From positions 85,500,001 to 85,564,000 of the forward strand of contig NC_086097.1 in assembly GCF_963921235.1 (NCBI RefSeq): a stretch of DNA of 64,000 nucleotides. Direction: 5' to 3'. The DNA comes from Mobula hypostoma (taxonomy: Eukaryota). The notes below the pieces were generated by a model that was not told the origin of the DNA, did no database searches, and worked only from the letters and a program-made list of their open reading frames with translations. Shown here one piece after another: positions 1 to 64,000 of the stretch (position 1 is the stretch's first letter; every line of letters begins with the position of its first letter). The position numbers and the translations under genes are program-made.

Positions 1-75
1 ATAGGAGATGACAGAAAGCCATGGAAGAAAGGGAAGGGGGAGTAGCACCAGAAGGAGGTGATGGGCAGGACATTA
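1..75 (-). mobile_element. Fragment of Penelope-like element 3' region
   Basis: Purine-rich sequence similar to the in-window Penelope-type copies at ~6655-6730 and ~17895-17970. Confidence 0.4.
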
Positions 76-1349
76 CTAAGGGAGGACGTTAGAATAATGG
101 ATGTTTGTTTTACAAATTCTAACCACTGGAAGCTGTAATGTGACTGACCTGGAAATCTGGCATGGTGGATTTAGTTCAATTTAAGTAAGAATGACATTCA
201 TCTTACTACACTCTGCTGTGATGTGAGCAAAGCTCTCATCGATCAGGCAATAAATAGCATCACAAACAGAAAAGGAAGTAATTTTATTCACAAATTGTTC
301 TTTTATATCAAAAATAAATAACCTTTGGCGGAGGAGGTCATTAATGAATACCTATGTTGATCGTCATTTGATTCTTCATATTTTCAATAGAAATTTTGTC
401 TGCATAACTTGCACTTTCTGCTTTATCCTGCTGTCTTTCAAGAATTAGTTTCTCGAACTGGATGTTGCTGAAATTAATAGCATGCAGTCATATTAAAAAG
501 GTTGGCTTAAAATGATAGAGCTTTGATTTCCTTTGCCTGGATGGTTATACTGAAGAGTTGGATTACAAATTTCTGCTTTCTTCAGACATTGGAAAGTTCA
601 AGTGAAGGACCGCAATGAGATAATAATGAATTAAATTAGGAAGCTGAGATTAAATATCAAGTTTGAAAATAAAAAGACTGCAAATCAATATTAAAGGAGG
701 TGTGTAGTTCAAGAGTCTGAAAAAAGTTTTCGAGACTGAATGAGGGTTATGAGATTTTACTGAAAGGTTTTTTCGTGAGCCACGGGGGTGGTGAAAGGGC
801 AGCAGATAGACCTTTGCTTTGTTCATTTGAAATACAGTTTTTAGGTCTTTTGTTTCAGAGTGCTGACTGACCAAAGTGCATCAGGTTATGAGTTAGAGGC
901 CAGGCAGGATGGTTAGAGGCCACAGAGTGAATGAAGACATTACACTCAAAAGAAAACAGAAATTGTTCAAAGAGCAGAGTGAACAGAAAGTATGGTGACT
1001 TCTTCCAATAAAACCAGGGTGATGCCTTCAGCAGAACAGATAGACATATAAACATTGTGCATAAAACGATCACAGTCACTGAAAGAAAGCAGTATAATCA
1101 GTGAGTCTGCTTGAAAAGAATATTATTCAGTCTTCTTCACTTTGGATTGTTGCAGCATGGTCACATCTTGTGACTTTATTTTTTTATTTCTTTTGCTGGA
1201 GTTGGCAATTATTTACTTTTGAATTAGATATGAGGGTGTGTAAGTGTGGAAGGTTCTTTCTTGGGCTAGAACCAAAACTAGTTCATGTCCTGTCTTCTAT
1301 CTCAATAATTTTCATTTAATTTTTCTTTCTCCCTTTCTTATTGCACAGT

Positions 1350-4300
1350 TAGGGCAGTAGGGGTGCAGGGCAGAATAGCTGAATGCTCCTCTTGTGGGAT
1401 GTTGGAAAGCAGCGAGACCTCCAGTGCTCCTGACAACTGCATGTGCATCCAGCTGAAGCTTCCTTCAGACTGTGTTAAGGAACTGGATGAACTCCAGATT
1501 ATTAGAGAGGCTCAGAGACCGAGCAACAGGACAACAGCAACAGGGAGGTAGTTACACCCAAGGTACAGGACACAGGGTTGACCATCAGGAGGAGGAAACG
1601 GGATAGGCAACCACTTTGGATGCTATTGTGGGGGCGGAGATCAAATGACGCAGCAGAGAAAAGTCACAGCAGTCAGGCCTCTGGCACTGAGTCTGGCAGC
1701 ATGGGGAGAAAGGGTGAGTTGTAGTGATGGGGGATTCATTGGTCAGTGGAACAGACAGGAGGTTTAGTGGATGAGAACAAGATTTCAGAATGGTATGTTG
1801 CCTCCCAGGAGCCAGGGTCAAGTATATCTCAGATCAAGTCCATAGCTTTCTTCAGTGAAAGGGTGAGCAGCCAGAGGGTTGTGGTCCTTGCCAGTACTAA
1901 CGACATGGGTAGGAAGGGTGATGAGGTCTTCCAAAGCGAGTTCAGGGAGTTAGGTCCTACGTTAAAGGACAAGATCTCCAGGGTTGTGATCTCAGGATTG
2001 CTACCTCTGCCACATGCTAGTGAGGCTAGAAATAGGAAGATCATACTGTTTGATACATGGCTAAGGAGGCGGTGCAGCAGGGAGAGCTCGAGAATTTTGG
2101 ATCAATGGGCTCTCTTCCAGGGAAGGTGGGACATGTACAGAAGGGACAGTTTGCACCTGAAACTACAAGGGAACTAATATCATTGGAGGAAGGTTTGCTC
2201 GTGTAGCACAGGGAGGGTAGGGGAGGGGAAAATCTAGAGCTGCAGGGGGATGGGACCCAGAGGAGAGGATGGGGTGATTTTGGGGAAAGATGTTGTTAAG
2301 CCCTCATACAAAGTCAGAAATCAAAAGGCTGAGCATGGTGGGAGTAATGTTCTGAGTTGTGCATGTTTTGATGCAAGGAGTATTGGAGGAAATGTGGATG
2401 AGCTTAGGGCATGGATCAGTATGTGGAATTGTGATATTGTAGCCATTAGTGAGACTTGGTTGCAGGAGGGGAGGACTGACAGCTGGGGTTCCATTGTTTT
2501 GGACATGATCGAGTGGGAGGGTTTAAAAGAGGAGGGGGAGCATTATGAGTTGGGCAAAATGTCACAGCAGTGCTCAGATGGTATAGACTGGAGAGATCAT
2601 CTACTGTATATGGATGGAACTGAGGAATAAGAAAGGGATGGAGATGTTAATGGAATTATATTATACACCGCCAATAGTCTGCGGGATTTAGAGGATCAAA
2701 TCTGTAGACAGATCAAGAAACATAAAGTTGTGATAGTAGTTGATTTTAACTTTCCACATATTGACTGGGACTCTCATATTGTAAAAGGGCTAGATGAGAT
2801 AGATTTTGTTAAATGTGTTCAGGAAAGTTTACTTAATCAATACATAAACGTTCCAACTAGAGAGGTGCAATACTAGATCTCCTATTAGGGAATGAGACAG
2901 GGCAGGTACAGAAGTTTGAACACTTTACATTTAGTGATCATAATGCCATTAGTTTCAAATACTTATGGAGAAGAATAGCTCTGGCCCTTGGGTTGAGATT
3001 CTAAATTGGAGAAAGGCCAATTTTGATGATATCAGAAAGGATTTGGCAAGTGTGGATTAGGACAGGCTGCTTTCTAGCAAAGGTGTACTTGGTAAGAGGG
3101 AGCCTTCAAAAGAGAAATTGAGGATACAGAGTTTGTATGTTCCTGCCAGAATAAAAAGCAAGGATAGCAGGTTTAGGGAACTTTGGTTTTAGGGAGATAC
3201 TGTGGCACTGGTTAAGAAAAAGAATGAGACACACAGCAGATATAGGCAAGAAGCGAATGAGGTATTTAAGGAGTATAGGAAATGTAAGAGAACACTTAAG
3301 AATGAAATCAGAAAGGCTAAAAGAAGGCATAAGGTTCTGTAGCGAACAAGGTGAAGGGGAATCCTAAGGGTTTCTACAGATACACAAAGAACAAAAGGAT
3401 AACAAGGGACAAGATTGGTCCTTTGGAAGGTTGGTGTGGCCATCTATGCATGGAGCCAAAAGAGATGGAGGAGATCTTAAATGGCTTTTTTTTGCATCTG
3501 TATTTACTTGGGAGATGGACATAGTCTATAGAAATGAGGCCAAGCAGCAGTGAAGTCACGTACAGAGGAGGAGGTGTTTGCTGTCTTGAAGCAAATTAGG
3601 GTGTATAAGTCCCCAGGGTCTGACAATGTGTTCTCTCAGACCCTGTGGGAGACTAATACAGAAATTGCAGGGCCTTAGCAGAGGTACTTAAGTTCTTAGC
3701 TGTGGGTGAGGTGCCAGAGGATTGGAGGATAGCGGAATTTGATCCACTGCTTAAGAAATAAGAACTAAGAATAAACCAGGAAATTATCAGGCAATGAGCC
3801 TGTCATCAGTAGTGGGAAAGTTATTGGAAGATATTCTAAGGGAGCAGATATCTAAGTACTGTACTTGGATAGACAGGGACTGATTAGGGATAGCCAGCAT
3901 GGTTTTGTGTGTGGTAGGTGTGTCTAACTAATCCTATAGAGTTTTTCAAGGATGTCACCATGAAAATTGATGAAGGCAAGGCATTAGATGTTGTCTACAT
4001 GGACTTTAGCAAAGCCTTTGACAAAGTCCCGAATGGGTGGTTGGTCCAGAAGGTTCAGTCGCTTGGCAGTCAAGGTGAGGTAGTAAATTGGATCAAACAC
4101 TGACTTCACAGGACAAACCAGAGAGTAAAAGTATATGGTTGCCTCTGACTGGAGGCCTGTGACTAGTGGTGTGCCACAGGGATCAGTGCTGGGTCCATTG
4201 TTATTTGTCATCTATATCAATAATCTGGATGATAACGTGGTAAACTGGATCAGCAAATTTGCGGATGACACCAAGACTGGGAGGATGGTGGACAGCAAGG

Positions 4301-5142
4301 AAGTCTATCAAAGCTTGCAGTGAGATTTGGACCAGCTGGGAAAATAGACTGAAAAATAGCAGATAGAATTTAATGTAGATGAGCGTGAGGTGTTGCCCTT
4401 TGGAATGACAAATGTAGATAGGGCTTACAGGGTGAGCGATAGGGCACTAAGGTGTGCAGGAGGACAGAAGGATCTTGGAATACAGATCCATAATTCTGTA
4501 GTGGTGTCACAGGTAATTAGGGTCATAAAGAAAGCTTTTGGCACATTGACCTCCTTAAATCAAAGTTTTGAGTACAGGGGTTGGGATGTTAAGTTGAAGT
4601 TATATAAGACATGAATGAGGCCTAATTTGGAGTGTCATTCAGTTTTTGTCACCCACCTACAGGAAAGATGTCAATAAAAATGAAAAAATGCAGAGAAAAT
4701 TTATGAGGATAACGCTGTGACTTGAGGGCTTGCATTATAGGAAAAGGTTGAATATGTTTGGACATTATTCCCCAGAACATTTACTATTCTGTGAAAATTT
4801 GATGAAGGTAGACAAAATTATGGGGGGTATGGATTGGGTAAATGCAAACAGAGGTTGAGTGAGACTACAACTAGAGATCATACATTAAGGGTAAAAGATG
4901 AAATGTTTAAATGAGGGGGAATTTCTTAACTCAGATGGTGGTAAGAGTGTGGAACGAGAGGCTGGCAGAAGTTGTGGATGTGGGTTTGATTTCATCATTT
5001 AAGAGAAATCTAGATAGGCACATGAATGGGAGGGATATGGAGGGCTATAATCTAAATGCAGGTTGATTGGACTAGGCACGTTAATAGTTTGGCATGGACT
5101 AGATGGGCCAAGGGGCCTGTTTCTGTGCTGTAGTGTTCTATG
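1350..5142 (+). mobile_element. Degraded near-full-length CR1 LINE (esterase ORF1 + APE/RT ORF2)
   Basis: ORF pieces ECSSCGM (ORF1 N-term), STND...VVISGLLP...SLHL (esterase), ISETWLQ (APE), [24 protein letters not shown]...KFADDTK (RT); CR1 3' end gggcc..ggcctgtttctgtgctgtag..ttctatg at ~5105-5142; many stops and frameshifts. Confidence 0.93.
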
Positions 5143-5694
5143 CCTCGATTCCTAATGAGATATGTGAAATCATAAACCATTGCAACTAAGCCTCACTGGA
5201 AAAAACCCTCCTGAAATCTGCAGTTTTATCAAGGAATTGAAACAAAATTCAGGAAACTTTGTGTTCTGTTGTGTGTTCAATTGCAACTTTCATCACATTC
5301 CCAAGCAATCTAGCTCATCTCAAAATGGTTTCTTGACTTGTGCTTAGTGGTTTACACAGGGACTGTTTATAATGAACAACAAGGCTATGGAGGTCACTGG
5401 AGGTATGGGAAGATGGAATGAGAAGAAAAACGAGGTTTCTTTTCTTGATCCAATTTAAACAGCTTGATTCAAATGACAGCTGTGATGGGATTTGAATTTG
5501 GGTTCCTCAAGTTGAAAGCCGAATGAGAACCTGACACTGATAACAATCCTGTACCAGATTATACAGTAGCAGAATTATCACACACACCAGGACTTGAGTG
5601 GGTTATCTGGATTGAGGGCTCACAACTGCATGCCCTGTACACACCACAGACTGAACACCTATGAAGTAGACATAAAAGATACTTCATCTCTACA

Positions 5695-5955
5695 CCAATG
5701 GGAGCTGCTACCATCCGGGAAACAGTACCGCAGCATAAAAGCCAGGACCAAAAGGGTCCGGGACAGCTTCTTCCACCAGACGATCAGACTGATTAACTCA
5801 CACTGATTTGAGTGTATTTATATGTTACATTGACTGTTCTATTTATTATAAATTTTAAATTACTATCATTGCATATTGCACACTTAGACAGAGATGTAAC
5901 GTTAAGATTTTTACTCCTCATGTATGTGAAGGCTGTAAGAAATAAAGTCAATTCG
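5695..5955 (+). mobile_element. 3' end of Rex1/Babar-like LINE
   Basis: LLPSGKQYRSIKARTKRVRDSFFHQTIRLINS C-terminal motif, 3' UTR ending aataaagtcaattc; similar copy at ~30930-31178. Confidence 0.8.
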
Positions 5956-6397
5956 AAAGTTCTTTGTCACAGACTTGTCTTCAAAACTCAGCATCAAAAG
6001 TCGGTCAACTGGTCATGTGCATCCTTGCTGTTTATGTGACCTTACTATGTATGATGTAGCAGCAGAAACACCTCAAAACTTAACGCAAAGAGTGAGGCAC
6101 CACAGGATGTCCAAGGTGATATAAAATATTACAGTAGATCCAAGTGCTTTCCATATGGATATCACTCAATGTCACCGGGTCTCTATTACAGCCAAGGGAG
6201 CAATGTAATGGAAGCACTAAAGTGGAACGTTTTATGTTGTCTTAACTAGTGGGATAATGAAGGAACTCAACTGCATGGGAGGTAACTAGACTCTTGTGCC
6301 TATAGCAATTGAACTTTTCTTTTTGTGCTGAGTTTGATAGATCTCAACACGTTTGCGAAGAGGAACACTGCTCTGCAAACTGCAATATGCTGATCTT

Positions 6398-6852
6398 AAA
6401 CACAAGAAAGTCTGCAGATTCTGGAAATCGAAAGCAACACACACAAAATGCTGGAGAAACTCAGCGGGTTAGACAGCATCCATGGAAATGAGTAGATAGA
6501 CGACATTTTGGGCAGAGACCCTTCTTCAGGACTGAAAGGATGGAGGAAGATGCCAGAATAAAAAGGTGGGGGGGCGCTATCATAAAGAGGCTAGCTGGAA
6601 GGTGAAAAGTGAATCTAGATGGGTGGGAAAGGTCAAGTACTGGAGAAGAAGGAATCTGATATGAGATGTGAGTGGACCATAGGAGAAAGAAAATGAAGAA
6701 GGGATCCAGGGGAAAGTAATTGGCAGGTGAGAAGAAATAAAAGATCAGAGTGGGGAATAAAAGAAGGGTAGTGGAATTTGTTTATTGGAAGGAGAAATCA
6801 ATATTCATGCCAGATGGAATATAGATAGGTAGAAGGATACCCAGGCAGAATA
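6398..6852 (-). mobile_element. Penelope-like element terminal (pLTR) region, resumes at ~8240-8290 after a Rex insertion
   Basis: Same ctgcaga..ctggaaatc..acacacaaaatgctggag..actcagc terminal repeat that is attached to the Penelope-type RT at 11338-12742. Confidence 0.75.
6496..6534 (-). ncRNA. Decayed minimal type I hammerhead ribozyme motif in PLE pLTR
   Basis: Minus strand CAGTC-CTGAAGA-AGGGTCTCTGCCC-AAAA-TGTC-GTCTA; GAAA box mutated. Confidence 0.5.
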
Positions 6853-6854
6853 CA

Positions 6855-8235
6855 GATAGAGAGATAGATAGATACTTTATTGATCCCAAAAAGAAATTAC
6901 AAGTACACAGATATAAATATTAGAAGAGAAGTAGAAAGAATAAAAAACAAGTTACCTCAAACAGTCTAACAGGAGGGGTCATCACTTCCCCAGCTATAAG
7001 TTGACTCATTATAGAGCCTAATGGCTGAGGGTAAGAATGACTTCATATAGCGCTCCTTGGAGCAGCACAGTTGTCTTAGTCTATTACTGAAAGTGCTCCT
7101 CTGTTCAGCCAAGGTGGCATGCAGAGGGCGAGAAGCACTGTCCAGAATTGCCAAGAATTTCCATAGGGTCCTTTGTTCTACCACAGCCTCCAACGTGTCC
7201 AGTTTGACTCCTATAACAGAGCCAGCCTTTCTTATCAGTTTGTTGAGCCTGTCGGCTGTCACCAGGAGTGAACGTGGCCCAAATGAGGAGTGAGAGACAT
7301 TGAAGCAGGTCGATAGTTCACAGACTTTAATGTGAACAGTGTTAAAGGGAAAAGAAAACAATAAACGCTAGGCCAAACAGAGCTGTTAACTAAAACTCTC
7401 AATTGGAAAACTAAGCCTACACTGCGGCTGAAAAGAACAACTAAATATTAAATGAATACCGCTAGTCTTCAGAGTCAGTTGACTTGACAGTCCAATTTCT
7501 CAAGGAAGGGGGAATGCAAACAGGCAGTGAAGCATTGCTGTGCTGCATCCAAGTATCAACAACTACTACAAAGGAATGAATGGAGTTAAATACTACCACA
7601 ATGAAATAATAATTAGCTGACATGTGCATATTCACAAGCGCAATTGCCATATCTACTGCGCTGCTGAATCCATGGTTGTAACATTGACATTGCCTGTGTT
7701 AATGCCATTGCCCCAGCACAACACCATATAGAAGATTGTACTGGTGACAACAGGCTGGTAGAACATGTGAAGAAGAGGCCTGCATACTCCAAAGAACTCC
7801 AGTCTCCTCAGGAAGTAGAGGTGACTCTGGCCCTTCTTGTACACAGCCTCTGTGTTGGTGCTCCACTTAAGCCTGTCATCCAGGTGTGCCCCCAGGTACT
7901 CATAGGTCCTCATCACATCCACGTCCTCACCATCAATAGTAACAGGGAGCAATGAAGCTTTAATATTCCTAAAGTCCATCACCATCTCCTTTGTCTTACT
8001 GATGTTGAGCTACAGATGATTCAGCTTGCACCATTTGACAAAGTCCTCCACCAGAGCCCTGTGTTCATCCTCCTGTTTTCCCTTTATACACCCAACTATT
8101 GCTGATTCATCAGAGAATTTCTGCAGATGACATGACTCAATATTGTATCTAAAGTCCAAGGTATACAGGGTAAACAGGAAGGGAGCTAATACAGTCCCGT
8201 GTGCTGATTATAGCCATGTCTAACACATAGCTCTA
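6855..8235 (-). mobile_element. 5'-truncated Rex1/Babar-like LINE inserted in the PLE fragment
   Basis: ORFs 7653-7985 (YEYLGAHLDDRLKWSTNTEAVYKKGQSHLYFLRRL) and 6966-7361 (KSFLPSAIRLYN); microsatellite-like tail gatagatagatac at ~6855-6875. Confidence 0.85.
7257..7683 (-). mobile_element. Solo LTR (427 bp) inserted in the Rex element
   Basis: TGTCAC...GTAACA termini, imperfect 5-bp TSD tcggc/ttgac, ATTAAA on the minus strand near its 3' end; interrupts the Rex reading frame; homologous to 37555-38774. Confidence 0.75.
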
Positions 8236-9329
8236 AAGCAATGTTCCTCCTCCACTCTGAGGGTGGCTTCATCTTGGCACGAGAGGACTGATGTTAATCT
8301 CTGTTGTAATAAGTTAGTAAACTAGATTACAATATGATTAATATCCTTTGCTTCTTCAGACTGACAACGATTTATTTTGGAATTCAGTGCAGCATGAATC
8401 CATTTGAGCAAAATAGACAGAAATATCTAGATAAGGTTTCTAAGGTTTATCATTTGCTGTCCAACACTGCCATCATTATGATTAGAGATGTAGGCAGAGT
8501 AATATCTGAAAGATCATCCATGGAAACACACCATAGAGCCTGCAATTGTGCACATTCAATAATCCAGAATGGAACTTAATTAAATTTTAGAGAGTCATTG
8601 ACCAATTAAGATTAATTAACCTCCTAATAAATTTGACATCAGCTCCCGAAGTAATACAAGCAAAGATAATTTCTTTTTCAAAAAGACTGGCAATAATAAA
8701 ATATAGTTGTTTTATACGAGGTGATCTGTTTACACTACAAATGTAAATCAACATGCCAAAATCAGCAAACTGGACTAGAACTTCAATTGCACAAAATTGA
8801 TTTTTTTTGGTATTTTGCAACTGAAAACATTTTTTCCCAGAGTGAAATATGATTATTACCCTTTCTGGAAAGTTTCATCAGGCAATTATTAACATAAACC
8901 ACTAATATGATGTTGGTGTACCATTGCATCATTGTGGGGGTTCCTTGGTTCATATTTTCCTTAGGTTGTCCATAGTTGGGCACTTAAAAGACCCATGAAC
9001 TTACCTGCAAAATACTAGTTAACTTAGCTACACCTTTGCTCCTTTCCCTCATCATTACACTATAACCACAACCACCACATCCCTCCCTAATTTCCAGCAC
9101 TGCACTTTCATCTGAGCTCTTCCTCAGCTCAGTCTGCAAAATCTTTCCTCAATGTGATCCAGTCTCAAAGGACCCTATCTTTCTCAATCACCTCCAGAAA
9201 ATACTCCTAATTCCCTCCCATATCACTCTGATGGCCAACCTTCTCCCAACACCACCCAATCTCTAGAGAAACAAAACTTCGTCCATTTCAATTTTCTCTC
9301 CTCTCCTGCTCCTCTCTGCATCCACCCAA

Positions 9330-9822
9330 CAACCTATAACCATATAAACATATAACAATTACAGCACGAAAGCAGGCCATCTCAGCCCTTCTAGTCCGTG
9401 CCGAACTCTTACTCTCACCTAGTCAAACCGACCTGCACTCAGCCCATAACCCTCCATTCCTTTCCTGTCCATATAGCTATCCAATTTAACTTTAAGTGAC
9501 AACATCGAACCTGCCTCAACCACTTCTGCTGGAAGCTCGTTCCACACAGCTACCATTCTCTGAGTAAAGAAGTTCCCCCTCATGTTACCCCTAAACTTTT
9601 GCCCTTTAACTCTTAACTCATGTCCTCTTGTTTGAATCTCCCCCACTCTCAATGGAAAAAGCTTATCCACGTTAACTCTATCTATCCCCCTCATAATTTT
9701 AAATAAATCTATCAAGTTCCCCCCTCAACCTTCTACGTTCCAAAGAATAAAGACCCAACTTGTTCAACCTTTCTCTGTAACTTAGGAGATGAAACCCAGG
9801 TAACATTCTAGTAAATCTATTA
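9330..9822 (-). mobile_element. CR1 3' end (5'-truncated)
   Basis: ORF 9419-9715 TRGHELRV...RGNFFTQRMVAVWNELP; (ttatatgg)-type tail at ~9335-9360. Confidence 0.9.
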
Positions 9823-9844
9823 TAAGATCATAATATATCATCAT

Positions 9845-10180
9845 CGTCATCACAATGTGCATGGGCAATTATGGTCTTTCCATGACCATGATTGTTCTTG
9901 GCAAATTTTTCAACAGAAGAGGTTTACTATTGCCTTCTTCTGGGCCGTGTCTTTACAAGACAGGTGACCCCAGCCATTATCAATACTCTTCAGAGATTGT
10001 CTGCCTGGTGTCAGCGGCTGGATAACCAGGACCTGTGGAATGCACCAGTTTCTCATATGACCATCCATCCACCATCTGCTCCCATGGCTTCATCTGACCC
10101 TGACTGGGGAGCTAAGCAGGTGCTACACTTTGCCCAAGTGTGACCTGCAGGCTCACGGAGGGAAGGAGTGTCCTACACCT
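9845..10180 (-). mobile_element. Non-autonomous SINE-like repeat (possibly RTE-related)
   Basis: Homologous in opposite orientation to the split copy at ~37495-37554 + 38775-38875; family and strand assignment tentative. Confidence 0.55.
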
Positions 10181-10189
10181 CCACCCTGC

Positions 10190-10495
10190 CACCCTATTAA
10201 GCCCATTGAGTATGGTCCATTGATTATTCATGGCTGAATTTTTTTCCAACACTATTCTCCTGTCTTCTGCTATTATCATCAATCCCTTTACCAGTAAAGT
10301 CTCTGCCTTAAATACATTCAATGATGCCCTCAAAAGCCCTTTGCGACAAGGAATTCCACATATTCACCAAACTCTGGGTGAAGAAGTTCCTTGTCATCTC
10401 AATTTTAAAGGGATATCCCCTTATTCTGAGGCTGTGACCTCAGATCCTGGACTCTCCTACTAATGGAATTAACCTCTACAGATCCACTCCTTCTC
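10190..10495 (-). mobile_element. Old CR1 3' fragment
   Basis: gaattccacatattcaccaaactctgggtgaagaagtt = reverse of the FFTQ(R)VVNMWNSL-type CR1 motif. Confidence 0.65.
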
Positions 10496-11337
10496 ATATT
10501 CCCCAAAACTGTAACTGCCATCCTTTCCCAAATTCCCACAGAAAAATTACTGAACTCCTATCCCTGACGTGTTTCCCCCAAACCAAAATGTAACCCTCTT
10601 GTTCCAGTTCCCCCAGATTTCACAGTCAGTAACCAACTTCCAGTTTGTCTTCCCCACCCCAACCACTGTACAATTGAGGACCTTCTGTTACATGCAAAAC
10701 TGCTGTGATTGAAGAAGACAAAGTCTTGTGCCTCAAATTTATAATGCAGCCATTAGAGTGCACCAGGTTCTCCATTCCCTACCTGTGTAGTGAGCCTCGA
10801 TCCACAGTCTATGGTCAGAATGTTGTGGGGAAGGGTAGTCATCACCGCTCAATGCTTGGAATTGGGGTTTGTGGGTAGGATTAGCGTAACACAGGCTTTT
10901 GGTTGTTTGGGTACTGGGCAGAAAGTAAGGTTAGTAGTTGGAAAGGGATCTGGGATGGAAGATTGTCAGTGAAGTCATACTAAGTTTGCCAGCAAGAAAA
11001 GGGATATGAAATAATGGAACAAATGTTGCTTTATGTTTGTTCATTATTATGCTTGACCATGAGTCCATTATTGAGATGAGGTTTCGGGCCACATGGGCCA
11101 TGAGCCAAAGTCAGCATGGTTTCCTTAAAGGGGAGATCTTGTCTGACATATCTGTTGGAATCCTTTGAGGAAATAACAGCTAGGATAGACAAAGGAGAGT
11201 CAGTGTTTTGTTGTTGACATAGATTTTCAGAAGGCCTTTGACAAACTGCCACACATGTCTGCTTTACAAGACAAAGCCCATGGTACTACAGGGAAGATAC
11301 TAGTTTGGGTAGAAGATTGGCTGAAGAATAAAGAGCA

Positions 11338-12742
11338 AAAGGAAATCTGCAGATGCTGGAAATCCAAGCAACTTACACAAAATGCTGAAGGAACTCAGCA
11401 GGCCAGGCAGCATCTATGGAAATGAGTATAGTTGACATTTCAGATCGAGACCTTTCTTCAGGACTGGAGAAAAAAAAGATGAGAAGTCAGAGTTAGAAGG
11501 TGGGGGGAGGGGAGGAAGGAATACAGGGTAATAGGTGAAATCGGGAAAAGGGAAGGCAGTCTTGATGGTGGAGGAAGGAAAGCCCCTTTCTTTGAAGAAG
11601 GAGGACATCTCCCTCATTCTGGAATGAAAAACCTCATCCTGAGAGCAGACGTGGTGGAAACGGAGGAATTGAGAGAAGGGGATTGCATTTTTAAAAGTTA
11701 GAGGGTGGGAGGAGATATGGTCCAGGTAGTTGTGAGAGTCAGTGGGTTTATACTAGACATCAGTAGATAAGCTGTCTCCACAGTTATAGACAGAGAGATC
11801 AAGAAAGGGGAGGGAAATATCAGAAATGGACCAGGTAAATCTGAGGTCAGGATTGAAGTTGGAGGCAAAGTTGATGAAATCGACGAGCTCCATATAGAAG
11901 CAGGAAGCAACACCAATGCAGTTGTCAATGTAGTGTAGAAGAAGTCGGAGAGTGACACCAGCGTAGGCTCGGAACATAGACTGTTCCACATAGCCGACAA
12001 AAAAGTAGGCTTAGCTGGGACCCATGTGAGTACCCATGGCTACATCTTTTGTTTGAAGGAAGGGGTTGAAGCCAAAGGAGAAATTATTGAGAGTGAGAAC
12101 AAGTTCCACCACATGGAGGAGAGCGGTGGTGGAGGGGAACTGGTTGTGTCTGGTGTCCAGAAATAAATGGAGAGCTTTGAGGCCTTCCTGGTGGGGGATG
12201 GAGGTGTATATGGACAGGACATCCATAATGAAAATAATATGCTCAGGGCCAGGGAACATGAAATCATTAAAAAATCAAGAGCATGTGAAGTGTCGTGGAC
12301 GTAGTTAGGAAGGGACTGAATGTGGGGGGGGGTGATAAAACTGAATCGAGGTATGCAGATATGAGTTCAGTGTGCCAGGAACAAGCAGAAGCAATGGTTC
12401 TACCTGGACAGGCAGGTTTGTGGATCTTGGGTAGGAGGTAGAAATGGGAGGTGCAGGATGAAGGAACTATGAGGTTGATGGCAGTAGATGGGAGATCCCC
12501 AGAGTTAATAAGATCAGTGATAGTGTAGGAGACAATGGCCTGGTGCTCCTTAGTGGGATCCTGTTAAGAGGAATAAATAAGAGGAGGTGTCTGACAGTTG
12601 TTGTTGGGCCTCAGCAAGGTAGAGGTCAGTCCGCCAGACTACTATAGCAACCCCCCCCCCCCTTATCTGTGGGTTTGATGGTGAGATTAGGATTTGTGCA
12701 GAGAGAGTGGGGAGCAGAGTATTTGAAAGGAGTGAGGTGAGG
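11338..12742 (-). mobile_element. Penelope-like retroelement, internally deleted, with RT pseudogene and 3' pLTR
   Basis: Penelope-type RT motifs IFIMDVLSIYTSIPH, LVLTLNNFSF..FLQTKDVAMGTHMGPS, HYIDNCIG, LRFTWSIS..LPFLD, FKERGFP; no GIY-YIG domain seen between RT and terminal repeat. Confidence 0.88.
11429..11466 (-). ncRNA. Decayed minimal type I hammerhead ribozyme motif in PLE pLTR
   Basis: Minus strand CAGTC-CTGAAGA-AAGGTCTCGATCT-GAAA-TGTC-AACTA: CUGANGA and GAAA boxes and GUC retained. Confidence 0.6.
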
Positions 12743-13589
12743 TTAGGAAAGAGTGAGTGGAATAAAGAGGGCCTTTTCTGTTTGGCCACTGGTAACAAAT
12801 GGTGCTCCAAAGGGGTTGGAATTAGAATGGCTTCTTTTCACATTATATGTCAATGATTTGGATGACAGAATTGATAGCTTTGTGATCAAGTTTGCAGTCA
12901 ATACAGGAATAGGTGGAGGAACAGGTAGTGTTGAGGAAGCAGGGAGTCTGCAGAGGGATTTAGACAGATGGGAGAATGGGCAAAGAAATGGCAGATGGTA
13001 TACAGAGTCAGGAAGTGTAAGGTCATGCACTTTGGTAGAAGGAATAAAGGCACAGAATATTTTCTAAATGGGGAGAAAATTGCAAAGGGACTTAGGAGTC
13101 CTTGTGCAGGATTCCCGAAAGACTAAATTGCAGGTTGGGTTGGTGGTAATGAAGGAAAATGCAATGTAAGCATTCATAACAAGAGGACTGAAATAAAAGA
13201 ACAAGGACGTAATGCTAAGGCTATATAAGGCATTGATCAGACCATCCCTTATGCAAGAAGATATATGCTGGTGTTGGAGAGGGTCCAGAGGAGATTCACG
13301 AGAATGATTCTGGGGATAAAACGGTTAACATATGAAGAGTGTTTGCCAGCTCTGTGCCTCTACTCATTGGTGGGATAAGAAAGAAGGGTAGTGGGGGATC
13401 TCATTGAAACCTTTTGAATATTGAAAGGCCTAGATAGTGTGGATGTGGAGAGGTTGTTTCCTACATAGGGCGATTCTAGGACCAGAGGGCACAGCCTCAG
13501 CCTAGAACAGATATGAGGAGAACTTCCTTTAGCCAGAGGGTGGTGAACCTGTGAATTTATTGCTACGGATAGCTGTGGAATCCAAGTCA

Positions 13590-14340
13590 TTCTTCCATAG
13601 ATGTGCAGTGGAGAGTGCATTGACTGGCTGCATCACAGCCTGGTATGGAAACACCGATGCCTTGGAATGGAAAAGCCTATAAAAAGGAATGGCGAGGGTG
13701 CAGCACAGGTGGAGGGGTGTGGCACAGGTGGTAGACAAGGAGGGCCAGGGGGAGGGGGGGGGTGCAGGTGCAGATTCCATATTTGATTCCAAACAATTGG
13801 CTTATTAACCATTACAGAATGTCTCAGAAAGCCTTTCCCACCATTGACATATCTACATGGAACATTATCACAGGAAAGCAGCAGCCATCATAAATCATGC
13901 AGGGCATGCTGTCTTCTCACTGCTGCCATCAGGAAGAAGGTACAGGAGCCTCAAGACTCACAGCTCCAGGTTCAGGATCAGTTATTACCCCTCGACCATC
14001 AGGCTCCTGAACCAAAGGGGATAACTTCACTCAACTTCACTTGCCCCAACATTGAAACATTCCTACAACCTGTGGACTCACTTTCAAGGACTCATCATCT
14101 CATGTTCTTGGTATTTATTGCTTATTTATTTATAATATTATTATTATTTCTTTTCTTTCTTTTGGATTTGCATAGTTTGTTGTCTTTTGCACACTGGATG
14201 TCCGCCATGTTAGTGTGGTCTTTCAGTAATTCTATTATGATTTCTGGATATGTTGACTATGCCTGCAAGAAAATCAATCTGAGTATTGTATATGGTGATG
14301 TATGTGTATTTTGATAATAAATTTATTTTGAACTTCGACC
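13590..14340 (+). mobile_element. Rex1/Babar-like 3' fragment with an internal foreign insert at ~13688-13825
   Basis: RCAVESALTGCITAWYGN and LLPSGRRYRSL-type motifs; 3' tail gataataaatttattttgaactt. Confidence 0.8.
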
Positions 14341-14529
14341 TTTGGGTCATTGAGTATATTTAAAATGGAGTGTTATAGCTTCTTGATTAGTCAGTACATC
14401 AAAGGTATGGGGAAAAGGCAGGACAATGGGGTTGAGAGGGATAATAAATCAGTCATGATGGAAGGTGAAGAAGACTTGATGGGCCAAATGGCCTGTTTCT
14501 TCTCCTCTATCTAGGGGGCTCAACCACAA

Positions 14530-15230
14530 GTTGTTCTAAAAAGCCATCTCGTAAGCTTTCTACAAATACATTTATTTTTTTGGGATCTGATTTTCCCACT
14601 CTACCTCCATATTGAAATCCTCCCATGACTATCGTAACATTGCTCTTTTTCATGCCTTTTCTGTCTCCTATGTAATTTGTCCCTCACATCCTAGCCACTG
14701 TCCGGAGGTGTTTATGCAACTCCCATTAGGTTGCTTTTAATCCTTGCAGCTTCTTAACTCTACCCAGATGGATCCTACATCTTCTGATCCTATGTCACCT
14801 CTTTCTCAGGATTTGATTTCATTTTTTACTAACAGAGCCGCCCCACCATCTCTGCCTATGTGTGTGTCCTTTGTGTATGCTTGGATATTAAGCTCCTAAC
14901 TATGATTTTCTTTCAGCCATGTCTTAGTGATGCCCACAGCATCACAACTACCAATTTATTAAATGCACTACAAGTTCATCTGCCTTATTCTGTATACTAC
15001 ATGCATTCAGACATAACACCTTCAGTCCTGTAGTCATCACCTTTTCAATTTTGCCCCTATGTTACCGGAAGGTAAATTCTTATCCCTTTTAAACTTTTTG
15101 TTGTTTTCCTTTTTTCTGGAGTCTTTTGTAACCTCTTCTGCACTCTTCTTCCCTTGTACTTCATTCTCCTTTTTCCAAACTATTGAGTGGTTGAACCTAC
15201 TATTTAGTTTAAAGACACACTTCATCCCAT
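14530..15230 (-). mobile_element. CR1 APE-domain fragment
   Basis: Reverse complement resembles the APE region of the CR1 at ~31500-32010 (gtcatgggaggatttcaatatg). Confidence 0.7.
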
Positions 15231-15999
15231 CCCACTGACTGCAACTTAGTTGTATCATCTACCTCTCCTTCCTCACAGTCTCTCTGCACACTGCATCTAC
15301 TTGTTTGCTAACTGTCCCATCCTCTGCCCAATCACTCCATGTTATCTCTCTCTCTCTCCACTTCTCACACTTCTCATTTCTCTGCTATTAAATTGCTCAC
15401 TGACACTTATCCAGTTTGTTTCCATTCAGTCTTCACTATCAAGGGATGCAAAAAATGCCTAACCAGTTCAAAAGGTAGTTAAAGCTTAACTACCACTTTT
15501 ATACATATCAGTTTCTTCCTCTTGCATAATATTGCTGTATAATAGTCAAAATAGCCATGATTTCAGCTCCCTTCTTCCCCACAGTCCTCAATCCCCATCC
15601 ACAGCTTGTCAATATCAGGGTGTGTTTAAAAATGCAATTGTTGTGGTTTAGTTTTGCTGGTGAATATTTGTTTCTGTCCATCAGCTGCACCAGTCCAACC
15701 AAGAATTATAACTGCTTGCATTGCAAATCTGAAATGGAAATGCAAAATGTTGGAAAGTGCCAGCAGGGCACAATACACACATGCAGAGCAACAAAAAAAA
15801 TGGCTCGATTTGCTTCGTAAGCAAATACTGTTGTGGGGTTTTGCTAAATATCTGAAACTACATGAAAAGATAATTCATCTGTAAACCCTTCTGGGATGTT
15901 TGGCTTGATAGTGACAGTATATATTCAAGATTCATGTAAGTATTCTCTACTGCTCATCATTTTTAATAATACCACAAATAGCAAAGACTTAACTAACAT

Positions 16000-16825
16000 T
16001 CAGGCAGTTAGATTGAAACAGAAACCAGATGTGAGCAGATAAGTGGCTGATCAATTTTAGTGTTAGTAAGAGTAAAGTATTACATATAGAACGTAGAACT
16101 ATTAGATATAAATATATAATGGTGGGTCTTCAGTTAGAAAGTGCACTGTATGAGAAGGATTTGGGCATCCTGGTAAACTCATCACTATCAACATCTAGAC
16201 AATGCACAGAAGCGATTGGGAAGGCTAATGGAATGTTGGGCTATATAATGCGCTCAGTGGAGTTCACATCTAGAGACGTTCTCCTTAAGCTGTATAATGT
16301 GCTTGTGAGGCCAGACCTTGAGTATTGTGTACAATTTTGGTCTCCGTATCGTGTAGGGGATGTGAGGTACTAGAGAGAGTTCAGAGAAGGGCAACAAGCC
16401 TCATTCCAAGTCTGCAGGGTATGAGCTATGAAGAAAGATTGAAAGAGTTAAATCTTTTTAGCTGAAGTAGATATAGAATGAGAGGAAACATGATATAAGT
16501 GAGTAAAATCATTAATGGCATAAGTAAGTTGGATGCCAGCTAATTCTTCAAAATTAATCCATCATCAATGAAACAGTGCATTAGGTGGAGCCTGGTTAAA
16601 GGAAGATTTCAGACTAATATCAGGAAGCATTTCTTTGCACAGCAGGTTGTGGACACATAGAACAAACTACCTAGTTGTGCAGTTAAGAGTTCTACCTTAG
16701 AGACATTCAAATCTAAACTCAATAGTTATTTCAACAGTCTATGTGAACAGGAATTTGGCAACCTTTGTTGGGCTGAATGGCCAGTCTGTCAAAAACTTTC
16801 TAAAGTACCTAATGTTCTAATGTAT
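16000..16825 (+). mobile_element. CR1 3' fragment (distinct subfamily)
   Basis: EKDLGILV...KANGMLG...LYNVLVRPDLEYCVQFWSPY; 3' hairpin gggctgaatggcc and (ttctaatg)-like tail. Confidence 0.85.
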
Positions 16826-17525
16826 CTTACTAAATTTATTGTTGAGTAAAAATATGACGTTCTGATGCTAAGAGCACTTTTTCAGTGTTTCTCTGCAATA
16901 GTTCAATGGAACAAGATTTTAAAAAACACTTCAGTCAATGAGAAGTAGATCCAATTAGTTTAAGTAACACTTGATATGCTGGCAGCCCTGGATTCCTGTA
17001 TTTCTAGCATTTCAAGTGATACTCTGACCAGCTTTCATTGCTGATGCCAAAGCTAATGTGATGTATTTTTTTGCTCATATATTCTGATGTATTATGAAGC
17101 AATGCTAATTTCTTCACATCCCCCCCAAAACCTGTCACTCTCCAATTTGTGTAATTAACTTAATAGTATTGCATCATGCAAGTGTGCTGGCACAAGTGGA
17201 CGGTCAGGATACATTTCCAGCTGCCAGCATTTTTGTGAGGAAAATTATTGGTGTTTTAGATATGGTGGGCCATACACTTGCAGCGTGAAGATAATAATAA
17301 GGTAGCAATCCACACGATTAATGTCCATTATGTAACATTCCCAAACTGCTCCAACTAGACTGAGTAAGTGATATACAGAAGCATTTCAATCCTACAGTAA
17401 ATTGGGAATTACCAAATAGTAAAGTATAAACACAAGACATTCTGCAGATGTCCAAGTTCCAGGGCGACCCCCACAAAATGCTGGAGGAACTCAGCAGTCA
17501 GGCAACATCTCTGGAACTGAATAAA

Positions 17526-17563
17526 CAGTTGATGTTTTGGGCCAAGACCCTTCTTCAGGACTG
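17526..17563 (-). ncRNA. Decayed minimal hammerhead ribozyme motif
   Basis: Minus strand CAGTC-CTGAAGA-AGGGTCTTGGCCC-AAAA-CATC-AACTG; differences from the reconstructed consensus fall at CpG sites. Confidence 0.55.
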
Positions 17564-17657
17564 GAAAGGAAGAGGGAAGATGCCAGAATAAAAAGGTGGG
17601 GTGAAGGGGAAGGAGAATAGCTAGAAGGAGATAGGTAAAGCCAGGTAGATGAGTAAG

Positions 17658-17853
17658 GCTGGAGGAACTCAGCAGGCCAGGCAGCATCTCTGGAAAAGAG
17701 TACAGTCGATGTTTCAGGCTGAGACCCTTCAGCAGGTCTTGGCCCGAATTGTTGACTGTACTCTTCTCCATAGATGCTGCCTGGCCCACTGAGTTCTCCA
17801 GCATTTTGTGTGTGTTGCTCAGATTTCCAGCATCTGCAGATGTTCTCTTGTTT
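17658..17853. mobile_element. Palindromic (inverted pLTR) Penelope-derived insertion
   Basis: Left arm gctggaggaactcagcaggccaggcagcatc...gagacc, inverted right arm ggtcttggcccg...gatgctgcctggcccactgagttctccagc plus a ~50-nt unpaired extension. Confidence 0.85.
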
Positions 17854-18029
17854 TTGTAGGTGGGAAAAGGAAAAGACTGGAGAAGAAGGAATCTGATAGG
17901 AGAGGAGAGTAGATCATGGGAGAAAGAGAAGAAGGAGGGGCACCAGAGGGAGGTGATAAGCAGGTAAGGAGAAGAGGTAAGAGACCAGAATTGGAAATAG
18001 AAGAAGAAGGAAAGGGAAGGGAAAAAATT

Positions 18030-18540
18030 ATCATAGTCATAGACATAGTCATACTTTATTGATCACGGGGAAAATTGGTTTTCGTTACAGTGGCACCATA
18101 AATAATAAATCGTAATAACACCATAAATAGTTAAATAGTAATATGTAAATTATGCCAGGAAATAAGTCCAGGACCAGCCCATTGGCTCAGGGTGTCTGAC
18201 CCTCTAAGGAGGAGTTGTAAAGTTTGATGGCCACAGGCAGGCATGACCTCCTATGACGCTCTGTGTTGCATCTCGGTGAAATGAGTCTCTGGCTGAATGT
18301 ACTCCTGTGCCCAGCCAGTACATTATATAGTGGATGGGAGACATTGTCCAAGATGGCATGCAACTTGGACAGCATCCTCTTTTTAGACACCACCGTCAGA
18401 GAGTCCAGTTCCATCCCTACAACATCACTGGCCTTATGAATGAGTTTGTTGATTCTGTTGGTGTCTGCTACCCTCAGCCTGCTGCCCCAGTACACAACAG
18501 CAAACATGATAGCACTGGCCACCACAGACTCGTAGACTCG
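18030..18540 (-). mobile_element. Rex1/Babar-like 3' fragment
   Basis: ORF 18187-18525 (RINKLIHKASDVVG...RSCLPVAIKLYN); (atagtc)n tail at ~18032-18052. Confidence 0.85.
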
Positions 18541-19002
18541 TAGAAGAAGAAGAAGACATCAATGTTCATGCCATCAGGTTGGAGGCTACCTAGATGGAAT
18601 ATGATTTGTTTCTCTCTGCCTTGAAAGTGGCCTCATCTTGGCAAAAGAGGAGGTCGTGGACCAACACATCAGAACTGGTATGGGGATAAGAATTAAAATG
18701 GTTGGCCACAGGAAAAGTCCACTTTTGGTGCAGCCCCTTTAAGAGTTCAGGACCATCTCGCTAATTGGCAATTATGTTCTGGGTGCCAAGAACTGAGTAT
18801 TTAAAGAGCTCCTGAACTGAGCCTCAGTGCTCAATCATAAGCCTAACTCCAGGTAGTCTAGTGTTTTGTTTTTGCTCAGTTCTCATTCCAGCTTTATACC
18901 GTGTCTTGATCCTTGCCCTCGGATATTCCAGCATTTGTGTCCTAACCATCCTTGTCAAGGTCTCTTGTCATAAATACTAAGGCAGAGTTAGAATGACAGG
19001 TA

Positions 19003-19560
19003 CGGTACTGTGTAAAAGTCTTAGGCATATGTATATATAGCTATATAGCTCGGGTGCCTAAGAGTTTTGCACATTATTGTAGTAATTTTCTGCATTGCAC
19101 TGTACTGCTGCCACAAAAAAAACCAATGTCATGAGATATGTGAGTTATGACAAACCTGATTCAGACATGGGCCTCGACTGTGGACTGAGATTGGAATGGG
19201 GGCAGGGAGAGGGGAATCATAGTTGGAAAAGGGGAAGGGAAAGGGGAGGGAGTGGGAAGCATCAGAGAGACATTCTGTAATGATCAATGAACCAATTATT
19301 TGGAATCAAATTACTTTTCCTGGTGCCTCAGGACTGGGTGAGTCTGCACCTGCACCAACACCCCCCCCCCTGCCCCTGGCACTCCTTCTCTACCACCTGT
19401 CCCCCACCCCTCCACCTGTGCTGCATCCTCGCCATTACCAACATCCTTTGCTCCCGCCAGATTTACAGCACAAACTCACACTGTTCCGCATTCACAAATA
19501 CAGTGCTGTGTAAAAGTCTTAGATGCCCTGATATGTGCCTGCAACTTCTGCACAGTACTA
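19003..19560. mobile_element. Composite non-autonomous element bounded by two Tc1/mariner-type mini-MITE hairpins
   Basis: TA-flanked hairpins with TIR cagtactgtgYaaaagtcttag at 19003-19079 and 19501-19560; interior contains a LINE 3' tail. Confidence 0.7.
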
Positions 19561-19779
19561 TATTTTCAATTACTTACTGCTTTGACCAGGGTTTTGCTCA
19601 TCAGCTGGTATACCCTCATGATTCTGTTACCTAGTTCCCCTTGAGGTATCCTCAGATAATTTTGCTGTACTATGAATGGAACTAGTAATAGCTTTGTCAA
19701 CAAAACAAAATGCCAGAAGTCCCCAGGTGGAACTCAGACCTACAGCACTGACTTATGATGAGAGCATTACCAGCCATGG

Positions 19780-20000
19780 AACAGCGCTGTGGTGCAGCTG
19801 GTAGAGCTGCGGCCTCACAGTCCCATTGACATGCGTTTAATCCCATCTCTGAGTGCTGTCTGTGGGGTTTGCATGGTCCTCCGTGACATGCAGGTGGGTA
19901 GGCTCCTTGGCTATCTGTAGTGTGAATGGATGGCAGAGGTATTTGGGGGATAGGGGGCAAAAGAGATTGATGGGTATGTGAACATCAAGAGAAATGAAAC
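19780..20000 (+). mobile_element. tRNA-head SINE (V-SINE/HE1-like)
   Basis: Box A-like tggtgcagctggtagagc followed by ctgtctgtggggtttgcatg core. Confidence 0.6.
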
Positions 20001-20839
20001 TGCTGAATTTGCTCTGAGAGCCAGCATATACTCAATCCAAAAGCTGGCTTCTCTGCCTTGAAGTACATGAAATACTAAGTAAATACTAAATACTAAATAC
20101 TAATGTTTCTTCTGACTGACAATCAGGCAGAAGAAACATTCCTTGGTGCCAGATCCCAACACCTGATTTACCAGTTTGGCACTGGCATCTGACTTCCTGT
20201 GTATTTGGACACATGCCCCAGCTCTTAATCTAACTAGCTTCCAGCTGAAAAATGAAGATATAAAAAACCAAATGAGATCTAATCATGAAATATGGCTGAA
20301 ATTCCATGTTGCAGCCTACAAAATTAACCCTCACTTCCAATAGGTATTGAGTTGAATGTTCAGGTCACTTTACATCAGAATATGTTCTACCATATGGACC
20401 TAAATATTCTCCATTTCAATTTTGCAATTATTTTATTGTCTTTTGTGTAAACACAGGAGATTATCTTACTTGGTCAATCTTGATTGGATATACCAACTAA
20501 CCTCATATGGAAATCTATTTCACTAGGAACAAAAGGTATCATGGACAAAGGAAATGGGGCAGATTTCCTCTCCACTGAGCAATGGCACCTTTCCACTGAC
20601 CACTGTCACCTCCCTCTACCAAGTCACCTCTTCGAAAGACCACCAAAACCTCACTCCAGCCCATCACCACCTTCCATAGACAACCGACACTTCTCTCCGC
20701 CCTATCATCCCTTCCATAGACTGCTGGCATCTCTCTCTACTCAGCCTCACCTTCTAAAGACACCTGCCCCTGGCAATTTACCCCAAGCAACACATCTCTT
20801 ACGTCCCCCACTACCAGCCACTTTACAGCTATGAACAGT

Positions 20840-21090
20840 ACAGTAGCACTGTAGGTAGTGTAGCTGTCTCACAGCTGCAGTGATCTGGGTTCGATCTTGA
20901 CCTCAGGTACTGTCTGTGTGAAGTCTGCATAGTGTTCCTGGGATCATGTGGGTTTTCCTCTTGTGTTTCAGTTTCCTCCTACACGCCAAACATATACTAG
21001 TCGGCAGTTTTGTTGGCTACTATAACTTGCTCCCTAGTATAGGGTGGGTGGTAGGAGAGTACAGGGATTAATGGGACTGCTCTCTGTGGC
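20840..21090 (+). mobile_element. tRNA-head SINE (V-SINE/HE1-like)
   Basis: Box B gggttcgatc, core ctgtctgtgtgaagtctgca...tgggttttcct...cagtttcctcc. Confidence 0.7.
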
Positions 21091-21195
21091 GAGAGAAACC
21101 AAGCAAGTTTGATAACCTTTCATTGAAACTGGATTCTGATCGATTTATCGAATCACATGAAATAGAAACAGGTCTTTTGGTCCACCTACTATCAC

Positions 21196-21375
21196 GCACA
21201 AACTGCTGGAGGAACTCAACGGGCTAGCCAGCATCTATGGGAAAAAGTGCAGTCAATGCTTCGGCCCAAAAGCCTTGTACTCTTTTCCATAGATGCTACC
21301 TGGCCTGCTGAGTCCCTCCAGCGTTTTGTGTGCGTTGCTCGGATCTCCAGCATCTGCAGATTTTCTCTTGTTTGT
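21196..21375. mobile_element. Palindromic Penelope-derived insertion
   Basis: Inverted arms as at 17658; flanking duplication actatcac at 21188-21195 and 21388-21395. Confidence 0.8.
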
Positions 21376-21399
21376 GATTCCCCACTGACTATCACCCGT

Positions 21400-21625
21400 T
21401 TACACTGATGCTAAATTAATCCCACTTTTTTGTTATTCTCCCCACACTTTCGTTGACTTCAACCTGATTCTGCCACTCAGCTACGCAGTAAGGGCAATCA
21501 AAATATCAACTTGCAGGTCTTTGGCATGTGGGAGGAAACCCAAGTGGTCACCTGAGATCGGGACTGAAGCCCGGTCTCTGTCACTGTGAGGCAGCGGCTC
21601 CACAAGCTGTAACATTGTGTGCCAC
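21400..21625 (-). mobile_element. Decayed tRNA-head SINE
   Basis: gtctttggcatgtgggaggaaacc core and head-like ctgtgaggcagcggctccac on the minus strand. Confidence 0.55.
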
Positions 21626-22341
21626 TCACTAAAGTCCCTCAATGAAAACTTTAACTCTGCTTCCCAACCATGTCAAAAGTGATCAACATTCCCATGCTAT
21701 CACACACATACTTTGAGCGCTAGCTGATCATACAAAGTTCCTTTGCAGACAATTTTAATGGAAATTCACCCTGCCCGTTTTAAGGTGGTTAACAATTTTG
21801 ATGAAAAAATTGTCATAAAGTTCTCATGACTGCAGAAGATAACTGAAACGTTTGTCTGTATAAATCAAACTGCCTACCCAGTGCAATTAGGGATATTGGA
21901 TTCTGTCTTTATTATTGACACAGAATCCTCCTTTCCTATTTCTATGCACTTTCTGCAACAGTGATGCAATATTTAGTCAAGCATGAGCTAATTCAGGACC
22001 CAGTGCACTCACTCTTAAGAAGGAAACTAATTCTAATTAAAAGCTTTAAAGTTAATGACACAGGGACTGCAAAAGAGCCAATGCAGTTAATAATGGTGTC
22101 TTATAATGCTGCATCAGTACCCTGACATATTTGTCAATCCTCCTTACCACAATACCTTTCCCGTGCTTCCAACAAGCTTCCTGCTGGAGTGATGGTAATC
22201 TAAAGTTGTTCTCCTTATAGCAAACACTTCAGAACCAAGCAGCATGTTTGAGCTTTGTGCATGAAACCATAGAAACCATAGAAACTACAGCACAGAAACA
22301 GGCCTTTTGGCCCTTCTTGGCTGTGCCGAACCATTTTTTGC

Positions 22342-25227
22342 CTAGTCCCACTGATCTGCACACGGACCATATCCCTCCATACACCTCCCATCCATGTATC
22401 TGTCCGATTTATTCTTAAATGTTAAAAAAGAACCCACATTTACCACCTCGTCTGGCAGCTCATTCCATACTCCCACCACTCTCTGTGTGAAGAAGCCCCC
22501 ACTAATGTTCCCTTTAAACTTTTCCCCCCTCACCCTTAACCCATGTCCTCTGGTTTTTTTTCTCCCCTTGCCTCAGTGGAAAAAGTCTGCTTGCATTCAC
22601 TCTATCTATACCCATCATAATTTTATATACCTCTATCAAATGTCCCCTCATTCTTCTACACTCCAGGGAATAAAGTCCTAACCTATTCAACCTTTCTCTG
22701 TAACTGAGTTTCTCAAGTCCCGGCAACATCCTTGTAAACCTTCTCTGCACTCTTTCAACCTTATTAATATACTTCCTGTAATTTGGTGACCAAAACTGAA
22801 CACAATACTCCAGATTCGGCCTCACCAATGCCTTATACAACCTCATCATAACATTCCAGCTCTTATACTCAATACTTTGATTAATAAGGGCCAATGTACC
22901 AAAAGCACTCTTTACGACCCTATCTACCTGTGACGCCACTTTTAGGGAATTTGGTATCTGTATTCCCAGATCCCTCTGTTCTACTGCACTCCTCAGTGCC
23001 TTACCATTAACCCTGTATGTTCTACCTTGGTTTGTCCTTCCAACGTGCAATACCTCACACTTGGCTGTATTAATCTCCATCTGCCATTTTTCAGCCCATT
23101 TTTTCAGCTGGTCCAAGTCCCTCTGCAGGCTCTGAAAACCTTCCTCACTGTCTACTACACCTCCAATCTTTGTATCGTCAGCAAATTTGCTGATCCAATT
23201 TACCACATTATCATCCAGATCATTGATATAGATGACAAATAACAATGGACCCAGCACTGATCCCTGTGGCACACCACTAGTCACAGGCCTCCACTCGGAG
23301 AAGCAATTCTCTACTACCACTCTTTGGCTTCTTCCATTGAGCCAATGTCTAATCCAGTTTACCACCTCTCCATGTATACCTAGCGACTGAATTTTCCTAA
23401 CTAACCTCCCGTGCGGGACCTTGTCAAAGGCCTTACTGAAGTCCATGTAGACAATATCCACTGCCTTCCCTTCATCCACTATCCTGGTAACCTCCTCGAA
23501 GAACTCCAATAGATTGGTCAAACATGACCTACCACGCACAAAGCCATGTTGACTCTCCCTAATAAATCCCTGTCTATCCAAATGCTTGTAGATTCTGTCT
23601 CTTAGTACTCCCTCCAATAACTTACCTACTACCGACGTCAAACTTACTGGCCTATAATTTCCTGGATTACTTTTCGATCCTTTTTTAAACAACTGAACAA
23701 CATGAGCCACTCTCCAATCCTCCGGCACCTCACCCGTAGACAGCGACATTTTAAATATTTCTGCCAGGGCCCCCGCAATTTCAACATTAGTCTCCTTCAA
23801 GGTCCGAGGGAACACTCTGTCAGGTCCCGGGGATTTATCCACTTTAATTTTCCTCAAGACAGCAAGCACCTCCTCCTTTTCAATCTGTACAGTTTCCATG
23901 ATCTCACTACTTGTTTCCCTTAATTCCATAGACTTCATGCCAGTTTTCTTAGTAAATACAGACGCAAAAAACCTTTTTAAGATCTCCCCCATTTCCTTTG
24001 GTTCCGCACATATCCGACCACTCTGATGTTCAAGAGGACCAATTTTATCCCTTACAATCCTTTTGCTCTTAATATACCTGTAAAAGCTCTTTGGATTATC
24101 CTTCACTTTGACTGCCAAGGCAACCTCATGTCTTCTTTTAGCCCTCCTGATTTCTTTCTTAAGTATTTTCTTGCACTTCTTATACTCCTCGAGCACCTTA
24201 TTTACTCCCTGTTTCCTATACATGTCATACAACTCCCTCTTCTTTATCAGAGTTGCAATATCCCTTGAGAACCAAGGTTCCTTATTCCTATTCACTTTGC
24301 CTTTAATCCTGACAGGAACACACAAACTCTGCACTCTCAAAATTTCTCCTTTGAAGGCTTCCCACCTACTGATCACCTTTTTGCCAGAGAACAAACTGTC
24401 CCAATCCACGCTTTTTAGATCCTTTCTCATTACTTCAAATTTGGCCTTCGTCCAGTTCAGAACCTCAACTCTAGGACCAGATCTATCCTTGTCCATGATC
24501 AAGTTGAAACTAATGGTGTTATGATCACTGGAACCAAAGAGCTCCCCTACACAGACTTCCGTCACTTGTCCTAACTCGTTTCCTAACAGGAGATCCAATA
24601 TTGCATCCCCTCTAGTTGGTCCCTGTATATATTGATTTAGAAAACTTTCCTGAACACATTTTACAAACTCTAAACCATCTAGACCCCTAACAGTATGGGA
24701 GTCCCAATCAATATATGGAAAATTAAAATCCCCTACCACCACAACTTTATGTTTCCTGCAGTTGCCTGCTATCTCTCTGCAGATTTGCTCTTCCAATTCT
24801 CATTGACTATTGGGTGGTCTGTAATACAATCCCACTAATGTGGCCATACCTTTCCTATTTCTCAGCTCACCCATAAGGACTCAGTAGACAAGCCCTCTAA
24901 TCTGTCCTGCCTGAGCACTGCTGTAATATTTTCCCTAACAAGCAATGCTACTCCCCCACCTTTCATTCCTCTGCCTCGATCACATCTGAAACATCGGAAC
25001 CCTGGGATATTAAGCTGCCAGTCCTGCCCCTCCTGTAGCCAAGTTTCACTAATTGCAATAACGTCATAATTCCACGTGTTAATCCATGCCCTCAATTCAT
25101 CCGCCTTCCCCGCAATACTCCTAGCATTGAAATATATACACCTCAGAAGATTTTTACCACCATTCACAACCTTTCTATTAGCCGATTTGCTTGAACTTTT
25201 AACATCATTTATTTTCACCCCAGCCAC
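22342..25227 (-). pseudogene. CR1 ORF2p APE endonuclease + reverse transcriptase, with frameshifts near 24870 and 22555
   Basis: YFNARS, SETWL, GDFN, SDHN (APE); 760-aa open segment with [31 protein letters not shown]. Confidence 0.93.
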
Positions 25228-25267
25228 ACTGTCAGCTCTGCACTCTGGTTCCCATCCCCCTGCAAAT

Positions 25268-26230
25268 CTAGTTTAAAGCCTCCCCAAGAGCACTAACAAA
25301 CCTCCCTGAAAGGATATTGGTCCCCCTGTAGTTCAAGTGTAACCCGTCTCTCTTGTACAGGTCCCACCTGCCCCAGAAGAGGTCCCAATGATCCTGAAAT
25401 CTGAAACCCTGCCCCCTACACCAGTTCCTCAGCCACTTGTTCATCCTCCAGAGCATCCTATTCCTACCCTCACTGGTACGTAGCACAGGTAGCAATCCTG
25501 AGATTACCACCCTTGAGGTCCTGCTTTTCAATTTCTTACCAAGCTCTCTATACTCACTCTCCAGGACCTCCTCACTCTTCCTTGCTATGTCATTGGTACC
25601 GATGTGCACCACGACATCTGGCTGATCACCCTCCCACTTCAGAATGTCATGCAAGCAATCAGAGACATCCTTGACCCTGGCACCCGGGAGGCAACAAACC
25701 ATCTTGGATTCTCTGTCACGACCACAGAACCTCCTGTCTGCACCTCTAACTATCGAGTCCCCTATCACTACCGCTCTCCTCTTTTTCCACCCTCCCTCCT
25801 GCACTGCAGAGCCAGACTCAGTGCCAGAGATCCGGCTACTGCAGCTTGTCCCAGGTAAGTCATCCCCCCCAACAGTATCCAATGCGGTATACTTGTTGTT
25901 GAGGGGAATGGCCACAGGGGAACCCTGCTCTGCCTGCCCTCTCCTCTTCCCTCACCTGACAGTGACCCAATTTCCTGTCCTCTGCTCCTTTGGCGTAACT
26001 ACCTCCCTGTAGCTACTATCTATAATCTCCTCATTCTCCCGAATGATCCGCAGGTCATCCAGCTCCTGCTCCAGTTCCTTAACGCAGTTTATCAGGAGCT
26101 GCAGCTGGATGCACTTCTTGCAGGTGTCGTTGTCAGGGACACCAGTGGGCTCCCTGACTTCCCACATCCTGCAAGAGGAGCATTCCAACATCTTGCCTGG
26201 CATTGTCTCTACTCTAAACAATCTGAACAA
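25268..26230 (-). pseudogene. CR1 ORF1p: Cys-rich/coiled-coil N-terminus plus SGNH/GDSL esterase; one in-frame stop at 25952-25954
   Basis: CSSC...CKKC motif and heptad-like LQLLINCVKELEQEL; esterase blocks IGDS, PGA, GTND, DGLH; the two ORFs are in the same frame (offset 315 nt). Confidence 0.9.
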
Positions 26231-27869
26231 AAAACTTACCGGAACCTACCCTGGCCTCTGCCTGTTGAGCCGAAGCCTGTTGAGCCAAAGCCATCCCACT
26301 CTGACTCAGTCCACTCCGACGATGGTTGCTACAATGATGGCTGCTGTATATGGTGGTCTGCTTTTAAACCTTGGCGCGCTACATCACACGCCTGCGCAGT
26401 GCAAACCCTTCTCCCCGAGCAGTGTTTTAAAAAAAATGACTTTTTCTACCCAATTTCTTCACTCCCTTCTTCCCAGCTGCTTGCTTCGACTGAAACATTG
26501 AAAATTTCTCTTTTTAAACCTTGGTGCTCGTGAAAAAAGCTCAAATCCACTGTCACTTCATTCACTGTGTCAAATAAAAAGGTTGGCCATACACTCAACA
26601 GTCTCAGGAAATAGGTCCTCTACAAACCTTCCCTCGCTGCACTACATTGCCCTTTGATGATAGAGGTTCACAGTGAGTCCCAGGAAGATACCAACTGCTT
26701 CCTATATCTTGGGAGGACAAACCTGGCACATATATCGGTGGGAAGTATGATTCCTGTGCTCCCACATACCTCTCATGAATGGAATACCCACAGCAGGTAC
26801 TGAAACACACTGGAAAATACCACTATTCCTTATTGTACAGATGCACAAGACGGAAAAGTGAATCAACTTCAAAGTTCCTCCTCGTCACTGAGGACCTGGT
26901 TACACTGAGTCAGTTATAGTCAGTAGACAATGACATTTTGCAAGCCTGACACCAGGTTGCTGAAACAAACATTATTCTGAATTCTGTCCTGGGAAGAGAT
27001 TGCCAAAGGACAGAGAAAATGATTCAAGGGCATAATCTGAGCTTCCTTCAGGAAATAAAATACTTGTGTCTGTGTAATGAAAAATTCTGCTCTAGCAGTG
27101 GACTACACTCACAAATTTCTCACCTCTCTACCCTATCACACACCTTCTGCTTCCTCAGAAGAAGAGTTTCCACTCCCCGTATCATCTACATCAGTCAGCT
27201 TGGAGCCCACCCAATTGGAGAGAATGCAAGGTATCCATGATCCTGAGGGATTTCTGAAGAGCTGGAAGGAGAGCTTCAGTTTTGAGTTTAGACTATGTGT
27301 GCAACATTGAGATGGTTGAATAAGGAGCTTCAATTTGTTCAAAAGGAAGTTTTAACTTCATGTCACTAACAGAAATAGCACCTTTGTTGACAAGTGTACC
27401 ACTATCTGCTATTTAGTTACTGCCCAGTTAGAGGTGAGACATTGCCTAAAATTTTCAACTATTAAGCAAATGCACTGCTAAAAAAAATTCCTGTAACTAA
27501 ATTGAGGGAGGAAAGGAGCCACAACTTAAAGGAATGTTTTACCGTATGTCTTCAACTTGACCACCAGGCAACAGCTACTTAATTTCTTCAAAGTCTGCCT
27601 GGGGAGGGACTTCTTCAAGCGGCAAGTCGATGCATGTAATAAATAATGCAAATACATAAAAGATCAGCACTGAAATGTGTAGGAGGTGTTTGACACAGAA
27701 GACTGCAAGGCTTAAGGGAGAGATTTATGCTTCTGGGCTTGTGATAAAATTGATAGAATGATATTTTCCCCTCAACAAAATAAACAAAAAGAATAAAACC
27801 AAAATGTAAATTGCGCACTTAGGTAGAATCTGAGTTGCAAATTTAGTTACTAGTTTTTGATTATTCATT

Positions 27870-28065
27870 GAATCATGCAGCATGGAAACTGTCCTTCAGC
27901 CCTCCTGCTCCTACTATCTGCACCCATTGACATTAATCCCACTTTTAAACAAAATCTCTTCACATTCTATCAGCTCACCTCTGATCCTACCACTCATCTA
28001 CATATCCAAGGGCAATTTACAGCAGCCATTCAATCTGCAAATCAGCATACCTTTGAGGCGAGTAC
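27870..28065 (-). mobile_element. Decayed SINE with CR1-like tail
   Basis: cagcatggaaac..ccttcagccc tail motif and agggcaatttacag core shared with ~21490. Confidence 0.45.
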
Positions 28066-28494
28066 AAAATGGAAAGTGACTATGATGAGCAGCAGAGGGA
28101 AAACAAAAGGAAGATGAGGGAGTGGTGCAGATCAGAAAGAATAATGAGCGAGAAAAAATACGGAGCCAAGTGGCAAGATGCCAACCTACAAACAGGGAAG
28201 CAGGAAAAGAAAGCCATTGATGAAGAAAAAATGTGCCAGGCATGAGCAGAAGCAATAAGCAATGCGAAGTGAGGATGAGAGAGGAGGAAGTTGCAATTAT
28301 ATATGCAATGACTGCGAGTAAAGTCAGCTGGTGGACACTGACATGAACTTCCCAACCTTCGTAGTACTGTTTATGGGATGAGTTAAAGATGAAGAAAGAG
28401 ATACAGGGTGAGAGGGAGAGAAGAAAAATAACATTGAGGGAGCCAAGTACATCATGAATTAAAATGTTAAAGGCAATAGCCTGCATTGGCCCAA

Positions 28495-29150
28495 AGTTCA
28501 AAGTAAATTTAATATCAAAGTACATGTATGTCACCATATACCACCATGAGATTCATTTTCCAGTGGATATACTCAATAAATCCATAATAACTATAACAGA
28601 ATCAATGAAAGATTGCACCAACTTGGGCATTCAACTACCGTGTAAAAGACAGAAACTGTGCACATACAATAAGAAATTAATAATAAGTAAATAAGCAATA
28701 AATATTGAGAACATGAGATGAAAAGTCCTCGAAAGTGAGTCCACTGGTTGTGGGAATATTTCAGTGATGGAGAAAGTGAAGTTAAGTGAAGTCATCCCCT
28801 TTGGTTCATGCACCTGGTGACTGAATCTCTGCAAACTCCTAAGGAAGTAGAGGTGCTGCTGTGCTTTCTTCATAATTGCATTTACATGCTGGGCCCAGGG
28901 CAGGTCATCTGAATGATAACACTGAAGAACTTAAAGTTGCTGATCCCGTCCACCTCCAACGAGGACTGCCTCATTGAGCTCTGGTTTCCTCCTCCTGAAG
29001 TCAATAATCAGCTCCTTGGTCTTGCTGACATTGAGTGAGAGGTTGTTGTTGTGACATCACCCAGCCAGATTTCCAGTCTCCCTCCTATATGCTGAATTGT
29101 CACCATCTTTGATTCAGCCTATGTCAGTGGTGTCATCAACAAACTGAAAT
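28495..29150 (-). mobile_element. Rex1/Babar-like fragment (internally deleted)
   Basis: KKAQQHLYFLRSLQRF; aagttcaaagtaaattta tail; homologous to 58085-58870. Confidence 0.8.
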
Positions 29151-30444
29151 GTGATTCTACCACTTCTGTTTTCAAAGCTTTGAAAGACACCACAGAATTT
29201 AAAATTCTTTGATTAAACGTTTCATGATCTTTTCCATCGTAGCTTCTTTTGTAGGTCTGGATATTTCATTTAGCTGATTTTTATACACAACACTTTTTAG
29301 CTAAAGGACAAGCATGGTACTTGTTTTGTAGTTAACTGGTACAAGAATTTTTTTTTCAATAGCAGAAGAAAATTGCCACGTATTCTTGCTTAGAAATGAC
29401 ATTTCAATTTACAGTTGCCAGTGAAATGTATGGAGTACAACATAAAGGTTTCATTTATAGAACATGAGGTTTGAACTCAGTTTATAGTCTGGAGATTAAA
29501 GACTTCTCTTGTTGAACCAGTAATTGCAGAAAAGCAATTGCCTTACGTTTGAAATCGAACAAGTTTCATTGCTGGGTCACCTCAAGAATTCTGTGAACTT
29601 TTGAATAACTAATCCTAGGACTGTCATTGCAGAAGCCTGTATTTCACAATAAGTCACACTGGTTATAAAACCTAGAGCTAAACAAATAAGCCCTTCTGTG
29701 TAGTATGGAGGAACACTCTAAACATTATACTGTACAAAGTTTATTTCATGGTTGGCTCTCTGCAATGTCTTTTTTAATTACGTATATACATGTTTAAATT
29801 GTAATTCATTAACATAGAGGTTATTGTAACAACCACTCCACTTGCAGCATGAAAGAGCAGTTCATCAGTAGTCCTCAATAGTCATCGGTTCCTGGTGCAC
29901 CTCAGTGCCCTTCGTTCTCTCACTCCAGTTTTCTACCTTTTCAGGCTCTTGCTGTGAATGTATAAGCTGATGATGTGAGTGGGCAAATTAAAACCAATCC
30001 TTACACTAAAATTTTCCTTGGATAATTGAGGGGTGTTCATCAAACCACTGCCTTGAGAACGGACTATCAGTTTGGTTTGATTGTTAGCTTTTTCAGTATG
30101 TGCATCACAGATGGCCAAAATTTTGCATGGCATCTGACCCAGGTCATCAGTGCAAGCTCTTCCCTTAAGGTCACTGGGTATATGAAATGAGTTCTTTGGA
30201 CCACGGACATTAATATTTAGTTCACAGGTGGAGATGAACTATTGAGATATGAAAGAAATGCACCTAGTAAATATCCTTTGCTATTTTTAATGGTAGAATC
30301 ACAGAATTAAAATAAGGTCATTTTGAAATTCAGTTTTTCCTTTAATAACAAGGTTCCACAAAACCTAATTTTTTTTGGCAGCTGATGACTGACACATCAA
30401 AAAAAGAAGAAAGGCCCATTTGTTTTAGTGCCATCATTAGGAAA

Positions 30445-31352
30445 TGCAGAGCCATTCCAGCAGGAATACCTATATCAGGCTGATGTCTATTGATTACAGC
30501 TCAGCATTCAACACCATCATCCCCTCAGTACTAATCAATAAGCTTCAAAATCTGGGCCTCTGTACCTTGCTGTGCAATTGGATCCTTGGTTTCTACGTCA
30601 GGAAACCACAGTCAGTGTGGATCGGAAATACATTAACATCTCCTCCTCACTGACAAGTTAGCCAGACACACCTCAGGGAGTCCGCTTAGCTCACTGCTCT
30701 ACTCTCTCTACAATCATGACTGTGTGGCTAGGCTCGGTGCAAAGGTCATCTGTAGATTCACTGATGACACAACTGTTGTCAGCAGAATTTCAGATGGTGA
30801 CAAGCATGCATCAAGAAATCTTACCTGTAGTTGTGAACTTCCCATGATTCAGGACATTTACAAGGACAGGTGTGTAAAAAGGGCCCGTAGGATCATTGGG
30901 GACCCAAACCATCCCAACCACAATCTATTCCAGCTGCTACCATCTGGAAAGTGCACTGCAGCATAAAAGCTAGGACCAACAGGCTCTGGGACAGCTTCTT
31001 CCACCAGGCCATCAGACTGATGAACTCATGCAGATTTGAGTGTACTCCATATTACACTGACTGTTCTATTTATTATAAATTACTATGATTGCACATAGAT
31101 GGAGATGTGATGCAAAGATTTGTACTCCTCATGTATGTAAAGGATGTAAGAAATAAAGTCAATTCAAATTCAATTCAATGAGATATGTCGGATGATTGAG
31201 TGGTGTTACACCAACAACCTTGCTCTCAATGTCAGTAAGACCAAGGACTTCAGGAAGGATTGTTGAAGGAATACACACCAGTCCTTGTTGAGGGGTTAGT
31301 AGCTGAAAGGGTAAGCAGTTTCTGGGTGTCTCTGAAGATCTATCCTGGGCCC
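30445..31352 (+). mobile_element. Rex1/Babar RT fragment with a second Rex-family 3' end nested at ~30825-31178
   Basis: [17 protein letters not shown]...CNWILGF, RFTDDTTVV; insert ends aataaagtcaattcaaattcaattcaa; RT resumes (NNLALNVSKTK) at ~31180. Confidence 0.8.
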
Positions 31353-31359
31353 CGTCGTA

Positions 31360-34300
31360 GGAAAGGTGATTAATAGTGCTGAGGGTGAGGTAGCTAGTTT
31401 GCAAACGGAAGCAATGTGTAGTGAGGAGAGGCTGTTGATAGGGCAAAATTGCAGTCAACGAACGACAGTGTAAAAGGCGGACAAAATCGAAAAGGGTGAA
31501 TACATGACTGAGGGTGATGTATCTGTATGGCACAGTGTACAGAATAAAGTAGATAAACTTGCAACCAGGTGATTGGCAGGTATGATGTTGCAGGCATCAC
31601 TGAATCATGGCTGAAAGATTACAGCTGGGAGCTTAATGTCCAAGGATACACATTGCATCAAAAAGATAAGCAGGAAGGCTGAGGGGGTGGCATTGCTCTG
31701 TTGGCAAAGGGTGAAATCAATTCATTCAAAACAGGTGACATAGGCTCAAAAGGTGTCGAATCATTGCGGATAGAGCTAAGGAACTGCAAGGGTAAAAAGA
31801 TTCTGATGGGAGTTGTATACAGACCCCCAAACATTAGTAAGGATATGGCCTACAAATTACAACGGGAGATAGAAAATGCATGCCAAAAGGGCAATATTAC
31901 AATAGTCATGGGGGATTTCAATATGCAGGTAGATTGGGAAAATCAGGTTGGTGCTGGATTATAAGAGGGAGAATTTCTAGAGTGCCAGTGAGATGGCTTT
32001 TTAGAGCAGCTCATGGTTGAGCCCACTAGGGGATCAGTTATTCTGAATTGGGTGTTGTGCAATGAACCAGAATTGATTAGCGAAGTTAGGGTAAAAGAAC
32101 CCTTCGGGAAAAGTGATCATATCATCACTGAATTTAACCCGAAATTTGAGAAGGAGAAACTAAAGTCAAATGAATCAGCATTATTGTATGATGTATATGA
32201 TGTATGATGTATAACTGTTATATGGTTATATGGTTATTGTGGAGTGAAGCGAATTACAGAGCCATGAGAGAAGAGTTGGCCAGAATTGATTGGAAAAGAA
32301 CACTGACAGGGATGATGGCAGAGCACCAATGACTGGAATTTCAGGAAGAAAGTCGGAAGGCACAGGATATATACTGTCAAAGAGGAAGAAGTATTCTAAA
32401 GGAAAGATGTCACAACCGTGGCTAACAGGAGAAGTAAAGGCCAGCATAAAAGCCAAAGAGTGGGAATATAATAAAGCAAAAATTAGCGGGAAGTTAGAGA
32501 ATTGGGAAGCTTTTAACAACCAATACAAGGCAACTAAAAAGTCATTAAGAAGGTAGAGATGGAATACAAAAGTAAGCTAGCCAACAATATTAAAAAGATT
32601 ACCAGAAGTTTCTTCAGATACATAATGTGGAAAAGAGAGATGAGAGTGGATATCAGACTGCTGGAGAGGTAGTAATGCGGGACAACAAAATAGTGGATGA
32701 ACTGAATCAGTATTTTACATCAGTCTTCACTGTGGAAGACACTAGCAGTCAGGTGGACGTTCCAGGTGTCAGGGGGCATGGAGTGGGTGAAGTTACCATA
32801 ACTAGAGAGAAGGTTCTTGGAAAAATGAAAGGTCTGAAGGTAGATAATTCACCTAGACCAGGTGTTGTACACACCAGAGTTCTGAAAGAGGTGCTGAAGA
32901 GTTTGTGGAGGCATTAGTAATGATCTTTCAAGAATCAGTAGATTCCAGAATGGTTCCAGCAGACTGGAAAATTGCAAATGTCACTCCACTCTTCAAGAAG
33001 GGAAAGAGGCAGAAGAAAGAAAACTATAGGCCAGTTAGTCTGACCTCAGTGGTTGGGAAGATGTTGGTCTCGATTATTAAGGATGAGGTCTCAAGATACT
33101 TGGAGGCACATGATAAAATAGACCATAGTCAGCATAGCTTCCTCAAGAGAAAATCTTGCCTGACAAATTTGTTGGAATTCTTTGAAGAAATAACAAGCAG
33201 GATAAACAAAAGGGAATTGGTTGATGCTGTGTACTTGGATTTTCAGAAGGCCTTTGACAAGGTGACACACATGAGGCTGCTTAACAAGCTACGAGCCCAT
33301 GGTATTACAGAGAAGTCTCTATTATGAATAAGGCAGTGGCCGATTGGCAGGATGTAAAGAGTGAGAATAAAGGGAGCCTTTTCTGACTGGCTGCTGGTGA
33401 CTAGTGGTGGTCCACAGGGGTTAGGACCTATTCTTTTTATGTTTTATGTCCGTGATTTGGATGATGGAATTGATGGCTTAGTTGCAAAATTTACAGATGA
33501 TATAAAGATAGATTTAGGGGTAGGTAGTTTTGAGGAACATAGAACATAGAATAGTACAGCACATCACAGGACCTTCAGCCCACATTGTTGTGCCGACCCT
33601 CAAACCCGACCTCCCATATAACCACCCACATTAAATTCCTCCATATACCTGTCTAGTAGTCTCTTAAATGTCACTAGTGTATCTGCCTCCACCACTGACT
33701 CAGGCAGTGCATTCCACACACCAACTACTCTCTGAGTAAAAAACCTTCCTCTAATATCCCCCTTGAACTGCCCACCCCTTACCTTAAAGCCATGTCCCCT
33801 TGTATTGAGCAGTGGTGCTCTGGGGAAGAGGCGCTGGCTACCCACTCTATCTATTCCTCTTAATATCTTGTACACCTCTATCATGTCTCCTCTCATCCTC
33901 CTTCTCTCCAAAGAGTAAAGCCCTAGCTCCCTTAATCTCTGATCATAATGCATACTTTCTAAACCAGGCAGCATCCTGGTAAATCTCCCCTGTACCCTTT
34001 CCAATGCTTCCACATCCTTCCTATAGTGAGGCGACCAGAACTGAATACAGTACTCCAAGTGCGGCCTAACCAGAGTTTTATAGAACTCCATCATTACCTC
34101 GCGACTCTTAAACTCTATCCCTCGACTTATGAAAGCTAACACCCCATAAGCTTTCTTAACTACCCTATCTACCTGTGAGGCAATTTTCAGGGATCTGTGG
34201 ACATGTACCCCCCAATAACTCTGCTTCTCCACACTACCAAGAATCCTGCCATTTATTTTGTACTCTGCCTTGGAGTTTGTCCTTCCAAAGTGTACCACCT

Positions 34301-37300
34301 CACACTTCTCCGGGTTGAACTCCATCTGCCACTTCTCAGCCCACTTCTGCAACCTATCAATGTCTCTCTGCAATCTTCAACCATCCTCTACACTATCTAC
34401 AACACCACCAACCTTTGTGTCGTCTGCAAACTTGCCAACTCACCATTCTACCCCCACATCCAGGTCATGAACAAAAATCACGAAAAGTAGAGGTCCCAGA
34501 ACAGATCTTTGTGGGACACCACTAGTCACAACCCTCCAATATGAATGTACTCCCTCCACCACCACCCTCTGCCTTCTGCAGGCAAGCCAATTCTGAATCC
34601 ACCTGGCCAAACGTCCCTGGATCCCATGCCTTCTGACTTTCTGAATAAGCCTACCGTGTGGAACCTTGTCAAATGCCTCACTAAAATCCATATAGATCAC
34701 ATCCTCTGCACTACCCTCATCTATATGCCTGATCACCTCCTCAAAGAACTCTAGGCTTGTTAGACACGATCTGCCCTTCACAAAGCCATGCTGACTGTCC
34801 CTGATCAGACCGTGATTCTCTACATGCCCATAGATCCTATCTCCAAGAATCTTTTCCAACAGCTTTTCCACCACAGACATAAGGCTCACTGGTCTATAAT
34901 TACCCGGACTATCCTTACTACCTTTTTTGAACAAGGGGACAACATTCGCCTCCCTCCAATCCTCCGGTACCATTCCCATAGACAATGAGGGCATAAAGAT
35001 CCTAGCCAGAGGCTCAGCGATCTCTTCCCTCACCTCATGGAGCAGCCTGGGGAATATTCCGTCCAGCCCCGGGGACTTATCCGTCCTAATGTATTTTAAT
35101 AACTCCAACACCTCCTCTCCCTTAATATCAACATGCTCCAGAACATCAACCTCACTCATATTGTCCTCACTGTCATCAAGCTCCCCCTCATTGGTGAATA
35201 CCGAAGAGAAGTATTCACTGAGGACCTCACTCACTTCCACAGCCTCCAGGCACATCTTCCCACCTTTATCTCTAATTGGTCCTACCTTCACTCCTGTCAA
35301 CCTTTCGTTCTTCACATAATTGAAGAATGCTTTGGGGTTTTCCTTTACCCTACTCGCCAAGACCTTCTCATGCCCCCTTCTTGCTCTTCTCAGCCCCTTC
35401 TTAAGCTCCTTTCTTACTACTCTATATTCCTCAATAGATCCACCTGATCCTTGCTTCCTAAATCTCATGTATGTTGCCTTCTTCCACCTGACTAGATTTT
35501 CCACCTCACTTGTCACCCATGGTTCCTTCACCCTACCATTCTTTATCTTCCTCACCGAGACAAATTTATCCCTAACATCCTGCAAGAGATCTCTAAACAT
35601 CGACCACATGTCCATCGTACATTTCCCTGCAAAAACATCATCCCAATTCACACCCGCAAGTCTAGCCTTATAGCCTCATAATTTGCCCTTCCCCAATTAA
35701 AAATTTTCCTGTCCTGTCTGATTCTATCCTTTTCCATGATAATGCTAAAGGCCAGGGAGCAGTGGTCACTGTCCCCCAGATGCTCACCCACTGAGAGATC
35801 TGTGACCTGACCCGGTTTGTTACCTAATACTAGATCTAGTATGGCATTCCCTCTAGTTGGCCTGTCAACATACTGTGACAGGAATCCGTCCTGGACACAC
35901 TTAACAAACTCTGCCCCAACTAAACCCTTGGAACTAATCAGGTGCCAATTAATATTAGGGAAGTTAAAGTCACCCATGATAACAACACTGTTATTTTTGC
36001 ACCTTTCCAAAATCTGCCTCCCAATCTGCTCCTCGGTATCTCTGCTGCTACCAGGAGGTCAATAGAATACTCCCAATAGTGTAACTGCTTCCTTCCTGTT
36101 CCTGACTTCCACCCATATTGACTCAAAAGAGGATCCTGCTACATTACCCACCCTTTCTGTAGCTGTAATAGCATCCCTGACCAGTAATGCCACCCCTTCT
36201 CCCCTTTTCCCGTCTCTCTATCCCTTTTAAAGCACTGAAATCCAGGAATATTGAGAATCCATTCCTGCCTTGGTGCCAGCCAAGTCTCTGTATTGGCCAC
36301 TACATCATAATTCCATGTATGTATCCAAGCTCTCAGTTCATCACCTTTGTTCCTGATGCTTCTTGCATTGAAGTACACGCACCTTAGCCCTTCTACCTTC
36401 CTACATTTACACTCCTTAGTCTGCTTCTCTTTCCTCAAAACCTCTCTATATGTTAGATCTGGCTTTACTCCATGCACTTCTTTCACTGCCCTGTTGCTCC
36501 AGGTCCCATCCCCCTTGCAAATTAGTTTAAACCCTCCCAGTCAGGAAGTAGAGAGGCTACAAATGGGCAAAATGGCTGATGGAATACAGTGTCGGGAAGT
36601 GCACAGTCATGCACTTTGGTAGAAGAAAGGAAATCGTTGACTATTTCCTAAATGGAGAAACATACAATAGACTGAAGCACAAAGCAACTTGGGATTCCTT
36701 GTGCAGGATTCCCTAAAGGTTAATTTGAAGGTTGAGTCTGTGGTGAGGAAGCAAATACAATGTTAGCATTCATTTCAAGAGAACTAGAATATAAAGCAAG
36801 GATATAATGTTGAAACTTTATAAAGCACTGGAGAAGCCTCACTTGGAGTATTGTGAGCAGTTTTGGGCCCTTATCTTAGAAAACATGTGATGAAATTGGA
36901 GGGGATTCAAAGAAGGTTCACGAAAATGATTCCAAGTTTGAATGGCTTGTCATATGAAGAGCATCTGATGACTCTGGGCCTGTATTCACTAGAATTCAGA
37001 AGAATGAGGTGTGACCTCATTGAAACCTATTGAATGGTGAAAGGCCTTGATAGAGTGGATGTGGAGATGATGTTTCCTATGGTGGAAGAGTCTAAGACCA
37101 GAAGACACAGCCTCAGAATAGAGGGACATAATTTTGGAATGGAGAAGAGGAGGAATTTCTTTAGCCAGAGAGTAGTGAATCTGTGGAATCTTTGCCACTG
37201 ACAGCTTTGGTGGCCAAATCTTCATGCAATGTCTAAGGCAGAAGTTGATATGTCCTTGTTTGGTCAGGGCATGACAGGATACAGGGAGAAGGCAGGAGAT

Positions 37301-37402
37301 TGGAGCTGAGAGGAAAATTGGATCAGCCATGATGAAATGGCAGAGCAGACTCAATGGGCCAAGTGGCCTAATTCTGCTCCTATATCTTATGGTCCTATGG
37401 TC
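31360..37402 (+). mobile_element. Decayed CR1 ORF2 element split by an antisense CR1 at 33538-36540
   Basis: GVVYRPP..IVMGDFN, YRPVSLTSVVGK, YLDFQKAFDKV, KFTDD; resumes at 36541; 3' end ..cttatggtcctatggtc at ~37400. Confidence 0.9.
33538..36540 (-). mobile_element. Younger CR1 (complete ORF2 region, truncated at the ORF1/ORF2 junction) nested in an older CR1
   Basis: ORFs 36139-36486, 35648-36010, 34440-35651 (403 aa), 33600-34373; (ttctatg)n tail; TSD tgaggaa (33531-33537) / tcaggaa (36541-36547). Confidence 0.92.
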
Positions 37403-37554
37403 TGATAACGATGCAATTATGAAGAAGTTTGAGGAGATTTGGTATGTTACCAAAGACTTTAGCAAATATCTACAGATGCACTGTGGAGAGCACAGTGGCA
37501 GGGTAGAGATACATCTCCACCAAAGGAGGTGTAGGTACTCCTTCCCACCCCTAC

Positions 37555-38774
37555 TGTCACAGCCACGGACTCCGCTGCAGGGTCTGTAGGCAGGCTGCGC
37601 AGTAGATTCCGCAGTTGTGCTCATGACTGTGCACATGTCCGCTAATTACTGTTTCCTTATGGTGGTTTTTAACTTCCTTCTTTTCATTGTAGTGCGTGTC
37701 CAGACTTGAGCAAAGCACAGCAACGTTACATTGCTTGTTTGCATTCGGCCTTGCCTGAGAAAGTGGACTACTGAGTCGACTGACATTGGAGACCAGCGGT
37801 ATTCATTTTGTATTTAGATATTTCTCTCAGCTGTGGTGTTGGCCAATGTTCCCTCTAAGGTGTGCACACACATCTTTTGCTACTAGCGCACAAAGGAATT
37901 TAAACTGCGCACAAAAGGTTGTCACCCTCTAACTTGTTGGCATGTTGCGTATATTTCACGATCATACACAATCACATTTCCTTTTCCGGTTTCTGATGCA
38001 GACGGTGTTGACAATGTGGTGTTTGCGACGTGTTGTCTGCAGATTTTGGAACTGGGTTACTTAGACTGTTTTTATTGAAGAAATTATTGACTCACTATGT
38101 AAAATTCCAAAGGAGTAAAAGGCGTGAAGCGCAAAAGAACTGCTGGTTCATTTAAAACGGAATGGCTTAATGAAACAGTAGAAACTGCTACACCGAAAGT
38201 TCATGGGGTCAGGAACTTGCAGCGGCGAGAAATATTTATGTACAATATAGAAACTGGTGTTACCTGCGTGTATTTTTGCAAAAGCTGCTGGAGAATTTAC
38301 AAGTGGGAAGAAGTGGAAAGTTGACTTTTTAAATTTCATTTAGCAAGCAAATCACATGCGGATGGTGTGAAGAAACTCTGGCGAGAAAACCTTTCATTAC
38401 CCACTATAGGCCTGCTACGTCTGTTTTGTGAGAGTGCAAATGAAATAGAGTGGAAACAATCAAGCCCAGGGGAGATTAAAGTTCTTATTGACGGTGATTT
38501 GTAGGCTATTAAAATGAATACCTTTATATATAAAATTCTGTGCGCCCACATTGTTGTCACAACACAAGATTTTTGCACTGGTCATTATATATTAGAGGGA
38601 ACATAGGTGTTGGCATCTAATTTTCCATTTGGAATTGTAGTTAATGGCCTTGTTTGGCTTAGTGTTAATTGCTTTCTGTTCCCTTGAAATAGTCTTCATG
38701 TTAAAGTCCGTGAACTATCGACCCACTTTGGTGTCTCTCCCACCGCACTTGGGCCATATCCGAATGCCTCGATA
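37555..38774 (+). mobile_element. Solo LTR of the same family as 7257-7683, split by a hAT element
   Basis: Starts TGTCAC; colinear with the reverse complement of 7257-7683 on both sides of the hAT (e.g. aaagtcYgtgaactatcgacc). Confidence 0.75.
37844..38606 (+). mobile_element. Non-autonomous hAT DNA transposon (Tip100/Arthur-like)
   Basis: 15-bp TIRs CAATGTTCCCTCTAA / TTAGAGGGAACATAG (1 mismatch); perfect 8-bp TSD gtgttggc (37836-37843, 38607-38614); remnant SFKTEWL...C..C zinc-finger-like peptide. Confidence 0.9.
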
Positions 38775-39043
38775 GCTAGCCTTGGGCAAGGTGTAGCACC
38801 TGCTTACCCTCCTGGTCAGGGTTGCGTGAAGCCATGGGAGCAGCTGGTGCGTTTCACAAGTCCTGGTTACGACATTTTCAAAGGATGATACCTCAAAAGG
38901 TGGCATCCATTATTAAGGACTTCCACCAGCCATGATTTGCTTCTTCTCATTGCTACTATCTGGGAGGAGGTTCAGGAGCCTGAAGAATTCCGCACCCCCT
39001 CATAAAACTCTCAAAGTTTTAGTAACAGCTTCTTACCCTACTA

Positions 39044-39964
39044 CAGTCGGCCCTCATTATCTGCAAGGGATTGGTTCCGGGACCCCTCGCGGATACCAAA
39101 AAACGTGGATGCTCAAGTCCCTTATTCAACCTGTCGAAATGCGGTGGAACTTAGGACCCAGCGGAACCCCGGACCTTATTTAACCTGTCTCAGTGCGGAG
39201 GACATTACGACCTGGCAGCGGAGCTCTAAATCCACAGTGTTTCGGTTCACGAAAATAATCACGATCGCGATTTAAAATAACGTGGAAGTAATAAAGCGAT
39301 TGGAAACAGGTGAAACGCCATCGGTCATTGGAAAAGCGTTAGGCTACAGTCAGTCAACGATCGGAACAATTTTAAAGGATAAAGTGAGAAAAGCCCTGCC
39401 CCGATTAAAGCTACAATTATTACTAAGCAATGCAGTGGTTTAATTATTAGGTTTTGGGGTTTTGGTTTTTGATCCCTCACATCAACCCGGCACGGATGGA
39501 GAGCGCGCTCGGGAGCGGTCTGTCACTGGATCGAACTCGGGAATTTCCGTTCCCAAGCCCGGCGCTGAAACATACGTTTCTTAAGTATTTTATATGCATA
39601 GAAAGTAAAATATATACTATATACTAAGACAAACGTTTGACTAACTGACGCTAAATAATACCGGATGTACCTGTTCCGACTTACTTAGTAAGAGAACTTT
39701 GGGCTTTTTTTTGATCCCGATCCACAATAACGTTCACACATTCTCCCGTATACTTTAAATCATCTCTAGATTACTTATAATACCTAATACAATGTAAATG
39801 CTATGTAAAATAGTTGTTATACTGCATTGTTTAGGGAATAATGACAAGAAAAAAAGTTTGTACATGTTCGAACAACAAGTGCTGGAAGAGCACTTCCGGG
39901 TTTTCTCGATTCGCAGTTGGTTGAATTCACGCATGCGGAACTCGCGGATAAGGAGGGCCGACTG
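39044..39964 (+). mobile_element. Non-autonomous Tigger/pogo (Tc1-mariner) transposon
   Basis: TIRs CAGTCGGCCCTC(A/C)TTATC, TA TSD on both sides; CENP-B-type HTH remnant VEVIKRLETGETPSVIGKALGYSQSTIGTILKDK at ~39280-39385. Confidence 0.9.
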
Positions 39965-39966
39965 TA

Positions 39967-40163
39967 TACACACAAAATGCTGGAGGAATTCAGCAAGCCG
40001 GGCAGCATCTATGGAAAAAAGTACAGTTGATGTTTCAGGCCGAAACCCTTCAGCAGGACTAAAATTCAATTGTACTCTTTTCCATAGATGTTGCCTGGCC
40101 TGCTGAGTTCCTCCAGTATTTTGTGTGTGTTGCTCGGATTTCCAGCATCTGCAGAATTTCTCT
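39967..40163. mobile_element. Palindromic Penelope-derived insertion with a hammerhead-like motif in its loop
   Basis: Arms acacacaaaatgctggagg...gtaca / tgtac...ctccagtattttgtgtgtgt; minus-strand AGTC-CTGCTGA-AGGGTTTCGGCCT-GAAA-CATC-AACTG at ~40024-40060. Confidence 0.85.
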
Positions 40164-42217
40164 TCTTCCCCTACTCCAACAGATTTCTGAATGGTCCAGG
40201 AACGCTACCTCAATATATCTTATGCATTGCACTCTACTGCTGCTACAAAACAACAAATTTCATGACATACAGTATGTCAGTGATAATAAACCCGATTCTG
40301 ATTTCAATTTTGATTCAGGTTAGTACCCAGCTAAATCTCTGATTAACAGGGTGGAATTCCAGTAGGAATTATATTCTGTATATATCTTACTGCTAGCAAT
40401 GTCTGTGGACAAATTCTCAAAATATTCTCATGATGTTTCTTGGTTCAGCATTATAGTTCTGGAAATTTGTCCTACTGGCAAAGCTTAACGTTCATTCTGT
40501 ACTTGCCAATGCATCTTTGCAATGCACCTTCTCTGCTCCTTGCGCTGTATTAGACGGAAGAAATGCATGAGCTGTGAACTGAAGTTCTCTCTGCCAACCA
40601 TCACCACTCCTGCTCCTGTCCATTCCCACCCCTCACCACTTTCGCCTCACAATGGATCCTGCTGGTTACCTGTTTAGACAGTTGTTTTGAGAGCAGCAGC
40701 AGGGTGCAATCTTTCCTGACAGGCAGTCCTATCTGCCATATAAATAGGACGCTTCAGTGTGCCAGGTTGACAAATGCATTGTTCACAGTGATTAAGGATA
40801 AAGCTTTCTAGATGAAATAAAATTCCTGTCAACAAATTTAAAAAAGGAATTCCTTTTGCCACAGTAGATTCTGAGAGTATATTTCTAGCTTTTCTTTCAT
40901 TTTGTTTGCATTATGCAGTCACAATGAAAACTGTTAACAATGAAACAGTAAGAAGGAAGATCACTTCATTCATGCAATAATTCTATCTGATTTCTTCTTA
41001 CAGACAGGCTAAGGTTATGGTGTTAAAATGACCAAAAATTTGCATTTTTGCATTTGTCCTCAACTCCTACGTGGAAAAGAGAAAACAAGTCATCGCACTT
41101 TTGCTGCACCCAAAAAAAAACACTTGGTTGTCACTTGCACAGTCTTTAGGCCTCGTGCTAGTGTTAATCTCAGGATGGATCCCATCAGCCTGTATCAGTC
41201 CTGTTCCATCCAGTCACAGAATTACCAATGCATCCAAATCAGCACTTCTTCAAGATCAAATCATTGAAGCCACAAGCACACATCTTACTCAGGGTGGAAC
41301 AGGCGCATCAAAGGAAAACACTGAGATGCAGAATGGAGGTGGCCTGATATTGCTTGCACTGAGCAACCATGAAAAGCCTTGCCCTCATTGTAAACTCTTA
41401 ATATGTACCCTTTTTATTTGGTGATTCGGCAAACTGCGGGGATGTGATGGTATGATTATGAGTAACGATTAAGCAGGTTAGTCCCATACACACTGGATTT
41501 CAGAAGAACAAACTATGATCTCAATGAAATGCCTGTGATTCTGGAGGATTTGAAGTCGGTTGGATGAGGATATTTTCCCTGTTGGAGAAAGTTTAGAACT
41601 GCAAGCATAGTTTAAAAATACCAGGTCTACTGTTTTCAGGGGCTGTGAATCTTTGGAATTCTCTTCAATGGAGAAAATGATTCATTAAGTACGTCCAAAC
41701 ATATAAAGAAGGGAAAGGACTAGATTCCTTCAACCCAAGTCGGCTATTCTATAAGATCATGGCTGATCTATTTCTAACTTCAATTCTATGTGATTGCCTT
41801 TCACACCCTTGTCTCTCAATAATCCATCAGCCTCTGCTTTAGAAATATTTTTTCTAAGTCTAATAGTCTTTGCTTCAACTATTAAATTAAATGAGTAGCA
41901 CATAAATAAAAATAGACATAAAAAAAGTAACGAGGTGGTGTTAATGGGTCCAATGTCCATTCAGAAATCAGATGGCAGAGGGGAAGAAGCTGTTCCTGAA
42001 TTGCTGAGTGTGTGTCTTCAGGCTCCTGTACCTCCTCCCTGATAGGAACAGTGAGGAAAAAGGCATGTCCTGGGTGATGGAGGTCCTTAATGATGGATGC
42101 TGCTTTCTTGAGGCTTTGCTTCGTGAAGATGCCCTGGATGCTACGGAGGCTAGTGCCCATGATGGAACTGACTAAGTTCACAACTTTCAGCAGTTTCTAA
42201 CGATCCTCTGAAGTAGC

Positions 42218-45200
42218 CACCCACCAACCTCCACCCCCGTCCCCCACCAACCACCGTCCCCCCATCTCCTCCAGCCTCCACCCCCTCCCCCACCAACCTC
42301 TGTCCCCACCTCCCCATCAACCTCCACCCCAAAATCCCTCACCAACCTCCACCCCCTCCTCCTCCACCATCTCCACCCCACCTCCCCCACCAACCTCCAC
42401 CCCACCTCTCCCTCCTCCACCAACCTCCCCCACCAACCTCCTCCACCAAGCTCCCACACCAACCTCCCCCACCAACCACTGTCCCCCCTCCTCCTCCAGC
42501 CTCCACCCCCTCCCCCACCACCCTCTGTCCCCCACCTCCTTCACCAACCTCTGTCCCCACCTCCACTATCAACCTCCACCCGAAACTCCCCCACCAACCT
42601 CCACCCCCTCCTCCTCCACCATCCTCCATCCCCACCTCCCCCACCAACATCCACCCCACCTCCCCCTCCTCCACCAACCTCCCCCACCAACCTCCCACAC
42701 CAACCTCCTCCACCAACCTCCCCCACCAACCTCCTATACCAACCTCCCCCACCAACCTCCACCACCAACCTCCGTCCCCCAACCTCCCCCACCAACCTCC
42801 TCCACCCTCCACCGCCACGTCCCCTACCAACCTCCTCCACCAACCTCCCCCACCAATGACCTCCACCAGCCTCCCACACCAACCTCCATCCCCCAACATC
42901 CGACACCAACCTCCTCCACCAACCTCCCCCACCAACCTCCTCCACAAACCTCCGTCCCCCAACCTCCCCCACCAACCTCCCCCATCAACCTCCCACGCCA
43001 ACCTCCCCCACCAACCTCCTCCACACTCCACCCCCACCTCCCCTACCAACCTCCTCCACCAACCTCCCACATCAACCTCCCCCCCCCAACCTCCACCACC
43101 AACCTCCGTCCCCCAACCTCCCCCACCAACCTCCCATACCAACCTCCCCCACCAACCTCCTCCACCAACCTCCCCCACCAATGACCTCCAAAAACCTCCC
43201 CCCAATGACCTCCACCAACCTCCCACACCAACCTCCATCCCTCAACATCCCACACCAAACTCCCACACCAACCTCCCCCACCAACCTCCTCCACCAACCT
43301 CTGTCCCCCAACCTCCCCCACCAACCTCCCCCATCAACCTCCCACGCCAACCTCCCCCACCAACCTCCTCCACACTCCACACCCACCTCCCCTACCAACC
43401 TCCTCCACCAACCTCCCACACCAACATCCCCCACCAACCTCCACCACCAACCTCCGTCCCCCAACCTCCCCCACCAACCTCCCATACCAACCTCCCCCAC
43501 CAACCTCCCACAAGAACCTCCTCCACCAACCTCACACAAGAACTTCCTCCACCAACCTCCCACACCAACCTCCTCCACCAACCTCCGTCCCCCAACCTCC
43601 CCCATCAACCACCCCCACCAACATCCCCCACCAACCACCCACACCAACCTCCCACACCAACCTACGTCCCCCAACCTCCCCCACCAACCTCACACGCCAA
43701 CCTCCCCCACCAACCTCCTCCACCCTCCACCGCCATCTCCCCTACCAACCTCCTCCACCAATCTCCACCCCCACCTCCCCCACCAATGTCCTCCACCAAC
43801 CTCCCACACCAACCTCCATCCCCCAACATCCCACACCAAACTCCCACACCAACCTCCCCCACCAACCTCCGTCCCCCAACCTCCCCCATCAACCTCCTCC
43901 ACCAATCTCCCACACCAACCTCCCCCACCAACCTCCACCACCAACCTCCGTCCCCCAACCTCCCCCACCAACCTCCCATACCAACCTCCCCCACCAACCT
44001 CCCACAAGAACCTCCTCCACCAACCTCCCACAAGAAACTCCTCCACCAACCTCCCACACCAACCTCCACCACCAACCTCCGTCCCCCAACCTCCCCCCAC
44101 CAACCTCCCATACCAACCTCCCCCACCAACCTCCCACAAGAACCTCCTCCACCAACCTCCCACAAGAAACTCCTCCACCAACCTCCCACACCAACCTCCT
44201 CCACCAACCTCCGTCCCCCAACCTCCCCCACCAACCTCCCCCACCAACCACCCACACCAACCTCCCACACCAACCTCCTCCACAAACCTTCGTCCCCCAA
44301 CCTCCCCCACCAACCTCCCACACCAACGTCCCCCACCAACCTCCTCCACAAACCTCCATCCCCCAACCTCCCCCACCAACCTCCCAGGCCAACCTCCCCT
44401 ACCAACCTCCTCCACCAACCTCCACCCCCTACCTCCCCCACCAATGACCTCCACCAACCTCCCACACCAACCTCCATCCCCCAACATCCCACACCAACCT
44501 CCCCCACCAACCTCCCCCACCAACGTCCTCCACCAACCTCCCACACCAACCGCCATCCCCAACTTCCCACACCAACCTCCCACACCAACCTCCTCCACCA
44601 AACTCCACCCCCCACCAACCTCCTCCACCAACCTCCCACACCAACCTCCTCCACCAACCTCTGTCCCCCAAGCTCCCCCATCAACCACCCCACCAATCTC
44701 CCCCACCAACCACCCACACCAACCTCCTCCACCCTCCACCGCCACCTCCCCTACCAACCTCCGTCCCCCAACCTCCCCCACCAACCTCTCACACCAACCT
44801 CCCCCACCAACCTCCTCCACCCTCCACCGCCACCTCCCCTACCAACCTCCTCCACCAACCTCCATCCCCCAACCTCCCCCACCAACCTCCCCCTCCAACC
44901 TCCCCCTGCAACCTCCTCCACCAACCTCCCCCACCAACCTCCTCCACCAACTTCCGTCCCCAACCTCCCCTACCAACCTCCTCCACTAACCTCCCACACC
45001 AACCTCCCCTACCAATCTCCACCCCCCACATCCCCGACCAACCTTCACCCCCCAGCTCCCCACCGTCCTCCACCAACCTCCCACTCCAACCTCCATCCCT
45101 CAACTTCCCACACCAACCTCCTCCAACCTCCCACACCAACCTCCTCCACCAACCTCCACCCCCCACCTCCCCCACCAACCTCCTCCACCAACCTCCACCC

Positions 45201-48200
45201 CCCACCTCCCCCACCAACCTCCCACACCAACCTCCATCCCCCAAATTCCCATGCCAACGTCCTCCACCAACCTCCGTCATTCAACCTCCCCCACCAACCT
45301 CCCCCACCAACGTCCCCCACCAACCTCCTCCACCAACCTCCACCCCCCACCTCCCCCACCAACCTCCTCCACCAACCTCCTCCACAAAACTCCCACACCA
45401 ACCTCCGTCCCCCAACCTCCCCCACCAACCTCCTCCGCCAACCTCCACCCCCCACCTTCCCCACCAACCTCCACCCCCCACCTCCCCCATCAACATCCTC
45501 CATCAACCTCCCACACCAACCTCCATCCCCCAACTTCCCACAACAACCTCCTCCACCAAACTCCATCCTCCAACCTCCCCACCAACCTCCCCCACCAACC
45601 TCCTCCACTAACCTCCCATGCCAACCTCCCCCACCAACCTCCTCCACCCTCCACCCCCACCTCCCCCACCAACATCCTCCAACAACCTCCCCGACCAACC
45701 TCCCACACCAACCTCCTCCACCAAGCTCCATCCCCCAACCTCCCCCACCAACCTCCCCCTCCAACCTCCTCCACCAACCTCCCCCACCAACCTCCTCCAC
45801 CAACCTCCCCTACCAACCTCCTCCACTAACCTGCCACACCAACCTCCCCCACCAACCTCCACCCCCACCTCCCCAACCAACCTCCACCTCCCACCTCCCC
45901 ACCATTCTCCACCAACCTCCCACACCAACCTCCATCCCTCAACCTCCCACACTAACCTCCTCCACCAACCTCCCACACCAACCTCCTCCACCAACTTCCA
46001 CCCCCCACCTGCCCCACCAACCTCCCCCACCAACCTCCTCCACTAACCTCCCACGCCAACCTCCCCCACCAACCTCCTCCACCCTCCACCCCCACTTCCC
46101 CTACCAACATCCTCCACCAACCTCCACCCCCCACCTCCCCCACCAATGACCTCCACCAACCTCCCACACCAACCTCCATCCCCCAACATCCCACACCACC
46201 TCCACCCCCCACCTCCCCACCAACTTCCTCCACCAACCTCCCACACCAACCTCCATACCCCAAATTCCCACACCAACCTCCTCCACCAACCTCCCCCACC
46301 AACCTCCTCCAACAACCTCCCCCACCAACCTCCCACACCAATCTCCTCCACCAACCTCCGTCCCCCAAGCTCCCCCACCAACCTTCCCCCCAACCTCCCA
46401 CACCAACCTCCATCCCCCAACCTCCCCCACCAACCTCCCACATCAACCTCCCACACCAACCTCCCCTACCAACCTCCTCCAACAACCTCCCCCGCCAACC
46501 TCCCCCACCAATCTCCCCCATCAACCTCCCACACCAACCTCCTCCACCAACCTCCTCCACCAATCTCCCACACCAACCTCCTCCACCAACCTCCCACACC
46601 AACCTCCTCCACCAACCTCCGTCCCCCAACCTCCCCCACCAACCTCCCCCATCAACGTCCCACACCAACCTCCCCCACCAACCTGCTCCAACAACCTCCC
46701 CCACCAACCTCCCCCTCCAACCTCCCCCATCAACCTCCCACACCAACCTCCCCCACCAACCTCCTCCAACAACCTCCCCCACCAACCTCCCACACCAATC
46801 TCCTCCACCAACCTCCGTCCCCCAAGCTCCCCCACCAACCTCCCCCTCCAACCTCCTCCACCAACCTCCCCCACCAACCTCCTCCACCAACCTCCCCTAC
46901 CAACCTCCTCCACTAAACTCCCACACCAACCTCCCCCACCAACCTCCAAACCCCACCTCCCCGACCAACCTCCACCCCCACTTCCCCACCGTCCTCCAAC
47001 AACCTCCCCCACCAACCTCCCACACCAATCTCCTCCACCAACCTCCGTCCCCCAAGCTCCCCCACCAACCTCCCCCTCCAACCTCCTCCACCAACCTCCC
47101 CCATCAACCTCCACCCCAAAATCCCTCACCAACCTCCACCCCCTCCTCCTCCACCATCTCCACCCCACCTCCCCCACCAACCTCCACCCCACCTCTCCCT
47201 CCTCCACCAACCTCCCCCACCAACCTCCTCCACCAAGCTCCCACACCAACCTCCCCCACCAACCACTGTCCCCCCTCCTCCTCCAGCCTCCACCCCCTCC
47301 CCCACCACCCTCTGTCCCCCACCTCCTTCACCAACCTCTGTCCCCACCTCCACTATCAACCTCCACCCGAAACTCCCCCACCAACCTCCACCCCCTCCTC
47401 CTCCACCATCCTCCATCCCCACCTCCCCCACCAACATCCACCCCACCTCCCCCTCCTCCACCAACCTCCCCCACCAACCTCCCACACCAACCTCCTCCAC
47501 CAACCTCCCCCACCAACCTCCTATACCAACCTCCCCCACCAACCTCCACCACCAACCTCCGTCCCCCAACCTCCCCCACCAACCTCCTCCACCCTCCACC
47601 GCCACGTCCCCTACCAACCTCCTCCACCAACCTCCCCCACCAATGACCTCCACCAGCCTCCCACACCAACCTCCATCCCCCAACATCCGACACCAACCTC
47701 CTCCACCAACCTCCCCCACCAACCTCCTCCACAAACCTCCGTCCCCCAACCTCCCCCACCAACCTCCCCCATCAACCTCCCACGCCAACCTCCCCCACCA
47801 ACCTCCTCCACACTCCACCCCCACCTCCCCTACCAACCTCCTCCACCAACCTCCCACATCAACCTCCCCCCCCAACCTCCACCACCAACCTCCGTCCCCC
47901 AACCTCCCCCACCAACCTCCCATACCAACCTCCCCCACCAACCTCCTCCACCAACCTCCCCCACCAATGACCTCCAAAAACCTCCCCCCAATGACCTCCA
48001 CCAACCTCCCACACCAACCTCCATCCCTCAACATCCCACACCAAACTCCCACACCAACCTCCCCCACCAACCTCCTCCACCAACCTCTGTCCCCCAACCT
48101 CCCCCACCAACCTCCCCCATCAACCTCCCACGCCAACCTCCCCCACCAACCTCCTCCACACTCCACACCCACCTCCCCTACCAACCTCCTCCACCAACCT

Positions 48201-51200
48201 CCCACACCAACATCCCCCACCAACCTCCACCACCAACCTCCGTCCCCCAACCTCCCCCACCAACCTCCCATACCAACCTCCCCCACCAACCTCCCACAAG
48301 AACCTCCTCCACCAACCTCACACAAGAACTTCCTCCACCAACCTCCCACACCAACCTCCTCCACCAACCTCCGTCCCCCAACCTCCCCCATCAACCACCC
48401 CCACCAACATCCCCCACCAACCACCCACACCAACCTCCCACACCAACCTACGTCCCCCAACCTCCCCCACCAACCTCACACGCCAACCTCCCCCACCAAC
48501 CTCCTCCACCCTCCACCGCCATCTCCCCTACCAACCTCCTCCACCAATCTCCACCCCCACCTCCCCCACCAATGTCCTCCACCAACCTCCCACACCAACC
48601 TCCATCCCCCAACATCCCACACCAAACTCCCACACCAACCTCCCCCACCAACCTCCGTCCCCCAACCTCCCCCATCAACCTCCTCCACCAATCTCCCACA
48701 CCAACCTCCCCCACCAACCTCCACCACCAACCTCCGTCCCCCAACCTCCCCCACCAACCTCCCATACCAACCTCCCCCACCAACCTCCCACAAGAACCTC
48801 CTCCACCAACCTCCCACAAGAAACTCCTCCACCAACCTCCCACACCAACCTCCACCACCAACCTCCGTCCCCCAACCTCCCCCCACCAACCTCCCATACC
48901 AACCTCCCCCACCAACCTCCCACAAGAACCTCCTCCACCAACCTCCCACAAGAAACTCCTCCACCAACCTCCCACACCAACCTCCTCCACCAACCTCCGT
49001 CCCCCAACCTCCCCCACCAACCTCCCCCACCAACCACCCACACCAACCTCCCACACCAACCTCCTCCACAAACCTCCGTCCCCCAACCTCCCCCACCAAC
49101 CTCCCACACCAACGTCCCCCACCAACCTCCTCCACAAACCTCCATCCCCCAACCTCCCCCACCAACCTCCCAGGCCAACCTCCCCTACCAACCTCCTCCA
49201 CCAACCTCCACCCCCTACCTCCCCCACCAATGACCTCCACCAACCTCCCACACCAACCTCCATCCCCCAACATCCCACACCAACCTCCCCCACCAACCTC
49301 CCCCACCAACGTCCTCCACCAACCTCCCACACCAACCGCCATCCCCAACTTCCCACACCAACCTCCCACACCAACCTCCTCCACCAAACTCCACCCCCCA
49401 CCAACCTCCTCCACCAACCTCCCACACCAACCTCCTCCACCAACCTCTGTCCCCCAAGCTCCCCCATCAACCACCCCACCAATCTCCCCCACCAACCACC
49501 CACACCAACCTCCTCCACCCTCCACCGCCACCTCCCCTACCAACCTCCGTCCCCCAACCTCCCCCACCAACCTCTCACACCAACCTCCCCCACCAACCTC
49601 CTCCACCCTCCACCGCCACCTCCCCTACCAACCTCCTCCACCAACCTCCATCCCCCAACCTCCCCCACCAACCTCCCCCTCCAACCTCCCCCTGCAACCT
49701 CCTCCACCAACCTCCCCCACCAACCTCCTCCACCAACTTCCGTCCCCAACCTCCCCTACCAACCTCCTCCACTAACCTCCCACACCAACCTCCCCTACCA
49801 ATCTCCACCCCCCACATCCCCGACCAACCTTCACCCCCCAGCTCCCCACCGTCCTCCACCAACCTCCCACTCCAACCTCCATCCCTCAACTTCCCACACC
49901 AACCTCCTCCAACCTCCCACACCAACCTCCTCCACCAACCTCCACCCCCCACCTCCCCCACCAACCTCCTCCACCAACCTCCACCCCCCACCTCCCCCAC
50001 CAACCTCCCACACCAACCTCCATCCCCCAAATTCCCATGCCAACGTCCTCCACCAACCTCCGTCATTCAACCTCCCCCACCAACCTCCCCCACCAACGTC
50101 CCCCACCAACCTCCTCCACCAACCTCCACCCCCCACCTCCCCCACCAACCTCCTCCACCAACCTCCTCCACAAAACTCCCACACCAACCTCCGTCCCCCA
50201 ACCTCCCCCACCAACCTCCTCCGCCAACCTCCACCCCCCACCTTCCCCACCAACCTCCACCCCCCACCTCCCCCATCAACATCCTCCATCAACCTCCCAC
50301 ACCAACCTCCATCCCCCAACTTCCCACAACAACCTCCTCCACCAAACTCCATCCTCCAACCTCCCCACCAACCTCCCCCACCAACCTCCTCCACTAACCT
50401 CCCATGCCAACCTCCCCCACCAACCTCCTCCACCCTCCACCCCCACCTCCCCCACCAACATCCTCCAACAACCTCCCCGACCAACCTCCCACACCAACCT
50501 CCTCCACCAAGCTCCATCCCCCAACCTCCCCCACCAACCTCCCCCTCCAACCTCCTCCACCAACCTCCCCCACCAACCTCCTCCACCAACCTCCCCTACC
50601 AACCTCCTCCACTAACCTGCCACACCAACCTCCCCCACCAACCTCCACCCCCACCTCCCCAACCAACCTCCACCTCCCACCTCCCCACCATTCTCCACCA
50701 ACCTCCCACACCAACCTCCATCCCTCAACCTCCCACACTAACCTCCTCCACCAACCTCCCACACCAACCTCCTCCACCAACTTCCACCCCCCACCTGCCC
50801 CACCAACCTCCCCCACCAACCTCCTCCACTAACCTCCCACGCCAACCTCCCCCACCAACCTCCTCCACCCTCCACCCCCACTTCCCCTACCAACATCCTC
50901 CACCAACCTCCACCCCCCACCTCCCCCACCAATGACCTCCACCAACCTCCCACACCAACCTCCATCCCCCAACATCCCACACCACCTCCACCCCCCACCT
51001 CCCCACCAACTTCCTCCACCAACCTCCCACACCAACCTCCATACCCCAAATTCCCACACCAACCTCCTCCACCAACCTCCCCCACCAACCTCCTCCAACA
51101 ACCTCCCCCACCAACCTCCCACACCAATCTCCTCCACCAACCTCCGTCCCCCAAGCTCCCCCACCAACCTTCCCCCCAACCTCCCACACCAACCTCCATC

Positions 51201-54200
51201 CCCCAACCTCCCCCACCAACCTCCCACATCAACCTCCCACACCAACCTCCCCTACCAACCTCCTCCAACAACCTCCCCCGCCAACCTCCCCCACCAATCT
51301 CCCCCATCAACCTCCCACACCAACCTCCTCCACCAACCTCCTCCACCAACCTCCCACACCAACCTCCTCCACCAACCTCCCACACCAACCTCCTCCACCA
51401 ACCTCCGTCCCCCAACCTCCCCCACCAACCTCCCCCATCAACGTCCCACACCAACCTCCCCCACCAACCTGCTCCAACAACCTCCCCCACCAACCTCCCC
51501 CTCCAACCTCCCCCATCAACCTCCCACACCAACCTCCCCCACCAACCTCCTCCAACAACCTCCCCCACCAACCTCCCACACCAATCTCCTCCACCAACCT
51601 CCGTCCCCCAAGCTCCCCCACCAACCTCCCCCTCCAACCTCCTCCACCAACCTCCCCCACCAACCTCCTCCACCAACCTCCCCTACCAACCTCCTCCACT
51701 AAACTCCCACACCAACCTCCCCCACCAACCTCCAAACCCCACCTCCCCGACCAACCACCACCCCCACTTCCCCACCGTCCTCCAACAACCTCCCCCACCA
51801 ACCTCCCACACCAATCTCCTCCACCAACCTCCGTCCCCCAAGCTCCCCCACCAACCTCCCCCTCCAACCTCCTCCACCAACCTCCCCCACCAACCTCCTC
51901 CACCAACCTCCCCTACCAACCTCCTCCACTAAACTCCCACACCAACCTCCCCCACCAACCTCCAAACCCCACCTCCCCGACCAACCTCCACCCCCACTTC
52001 CCCACCGTCCTCCACCAACCTCCCACACCAACCTCCATCCCTCAACTTCCCACACCAACCTCCTCCACCAACTTCCCACACCAACATCCTCCACCAACTT
52101 CTACCCCCCACTTCCCCCACCAACCTCCTCCACCAACCTCCATCCCCAACCTCCCCCACCAACCTCCCCCATCAACCTCCCACACCAACCTCCCCCACCA
52201 ACCTGCTCCAACAACCTCCCCCACCAACCTCCCACACCAATCTCCTCCACCAACCTCCGTCCCCCAAGCTCCCCCACCAACCTCCCCCTCCAACCTCCTC
52301 CACCAACCTCCCCCACCAACCTCCTCCACTAAACTCTCACACCAACCTCCCCCACCAACCTCCACCCCCCACCTCCCCGACCAACCTCCACCCCCCACCT
52401 CCCCACCGTCCTCCACCAACCTACCACACCAACCTCCATCCCTCAACTTCCCAAACCAACCTCCTCCACCAACCTCCCACACCAACATCCTCCACCAACT
52501 TCCACCCCCCACCTCCCCCACCAACCTCCATCCCCCAAATTCCCACACCAACCTCCGTCCCTCAACCTCCCCCACCAATGACCTCCACCACCAATGACCT
52601 CCACCAACCTCCCCCATCAACCTCCATCCCCGAAATTCCCATGCCAACGTCCTCCACCAACCTCCGTCATTCAACCTCCCCCACCAACCTCCCCCACCAA
52701 CGTCCCCCACCAACCTCCTCCACCAACCTCCACCCCCCACCTCCCCCACCAACCTCCTCCACCAACCTCCTCCACAAAACTCCCACACCAACCTCCGTCC
52801 CCCAACCTGCCCCACCAACCTCCTCCGCCAACCTCCACCCCCCACCTCCCCCACCAACCTCCTCCACCAACCTCCTCCACAAAACTCCCACACCAACCTC
52901 CGTCCCCCAACCTGCCCCACCAACCTCCACCCCCCACCTTCCCCACCAACCTCCACCCCCCACCTCCCCCATCAACATCCTCCATCAACCTCCCACACCA
53001 ACCTCCATCCCCCAACTTCCCACAACAACCTCCTCCACCAAACTCCATCCTCCAACCTCCCCACCAACCTCCCCCACCAACCTCCTCCACTAACCTCCCA
53101 TGCCAACCTCCCCCACCAACCTCCTCCACCCTCCACCCCCACCTCCCCCACCAACATCCTCCAACAACCTCCCCGACCAACCTCCCACACCAACCTCCTC
53201 CACCAAGCTCCATCCCCCAACCTCCCCCACCAACCTCCCCCTCCAACCTCCTCCACCAACCTCCCCCACCAACCTCCTCCACCAACCTCCCCTACCAACC
53301 TCCTCCACTAACCTGCCACACCAACCTCCCCCACCAACCTCCACCCCCACCTCCCCAACCAACCTCCACCTCCCACCTCCCCACCATTCTCCACCAACCT
53401 CCCACACCAACCTCCATCCCTCAACCTCCCACACTAACCTCCTCCACCAACCTCCCACACCAACCTCCTCCACCAACTTCCACCCCCCACCTGCCCCACC
53501 AACCTCCCCCACCAACCTCCTCCACTAACCTCCCACGCCAACCTCCCCCACCAACCTCCTCCACCCTCCACCCCCACTTCCCCTACCAACATCCTCCACC
53601 AACCTCCACCCCCCACCTCCCCCACCAATGACCTCCACCAACCTCCCACACCAACCTCCATCCCCCAACATCCCACACCACCTCCACCCCCCACCTCCCC
53701 ACCAACCTCCTCCACCAACCTCCCACACCAACCTCCATCCCCCAAATTCCCACACCAACCTCCTCCACCAACCTCCCCCACCAACCTCCTCCAACAACCT
53801 CCCCCACCAACCTCCCACACCAATCTCCTCCACCAACCTCCGTCCCCCAAGCTCCCCCACCAACCTTCCCCTCCAACCTCCCACACCAACCTCCATCCCC
53901 CAACCTCCCCCACCAACCTCCCACATCAACCTCCCACACCAACCTCCCCTACCAACCTCCTCCAACAACCTCCACCCCCCACCTCCCCCACCAATCTCCC
54001 CCATCAACTTCCCACACCAACCTCCTCCACCAACTTCCCACACCAACATCCTCCACCAACTTCTACCCCCCACTTCCCCCACCAACCTCCTCCACCAACC
54101 TCCATCCCCCAACCTCCCCCACCAACCTCCCCCATCAACCTCCCACACCAACCTCCCCCACCAACCTGCTCCAACAACCTCCCCCACCAACCTCCCACAC

Positions 54201-57140
54201 CAGTCTCCTCCACCAACCTCCGTCCCCCAAGCTCCCCCACCAACCTCCCCCTCCAACCTCCTCCACCAACCTCCACCCCCCACCTCCCCCACCAATGACC
54301 TCCACCAACCTCCCACACCAACCTCCATCCCCCAACGTCCCCCACCGATCTCCCCCATCAACCTCCCACACCAACCTCCTCCAGCAACCTCCTCCACCAA
54401 CCTCCCACACCAACCTCCTCCACCAACCTCCGTCCCCCAACCTCCCCCACCAACCTCCCACACCAACCTCCCCCACCAACCTCCTCCAACAACCTCCCCC
54501 ACCAACCTCCCACACCAATCTCCTCCACCAACCTCCCACACCAATCTCCTCCACCAATCTCCGTCCCCCAAGCTCCCCCACCAACCTCCCCCTCCAACCT
54601 CCTCCACCAACCTCCCCCACCAACCTCCATCCCTCAACTTCCCACACCAACCTCCTCCACCAACCTCCCACACCAACATCCTCCACCAACTTCCACCCCC
54701 CACTTCCCCCACCAACCTCCCCCACCAACCTCCACCCCCTACCTCCCCGACCAACCTCCACCCCCCACCTCCCCACCATCCTCCACCAACCTCCCACACC
54801 AACCTCCTCCACCAACTTCCACCCCCCACCTCCCCCACCAACCTCCTCCACCAAACTCCATCCTCCAACCTCCCACACCAACCTCCCCCACCAACCGCCT
54901 CCACTAACCTCCCACGCCAACATCCCCCACCAACCTCCTCCACACTCCACCCCCACCTCCCCTACCAACATCCTCCACCAACCTTCACCCCCCACCTCCC
55001 CCACCAATGACCTCCACCAACCTCCCACACCAACCTCCATCCCCCAACATCCCACACCAACCTCCTCCACCAACCTCCACCCCCCACCTCCCCCACCAAT
55101 GACCTCCACCAACCTCCCACACCAACCTCCATCCCCCAACGTCCCCCACCGATCTCCCCCATCAACCTCCCACACCAACCTCCTCCAGCAACCTCCTCCA
55201 CCAACCTCCCACACCAACCTCCTCCACCAACCTCCCACACCAACCTCCTCCACCAACCTCCGTCCCCCAACCTCCCCCACCAATCTCCCACACCAACCTC
55301 CCCCACCAACCTCCTCCAACAACCTCCCCCACCAACCTCCCACACCAATCTCCTCCACCAACCTCCCACACCAATCTCCTCCACCAACCTCCGTCTCCCA
55401 AGCTCCCCCACCAACCTCCCCCTCCAACCTCCTCCACCAACCTCCCCCACCAACCTCCTCCACCAACATCCCCTACCAACCTCCTCCACTAAACTCCCAC
55501 ACCAACCTCCATCCCTCAACTTCCCACACCAACCTCCTCCACCAACCTCCCACACCAACATCCTCCACCAACTTCCACCCCCCACTTCCCCCACCAACCT
55601 CCTCCACCAACCTCCATCCCCCAACCTCCCCCACCAACCTCCCCCATCAACCTCCCACACCAACCTCCCCCACCAACCTCCTCCAACAACCTCCCCCCCA
55701 ACCTCCCACACCAATCTCCTCCACCAACCTCCGTCCCCCAAGCTCCCCCACCAACCTCCCCCTCCAACCTCCTCCACCAACCTCCCCCACCAACCTCCTC
55801 CACCAACCTCCCCTACCAACCTCCTCCACTAAACTCCCACACCAACCTCCCCCACCAACCTCCACCCCCCACTTCCCCGACCAACCTCCACCCCCCACCT
55901 CCCCACCGTCCTCCACCAACCTACCACACCAACCTCCATCCCTCAACTTCCCACACCAACCTCCCACACCAACATCCTCCACCAACTTCCACCCCCACTT
56001 CCCCCACCAACCTCCTCCACCAACCTCCATCCCCCAAATTCCCACACCAACCTCCGTCCCTCAACCTCCCCCACCAATGACCTCCACCAACCTCCTCCAC
56101 CAACCTCCACCCCCCACCTCCCCCACCAACCTCCTCCACCAACCTCCCACACCAACCTCCATCCCCCAAATTCCCACACCAACCTCCTCCACCAACCTCC
56201 GTCCCCCAACCTCCCCCACCAACCTCCCCCATCAACCTCCCACACCAACCTCCTCCACCAACCTCCCACACCAACCTCCTCCACCAACCTCCCACACCAA
56301 CCTCCTCCACCAACCTCCATCCCCCAACCTCCCCCATCAACCTCCCACACCAACCTCCCCCACCAACCTCCTCCAACAACCTCCCCCACCAACCTCCCAC
56401 ACCAACCTCCTCCACCAACCTCCTACACCAACCTCCTCCACCAACCTCCGTCCCCCAACCTCCTTCACCAACCTCCCCCACCAACCTCCTCTAACAACCT
56501 CCCCCACCAACCTCCCACACCAACCTCCTCCACCAACCTCCGTTCCCCAACCTCCCCCACCAACCTCCCCCTCCAACCTCCTCCACGAACCTCCCACACC
56601 AACCTCCCCCACCAACCTCCACCCCCCACCTCCCCGACCAACCTCCACCCCCCACCTCCCCACCATCCTCCACCAACCTCCCACACCAACCTCCTCCACC
56701 AACTTCCACCCCCCACCTCCCCCAGCAACCTCCTCCACCAAACTCCATGCTCCAACCTCCCACACCAACCTCCCCCACCAACCTCCTCCACTAACCTCCC
56801 ACGACAACCTCCCCCACCAACCTCCTCCACCCTCCACCCCCACCTCCCCTACCAACATCCTCCACCAACCTCCACCCCCCTCCCCCACCAATGACCTCCA
56901 CCAACCTCCCACACCAACCTCCATCCCCCAACATCCCACACCAACCTCCTCCACCAACCTCCACCCCCCACCTCCCCCACCAACCTCCTCCACCAACCTC
57001 CCACACCAACCTCCATCCCCCAAATTCCCACACCAACCTCCTCCACCAACCTCCCACACCAACCTCCTCCACCAATCTCCCACACCAACCTCCTCCACCA
57101 ACCTCCCACACCAACCTCCTCCACCCACCTCCTCCACCAA
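42218..57140. repeat. ~14.9 kb C/A-rich minisatellite, ~13-nt variant units (CCACCAACCTCCC / CCACCAACCTCCT / ACACCAACCTCCC)
   Basis: Direct inspection; plus strand almost devoid of G; CCAACCTCC recurs throughout. Confidence 0.98.
42316..51888. repeat. Higher-order tandem duplication, 2 x ~4786-4787 bp (42316-47102 and 47103-51888)
   Basis: Identical ORF translations at constant offsets (42317/47104; 43662/48448; 45952/50738); the marker ccccaaaatccctc occurs at ~42327 and ~47114. Confidence 0.95.
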
Positions 57141-58084
57141 CCAGACAGTGATGCAGCTGGTTAGAATGCTCTCCACAGTACATCTGTAGAAATTTCTGAG
57201 TGTCTTTGGTGACATACCAAATCTCCTTAAATTCCTGATGAAATATATCTGCTATCATGCCTTCTTTGCAGCTGCATCGATATGTTGGGTCCAGGTTAAG
57301 TCCTCAGAGACACTGACATTCAGGAACTTGAAATGTTCACTTACCACTTTTGATCCCTCTCTGAGGACTGGCATGTGTTCCCTTGTCTTACCCTTTCTGA
57401 AGTCCACAATTAATTCTTTGGTCTTATTGACATTGAGTGCAAGGTTGTTGCTGCCGTTGACACCACTCAACCAGCTGGTATATCTCACTCCTGTATGCCC
57501 TCTGTTACCATCTGAAATACTGCCAATCATAGTTGTATCATCAGTAAATTGATAGATGGCATTTGAGCTGTTCCTAGCCACACAGTCGTGGGTATAGAGA
57601 GAGGAGAGCAATGGGCTAAGCACATCTCCCTGTGGAATGCCAGGGTTGATTGTCAGAGAAGTGGAGGTGTTATTTCCAATCCACACAGTCTTCCGGTAAG
57701 GAAATGAGGATCCAGTTGCAAAGGGAGATACAGAGGCCGAGGTTCTGTAGCTTTTCAATCAGGACAGTAGAAATGATGGTGTTAAATACTGAGCTGTAGT
57801 CAATAAACAGCATTCTGACATAGGTATTTGTATTGTCCAACTGATCTAAGGCTGTGTGAAGAGCCAATAAGATTGCATCTGCTGTAGACCCATTGTGCCA
57901 ATAGGCAAATTGCAGTGGGTCCAGGACCTCGCTGAGGCAGAATTTAATTCTAGCCATGACCAACATCTCAAAGCACTTCATCAACGTAGATATGAGCAAT
58001 ACCTGATAGCATTCTCTTGGCTTTCCTAATTATTTACTGCACCTGCAAACATACCTTTGGCAAATTATGTACTTCACAGTCCAA

Positions 58085-58870
58085 ACTAAATTTATTATCC
58101 AAGTACATATATGTCACCAATACAACTCTGAGATTTGTTTTCTTGTGGGCATACTCAATAAATCCAATAACCATAATAGAATCAATGAAAGGTCACACCC
58201 AAAAGGGCAGAAAACCAGTGTGCAAAAGACAACAAACTGCAAATACAAAAGAAAAAAAAACTAATAAATAAATAAGCAATAAATATCAAGAACATGAGAT
58301 GAAGAGTACTTGAAATTAAGTCTGTAGGTTGTGGGAACAGTTCAGTAATGGGGCAAGTGAAGTTATATCCTTGGTTCAAGAGCCTGATGGTTGAGGGATA
58401 ATAATTATTCCTGAGCCCGGTGGTGTGCATCCTAAGACTCTTATACTTCCTTCCTGATGACAGTAGCAAGAAGACAGCATAGCCTGGATGATGGGAGTCC
58501 TTGCTGATGGAAGCTGCCTTTCCTGCGACAATACTCCATATGAAAGTGCTCAATAGTGAGAAAGGCTTTACCCATGACAGACTGGGCCACATCCACTACC
58601 TTTTGTAGGATTTTCCATTCAAGAGCATTGGTGTTTCCTTCCCAGGCCATGATGCAGCCAGTCAATGTACTCCCCACCACACATCTATAGAAGTTTGTCA
58701 AAGTTTTAGATGTCATGCCAAATCTTCTTGAACTTCTAAGGAAGTAGAGGTGCTTCCGTGCTTTCTTCGTAATTGCACTCACGAGCTGGGCCCAGGACAG
58801 CTCTGCTGACATTATAATACAGAGGGATTTAAAGCTATTGACCCTGTCTGCCTCTGATCCCCCAGTTGTC
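58085..58870 (-). mobile_element. Rex1/Babar-like 3' fragment
   Basis: ITKKARKHLYFLRSSRRFGMTSKTLTNFYRCVVGSTLTGCIMAW; LLSSGRKYKSL...YPSTIRLLN. Confidence 0.85.
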
Positions 58871-59229
58871 CCCCAGTTGACGGGGGGGGGGGGAATACCA
58901 TTGGACACCAGATCTTTCTGCATATCAGAGCTCTACAATCTATCACCTTTCAGATAACATGCCTTGCTGTGATGCAGGTTTTTGGATTCTTTGGAATTGA
59001 GTATTATGGGGAACAAGGAGGAATATTGATTGAGGCCAAGTTCTGAACAGCATAGTCTGATTGAAAGAAGAGGAAGCACAAAGGGCTGATTGGGCTCCTG
59101 TTTCTTATGATCCTCAATAAATGACAAACTTGCCAGTGCTGGCCAAATCCAGAAACAGAATGGCAGTTGTCAACATTGATGTGAAGCAAAAAGGCTGATA
59201 GAGAAGCCAAAAAAATTACTGACAATGCA

Positions 59230-59360
59230 GACACAAGAGAAAGCAGATGCAGGAATCTGGAGCAAAAAAAACGAACTGCTGGAGGGATCTCCTGATGAAA
59301 GGTCTTGATCTGATACTCCAATTATCCCCTTGCCTCCACAAATGCTGCTTGACCAGTAGT
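59230..59360. mobile_element. Decayed Penelope pLTR-related inverted fragment
   Basis: gcagatgcaggaatctggagc..ctgctggagg followed by plus-strand CTGATGA-AAGGTCTTGATCT-GATA, a decayed hammerhead-like motif. Confidence 0.55.
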
Positions 59361-60360
59361 TTGTTTTTTTTTGTTTTACTTACAATACAGATTCTCCTGT
59401 CTTATAGCCAACATTTTTAATAATCCTTATTTATCAATAATATAATCTGATACTGAGGTTGGCTCTTCATTATTGGTCAAAAAAGATTCTTTGCAGAATT
59501 AGGCTTGTATGCCAACTTGATTCTTTCAGATACACTCAACATGCCACAGATAAATGACTGGTGACCAAAATGTTTCACAAGAAGGTTATCAATGAGAATG
59601 GCTGCACTACACAGTAACTGTGTTATGTTTGTGGCTCAGGGTTCAAAAGACATATCGTTTTACGCTGTTTCTGGATCCAATTGTATGAATTTGATCACTC
59701 ACGTTCAACCCCTACAGCTCTTGGACTTCCTTCCCAGAGAAAGCCTCCCTCCCCATCCACATTGATTCCACCTCCTCCTTCCTCACTCCCAGCACATCAT
59801 TGCCCCTCTCATCCAACAGCAATTGGCTTGTCTCTTTCACTCTTCTTGACACAGCTTCACAGCGGTCTCCTCCTTCTGAGGTCTTCACTTCCCAAGTCTC
59901 CAGACTCCATGCTTTCACTTCTTTTCAATCCCCTTCCTCACTTTCATCATTATGGGTTTCTCAATACATGCAACGGTATCTTCAGATATTGTTAAAGCAT
60001 CCATATAGAGGTAAATATTGAAATAATTTACGTATGATCTAACTGAGAATTGCTGGGGGTAACCATGTGGCATGAAGCCATTGTAAGTGAACCTCTGACT
60101 ACAAATGGATAGATAAGAACGAAATTGGTCAGTTCAAATGCTAGTATTTAATTTGTCTCAAATCAAATTTATTCAAACAAGAAGTTATTGTTAGATTAAA
60201 AAGGCTGCAAAGAAATTAATTAGAACATAAAGGGTGAGGTTGAATCCTGATGGCCCCATTCCTTTGAGGAATAGGACCAATCTCATATGGTCATGCAGTC
60301 CTTCGTATGAACATATGAGATTGGCCCTATTCCTTGGTCAGGCTAAAATAATGGCAACCA

Positions 60361-60414
60361 CACCAGTAGGAAGCTTATTTTGTTACACACCAGTAGGAAG
60401 CTTATTTGGTTACA
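60361..60414. repeat. 27-bp tandem duplication
   Basis: caccagtaggaagcttattt(t/g)gttaca x2. Confidence 0.9.
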
Positions 60415-61099
60415 CATTTGGGAGCATCTCATCAACAAAAGCATTGCAGCTTGAAGAGCGGGAAAGGGATCAGGGAACAATTATGTGTGGGAATAGCTCA
60501 TGAAACTGCCTGAAGCAACAGTCTGAGAAGGTGAGCTCGATCATTTTGGGTCTCAATGAGTCAGCCTGTATGAGATTAGTATTAAACTGTAATGCACTAA
60601 TATTTGGACAAAGCACTTGATGCTGAGCCGTGAGAATTTATTATAAGTTCCCCATACCATTCAGCTGTTGTGGACAATGGTGGATTTGACTATATCAAAA
60701 GCTGCAGACAGGATGAGGACAAGAAATAATTGCCCAAGACTATCACAATCATTTAGAAAGACATTACTGACATTCTTCCTCTTCTAGACCTTCGAAGCAA
60801 TAGGATATTATTGGATAGGAAGTCATCCTAAAGTCAGGAATCAAATACATTGTACATCATGCTGAAAAAGTTCCAGCTAAGTTTCCTTTCTGTTGACTTC
60901 ATGGGGAAAAAATGTTAAAACCCTGTGTTCCAATCCTATCATGAATGAGAACTAAAATTTACGTTTCAGCAAATTGTATGGACACAAACGGAATCAGTTC
61001 TCTTACATTTTTTTTCATGGAAGGGAGCTTGAGCTGACCTACACGATTCAAATCTCACAATCTTTGCAAATCTAAACAAAGAAAACTGTGAGGGTACAA

Positions 61100-62095
61100 A
61101 AGGCTAGTTAACTGTATTTGATGGGCCGACTACATCGAAAGGTGTGATGGTAGACAAGCAAAAGTTAGCAATTAAAGAAATTATCCATGCCATGTGCTAC
61201 AAAGGAAAATTCCTTTCAAGTACAGAAACAAAAAGTAAAAATGATTCATCTACAGCTAACAAAGGAATTGTTGATTCAAAGGAAGTGATGTACAAGATTC
61301 CTGGAGGTGTGCATGAGTATTGGCAGAATCAAAGTCATCACCATAGGAGGACCAAGAAACTTATAAAGAAAGGTAAGATAGAATGTAAGAGGAGACTTGT
61401 GGGAATACAGGCTGTAAGAGCTTTTACGGATATAGATGAAGGAAAAAGACCAGCAAGGGCAAATATGGGCCCTTTTCAGACAGAGATGAGAGAATTTATC
61501 ATGGGGTATAAGGAAATGTCAGGCAAATTAAACAATTACTTTGCATCTGTTTTCACAGACATGTTACAGAATCAAGGGTCTTGGGGAATGAGGAACTGAA
61601 TGAATTAACAATTAAACTAAAATAGTGTTGCAGAAGTCAATGAGTTTGAAAGCTGGCTTATTGGGTAGCATTGCTGTTCAAATGGAATTAGGTGTCACTG
61701 AAGGCCAATATGCTAGTGCAATAAATAGATAGGAAGGTATTTACTGTAGACAGGCACATGAACATACAAAAATATAGGGTTATGGACCATGTGCAGGTAG
61801 TTCAACTTGGCATTAATGTTGTAACAGACATGGTGGACCCACAGGCCAGTTCCTTTGCTGTACTGTTCTATGTCCTTAACAGTGTGTTAGCCATTATAAT
61901 AACAGTATTTTATTAAAAGATTAAGGAAGTGTTATTACAAATGTACAGGGCTTTGATGAGATCACACCCAATATACTATGTACAGTTTTGGTCTCATTAC
62001 CGAAGATCTTGCTATAGAGATAGCATAGCAAAAATTAACTCAAATATGTCCAGGAGTGACACGACCGACACATATAGAGAGAGGCTGAGATTATA
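61100..62095 (+). mobile_element. Old CR1 fragments
   Basis: KLNNYFASVFT, LQMYRALMRSHPIYYVQFWSHY; CR1 3' tail gctgtactgttctatg at ~61857-61872. Confidence 0.7.
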
Positions 62096-63197
62096 TCTAT
62101 ATATTACAAAAACTCCCACGCTCTGTCTGTCTGATTGTCTGTTTGTGACCTCCAATTAGCGCAAATGGTGCATTACCATTTATTGACTAAGTCGAATTAA
62201 AATGTGCTAACTTACAGAATGCAGGCAAAGTTCAGGGTTATATATTCATATAAAATTGCTCATTCGCCAAAATCAACAGGCTTGTTTTCACCCGAGAGCC
62301 GATCCGCCACCATGGAAATCGGGACACGACAACCCGATGCATGCGCACGGCCAGCCTCAGCAGCGACACCTACTGGAGCAAAAGGGCAGGGCAGCTCTAT
62401 TTCAAGGGGTCACATTCTGCTAATCACCATCAGCATGTGCAGGATTGGGACAGATCTAACTGCCACCCATCAATAAGAGATAATTAAATCTTATTGTAAT
62501 GACGTACTTCGAGACTCCCATAAAACACTTTGCTGCAGCCAAAGGACAGCGGTGACTATATCAAGTCCACTTAGGAGAGCGCCAACCACATCATCAAGAA
62601 TAATCAGCATCCTTTGGTGTTACTGCTTCGTATCTTCTATCCAGCATTAGGGTAAAGAAAATGGTCAGCCTAATTATGCCACATGGAAAGGGAAGGGGGA
62701 CATTATGGTCAAGAGATGATGCCAAACATCATCAGGAAGCGGCAAGGAGAGGGAGAGGTTAAGAATTGGATGAGGCCGGGGCCGCACAACTCCAGGATCA
62801 AAGAGTCAGGACAAAAAAAGATGAGAGAAGAAGAGACAAAGGAGGAGAGGCATGCACGTCTCCAGAATCAGAGACAAACAACAAACAGCAGAAGAGATGA
62901 AGAGATGAAGAGACGGGGGATGAAGGGGCTGCTTGTCTCCAGAATGACAACGAGAGGCACAAAGGTGGCAGATCAACCAGAAATGATGCCAACAAAAGTG
63001 TCCTTCGTTGAACGAGGAGGAGCTATATTTGCTTTGCTACGCATTGCTCTTCTTTAATAAATTGAGGTTTGCTACTTCAGTTTCCAATGCAAAGCGATAC
63101 CAATAGCATTCAGGAAAATTTAATGTTCATTCTGGTCACATCAGACTGCACTACCCCTCTCTCAAAGGGTGCCCCAACGGGTCACCCCGTTGTCTAT
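62096..63197 (+). mobile_element. Non-autonomous Helitron
   Basis: 5' A|TCTATATATTAC; 3' hairpin CAACGGG-tcac-CCCGTTG (63175-63192) then CTAT|T; no TSD; internal ETKEERHARLQ peptide resembling Helitron RepHel N-terminal repeats. Confidence 0.8.
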
Positions 63198-63619
63198 TCT
63201 TTACTAAAACCGAAGTCTCTGAAGACTTTGGATTTTTACTTAGGTGCCTCTGTTTCTAAAGCTCCATTGCACATGTGCTATTTTTATTAGTCCTTCCACA
63301 ATGCATCACCTCACACTTATCATGAAGAAATTCCAACTGCATTGCTCCACGTCTCATCACACTAATCAACATCAGTTGTAGCCTGACTACTGTCTTTACC
63401 AAAAACAACTTCACCAATTTTCACATCAAAATTGTTATTGCATACAACAGCACTGATCCCTGTTGTACAATCCAGTCACAAAAAAAGATCCTCCACCGTC
63501 ACTTTCTGCTTCCAATTGCTTACACAATTGTCAGTCCAGTTCCCCAACTTTTCCTGCCTCTTACAGATCCTTAGGCCATGTGGGCCTACCAGAGACTCTG
63601 TACACTAAAGCTTTTTAGA

Positions 63620-63875
63620 GATGAGCTTTATTTGTCACATGTACATCGAAACATGCAGTGAAATGCATCATCTGCATCAGGTCAAATAGGCGAGGATTGT
63701 GCTGGGCAGCCAGCAAGTGTTGCCACATTTCCGGTGCCGACAAAGCATGCCCAGAACTCACTCATCCTAACCCGTACATCTTTGGAATGTGGGAGGAAAC
63801 TGGAGCAGCCAGAGGAAACCCACGTGGTCACGGGGGGAACGTACAAACTCCTTACAGACGCTGGTGGGAGTCACA
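63620..63875 (-). mobile_element. SINE (V-SINE-like core with LINE-derived tail)
   Basis: ctttggaatgtgggaggaaactggagca..gaggaaacccacgtggtcacgggg..gtacaaactcc core on the minus strand. Confidence 0.75.
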
Positions 63876-64000
63876 GCTAATAGTTCTTGGCACGATGACA
63901 AATGATCTTGATTCCATCCAAGGTCTCAATCTTATCATATTCTGACTGGGGCAAGAGGTGGGTCTGGGATGGGGCGGTATTGGGGACCTGCATTTCGACA

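Follow-up and report, generated by a model that had tools for sequence, protein, structure and literature searches.

How a minisatellite begins is still poorly explained: tandem repeats born from retroelements are a well-described route of origin, yet existing origin models account for only 6% of human element-derived repeats (excerpts of PMC3389668). An array of about 15 kb in the devil ray Mobula hypostoma, lying inside the reading frame of a long interspersed element (LINE), raises the question of whether such a repeat grew out of the codons that it now interrupts or was brought there from elsewhere. We analysed the 64,000-nt window that contains it (NC_086097.1, positions 85,500,001 to 85,564,000). 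A literature search, covering mostly open papers in their main texts, turned up no description of the array, nor of any minisatellite at the same position in this LINE.

One LINE copy divided by a 13-nt repeat

The array spans 42218–57140 (14,923 bp; no strand assigned), where TRF reports a period of 13, 1147.2 copies, 75% matches and a score of 15105. The first-pass annotation, made from the letters alone, had placed it at 42150..57215; the length of about 15 kb stands, and the right edge moves, as 57215 takes in 75 bp of LINE sequence beyond the stop of the array at 57140. Instead of the single minus-strand unit described there, parsing yields three main units (161, 111 and 108 out of 928 pieces) plus many variants. 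The array is strongly skewed (GC skew about −0.95), with its G strand on the LINE sense strand. G4Hunter scores of at least 1.2 are found in 88% of its windows versus 2% elsewhere, and its quadruplex motifs are mostly built of GG doublets (832 two-tier motifs, with only 2 canonical three-tier ones). A coding role was rejected: every frame holds stops, 11–15 on the plus strand and 47–50 on the minus strand, and the long open stretches are due to base composition.

To the right of the array, 57141..58008 on the minus strand forms the 5′ half of a 5′-truncated, frameshifted LINE copy. It encodes the latter half of a non-LTR element's reverse transcriptase region (RVT_1 in two pieces, E = 6e-07 and 7.5e-07), then an ALKBH8_N segment (DUF1891; E = 8.2e-08), is 62% identical to a sawfish protein (P0001) and ends at the Trp codon of CITVW. 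To the left, 41890..42217 on the minus strand forms the 3′ half, with the end of the reading frame (ATSEDR...) and a 3′ untranslated tail. Its boundary at 41890 is approximate; contigs of the LINE family accumulate from about 41920 in four sequencing runs. As first described, the minus-strand frame stops as ...RCTVESILTSCITVW at 57141 and restarts as ATSEDR*KLLKVV at 42217. Named homologs of the host are mostly fish reverse transcriptase proteins, and none of the protein matches is named Rex; the element is a putative Rex1/Babar LINE, as the first-pass annotation labelled it Rex-like. Such elements are expected to carry an AP endonuclease region and a conserved 3′ UTR, after which comes an oligonucleotide run (PMC6274825, in excerpt). 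The endonuclease is missing from the host copy because it is 5′-truncated near 58008, and what follows its reading frame is an AT-rich tail.

Three codons missing at the junction

Two alignments relate the flanks to each other. First, an in-window paralog (58520–58770) aligns at the DNA level gaplessly across the site once 9 placeholder bases are set between the flanks, ruling out an origin of the flanks from two different LINE copies. Second, among 333 homologous proteins fetched, 212 match both flanks and 211 of these show a 3-residue gap. By these alignments, the flanks are two collinear halves of one 5′-truncated LINE copy, contiguous when joined except for 9 nt, and three LINE codons are missing or absorbed between them. 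The right end reads V-W-L-V-E and the left end W-W-V-A-T; neither preserves an intact W-Y-G-G. No target-site duplication was found at the array edges, the longest word common to 42190–42225 and 57135–57170 being at most 4 nt. With no such duplication, and with 9 nt lost rather than doubled, the junctions lack the marks of a retroposed or transposed insertion. The earlier statement that no flanking LINE sequence is visibly lost or duplicated holds for duplication and needs correction for the 9 nt that are missing or absorbed.

Birth in place or capture

We think it probable, short of confident, that the array, which replaces three codons of one dead LINE copy, arose there from a short G-rich stretch. 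A stretch of this kind, putatively Trp-Tyr-Gly-Gly codons, would have slipped into a first few repeats, which would then have been remodelled to the 13-nt unit and lengthened as blocks were duplicated again and again, whether by unequal exchange between misaligned units or by template switching between them; quadruplex-like folding of the G strand, predicted from composition, may have aided the duplications. Three elements of this account are inferred: what the seed read (taken from the two nearest proteins), how slippage began, and by what mechanism the blocks were duplicated.

The identity of the missing codons is suggested by the closest homologs. Two sawfish proteins (69% and 65% identity) read YGG at the site, and the host groups with both (support 97/95) in a tree from which the gap residues were excluded and which contained no named Rex1 or Babar reference. 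Judged by these two, the nine replaced bases were probably G-rich. Just 5 of the 211 homologs carry YGG, and an in-window paralog in the same supported clade reads EGN. The annotation had pointed to another in-window copy, with TGGTATGG at 13641, as the homologous WYG site; the copy is present and reads W-Y-G-N-T-D-A-L-E-W, and WYGG itself occurs nowhere in the window, being known from the two sawfish proteins. That the stretch lost is the one expected to be G-rich, in the orientation that matches the G strand of the array, counts for birth in place.

A competing account, which we consider unlikely though deserving of serious weight, is that a double-strand break in the LINE copy was filled with a copied segment of a G-rich minisatellite already present elsewhere, its ends joined through 2–4 nt of microhomology while nine bases were lost, and that this segment then grew by the same block duplications. 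The absence of a target-site duplication, the small deletion and the short shared ends suit break repair equally well, and templated insertions at breaks are known in yeast (excerpt of PMC11724301). Capture does not predict, however, that the lost stretch should be the one expected to be G-rich and in matching orientation, and the window holds no second array, with 0 core 9-mers outside this one. Organism D, with a depth of 5.61 in the last array bin and none over most of the unique flank, faintly suggests that C-rich DNA like that of the array exists elsewhere. Further, complex, mature-looking units begin within 40 bp of the left junction and extend to it, with no simpler proto-unit present, as capture would have it.

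Capture is also favoured by the unit not being a copy of the inferred seed. Of the 32 possible ways to encode YGG, 11 match a main unit at 8/13 in their best ungapped alignment, 18 at 9/13 and 3 at 10/13; at the chance level, estimated over 2,309 LINE contexts, 57% reach 8/13, 21% reach 9/13 and 4% reach 10/13. Descent of the unit from the seed is thus only weakly indicated by sequence. Variants carrying CCATACCA, put forward as instances of the seed, do exist (for example at 43134), and were rejected as seed relics: all 8 share the same flanking context, one transition from a main unit, and therefore represent one mutation that was copied. In the Haber–Louis model, the unit is the segment between direct repeats of 5–10 nt in the ancestral site (PMC6947457, in excerpt); as read from its sequence, the inferred seed has no such direct repeat 13 nt apart, and 13 bases past the start of the Trp codon the retained flank gives Ala-Thr codons, with the start not repeated. 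The claim that the array did not insert and amplified in place is, in sum, partly supported: the geometry that it predicts is present (one element, collinear halves, a 9-nt replacement and no target-site duplication), and the likeness of unit to seed adds little.

Growth by nested block duplication

Whatever the first repeats were, the array enlarged by nested block duplications of 100–800 bp and of 4.8 kb. The largest joins a first copy at 42312..47098 to a second at 47099..51889 (neither assigned a strand), which differ by 3 substitutions and 1 single-base indel; this recent event accounts for a third of the array length. With the second 4.8-kb copy excluded, repeated exact 40-mers cover 83% of the array versus 42–55% in 20 shuffles of unit order, and the longest exact repeat is 787 bp versus 63–67 in 5 shuffles. 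The 787-bp block is present at 45438–46224 and 50224–51010, and a third, exact copy lies outside the 4.8-kb blocks at 52920..53706 (unstranded). An amplification of roughly a thousand-fold from a seed of about 13 nt, as first worded, hides these nested duplications.

The array is polar, decayed over 42218–42700 and uniform from there to 57140, and its first 500-bp bin holds 10 core 9-mers, where the other bins hold 16–29. The most decayed end (42218..42731, no strand assigned) contains an older duplication of about 250 bp, whose copies differ by 28 substitutions and 10 gap columns in 264. This oldest observed duplication, at about 10% between copies, falls within the rough age of the LINE copy, which has 18 differences from the family majority in 243 bp among the matches listed.

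The 4.8-kb duplication could instead be two alleles, or a mis-join, placed head to tail in the assembly, so that a real array would have an inflated length. We regard this as very improbable. An allelic difference could give the same 3 substitutions and 1 indel, none of the contigs among the matches listed spans the array, and depth in run X1 is absent in the last bin. On the other side, only 20–25 nt are shared at the breakpoint, which would lie below the usual assembler overlap, and the array holds further duplications, of all ages and of all sizes between 100 and 800 bp. Without the 4.8-kb block an array of about 10 kb is left, so inflation would affect its size only and not its origin. The near-identical blocks hint at recent change, and most likely the array is neutral and still unstable, is confined to one locus and serves no function.

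Other copies of the LINE and other species

The first-pass annotation suggested that copies of this subfamily could be satellite nurseries genome-wide; in its strong form, the WYGG codons of an abundant ray and shark LINE subfamily would be a G-doublet seed and the source of minisatellites again and again, which we consider distinctly improbable. If true, the protein constraint of a retroelement would plant thousands of identical repeat nurseries and provide a replicated natural experiment on minisatellite beginnings. A related account, to which we give very little credence, is that the parent LINE already bore a short repeat at the site and retrotransposed it, which would make the host a member of a repeat-bearing subfamily, or that the site expands recurrently across copies. 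Minisatellites have been spread by repeat-bearing elements in other species (excerpt of PMC6947457), and the LINE family is very large: a stretch that includes about 330 bp of it drew 65,530–70,595 contigs in each deep run, giving many chances for rare events.

Read depth speaks against both. Just before the left end of the array, the family reaches depths of 1,644 in X1, 9,061 in X5, 1,432 in X12 and 33 in X9; just inside it, in bin 42232–42275, depth falls to 2.28 in X1 (single copy 13.9), 15.5 in X5 (single copy 52.8), 0 in X12 and 0 in X9. Depth at the array start is thus at most single-copy despite more than 65,000 family contigs per deep run, and the nursery proposal is not upheld. This test (41000–42311, 84% likeness) detects only arrays at least 84% like the left end, and its filters may drop C-rich contigs. 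Additionally, both in-window paralogs that span the site are free of any repeat there.

A related species carries the same LINE insertion. Run X5 has depths of 15.5 and 21.1 in two array bins versus 2.28 and 0 in X1, the likely source run, a tentative sign that the start of the array is present in organism B, without a supporting contig among the matches listed; runs with shares of at most 0.12 were not counted as evidence of orthology. No empty site was seen, and the junction is absent among the 24 loose ends listed (1,616 more exist), with family copies flooding the region. A related-locus search of genome contigs gave 5 loci, apparently animal DNA inside bacterial assemblies; the site is visible in 2 of them, both reading YGN, and the core 9-mer is in none of the 5. 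Related-locus searches with P0001, and with the homolog alignment in viral contigs, returned none. The downstream piece of 52 residues, used as a protein query, gave 0 of 15 candidates; the satellite pattern had 0 matches in metagenome and in viral contigs, and the LINE flank motif 0 in metagenome contigs. The metagenome and viral collections are poor in host DNA, which makes these blanks uninformative.

Comparison with known element-derived repeats

Expanded simple tandem repeats of the Ms6-hm type have a high rate of length mutation in the germline or soma. Mouse Ms6-hm and Hm-2 lie in MaLR LTRs, and the (GGCAGA)n family comes from SINE B1 (Kelly 1994; Bois 1998; via excerpts of PMC6947457 and PMC9659126). 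Like these, the array described here is a long run of a short G-rich unit within a retroelement copy and is read as an expanded short motif; unlike them, it has a 13-nt unit, many interleaved variants and kilobase block duplications, its host is a LINE coding region in a cartilaginous fish, and its seed and its instability are both putative. CEB1 shares the strong G/C strand skew and the high quadruplex score (Piazza et al. 2012, PMC3486850, in excerpt), with the difference that its folding and instability were shown by experiment; our array, mostly of GG doublets, is known from sequence alone.

In humans, 7,276 tandem repeats are TE-derived, 601 of them with L1 (Ahmed and Liang 2012, PMC3389668, in excerpt). 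As in that set, we see a tandem repeat that overlaps an element copy and grew by local duplication. The human repeats were filtered at units of at least 20 bp and 95% identity, and those derived from Alu average about 2.3–2.4 units; the present array, with more than 1,100 units of 13 nt at 75% match, falls outside this filter, which is a study filter and not a biological definition. Against the at least 70% likeness of unit to consensus used in that study, our main unit matches the protein-inferred seed at 8–10 of 13 (62–77%), depending on third codon positions. Squamate SINE-derived satellites likewise grow to as many as about 1,000 units and keep element sequence at one end or at both (Vassetzky et al. 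2023, PMC10702118, in excerpt). Their unit can be recognised as part of the SINE, and they are multilocus and lean subtelomeric, whereas here the likeness of unit to element is barely above chance and one locus is known.

Finally, an array in a high-copy element offers, in principle, a known ancestral site together with thousands of unexpanded controls, and so makes origin models testable. This locus is not yet such a test: no empty site has been seen, and the unit has diverged too much from the inferred seed. It does illustrate clearly how nested duplication of blocks built a 15-kb array, and it reminds us that an array of this kind divides one element into two annotations 15 kb apart.

The array replaces nine bases of a single LINE copy

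The 13-nt minisatellite, with limits that we read from the sequence as 42218 and 57140, lies inside a dead, 5′-truncated LINE copy. The right flank of this host element (57141–58008, minus strand) consists of frameshifted coding pieces with Pfam matches to RVT_1 and ALKBH8_N, and the left flank (about 41890–42217) holds the end of the frame and the tail. The best homologs of the right flank are sawfish proteins (P0001, 62% identity), which points to cartilaginous fish. The element is a putative Rex LINE; the name Rex is on none of its homolog hits.

As the first-pass annotation had proposed, the flanks are collinear halves of one element, as protein and paralog alignments show. Of 333 proteins fetched, 212 pass score cut-offs on both flanks, and in 211 of these the Trp at 57141 and the Ala at 42217 are separated by exactly three residues (113 of the 114 both-flank proteins among the first 222). 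An in-window paralog (58520–58770) aligns gaplessly across the site once nine placeholder bases stand in for the array. Words shared by the two array edges are at most 4 nt long, so there is no target duplication. On these three observations, the array replaces nine bases; the earlier statement that the LINE lost nothing is right apart from these.

The replaced bases had been assigned to WYGG codons with the help of a paralog that actually reads WYGN. YGG occupies the gap in the two proteins nearest to the host (69% and 65% identical). In a tree that omits the gap residues, computed from two window rows and 55 proteins (chosen by flank score, then thinned), the host LINE joins them with support of 97/95. 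The same clade includes an in-window paralog with EGN, and only 5 of 211 homologs have YGG. These comparisons make Trp-Tyr-Gly all but certain, and a second Gly after it likely.

Growth by nested block duplication

Tandem Repeats Finder reports a single period-13 array of 1,147.2 copies (75% matches, score 15,105), with a G+C content of around 63% and C nearly all on the plus strand. Its composition is mixed: the three main units, each of 13 nt, account for 161, 111 and 108 of 928 parsed pieces, and the remainder include many variants of 13 and 14 nt.

The array grew by nested block duplication, as shown by its duplicated blocks and by an excess of repeated 40-mers over shuffled arrays. Segments 42312–47098 and 47099–51889 form a tandem duplication whose copies differ at three substituted positions and by one single-base indel. 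A block of 787 bp is present a third time, and blocks of 100–250 bp recur by the dozen. With the second large block removed, exact 40-mers occurring at least twice cover 83% of the array, compared with 42–55% in 20 shuffles of unit order, and exact repeats reach 787 in length, compared with maxima of 63–67 in five shuffles. Decay is greatest in the left 500 bp, where the copies of an older duplication, about 250 bp long, differ by 28 substitutions and 10 gap columns in 264; at its right end the array stays uniform as far as the junction. Unequal exchange or template switching may have caused the duplications. On the G strand, 88% of array windows reach a G4Hunter score of at least 1.2, against 2% elsewhere, and the array has only two three-tier G-quadruplex motifs; a quadruplex role, by analogy with CEB1 (PMC3486850), would be a guess.

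Possible descent of the unit from the lost codons

The inferred seed, the LINE stretch supposed to be ancestral to the unit, was compared with the main units without gaps for all 32 codon choices; the highest score is 8/13 for 11 choices, 9/13 for 18 and 10/13 for 3. Among 2,309 equal-sized contexts from four LINE pieces in the window, 57%, 21% and 4% reach 8, 9 and 10 on either strand. The evidence for descent is modest. Array variants with the 'exact seed', earlier read as its trace, lose that meaning: all eight copies share an identical flanking unit order, the duplicate block contains four of them, and a single transition separates the variant from a main unit, of whose 13 possible transitions 9 occur in the array. 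Still favouring descent are the overlap of the lost stretch with the G-rich codons, the matching strands and the polarity of the array. The inferred seed contains no 5–10-nt direct repeat framing a 13-nt unit, so the simple Haber–Louis route (PMC6947457) is inapplicable, and several slippage steps would have to be assumed between seed and unit.

That part of some other array was captured at a break is rather unlikely, with a chance too large to neglect; on both strands, the core 9-mer of the array is absent from the rest of the window. We hold it to be fairly probable that the array was born in place and then enlarged by block duplication.

Related organisms

Among 23 sequencing runs listed, four of organism A contain a share of 0.75–0.79 of the right-flank words and four of organism B a share of 0.40–0.44. 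Contigs from four runs (X1, X5, X12 and X9) align to 41000–42311. One contig of X1 is identical to the window across 968 bases; X1 is probably the window's own source and so gives no independent support. A contig of X5, from organism B, spans 41000–41973, differing at 24 letters and by 21 gap letters, and passes from unique sequence into the tail of the LINE, placing the LINE insertion before the A/B split. X12 has zero depth across most of the unique flank, and X9 yields one 242-base piece of it.

Depth in the first bin fully within the array is 2.28 in X1, 15.5 in X5 and 0 in X12 and X9; single-copy depths, where known, are 13.9 and 52.8, above those of the first array bin. Depth, without a listed contig, hints that organism B carries the array, and neither an array junction nor an empty site is among the loose ends listed. 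That assembly inflated the array's length is most improbable, and its origin would be unchanged even so.

The LINE family is very abundant, with 65,530–70,595 contigs matched per deep run and 1,983 in X9. Satellite nurseries had been envisaged genome-wide; in these four runs, at an 84% likeness cut-off and with filtering possible, other family copies show no sign of this array start, and a repeat-bearing subfamily or recurrent nursery is very unlikely to be the origin.

Other repeats in the window and in database records

In a LINE copy at 13592–14334, about 110 bp of G-rich sequence (13690–13825) are inserted roughly 45 nt downstream of the position that corresponds to the array site. The insertion matches 19267–19436 at 73% and thus looks like another interspersed repeat, not the array satellite. 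Two short pieces of the host family (37428–37492 and 38891–38986, plus strand) lie 1.4 kb apart with other repeats between, the first ending 26 nt short of the homologous site. A 761-codon stop-free frame (22517–24799, minus strand) belongs to a long repeat, a putative fairly young CR1-type LINE, that also matches 1679–5142 and 33700–34984. Three related palindromic repeats of 130–165 bp (17655–17805, 21197–21330 and 39968–40128) match their own reverse complements and are MITE-like. LINE sequence with 48–55% identity to a sawfish protein also occurs in contigs of bacterial genome assemblies (L001, L002, L003 and L005), and a LINE-type protein, P0029, is labelled Escherichia coli; these records probably contain animal host DNA.

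Relation to known element-born repeats

We found no account of this array in the literature covered, which comprised main texts and few subscription papers. Published sources list minisatellites born in mouse MaLR and B1 and human Alu elements (PMC6947457, PMC9659126), 7,276 such repeats in human, 601 with L1 (PMC3389668), arrays reaching 1,000 units from reptile SINEs (PMC10702118) and satellites related to LINE ORF2 (PMC9659126). Descent is less well proven here than in the published cases. Minisatellites born in retroelements are thus already known, and this array would be one more case.
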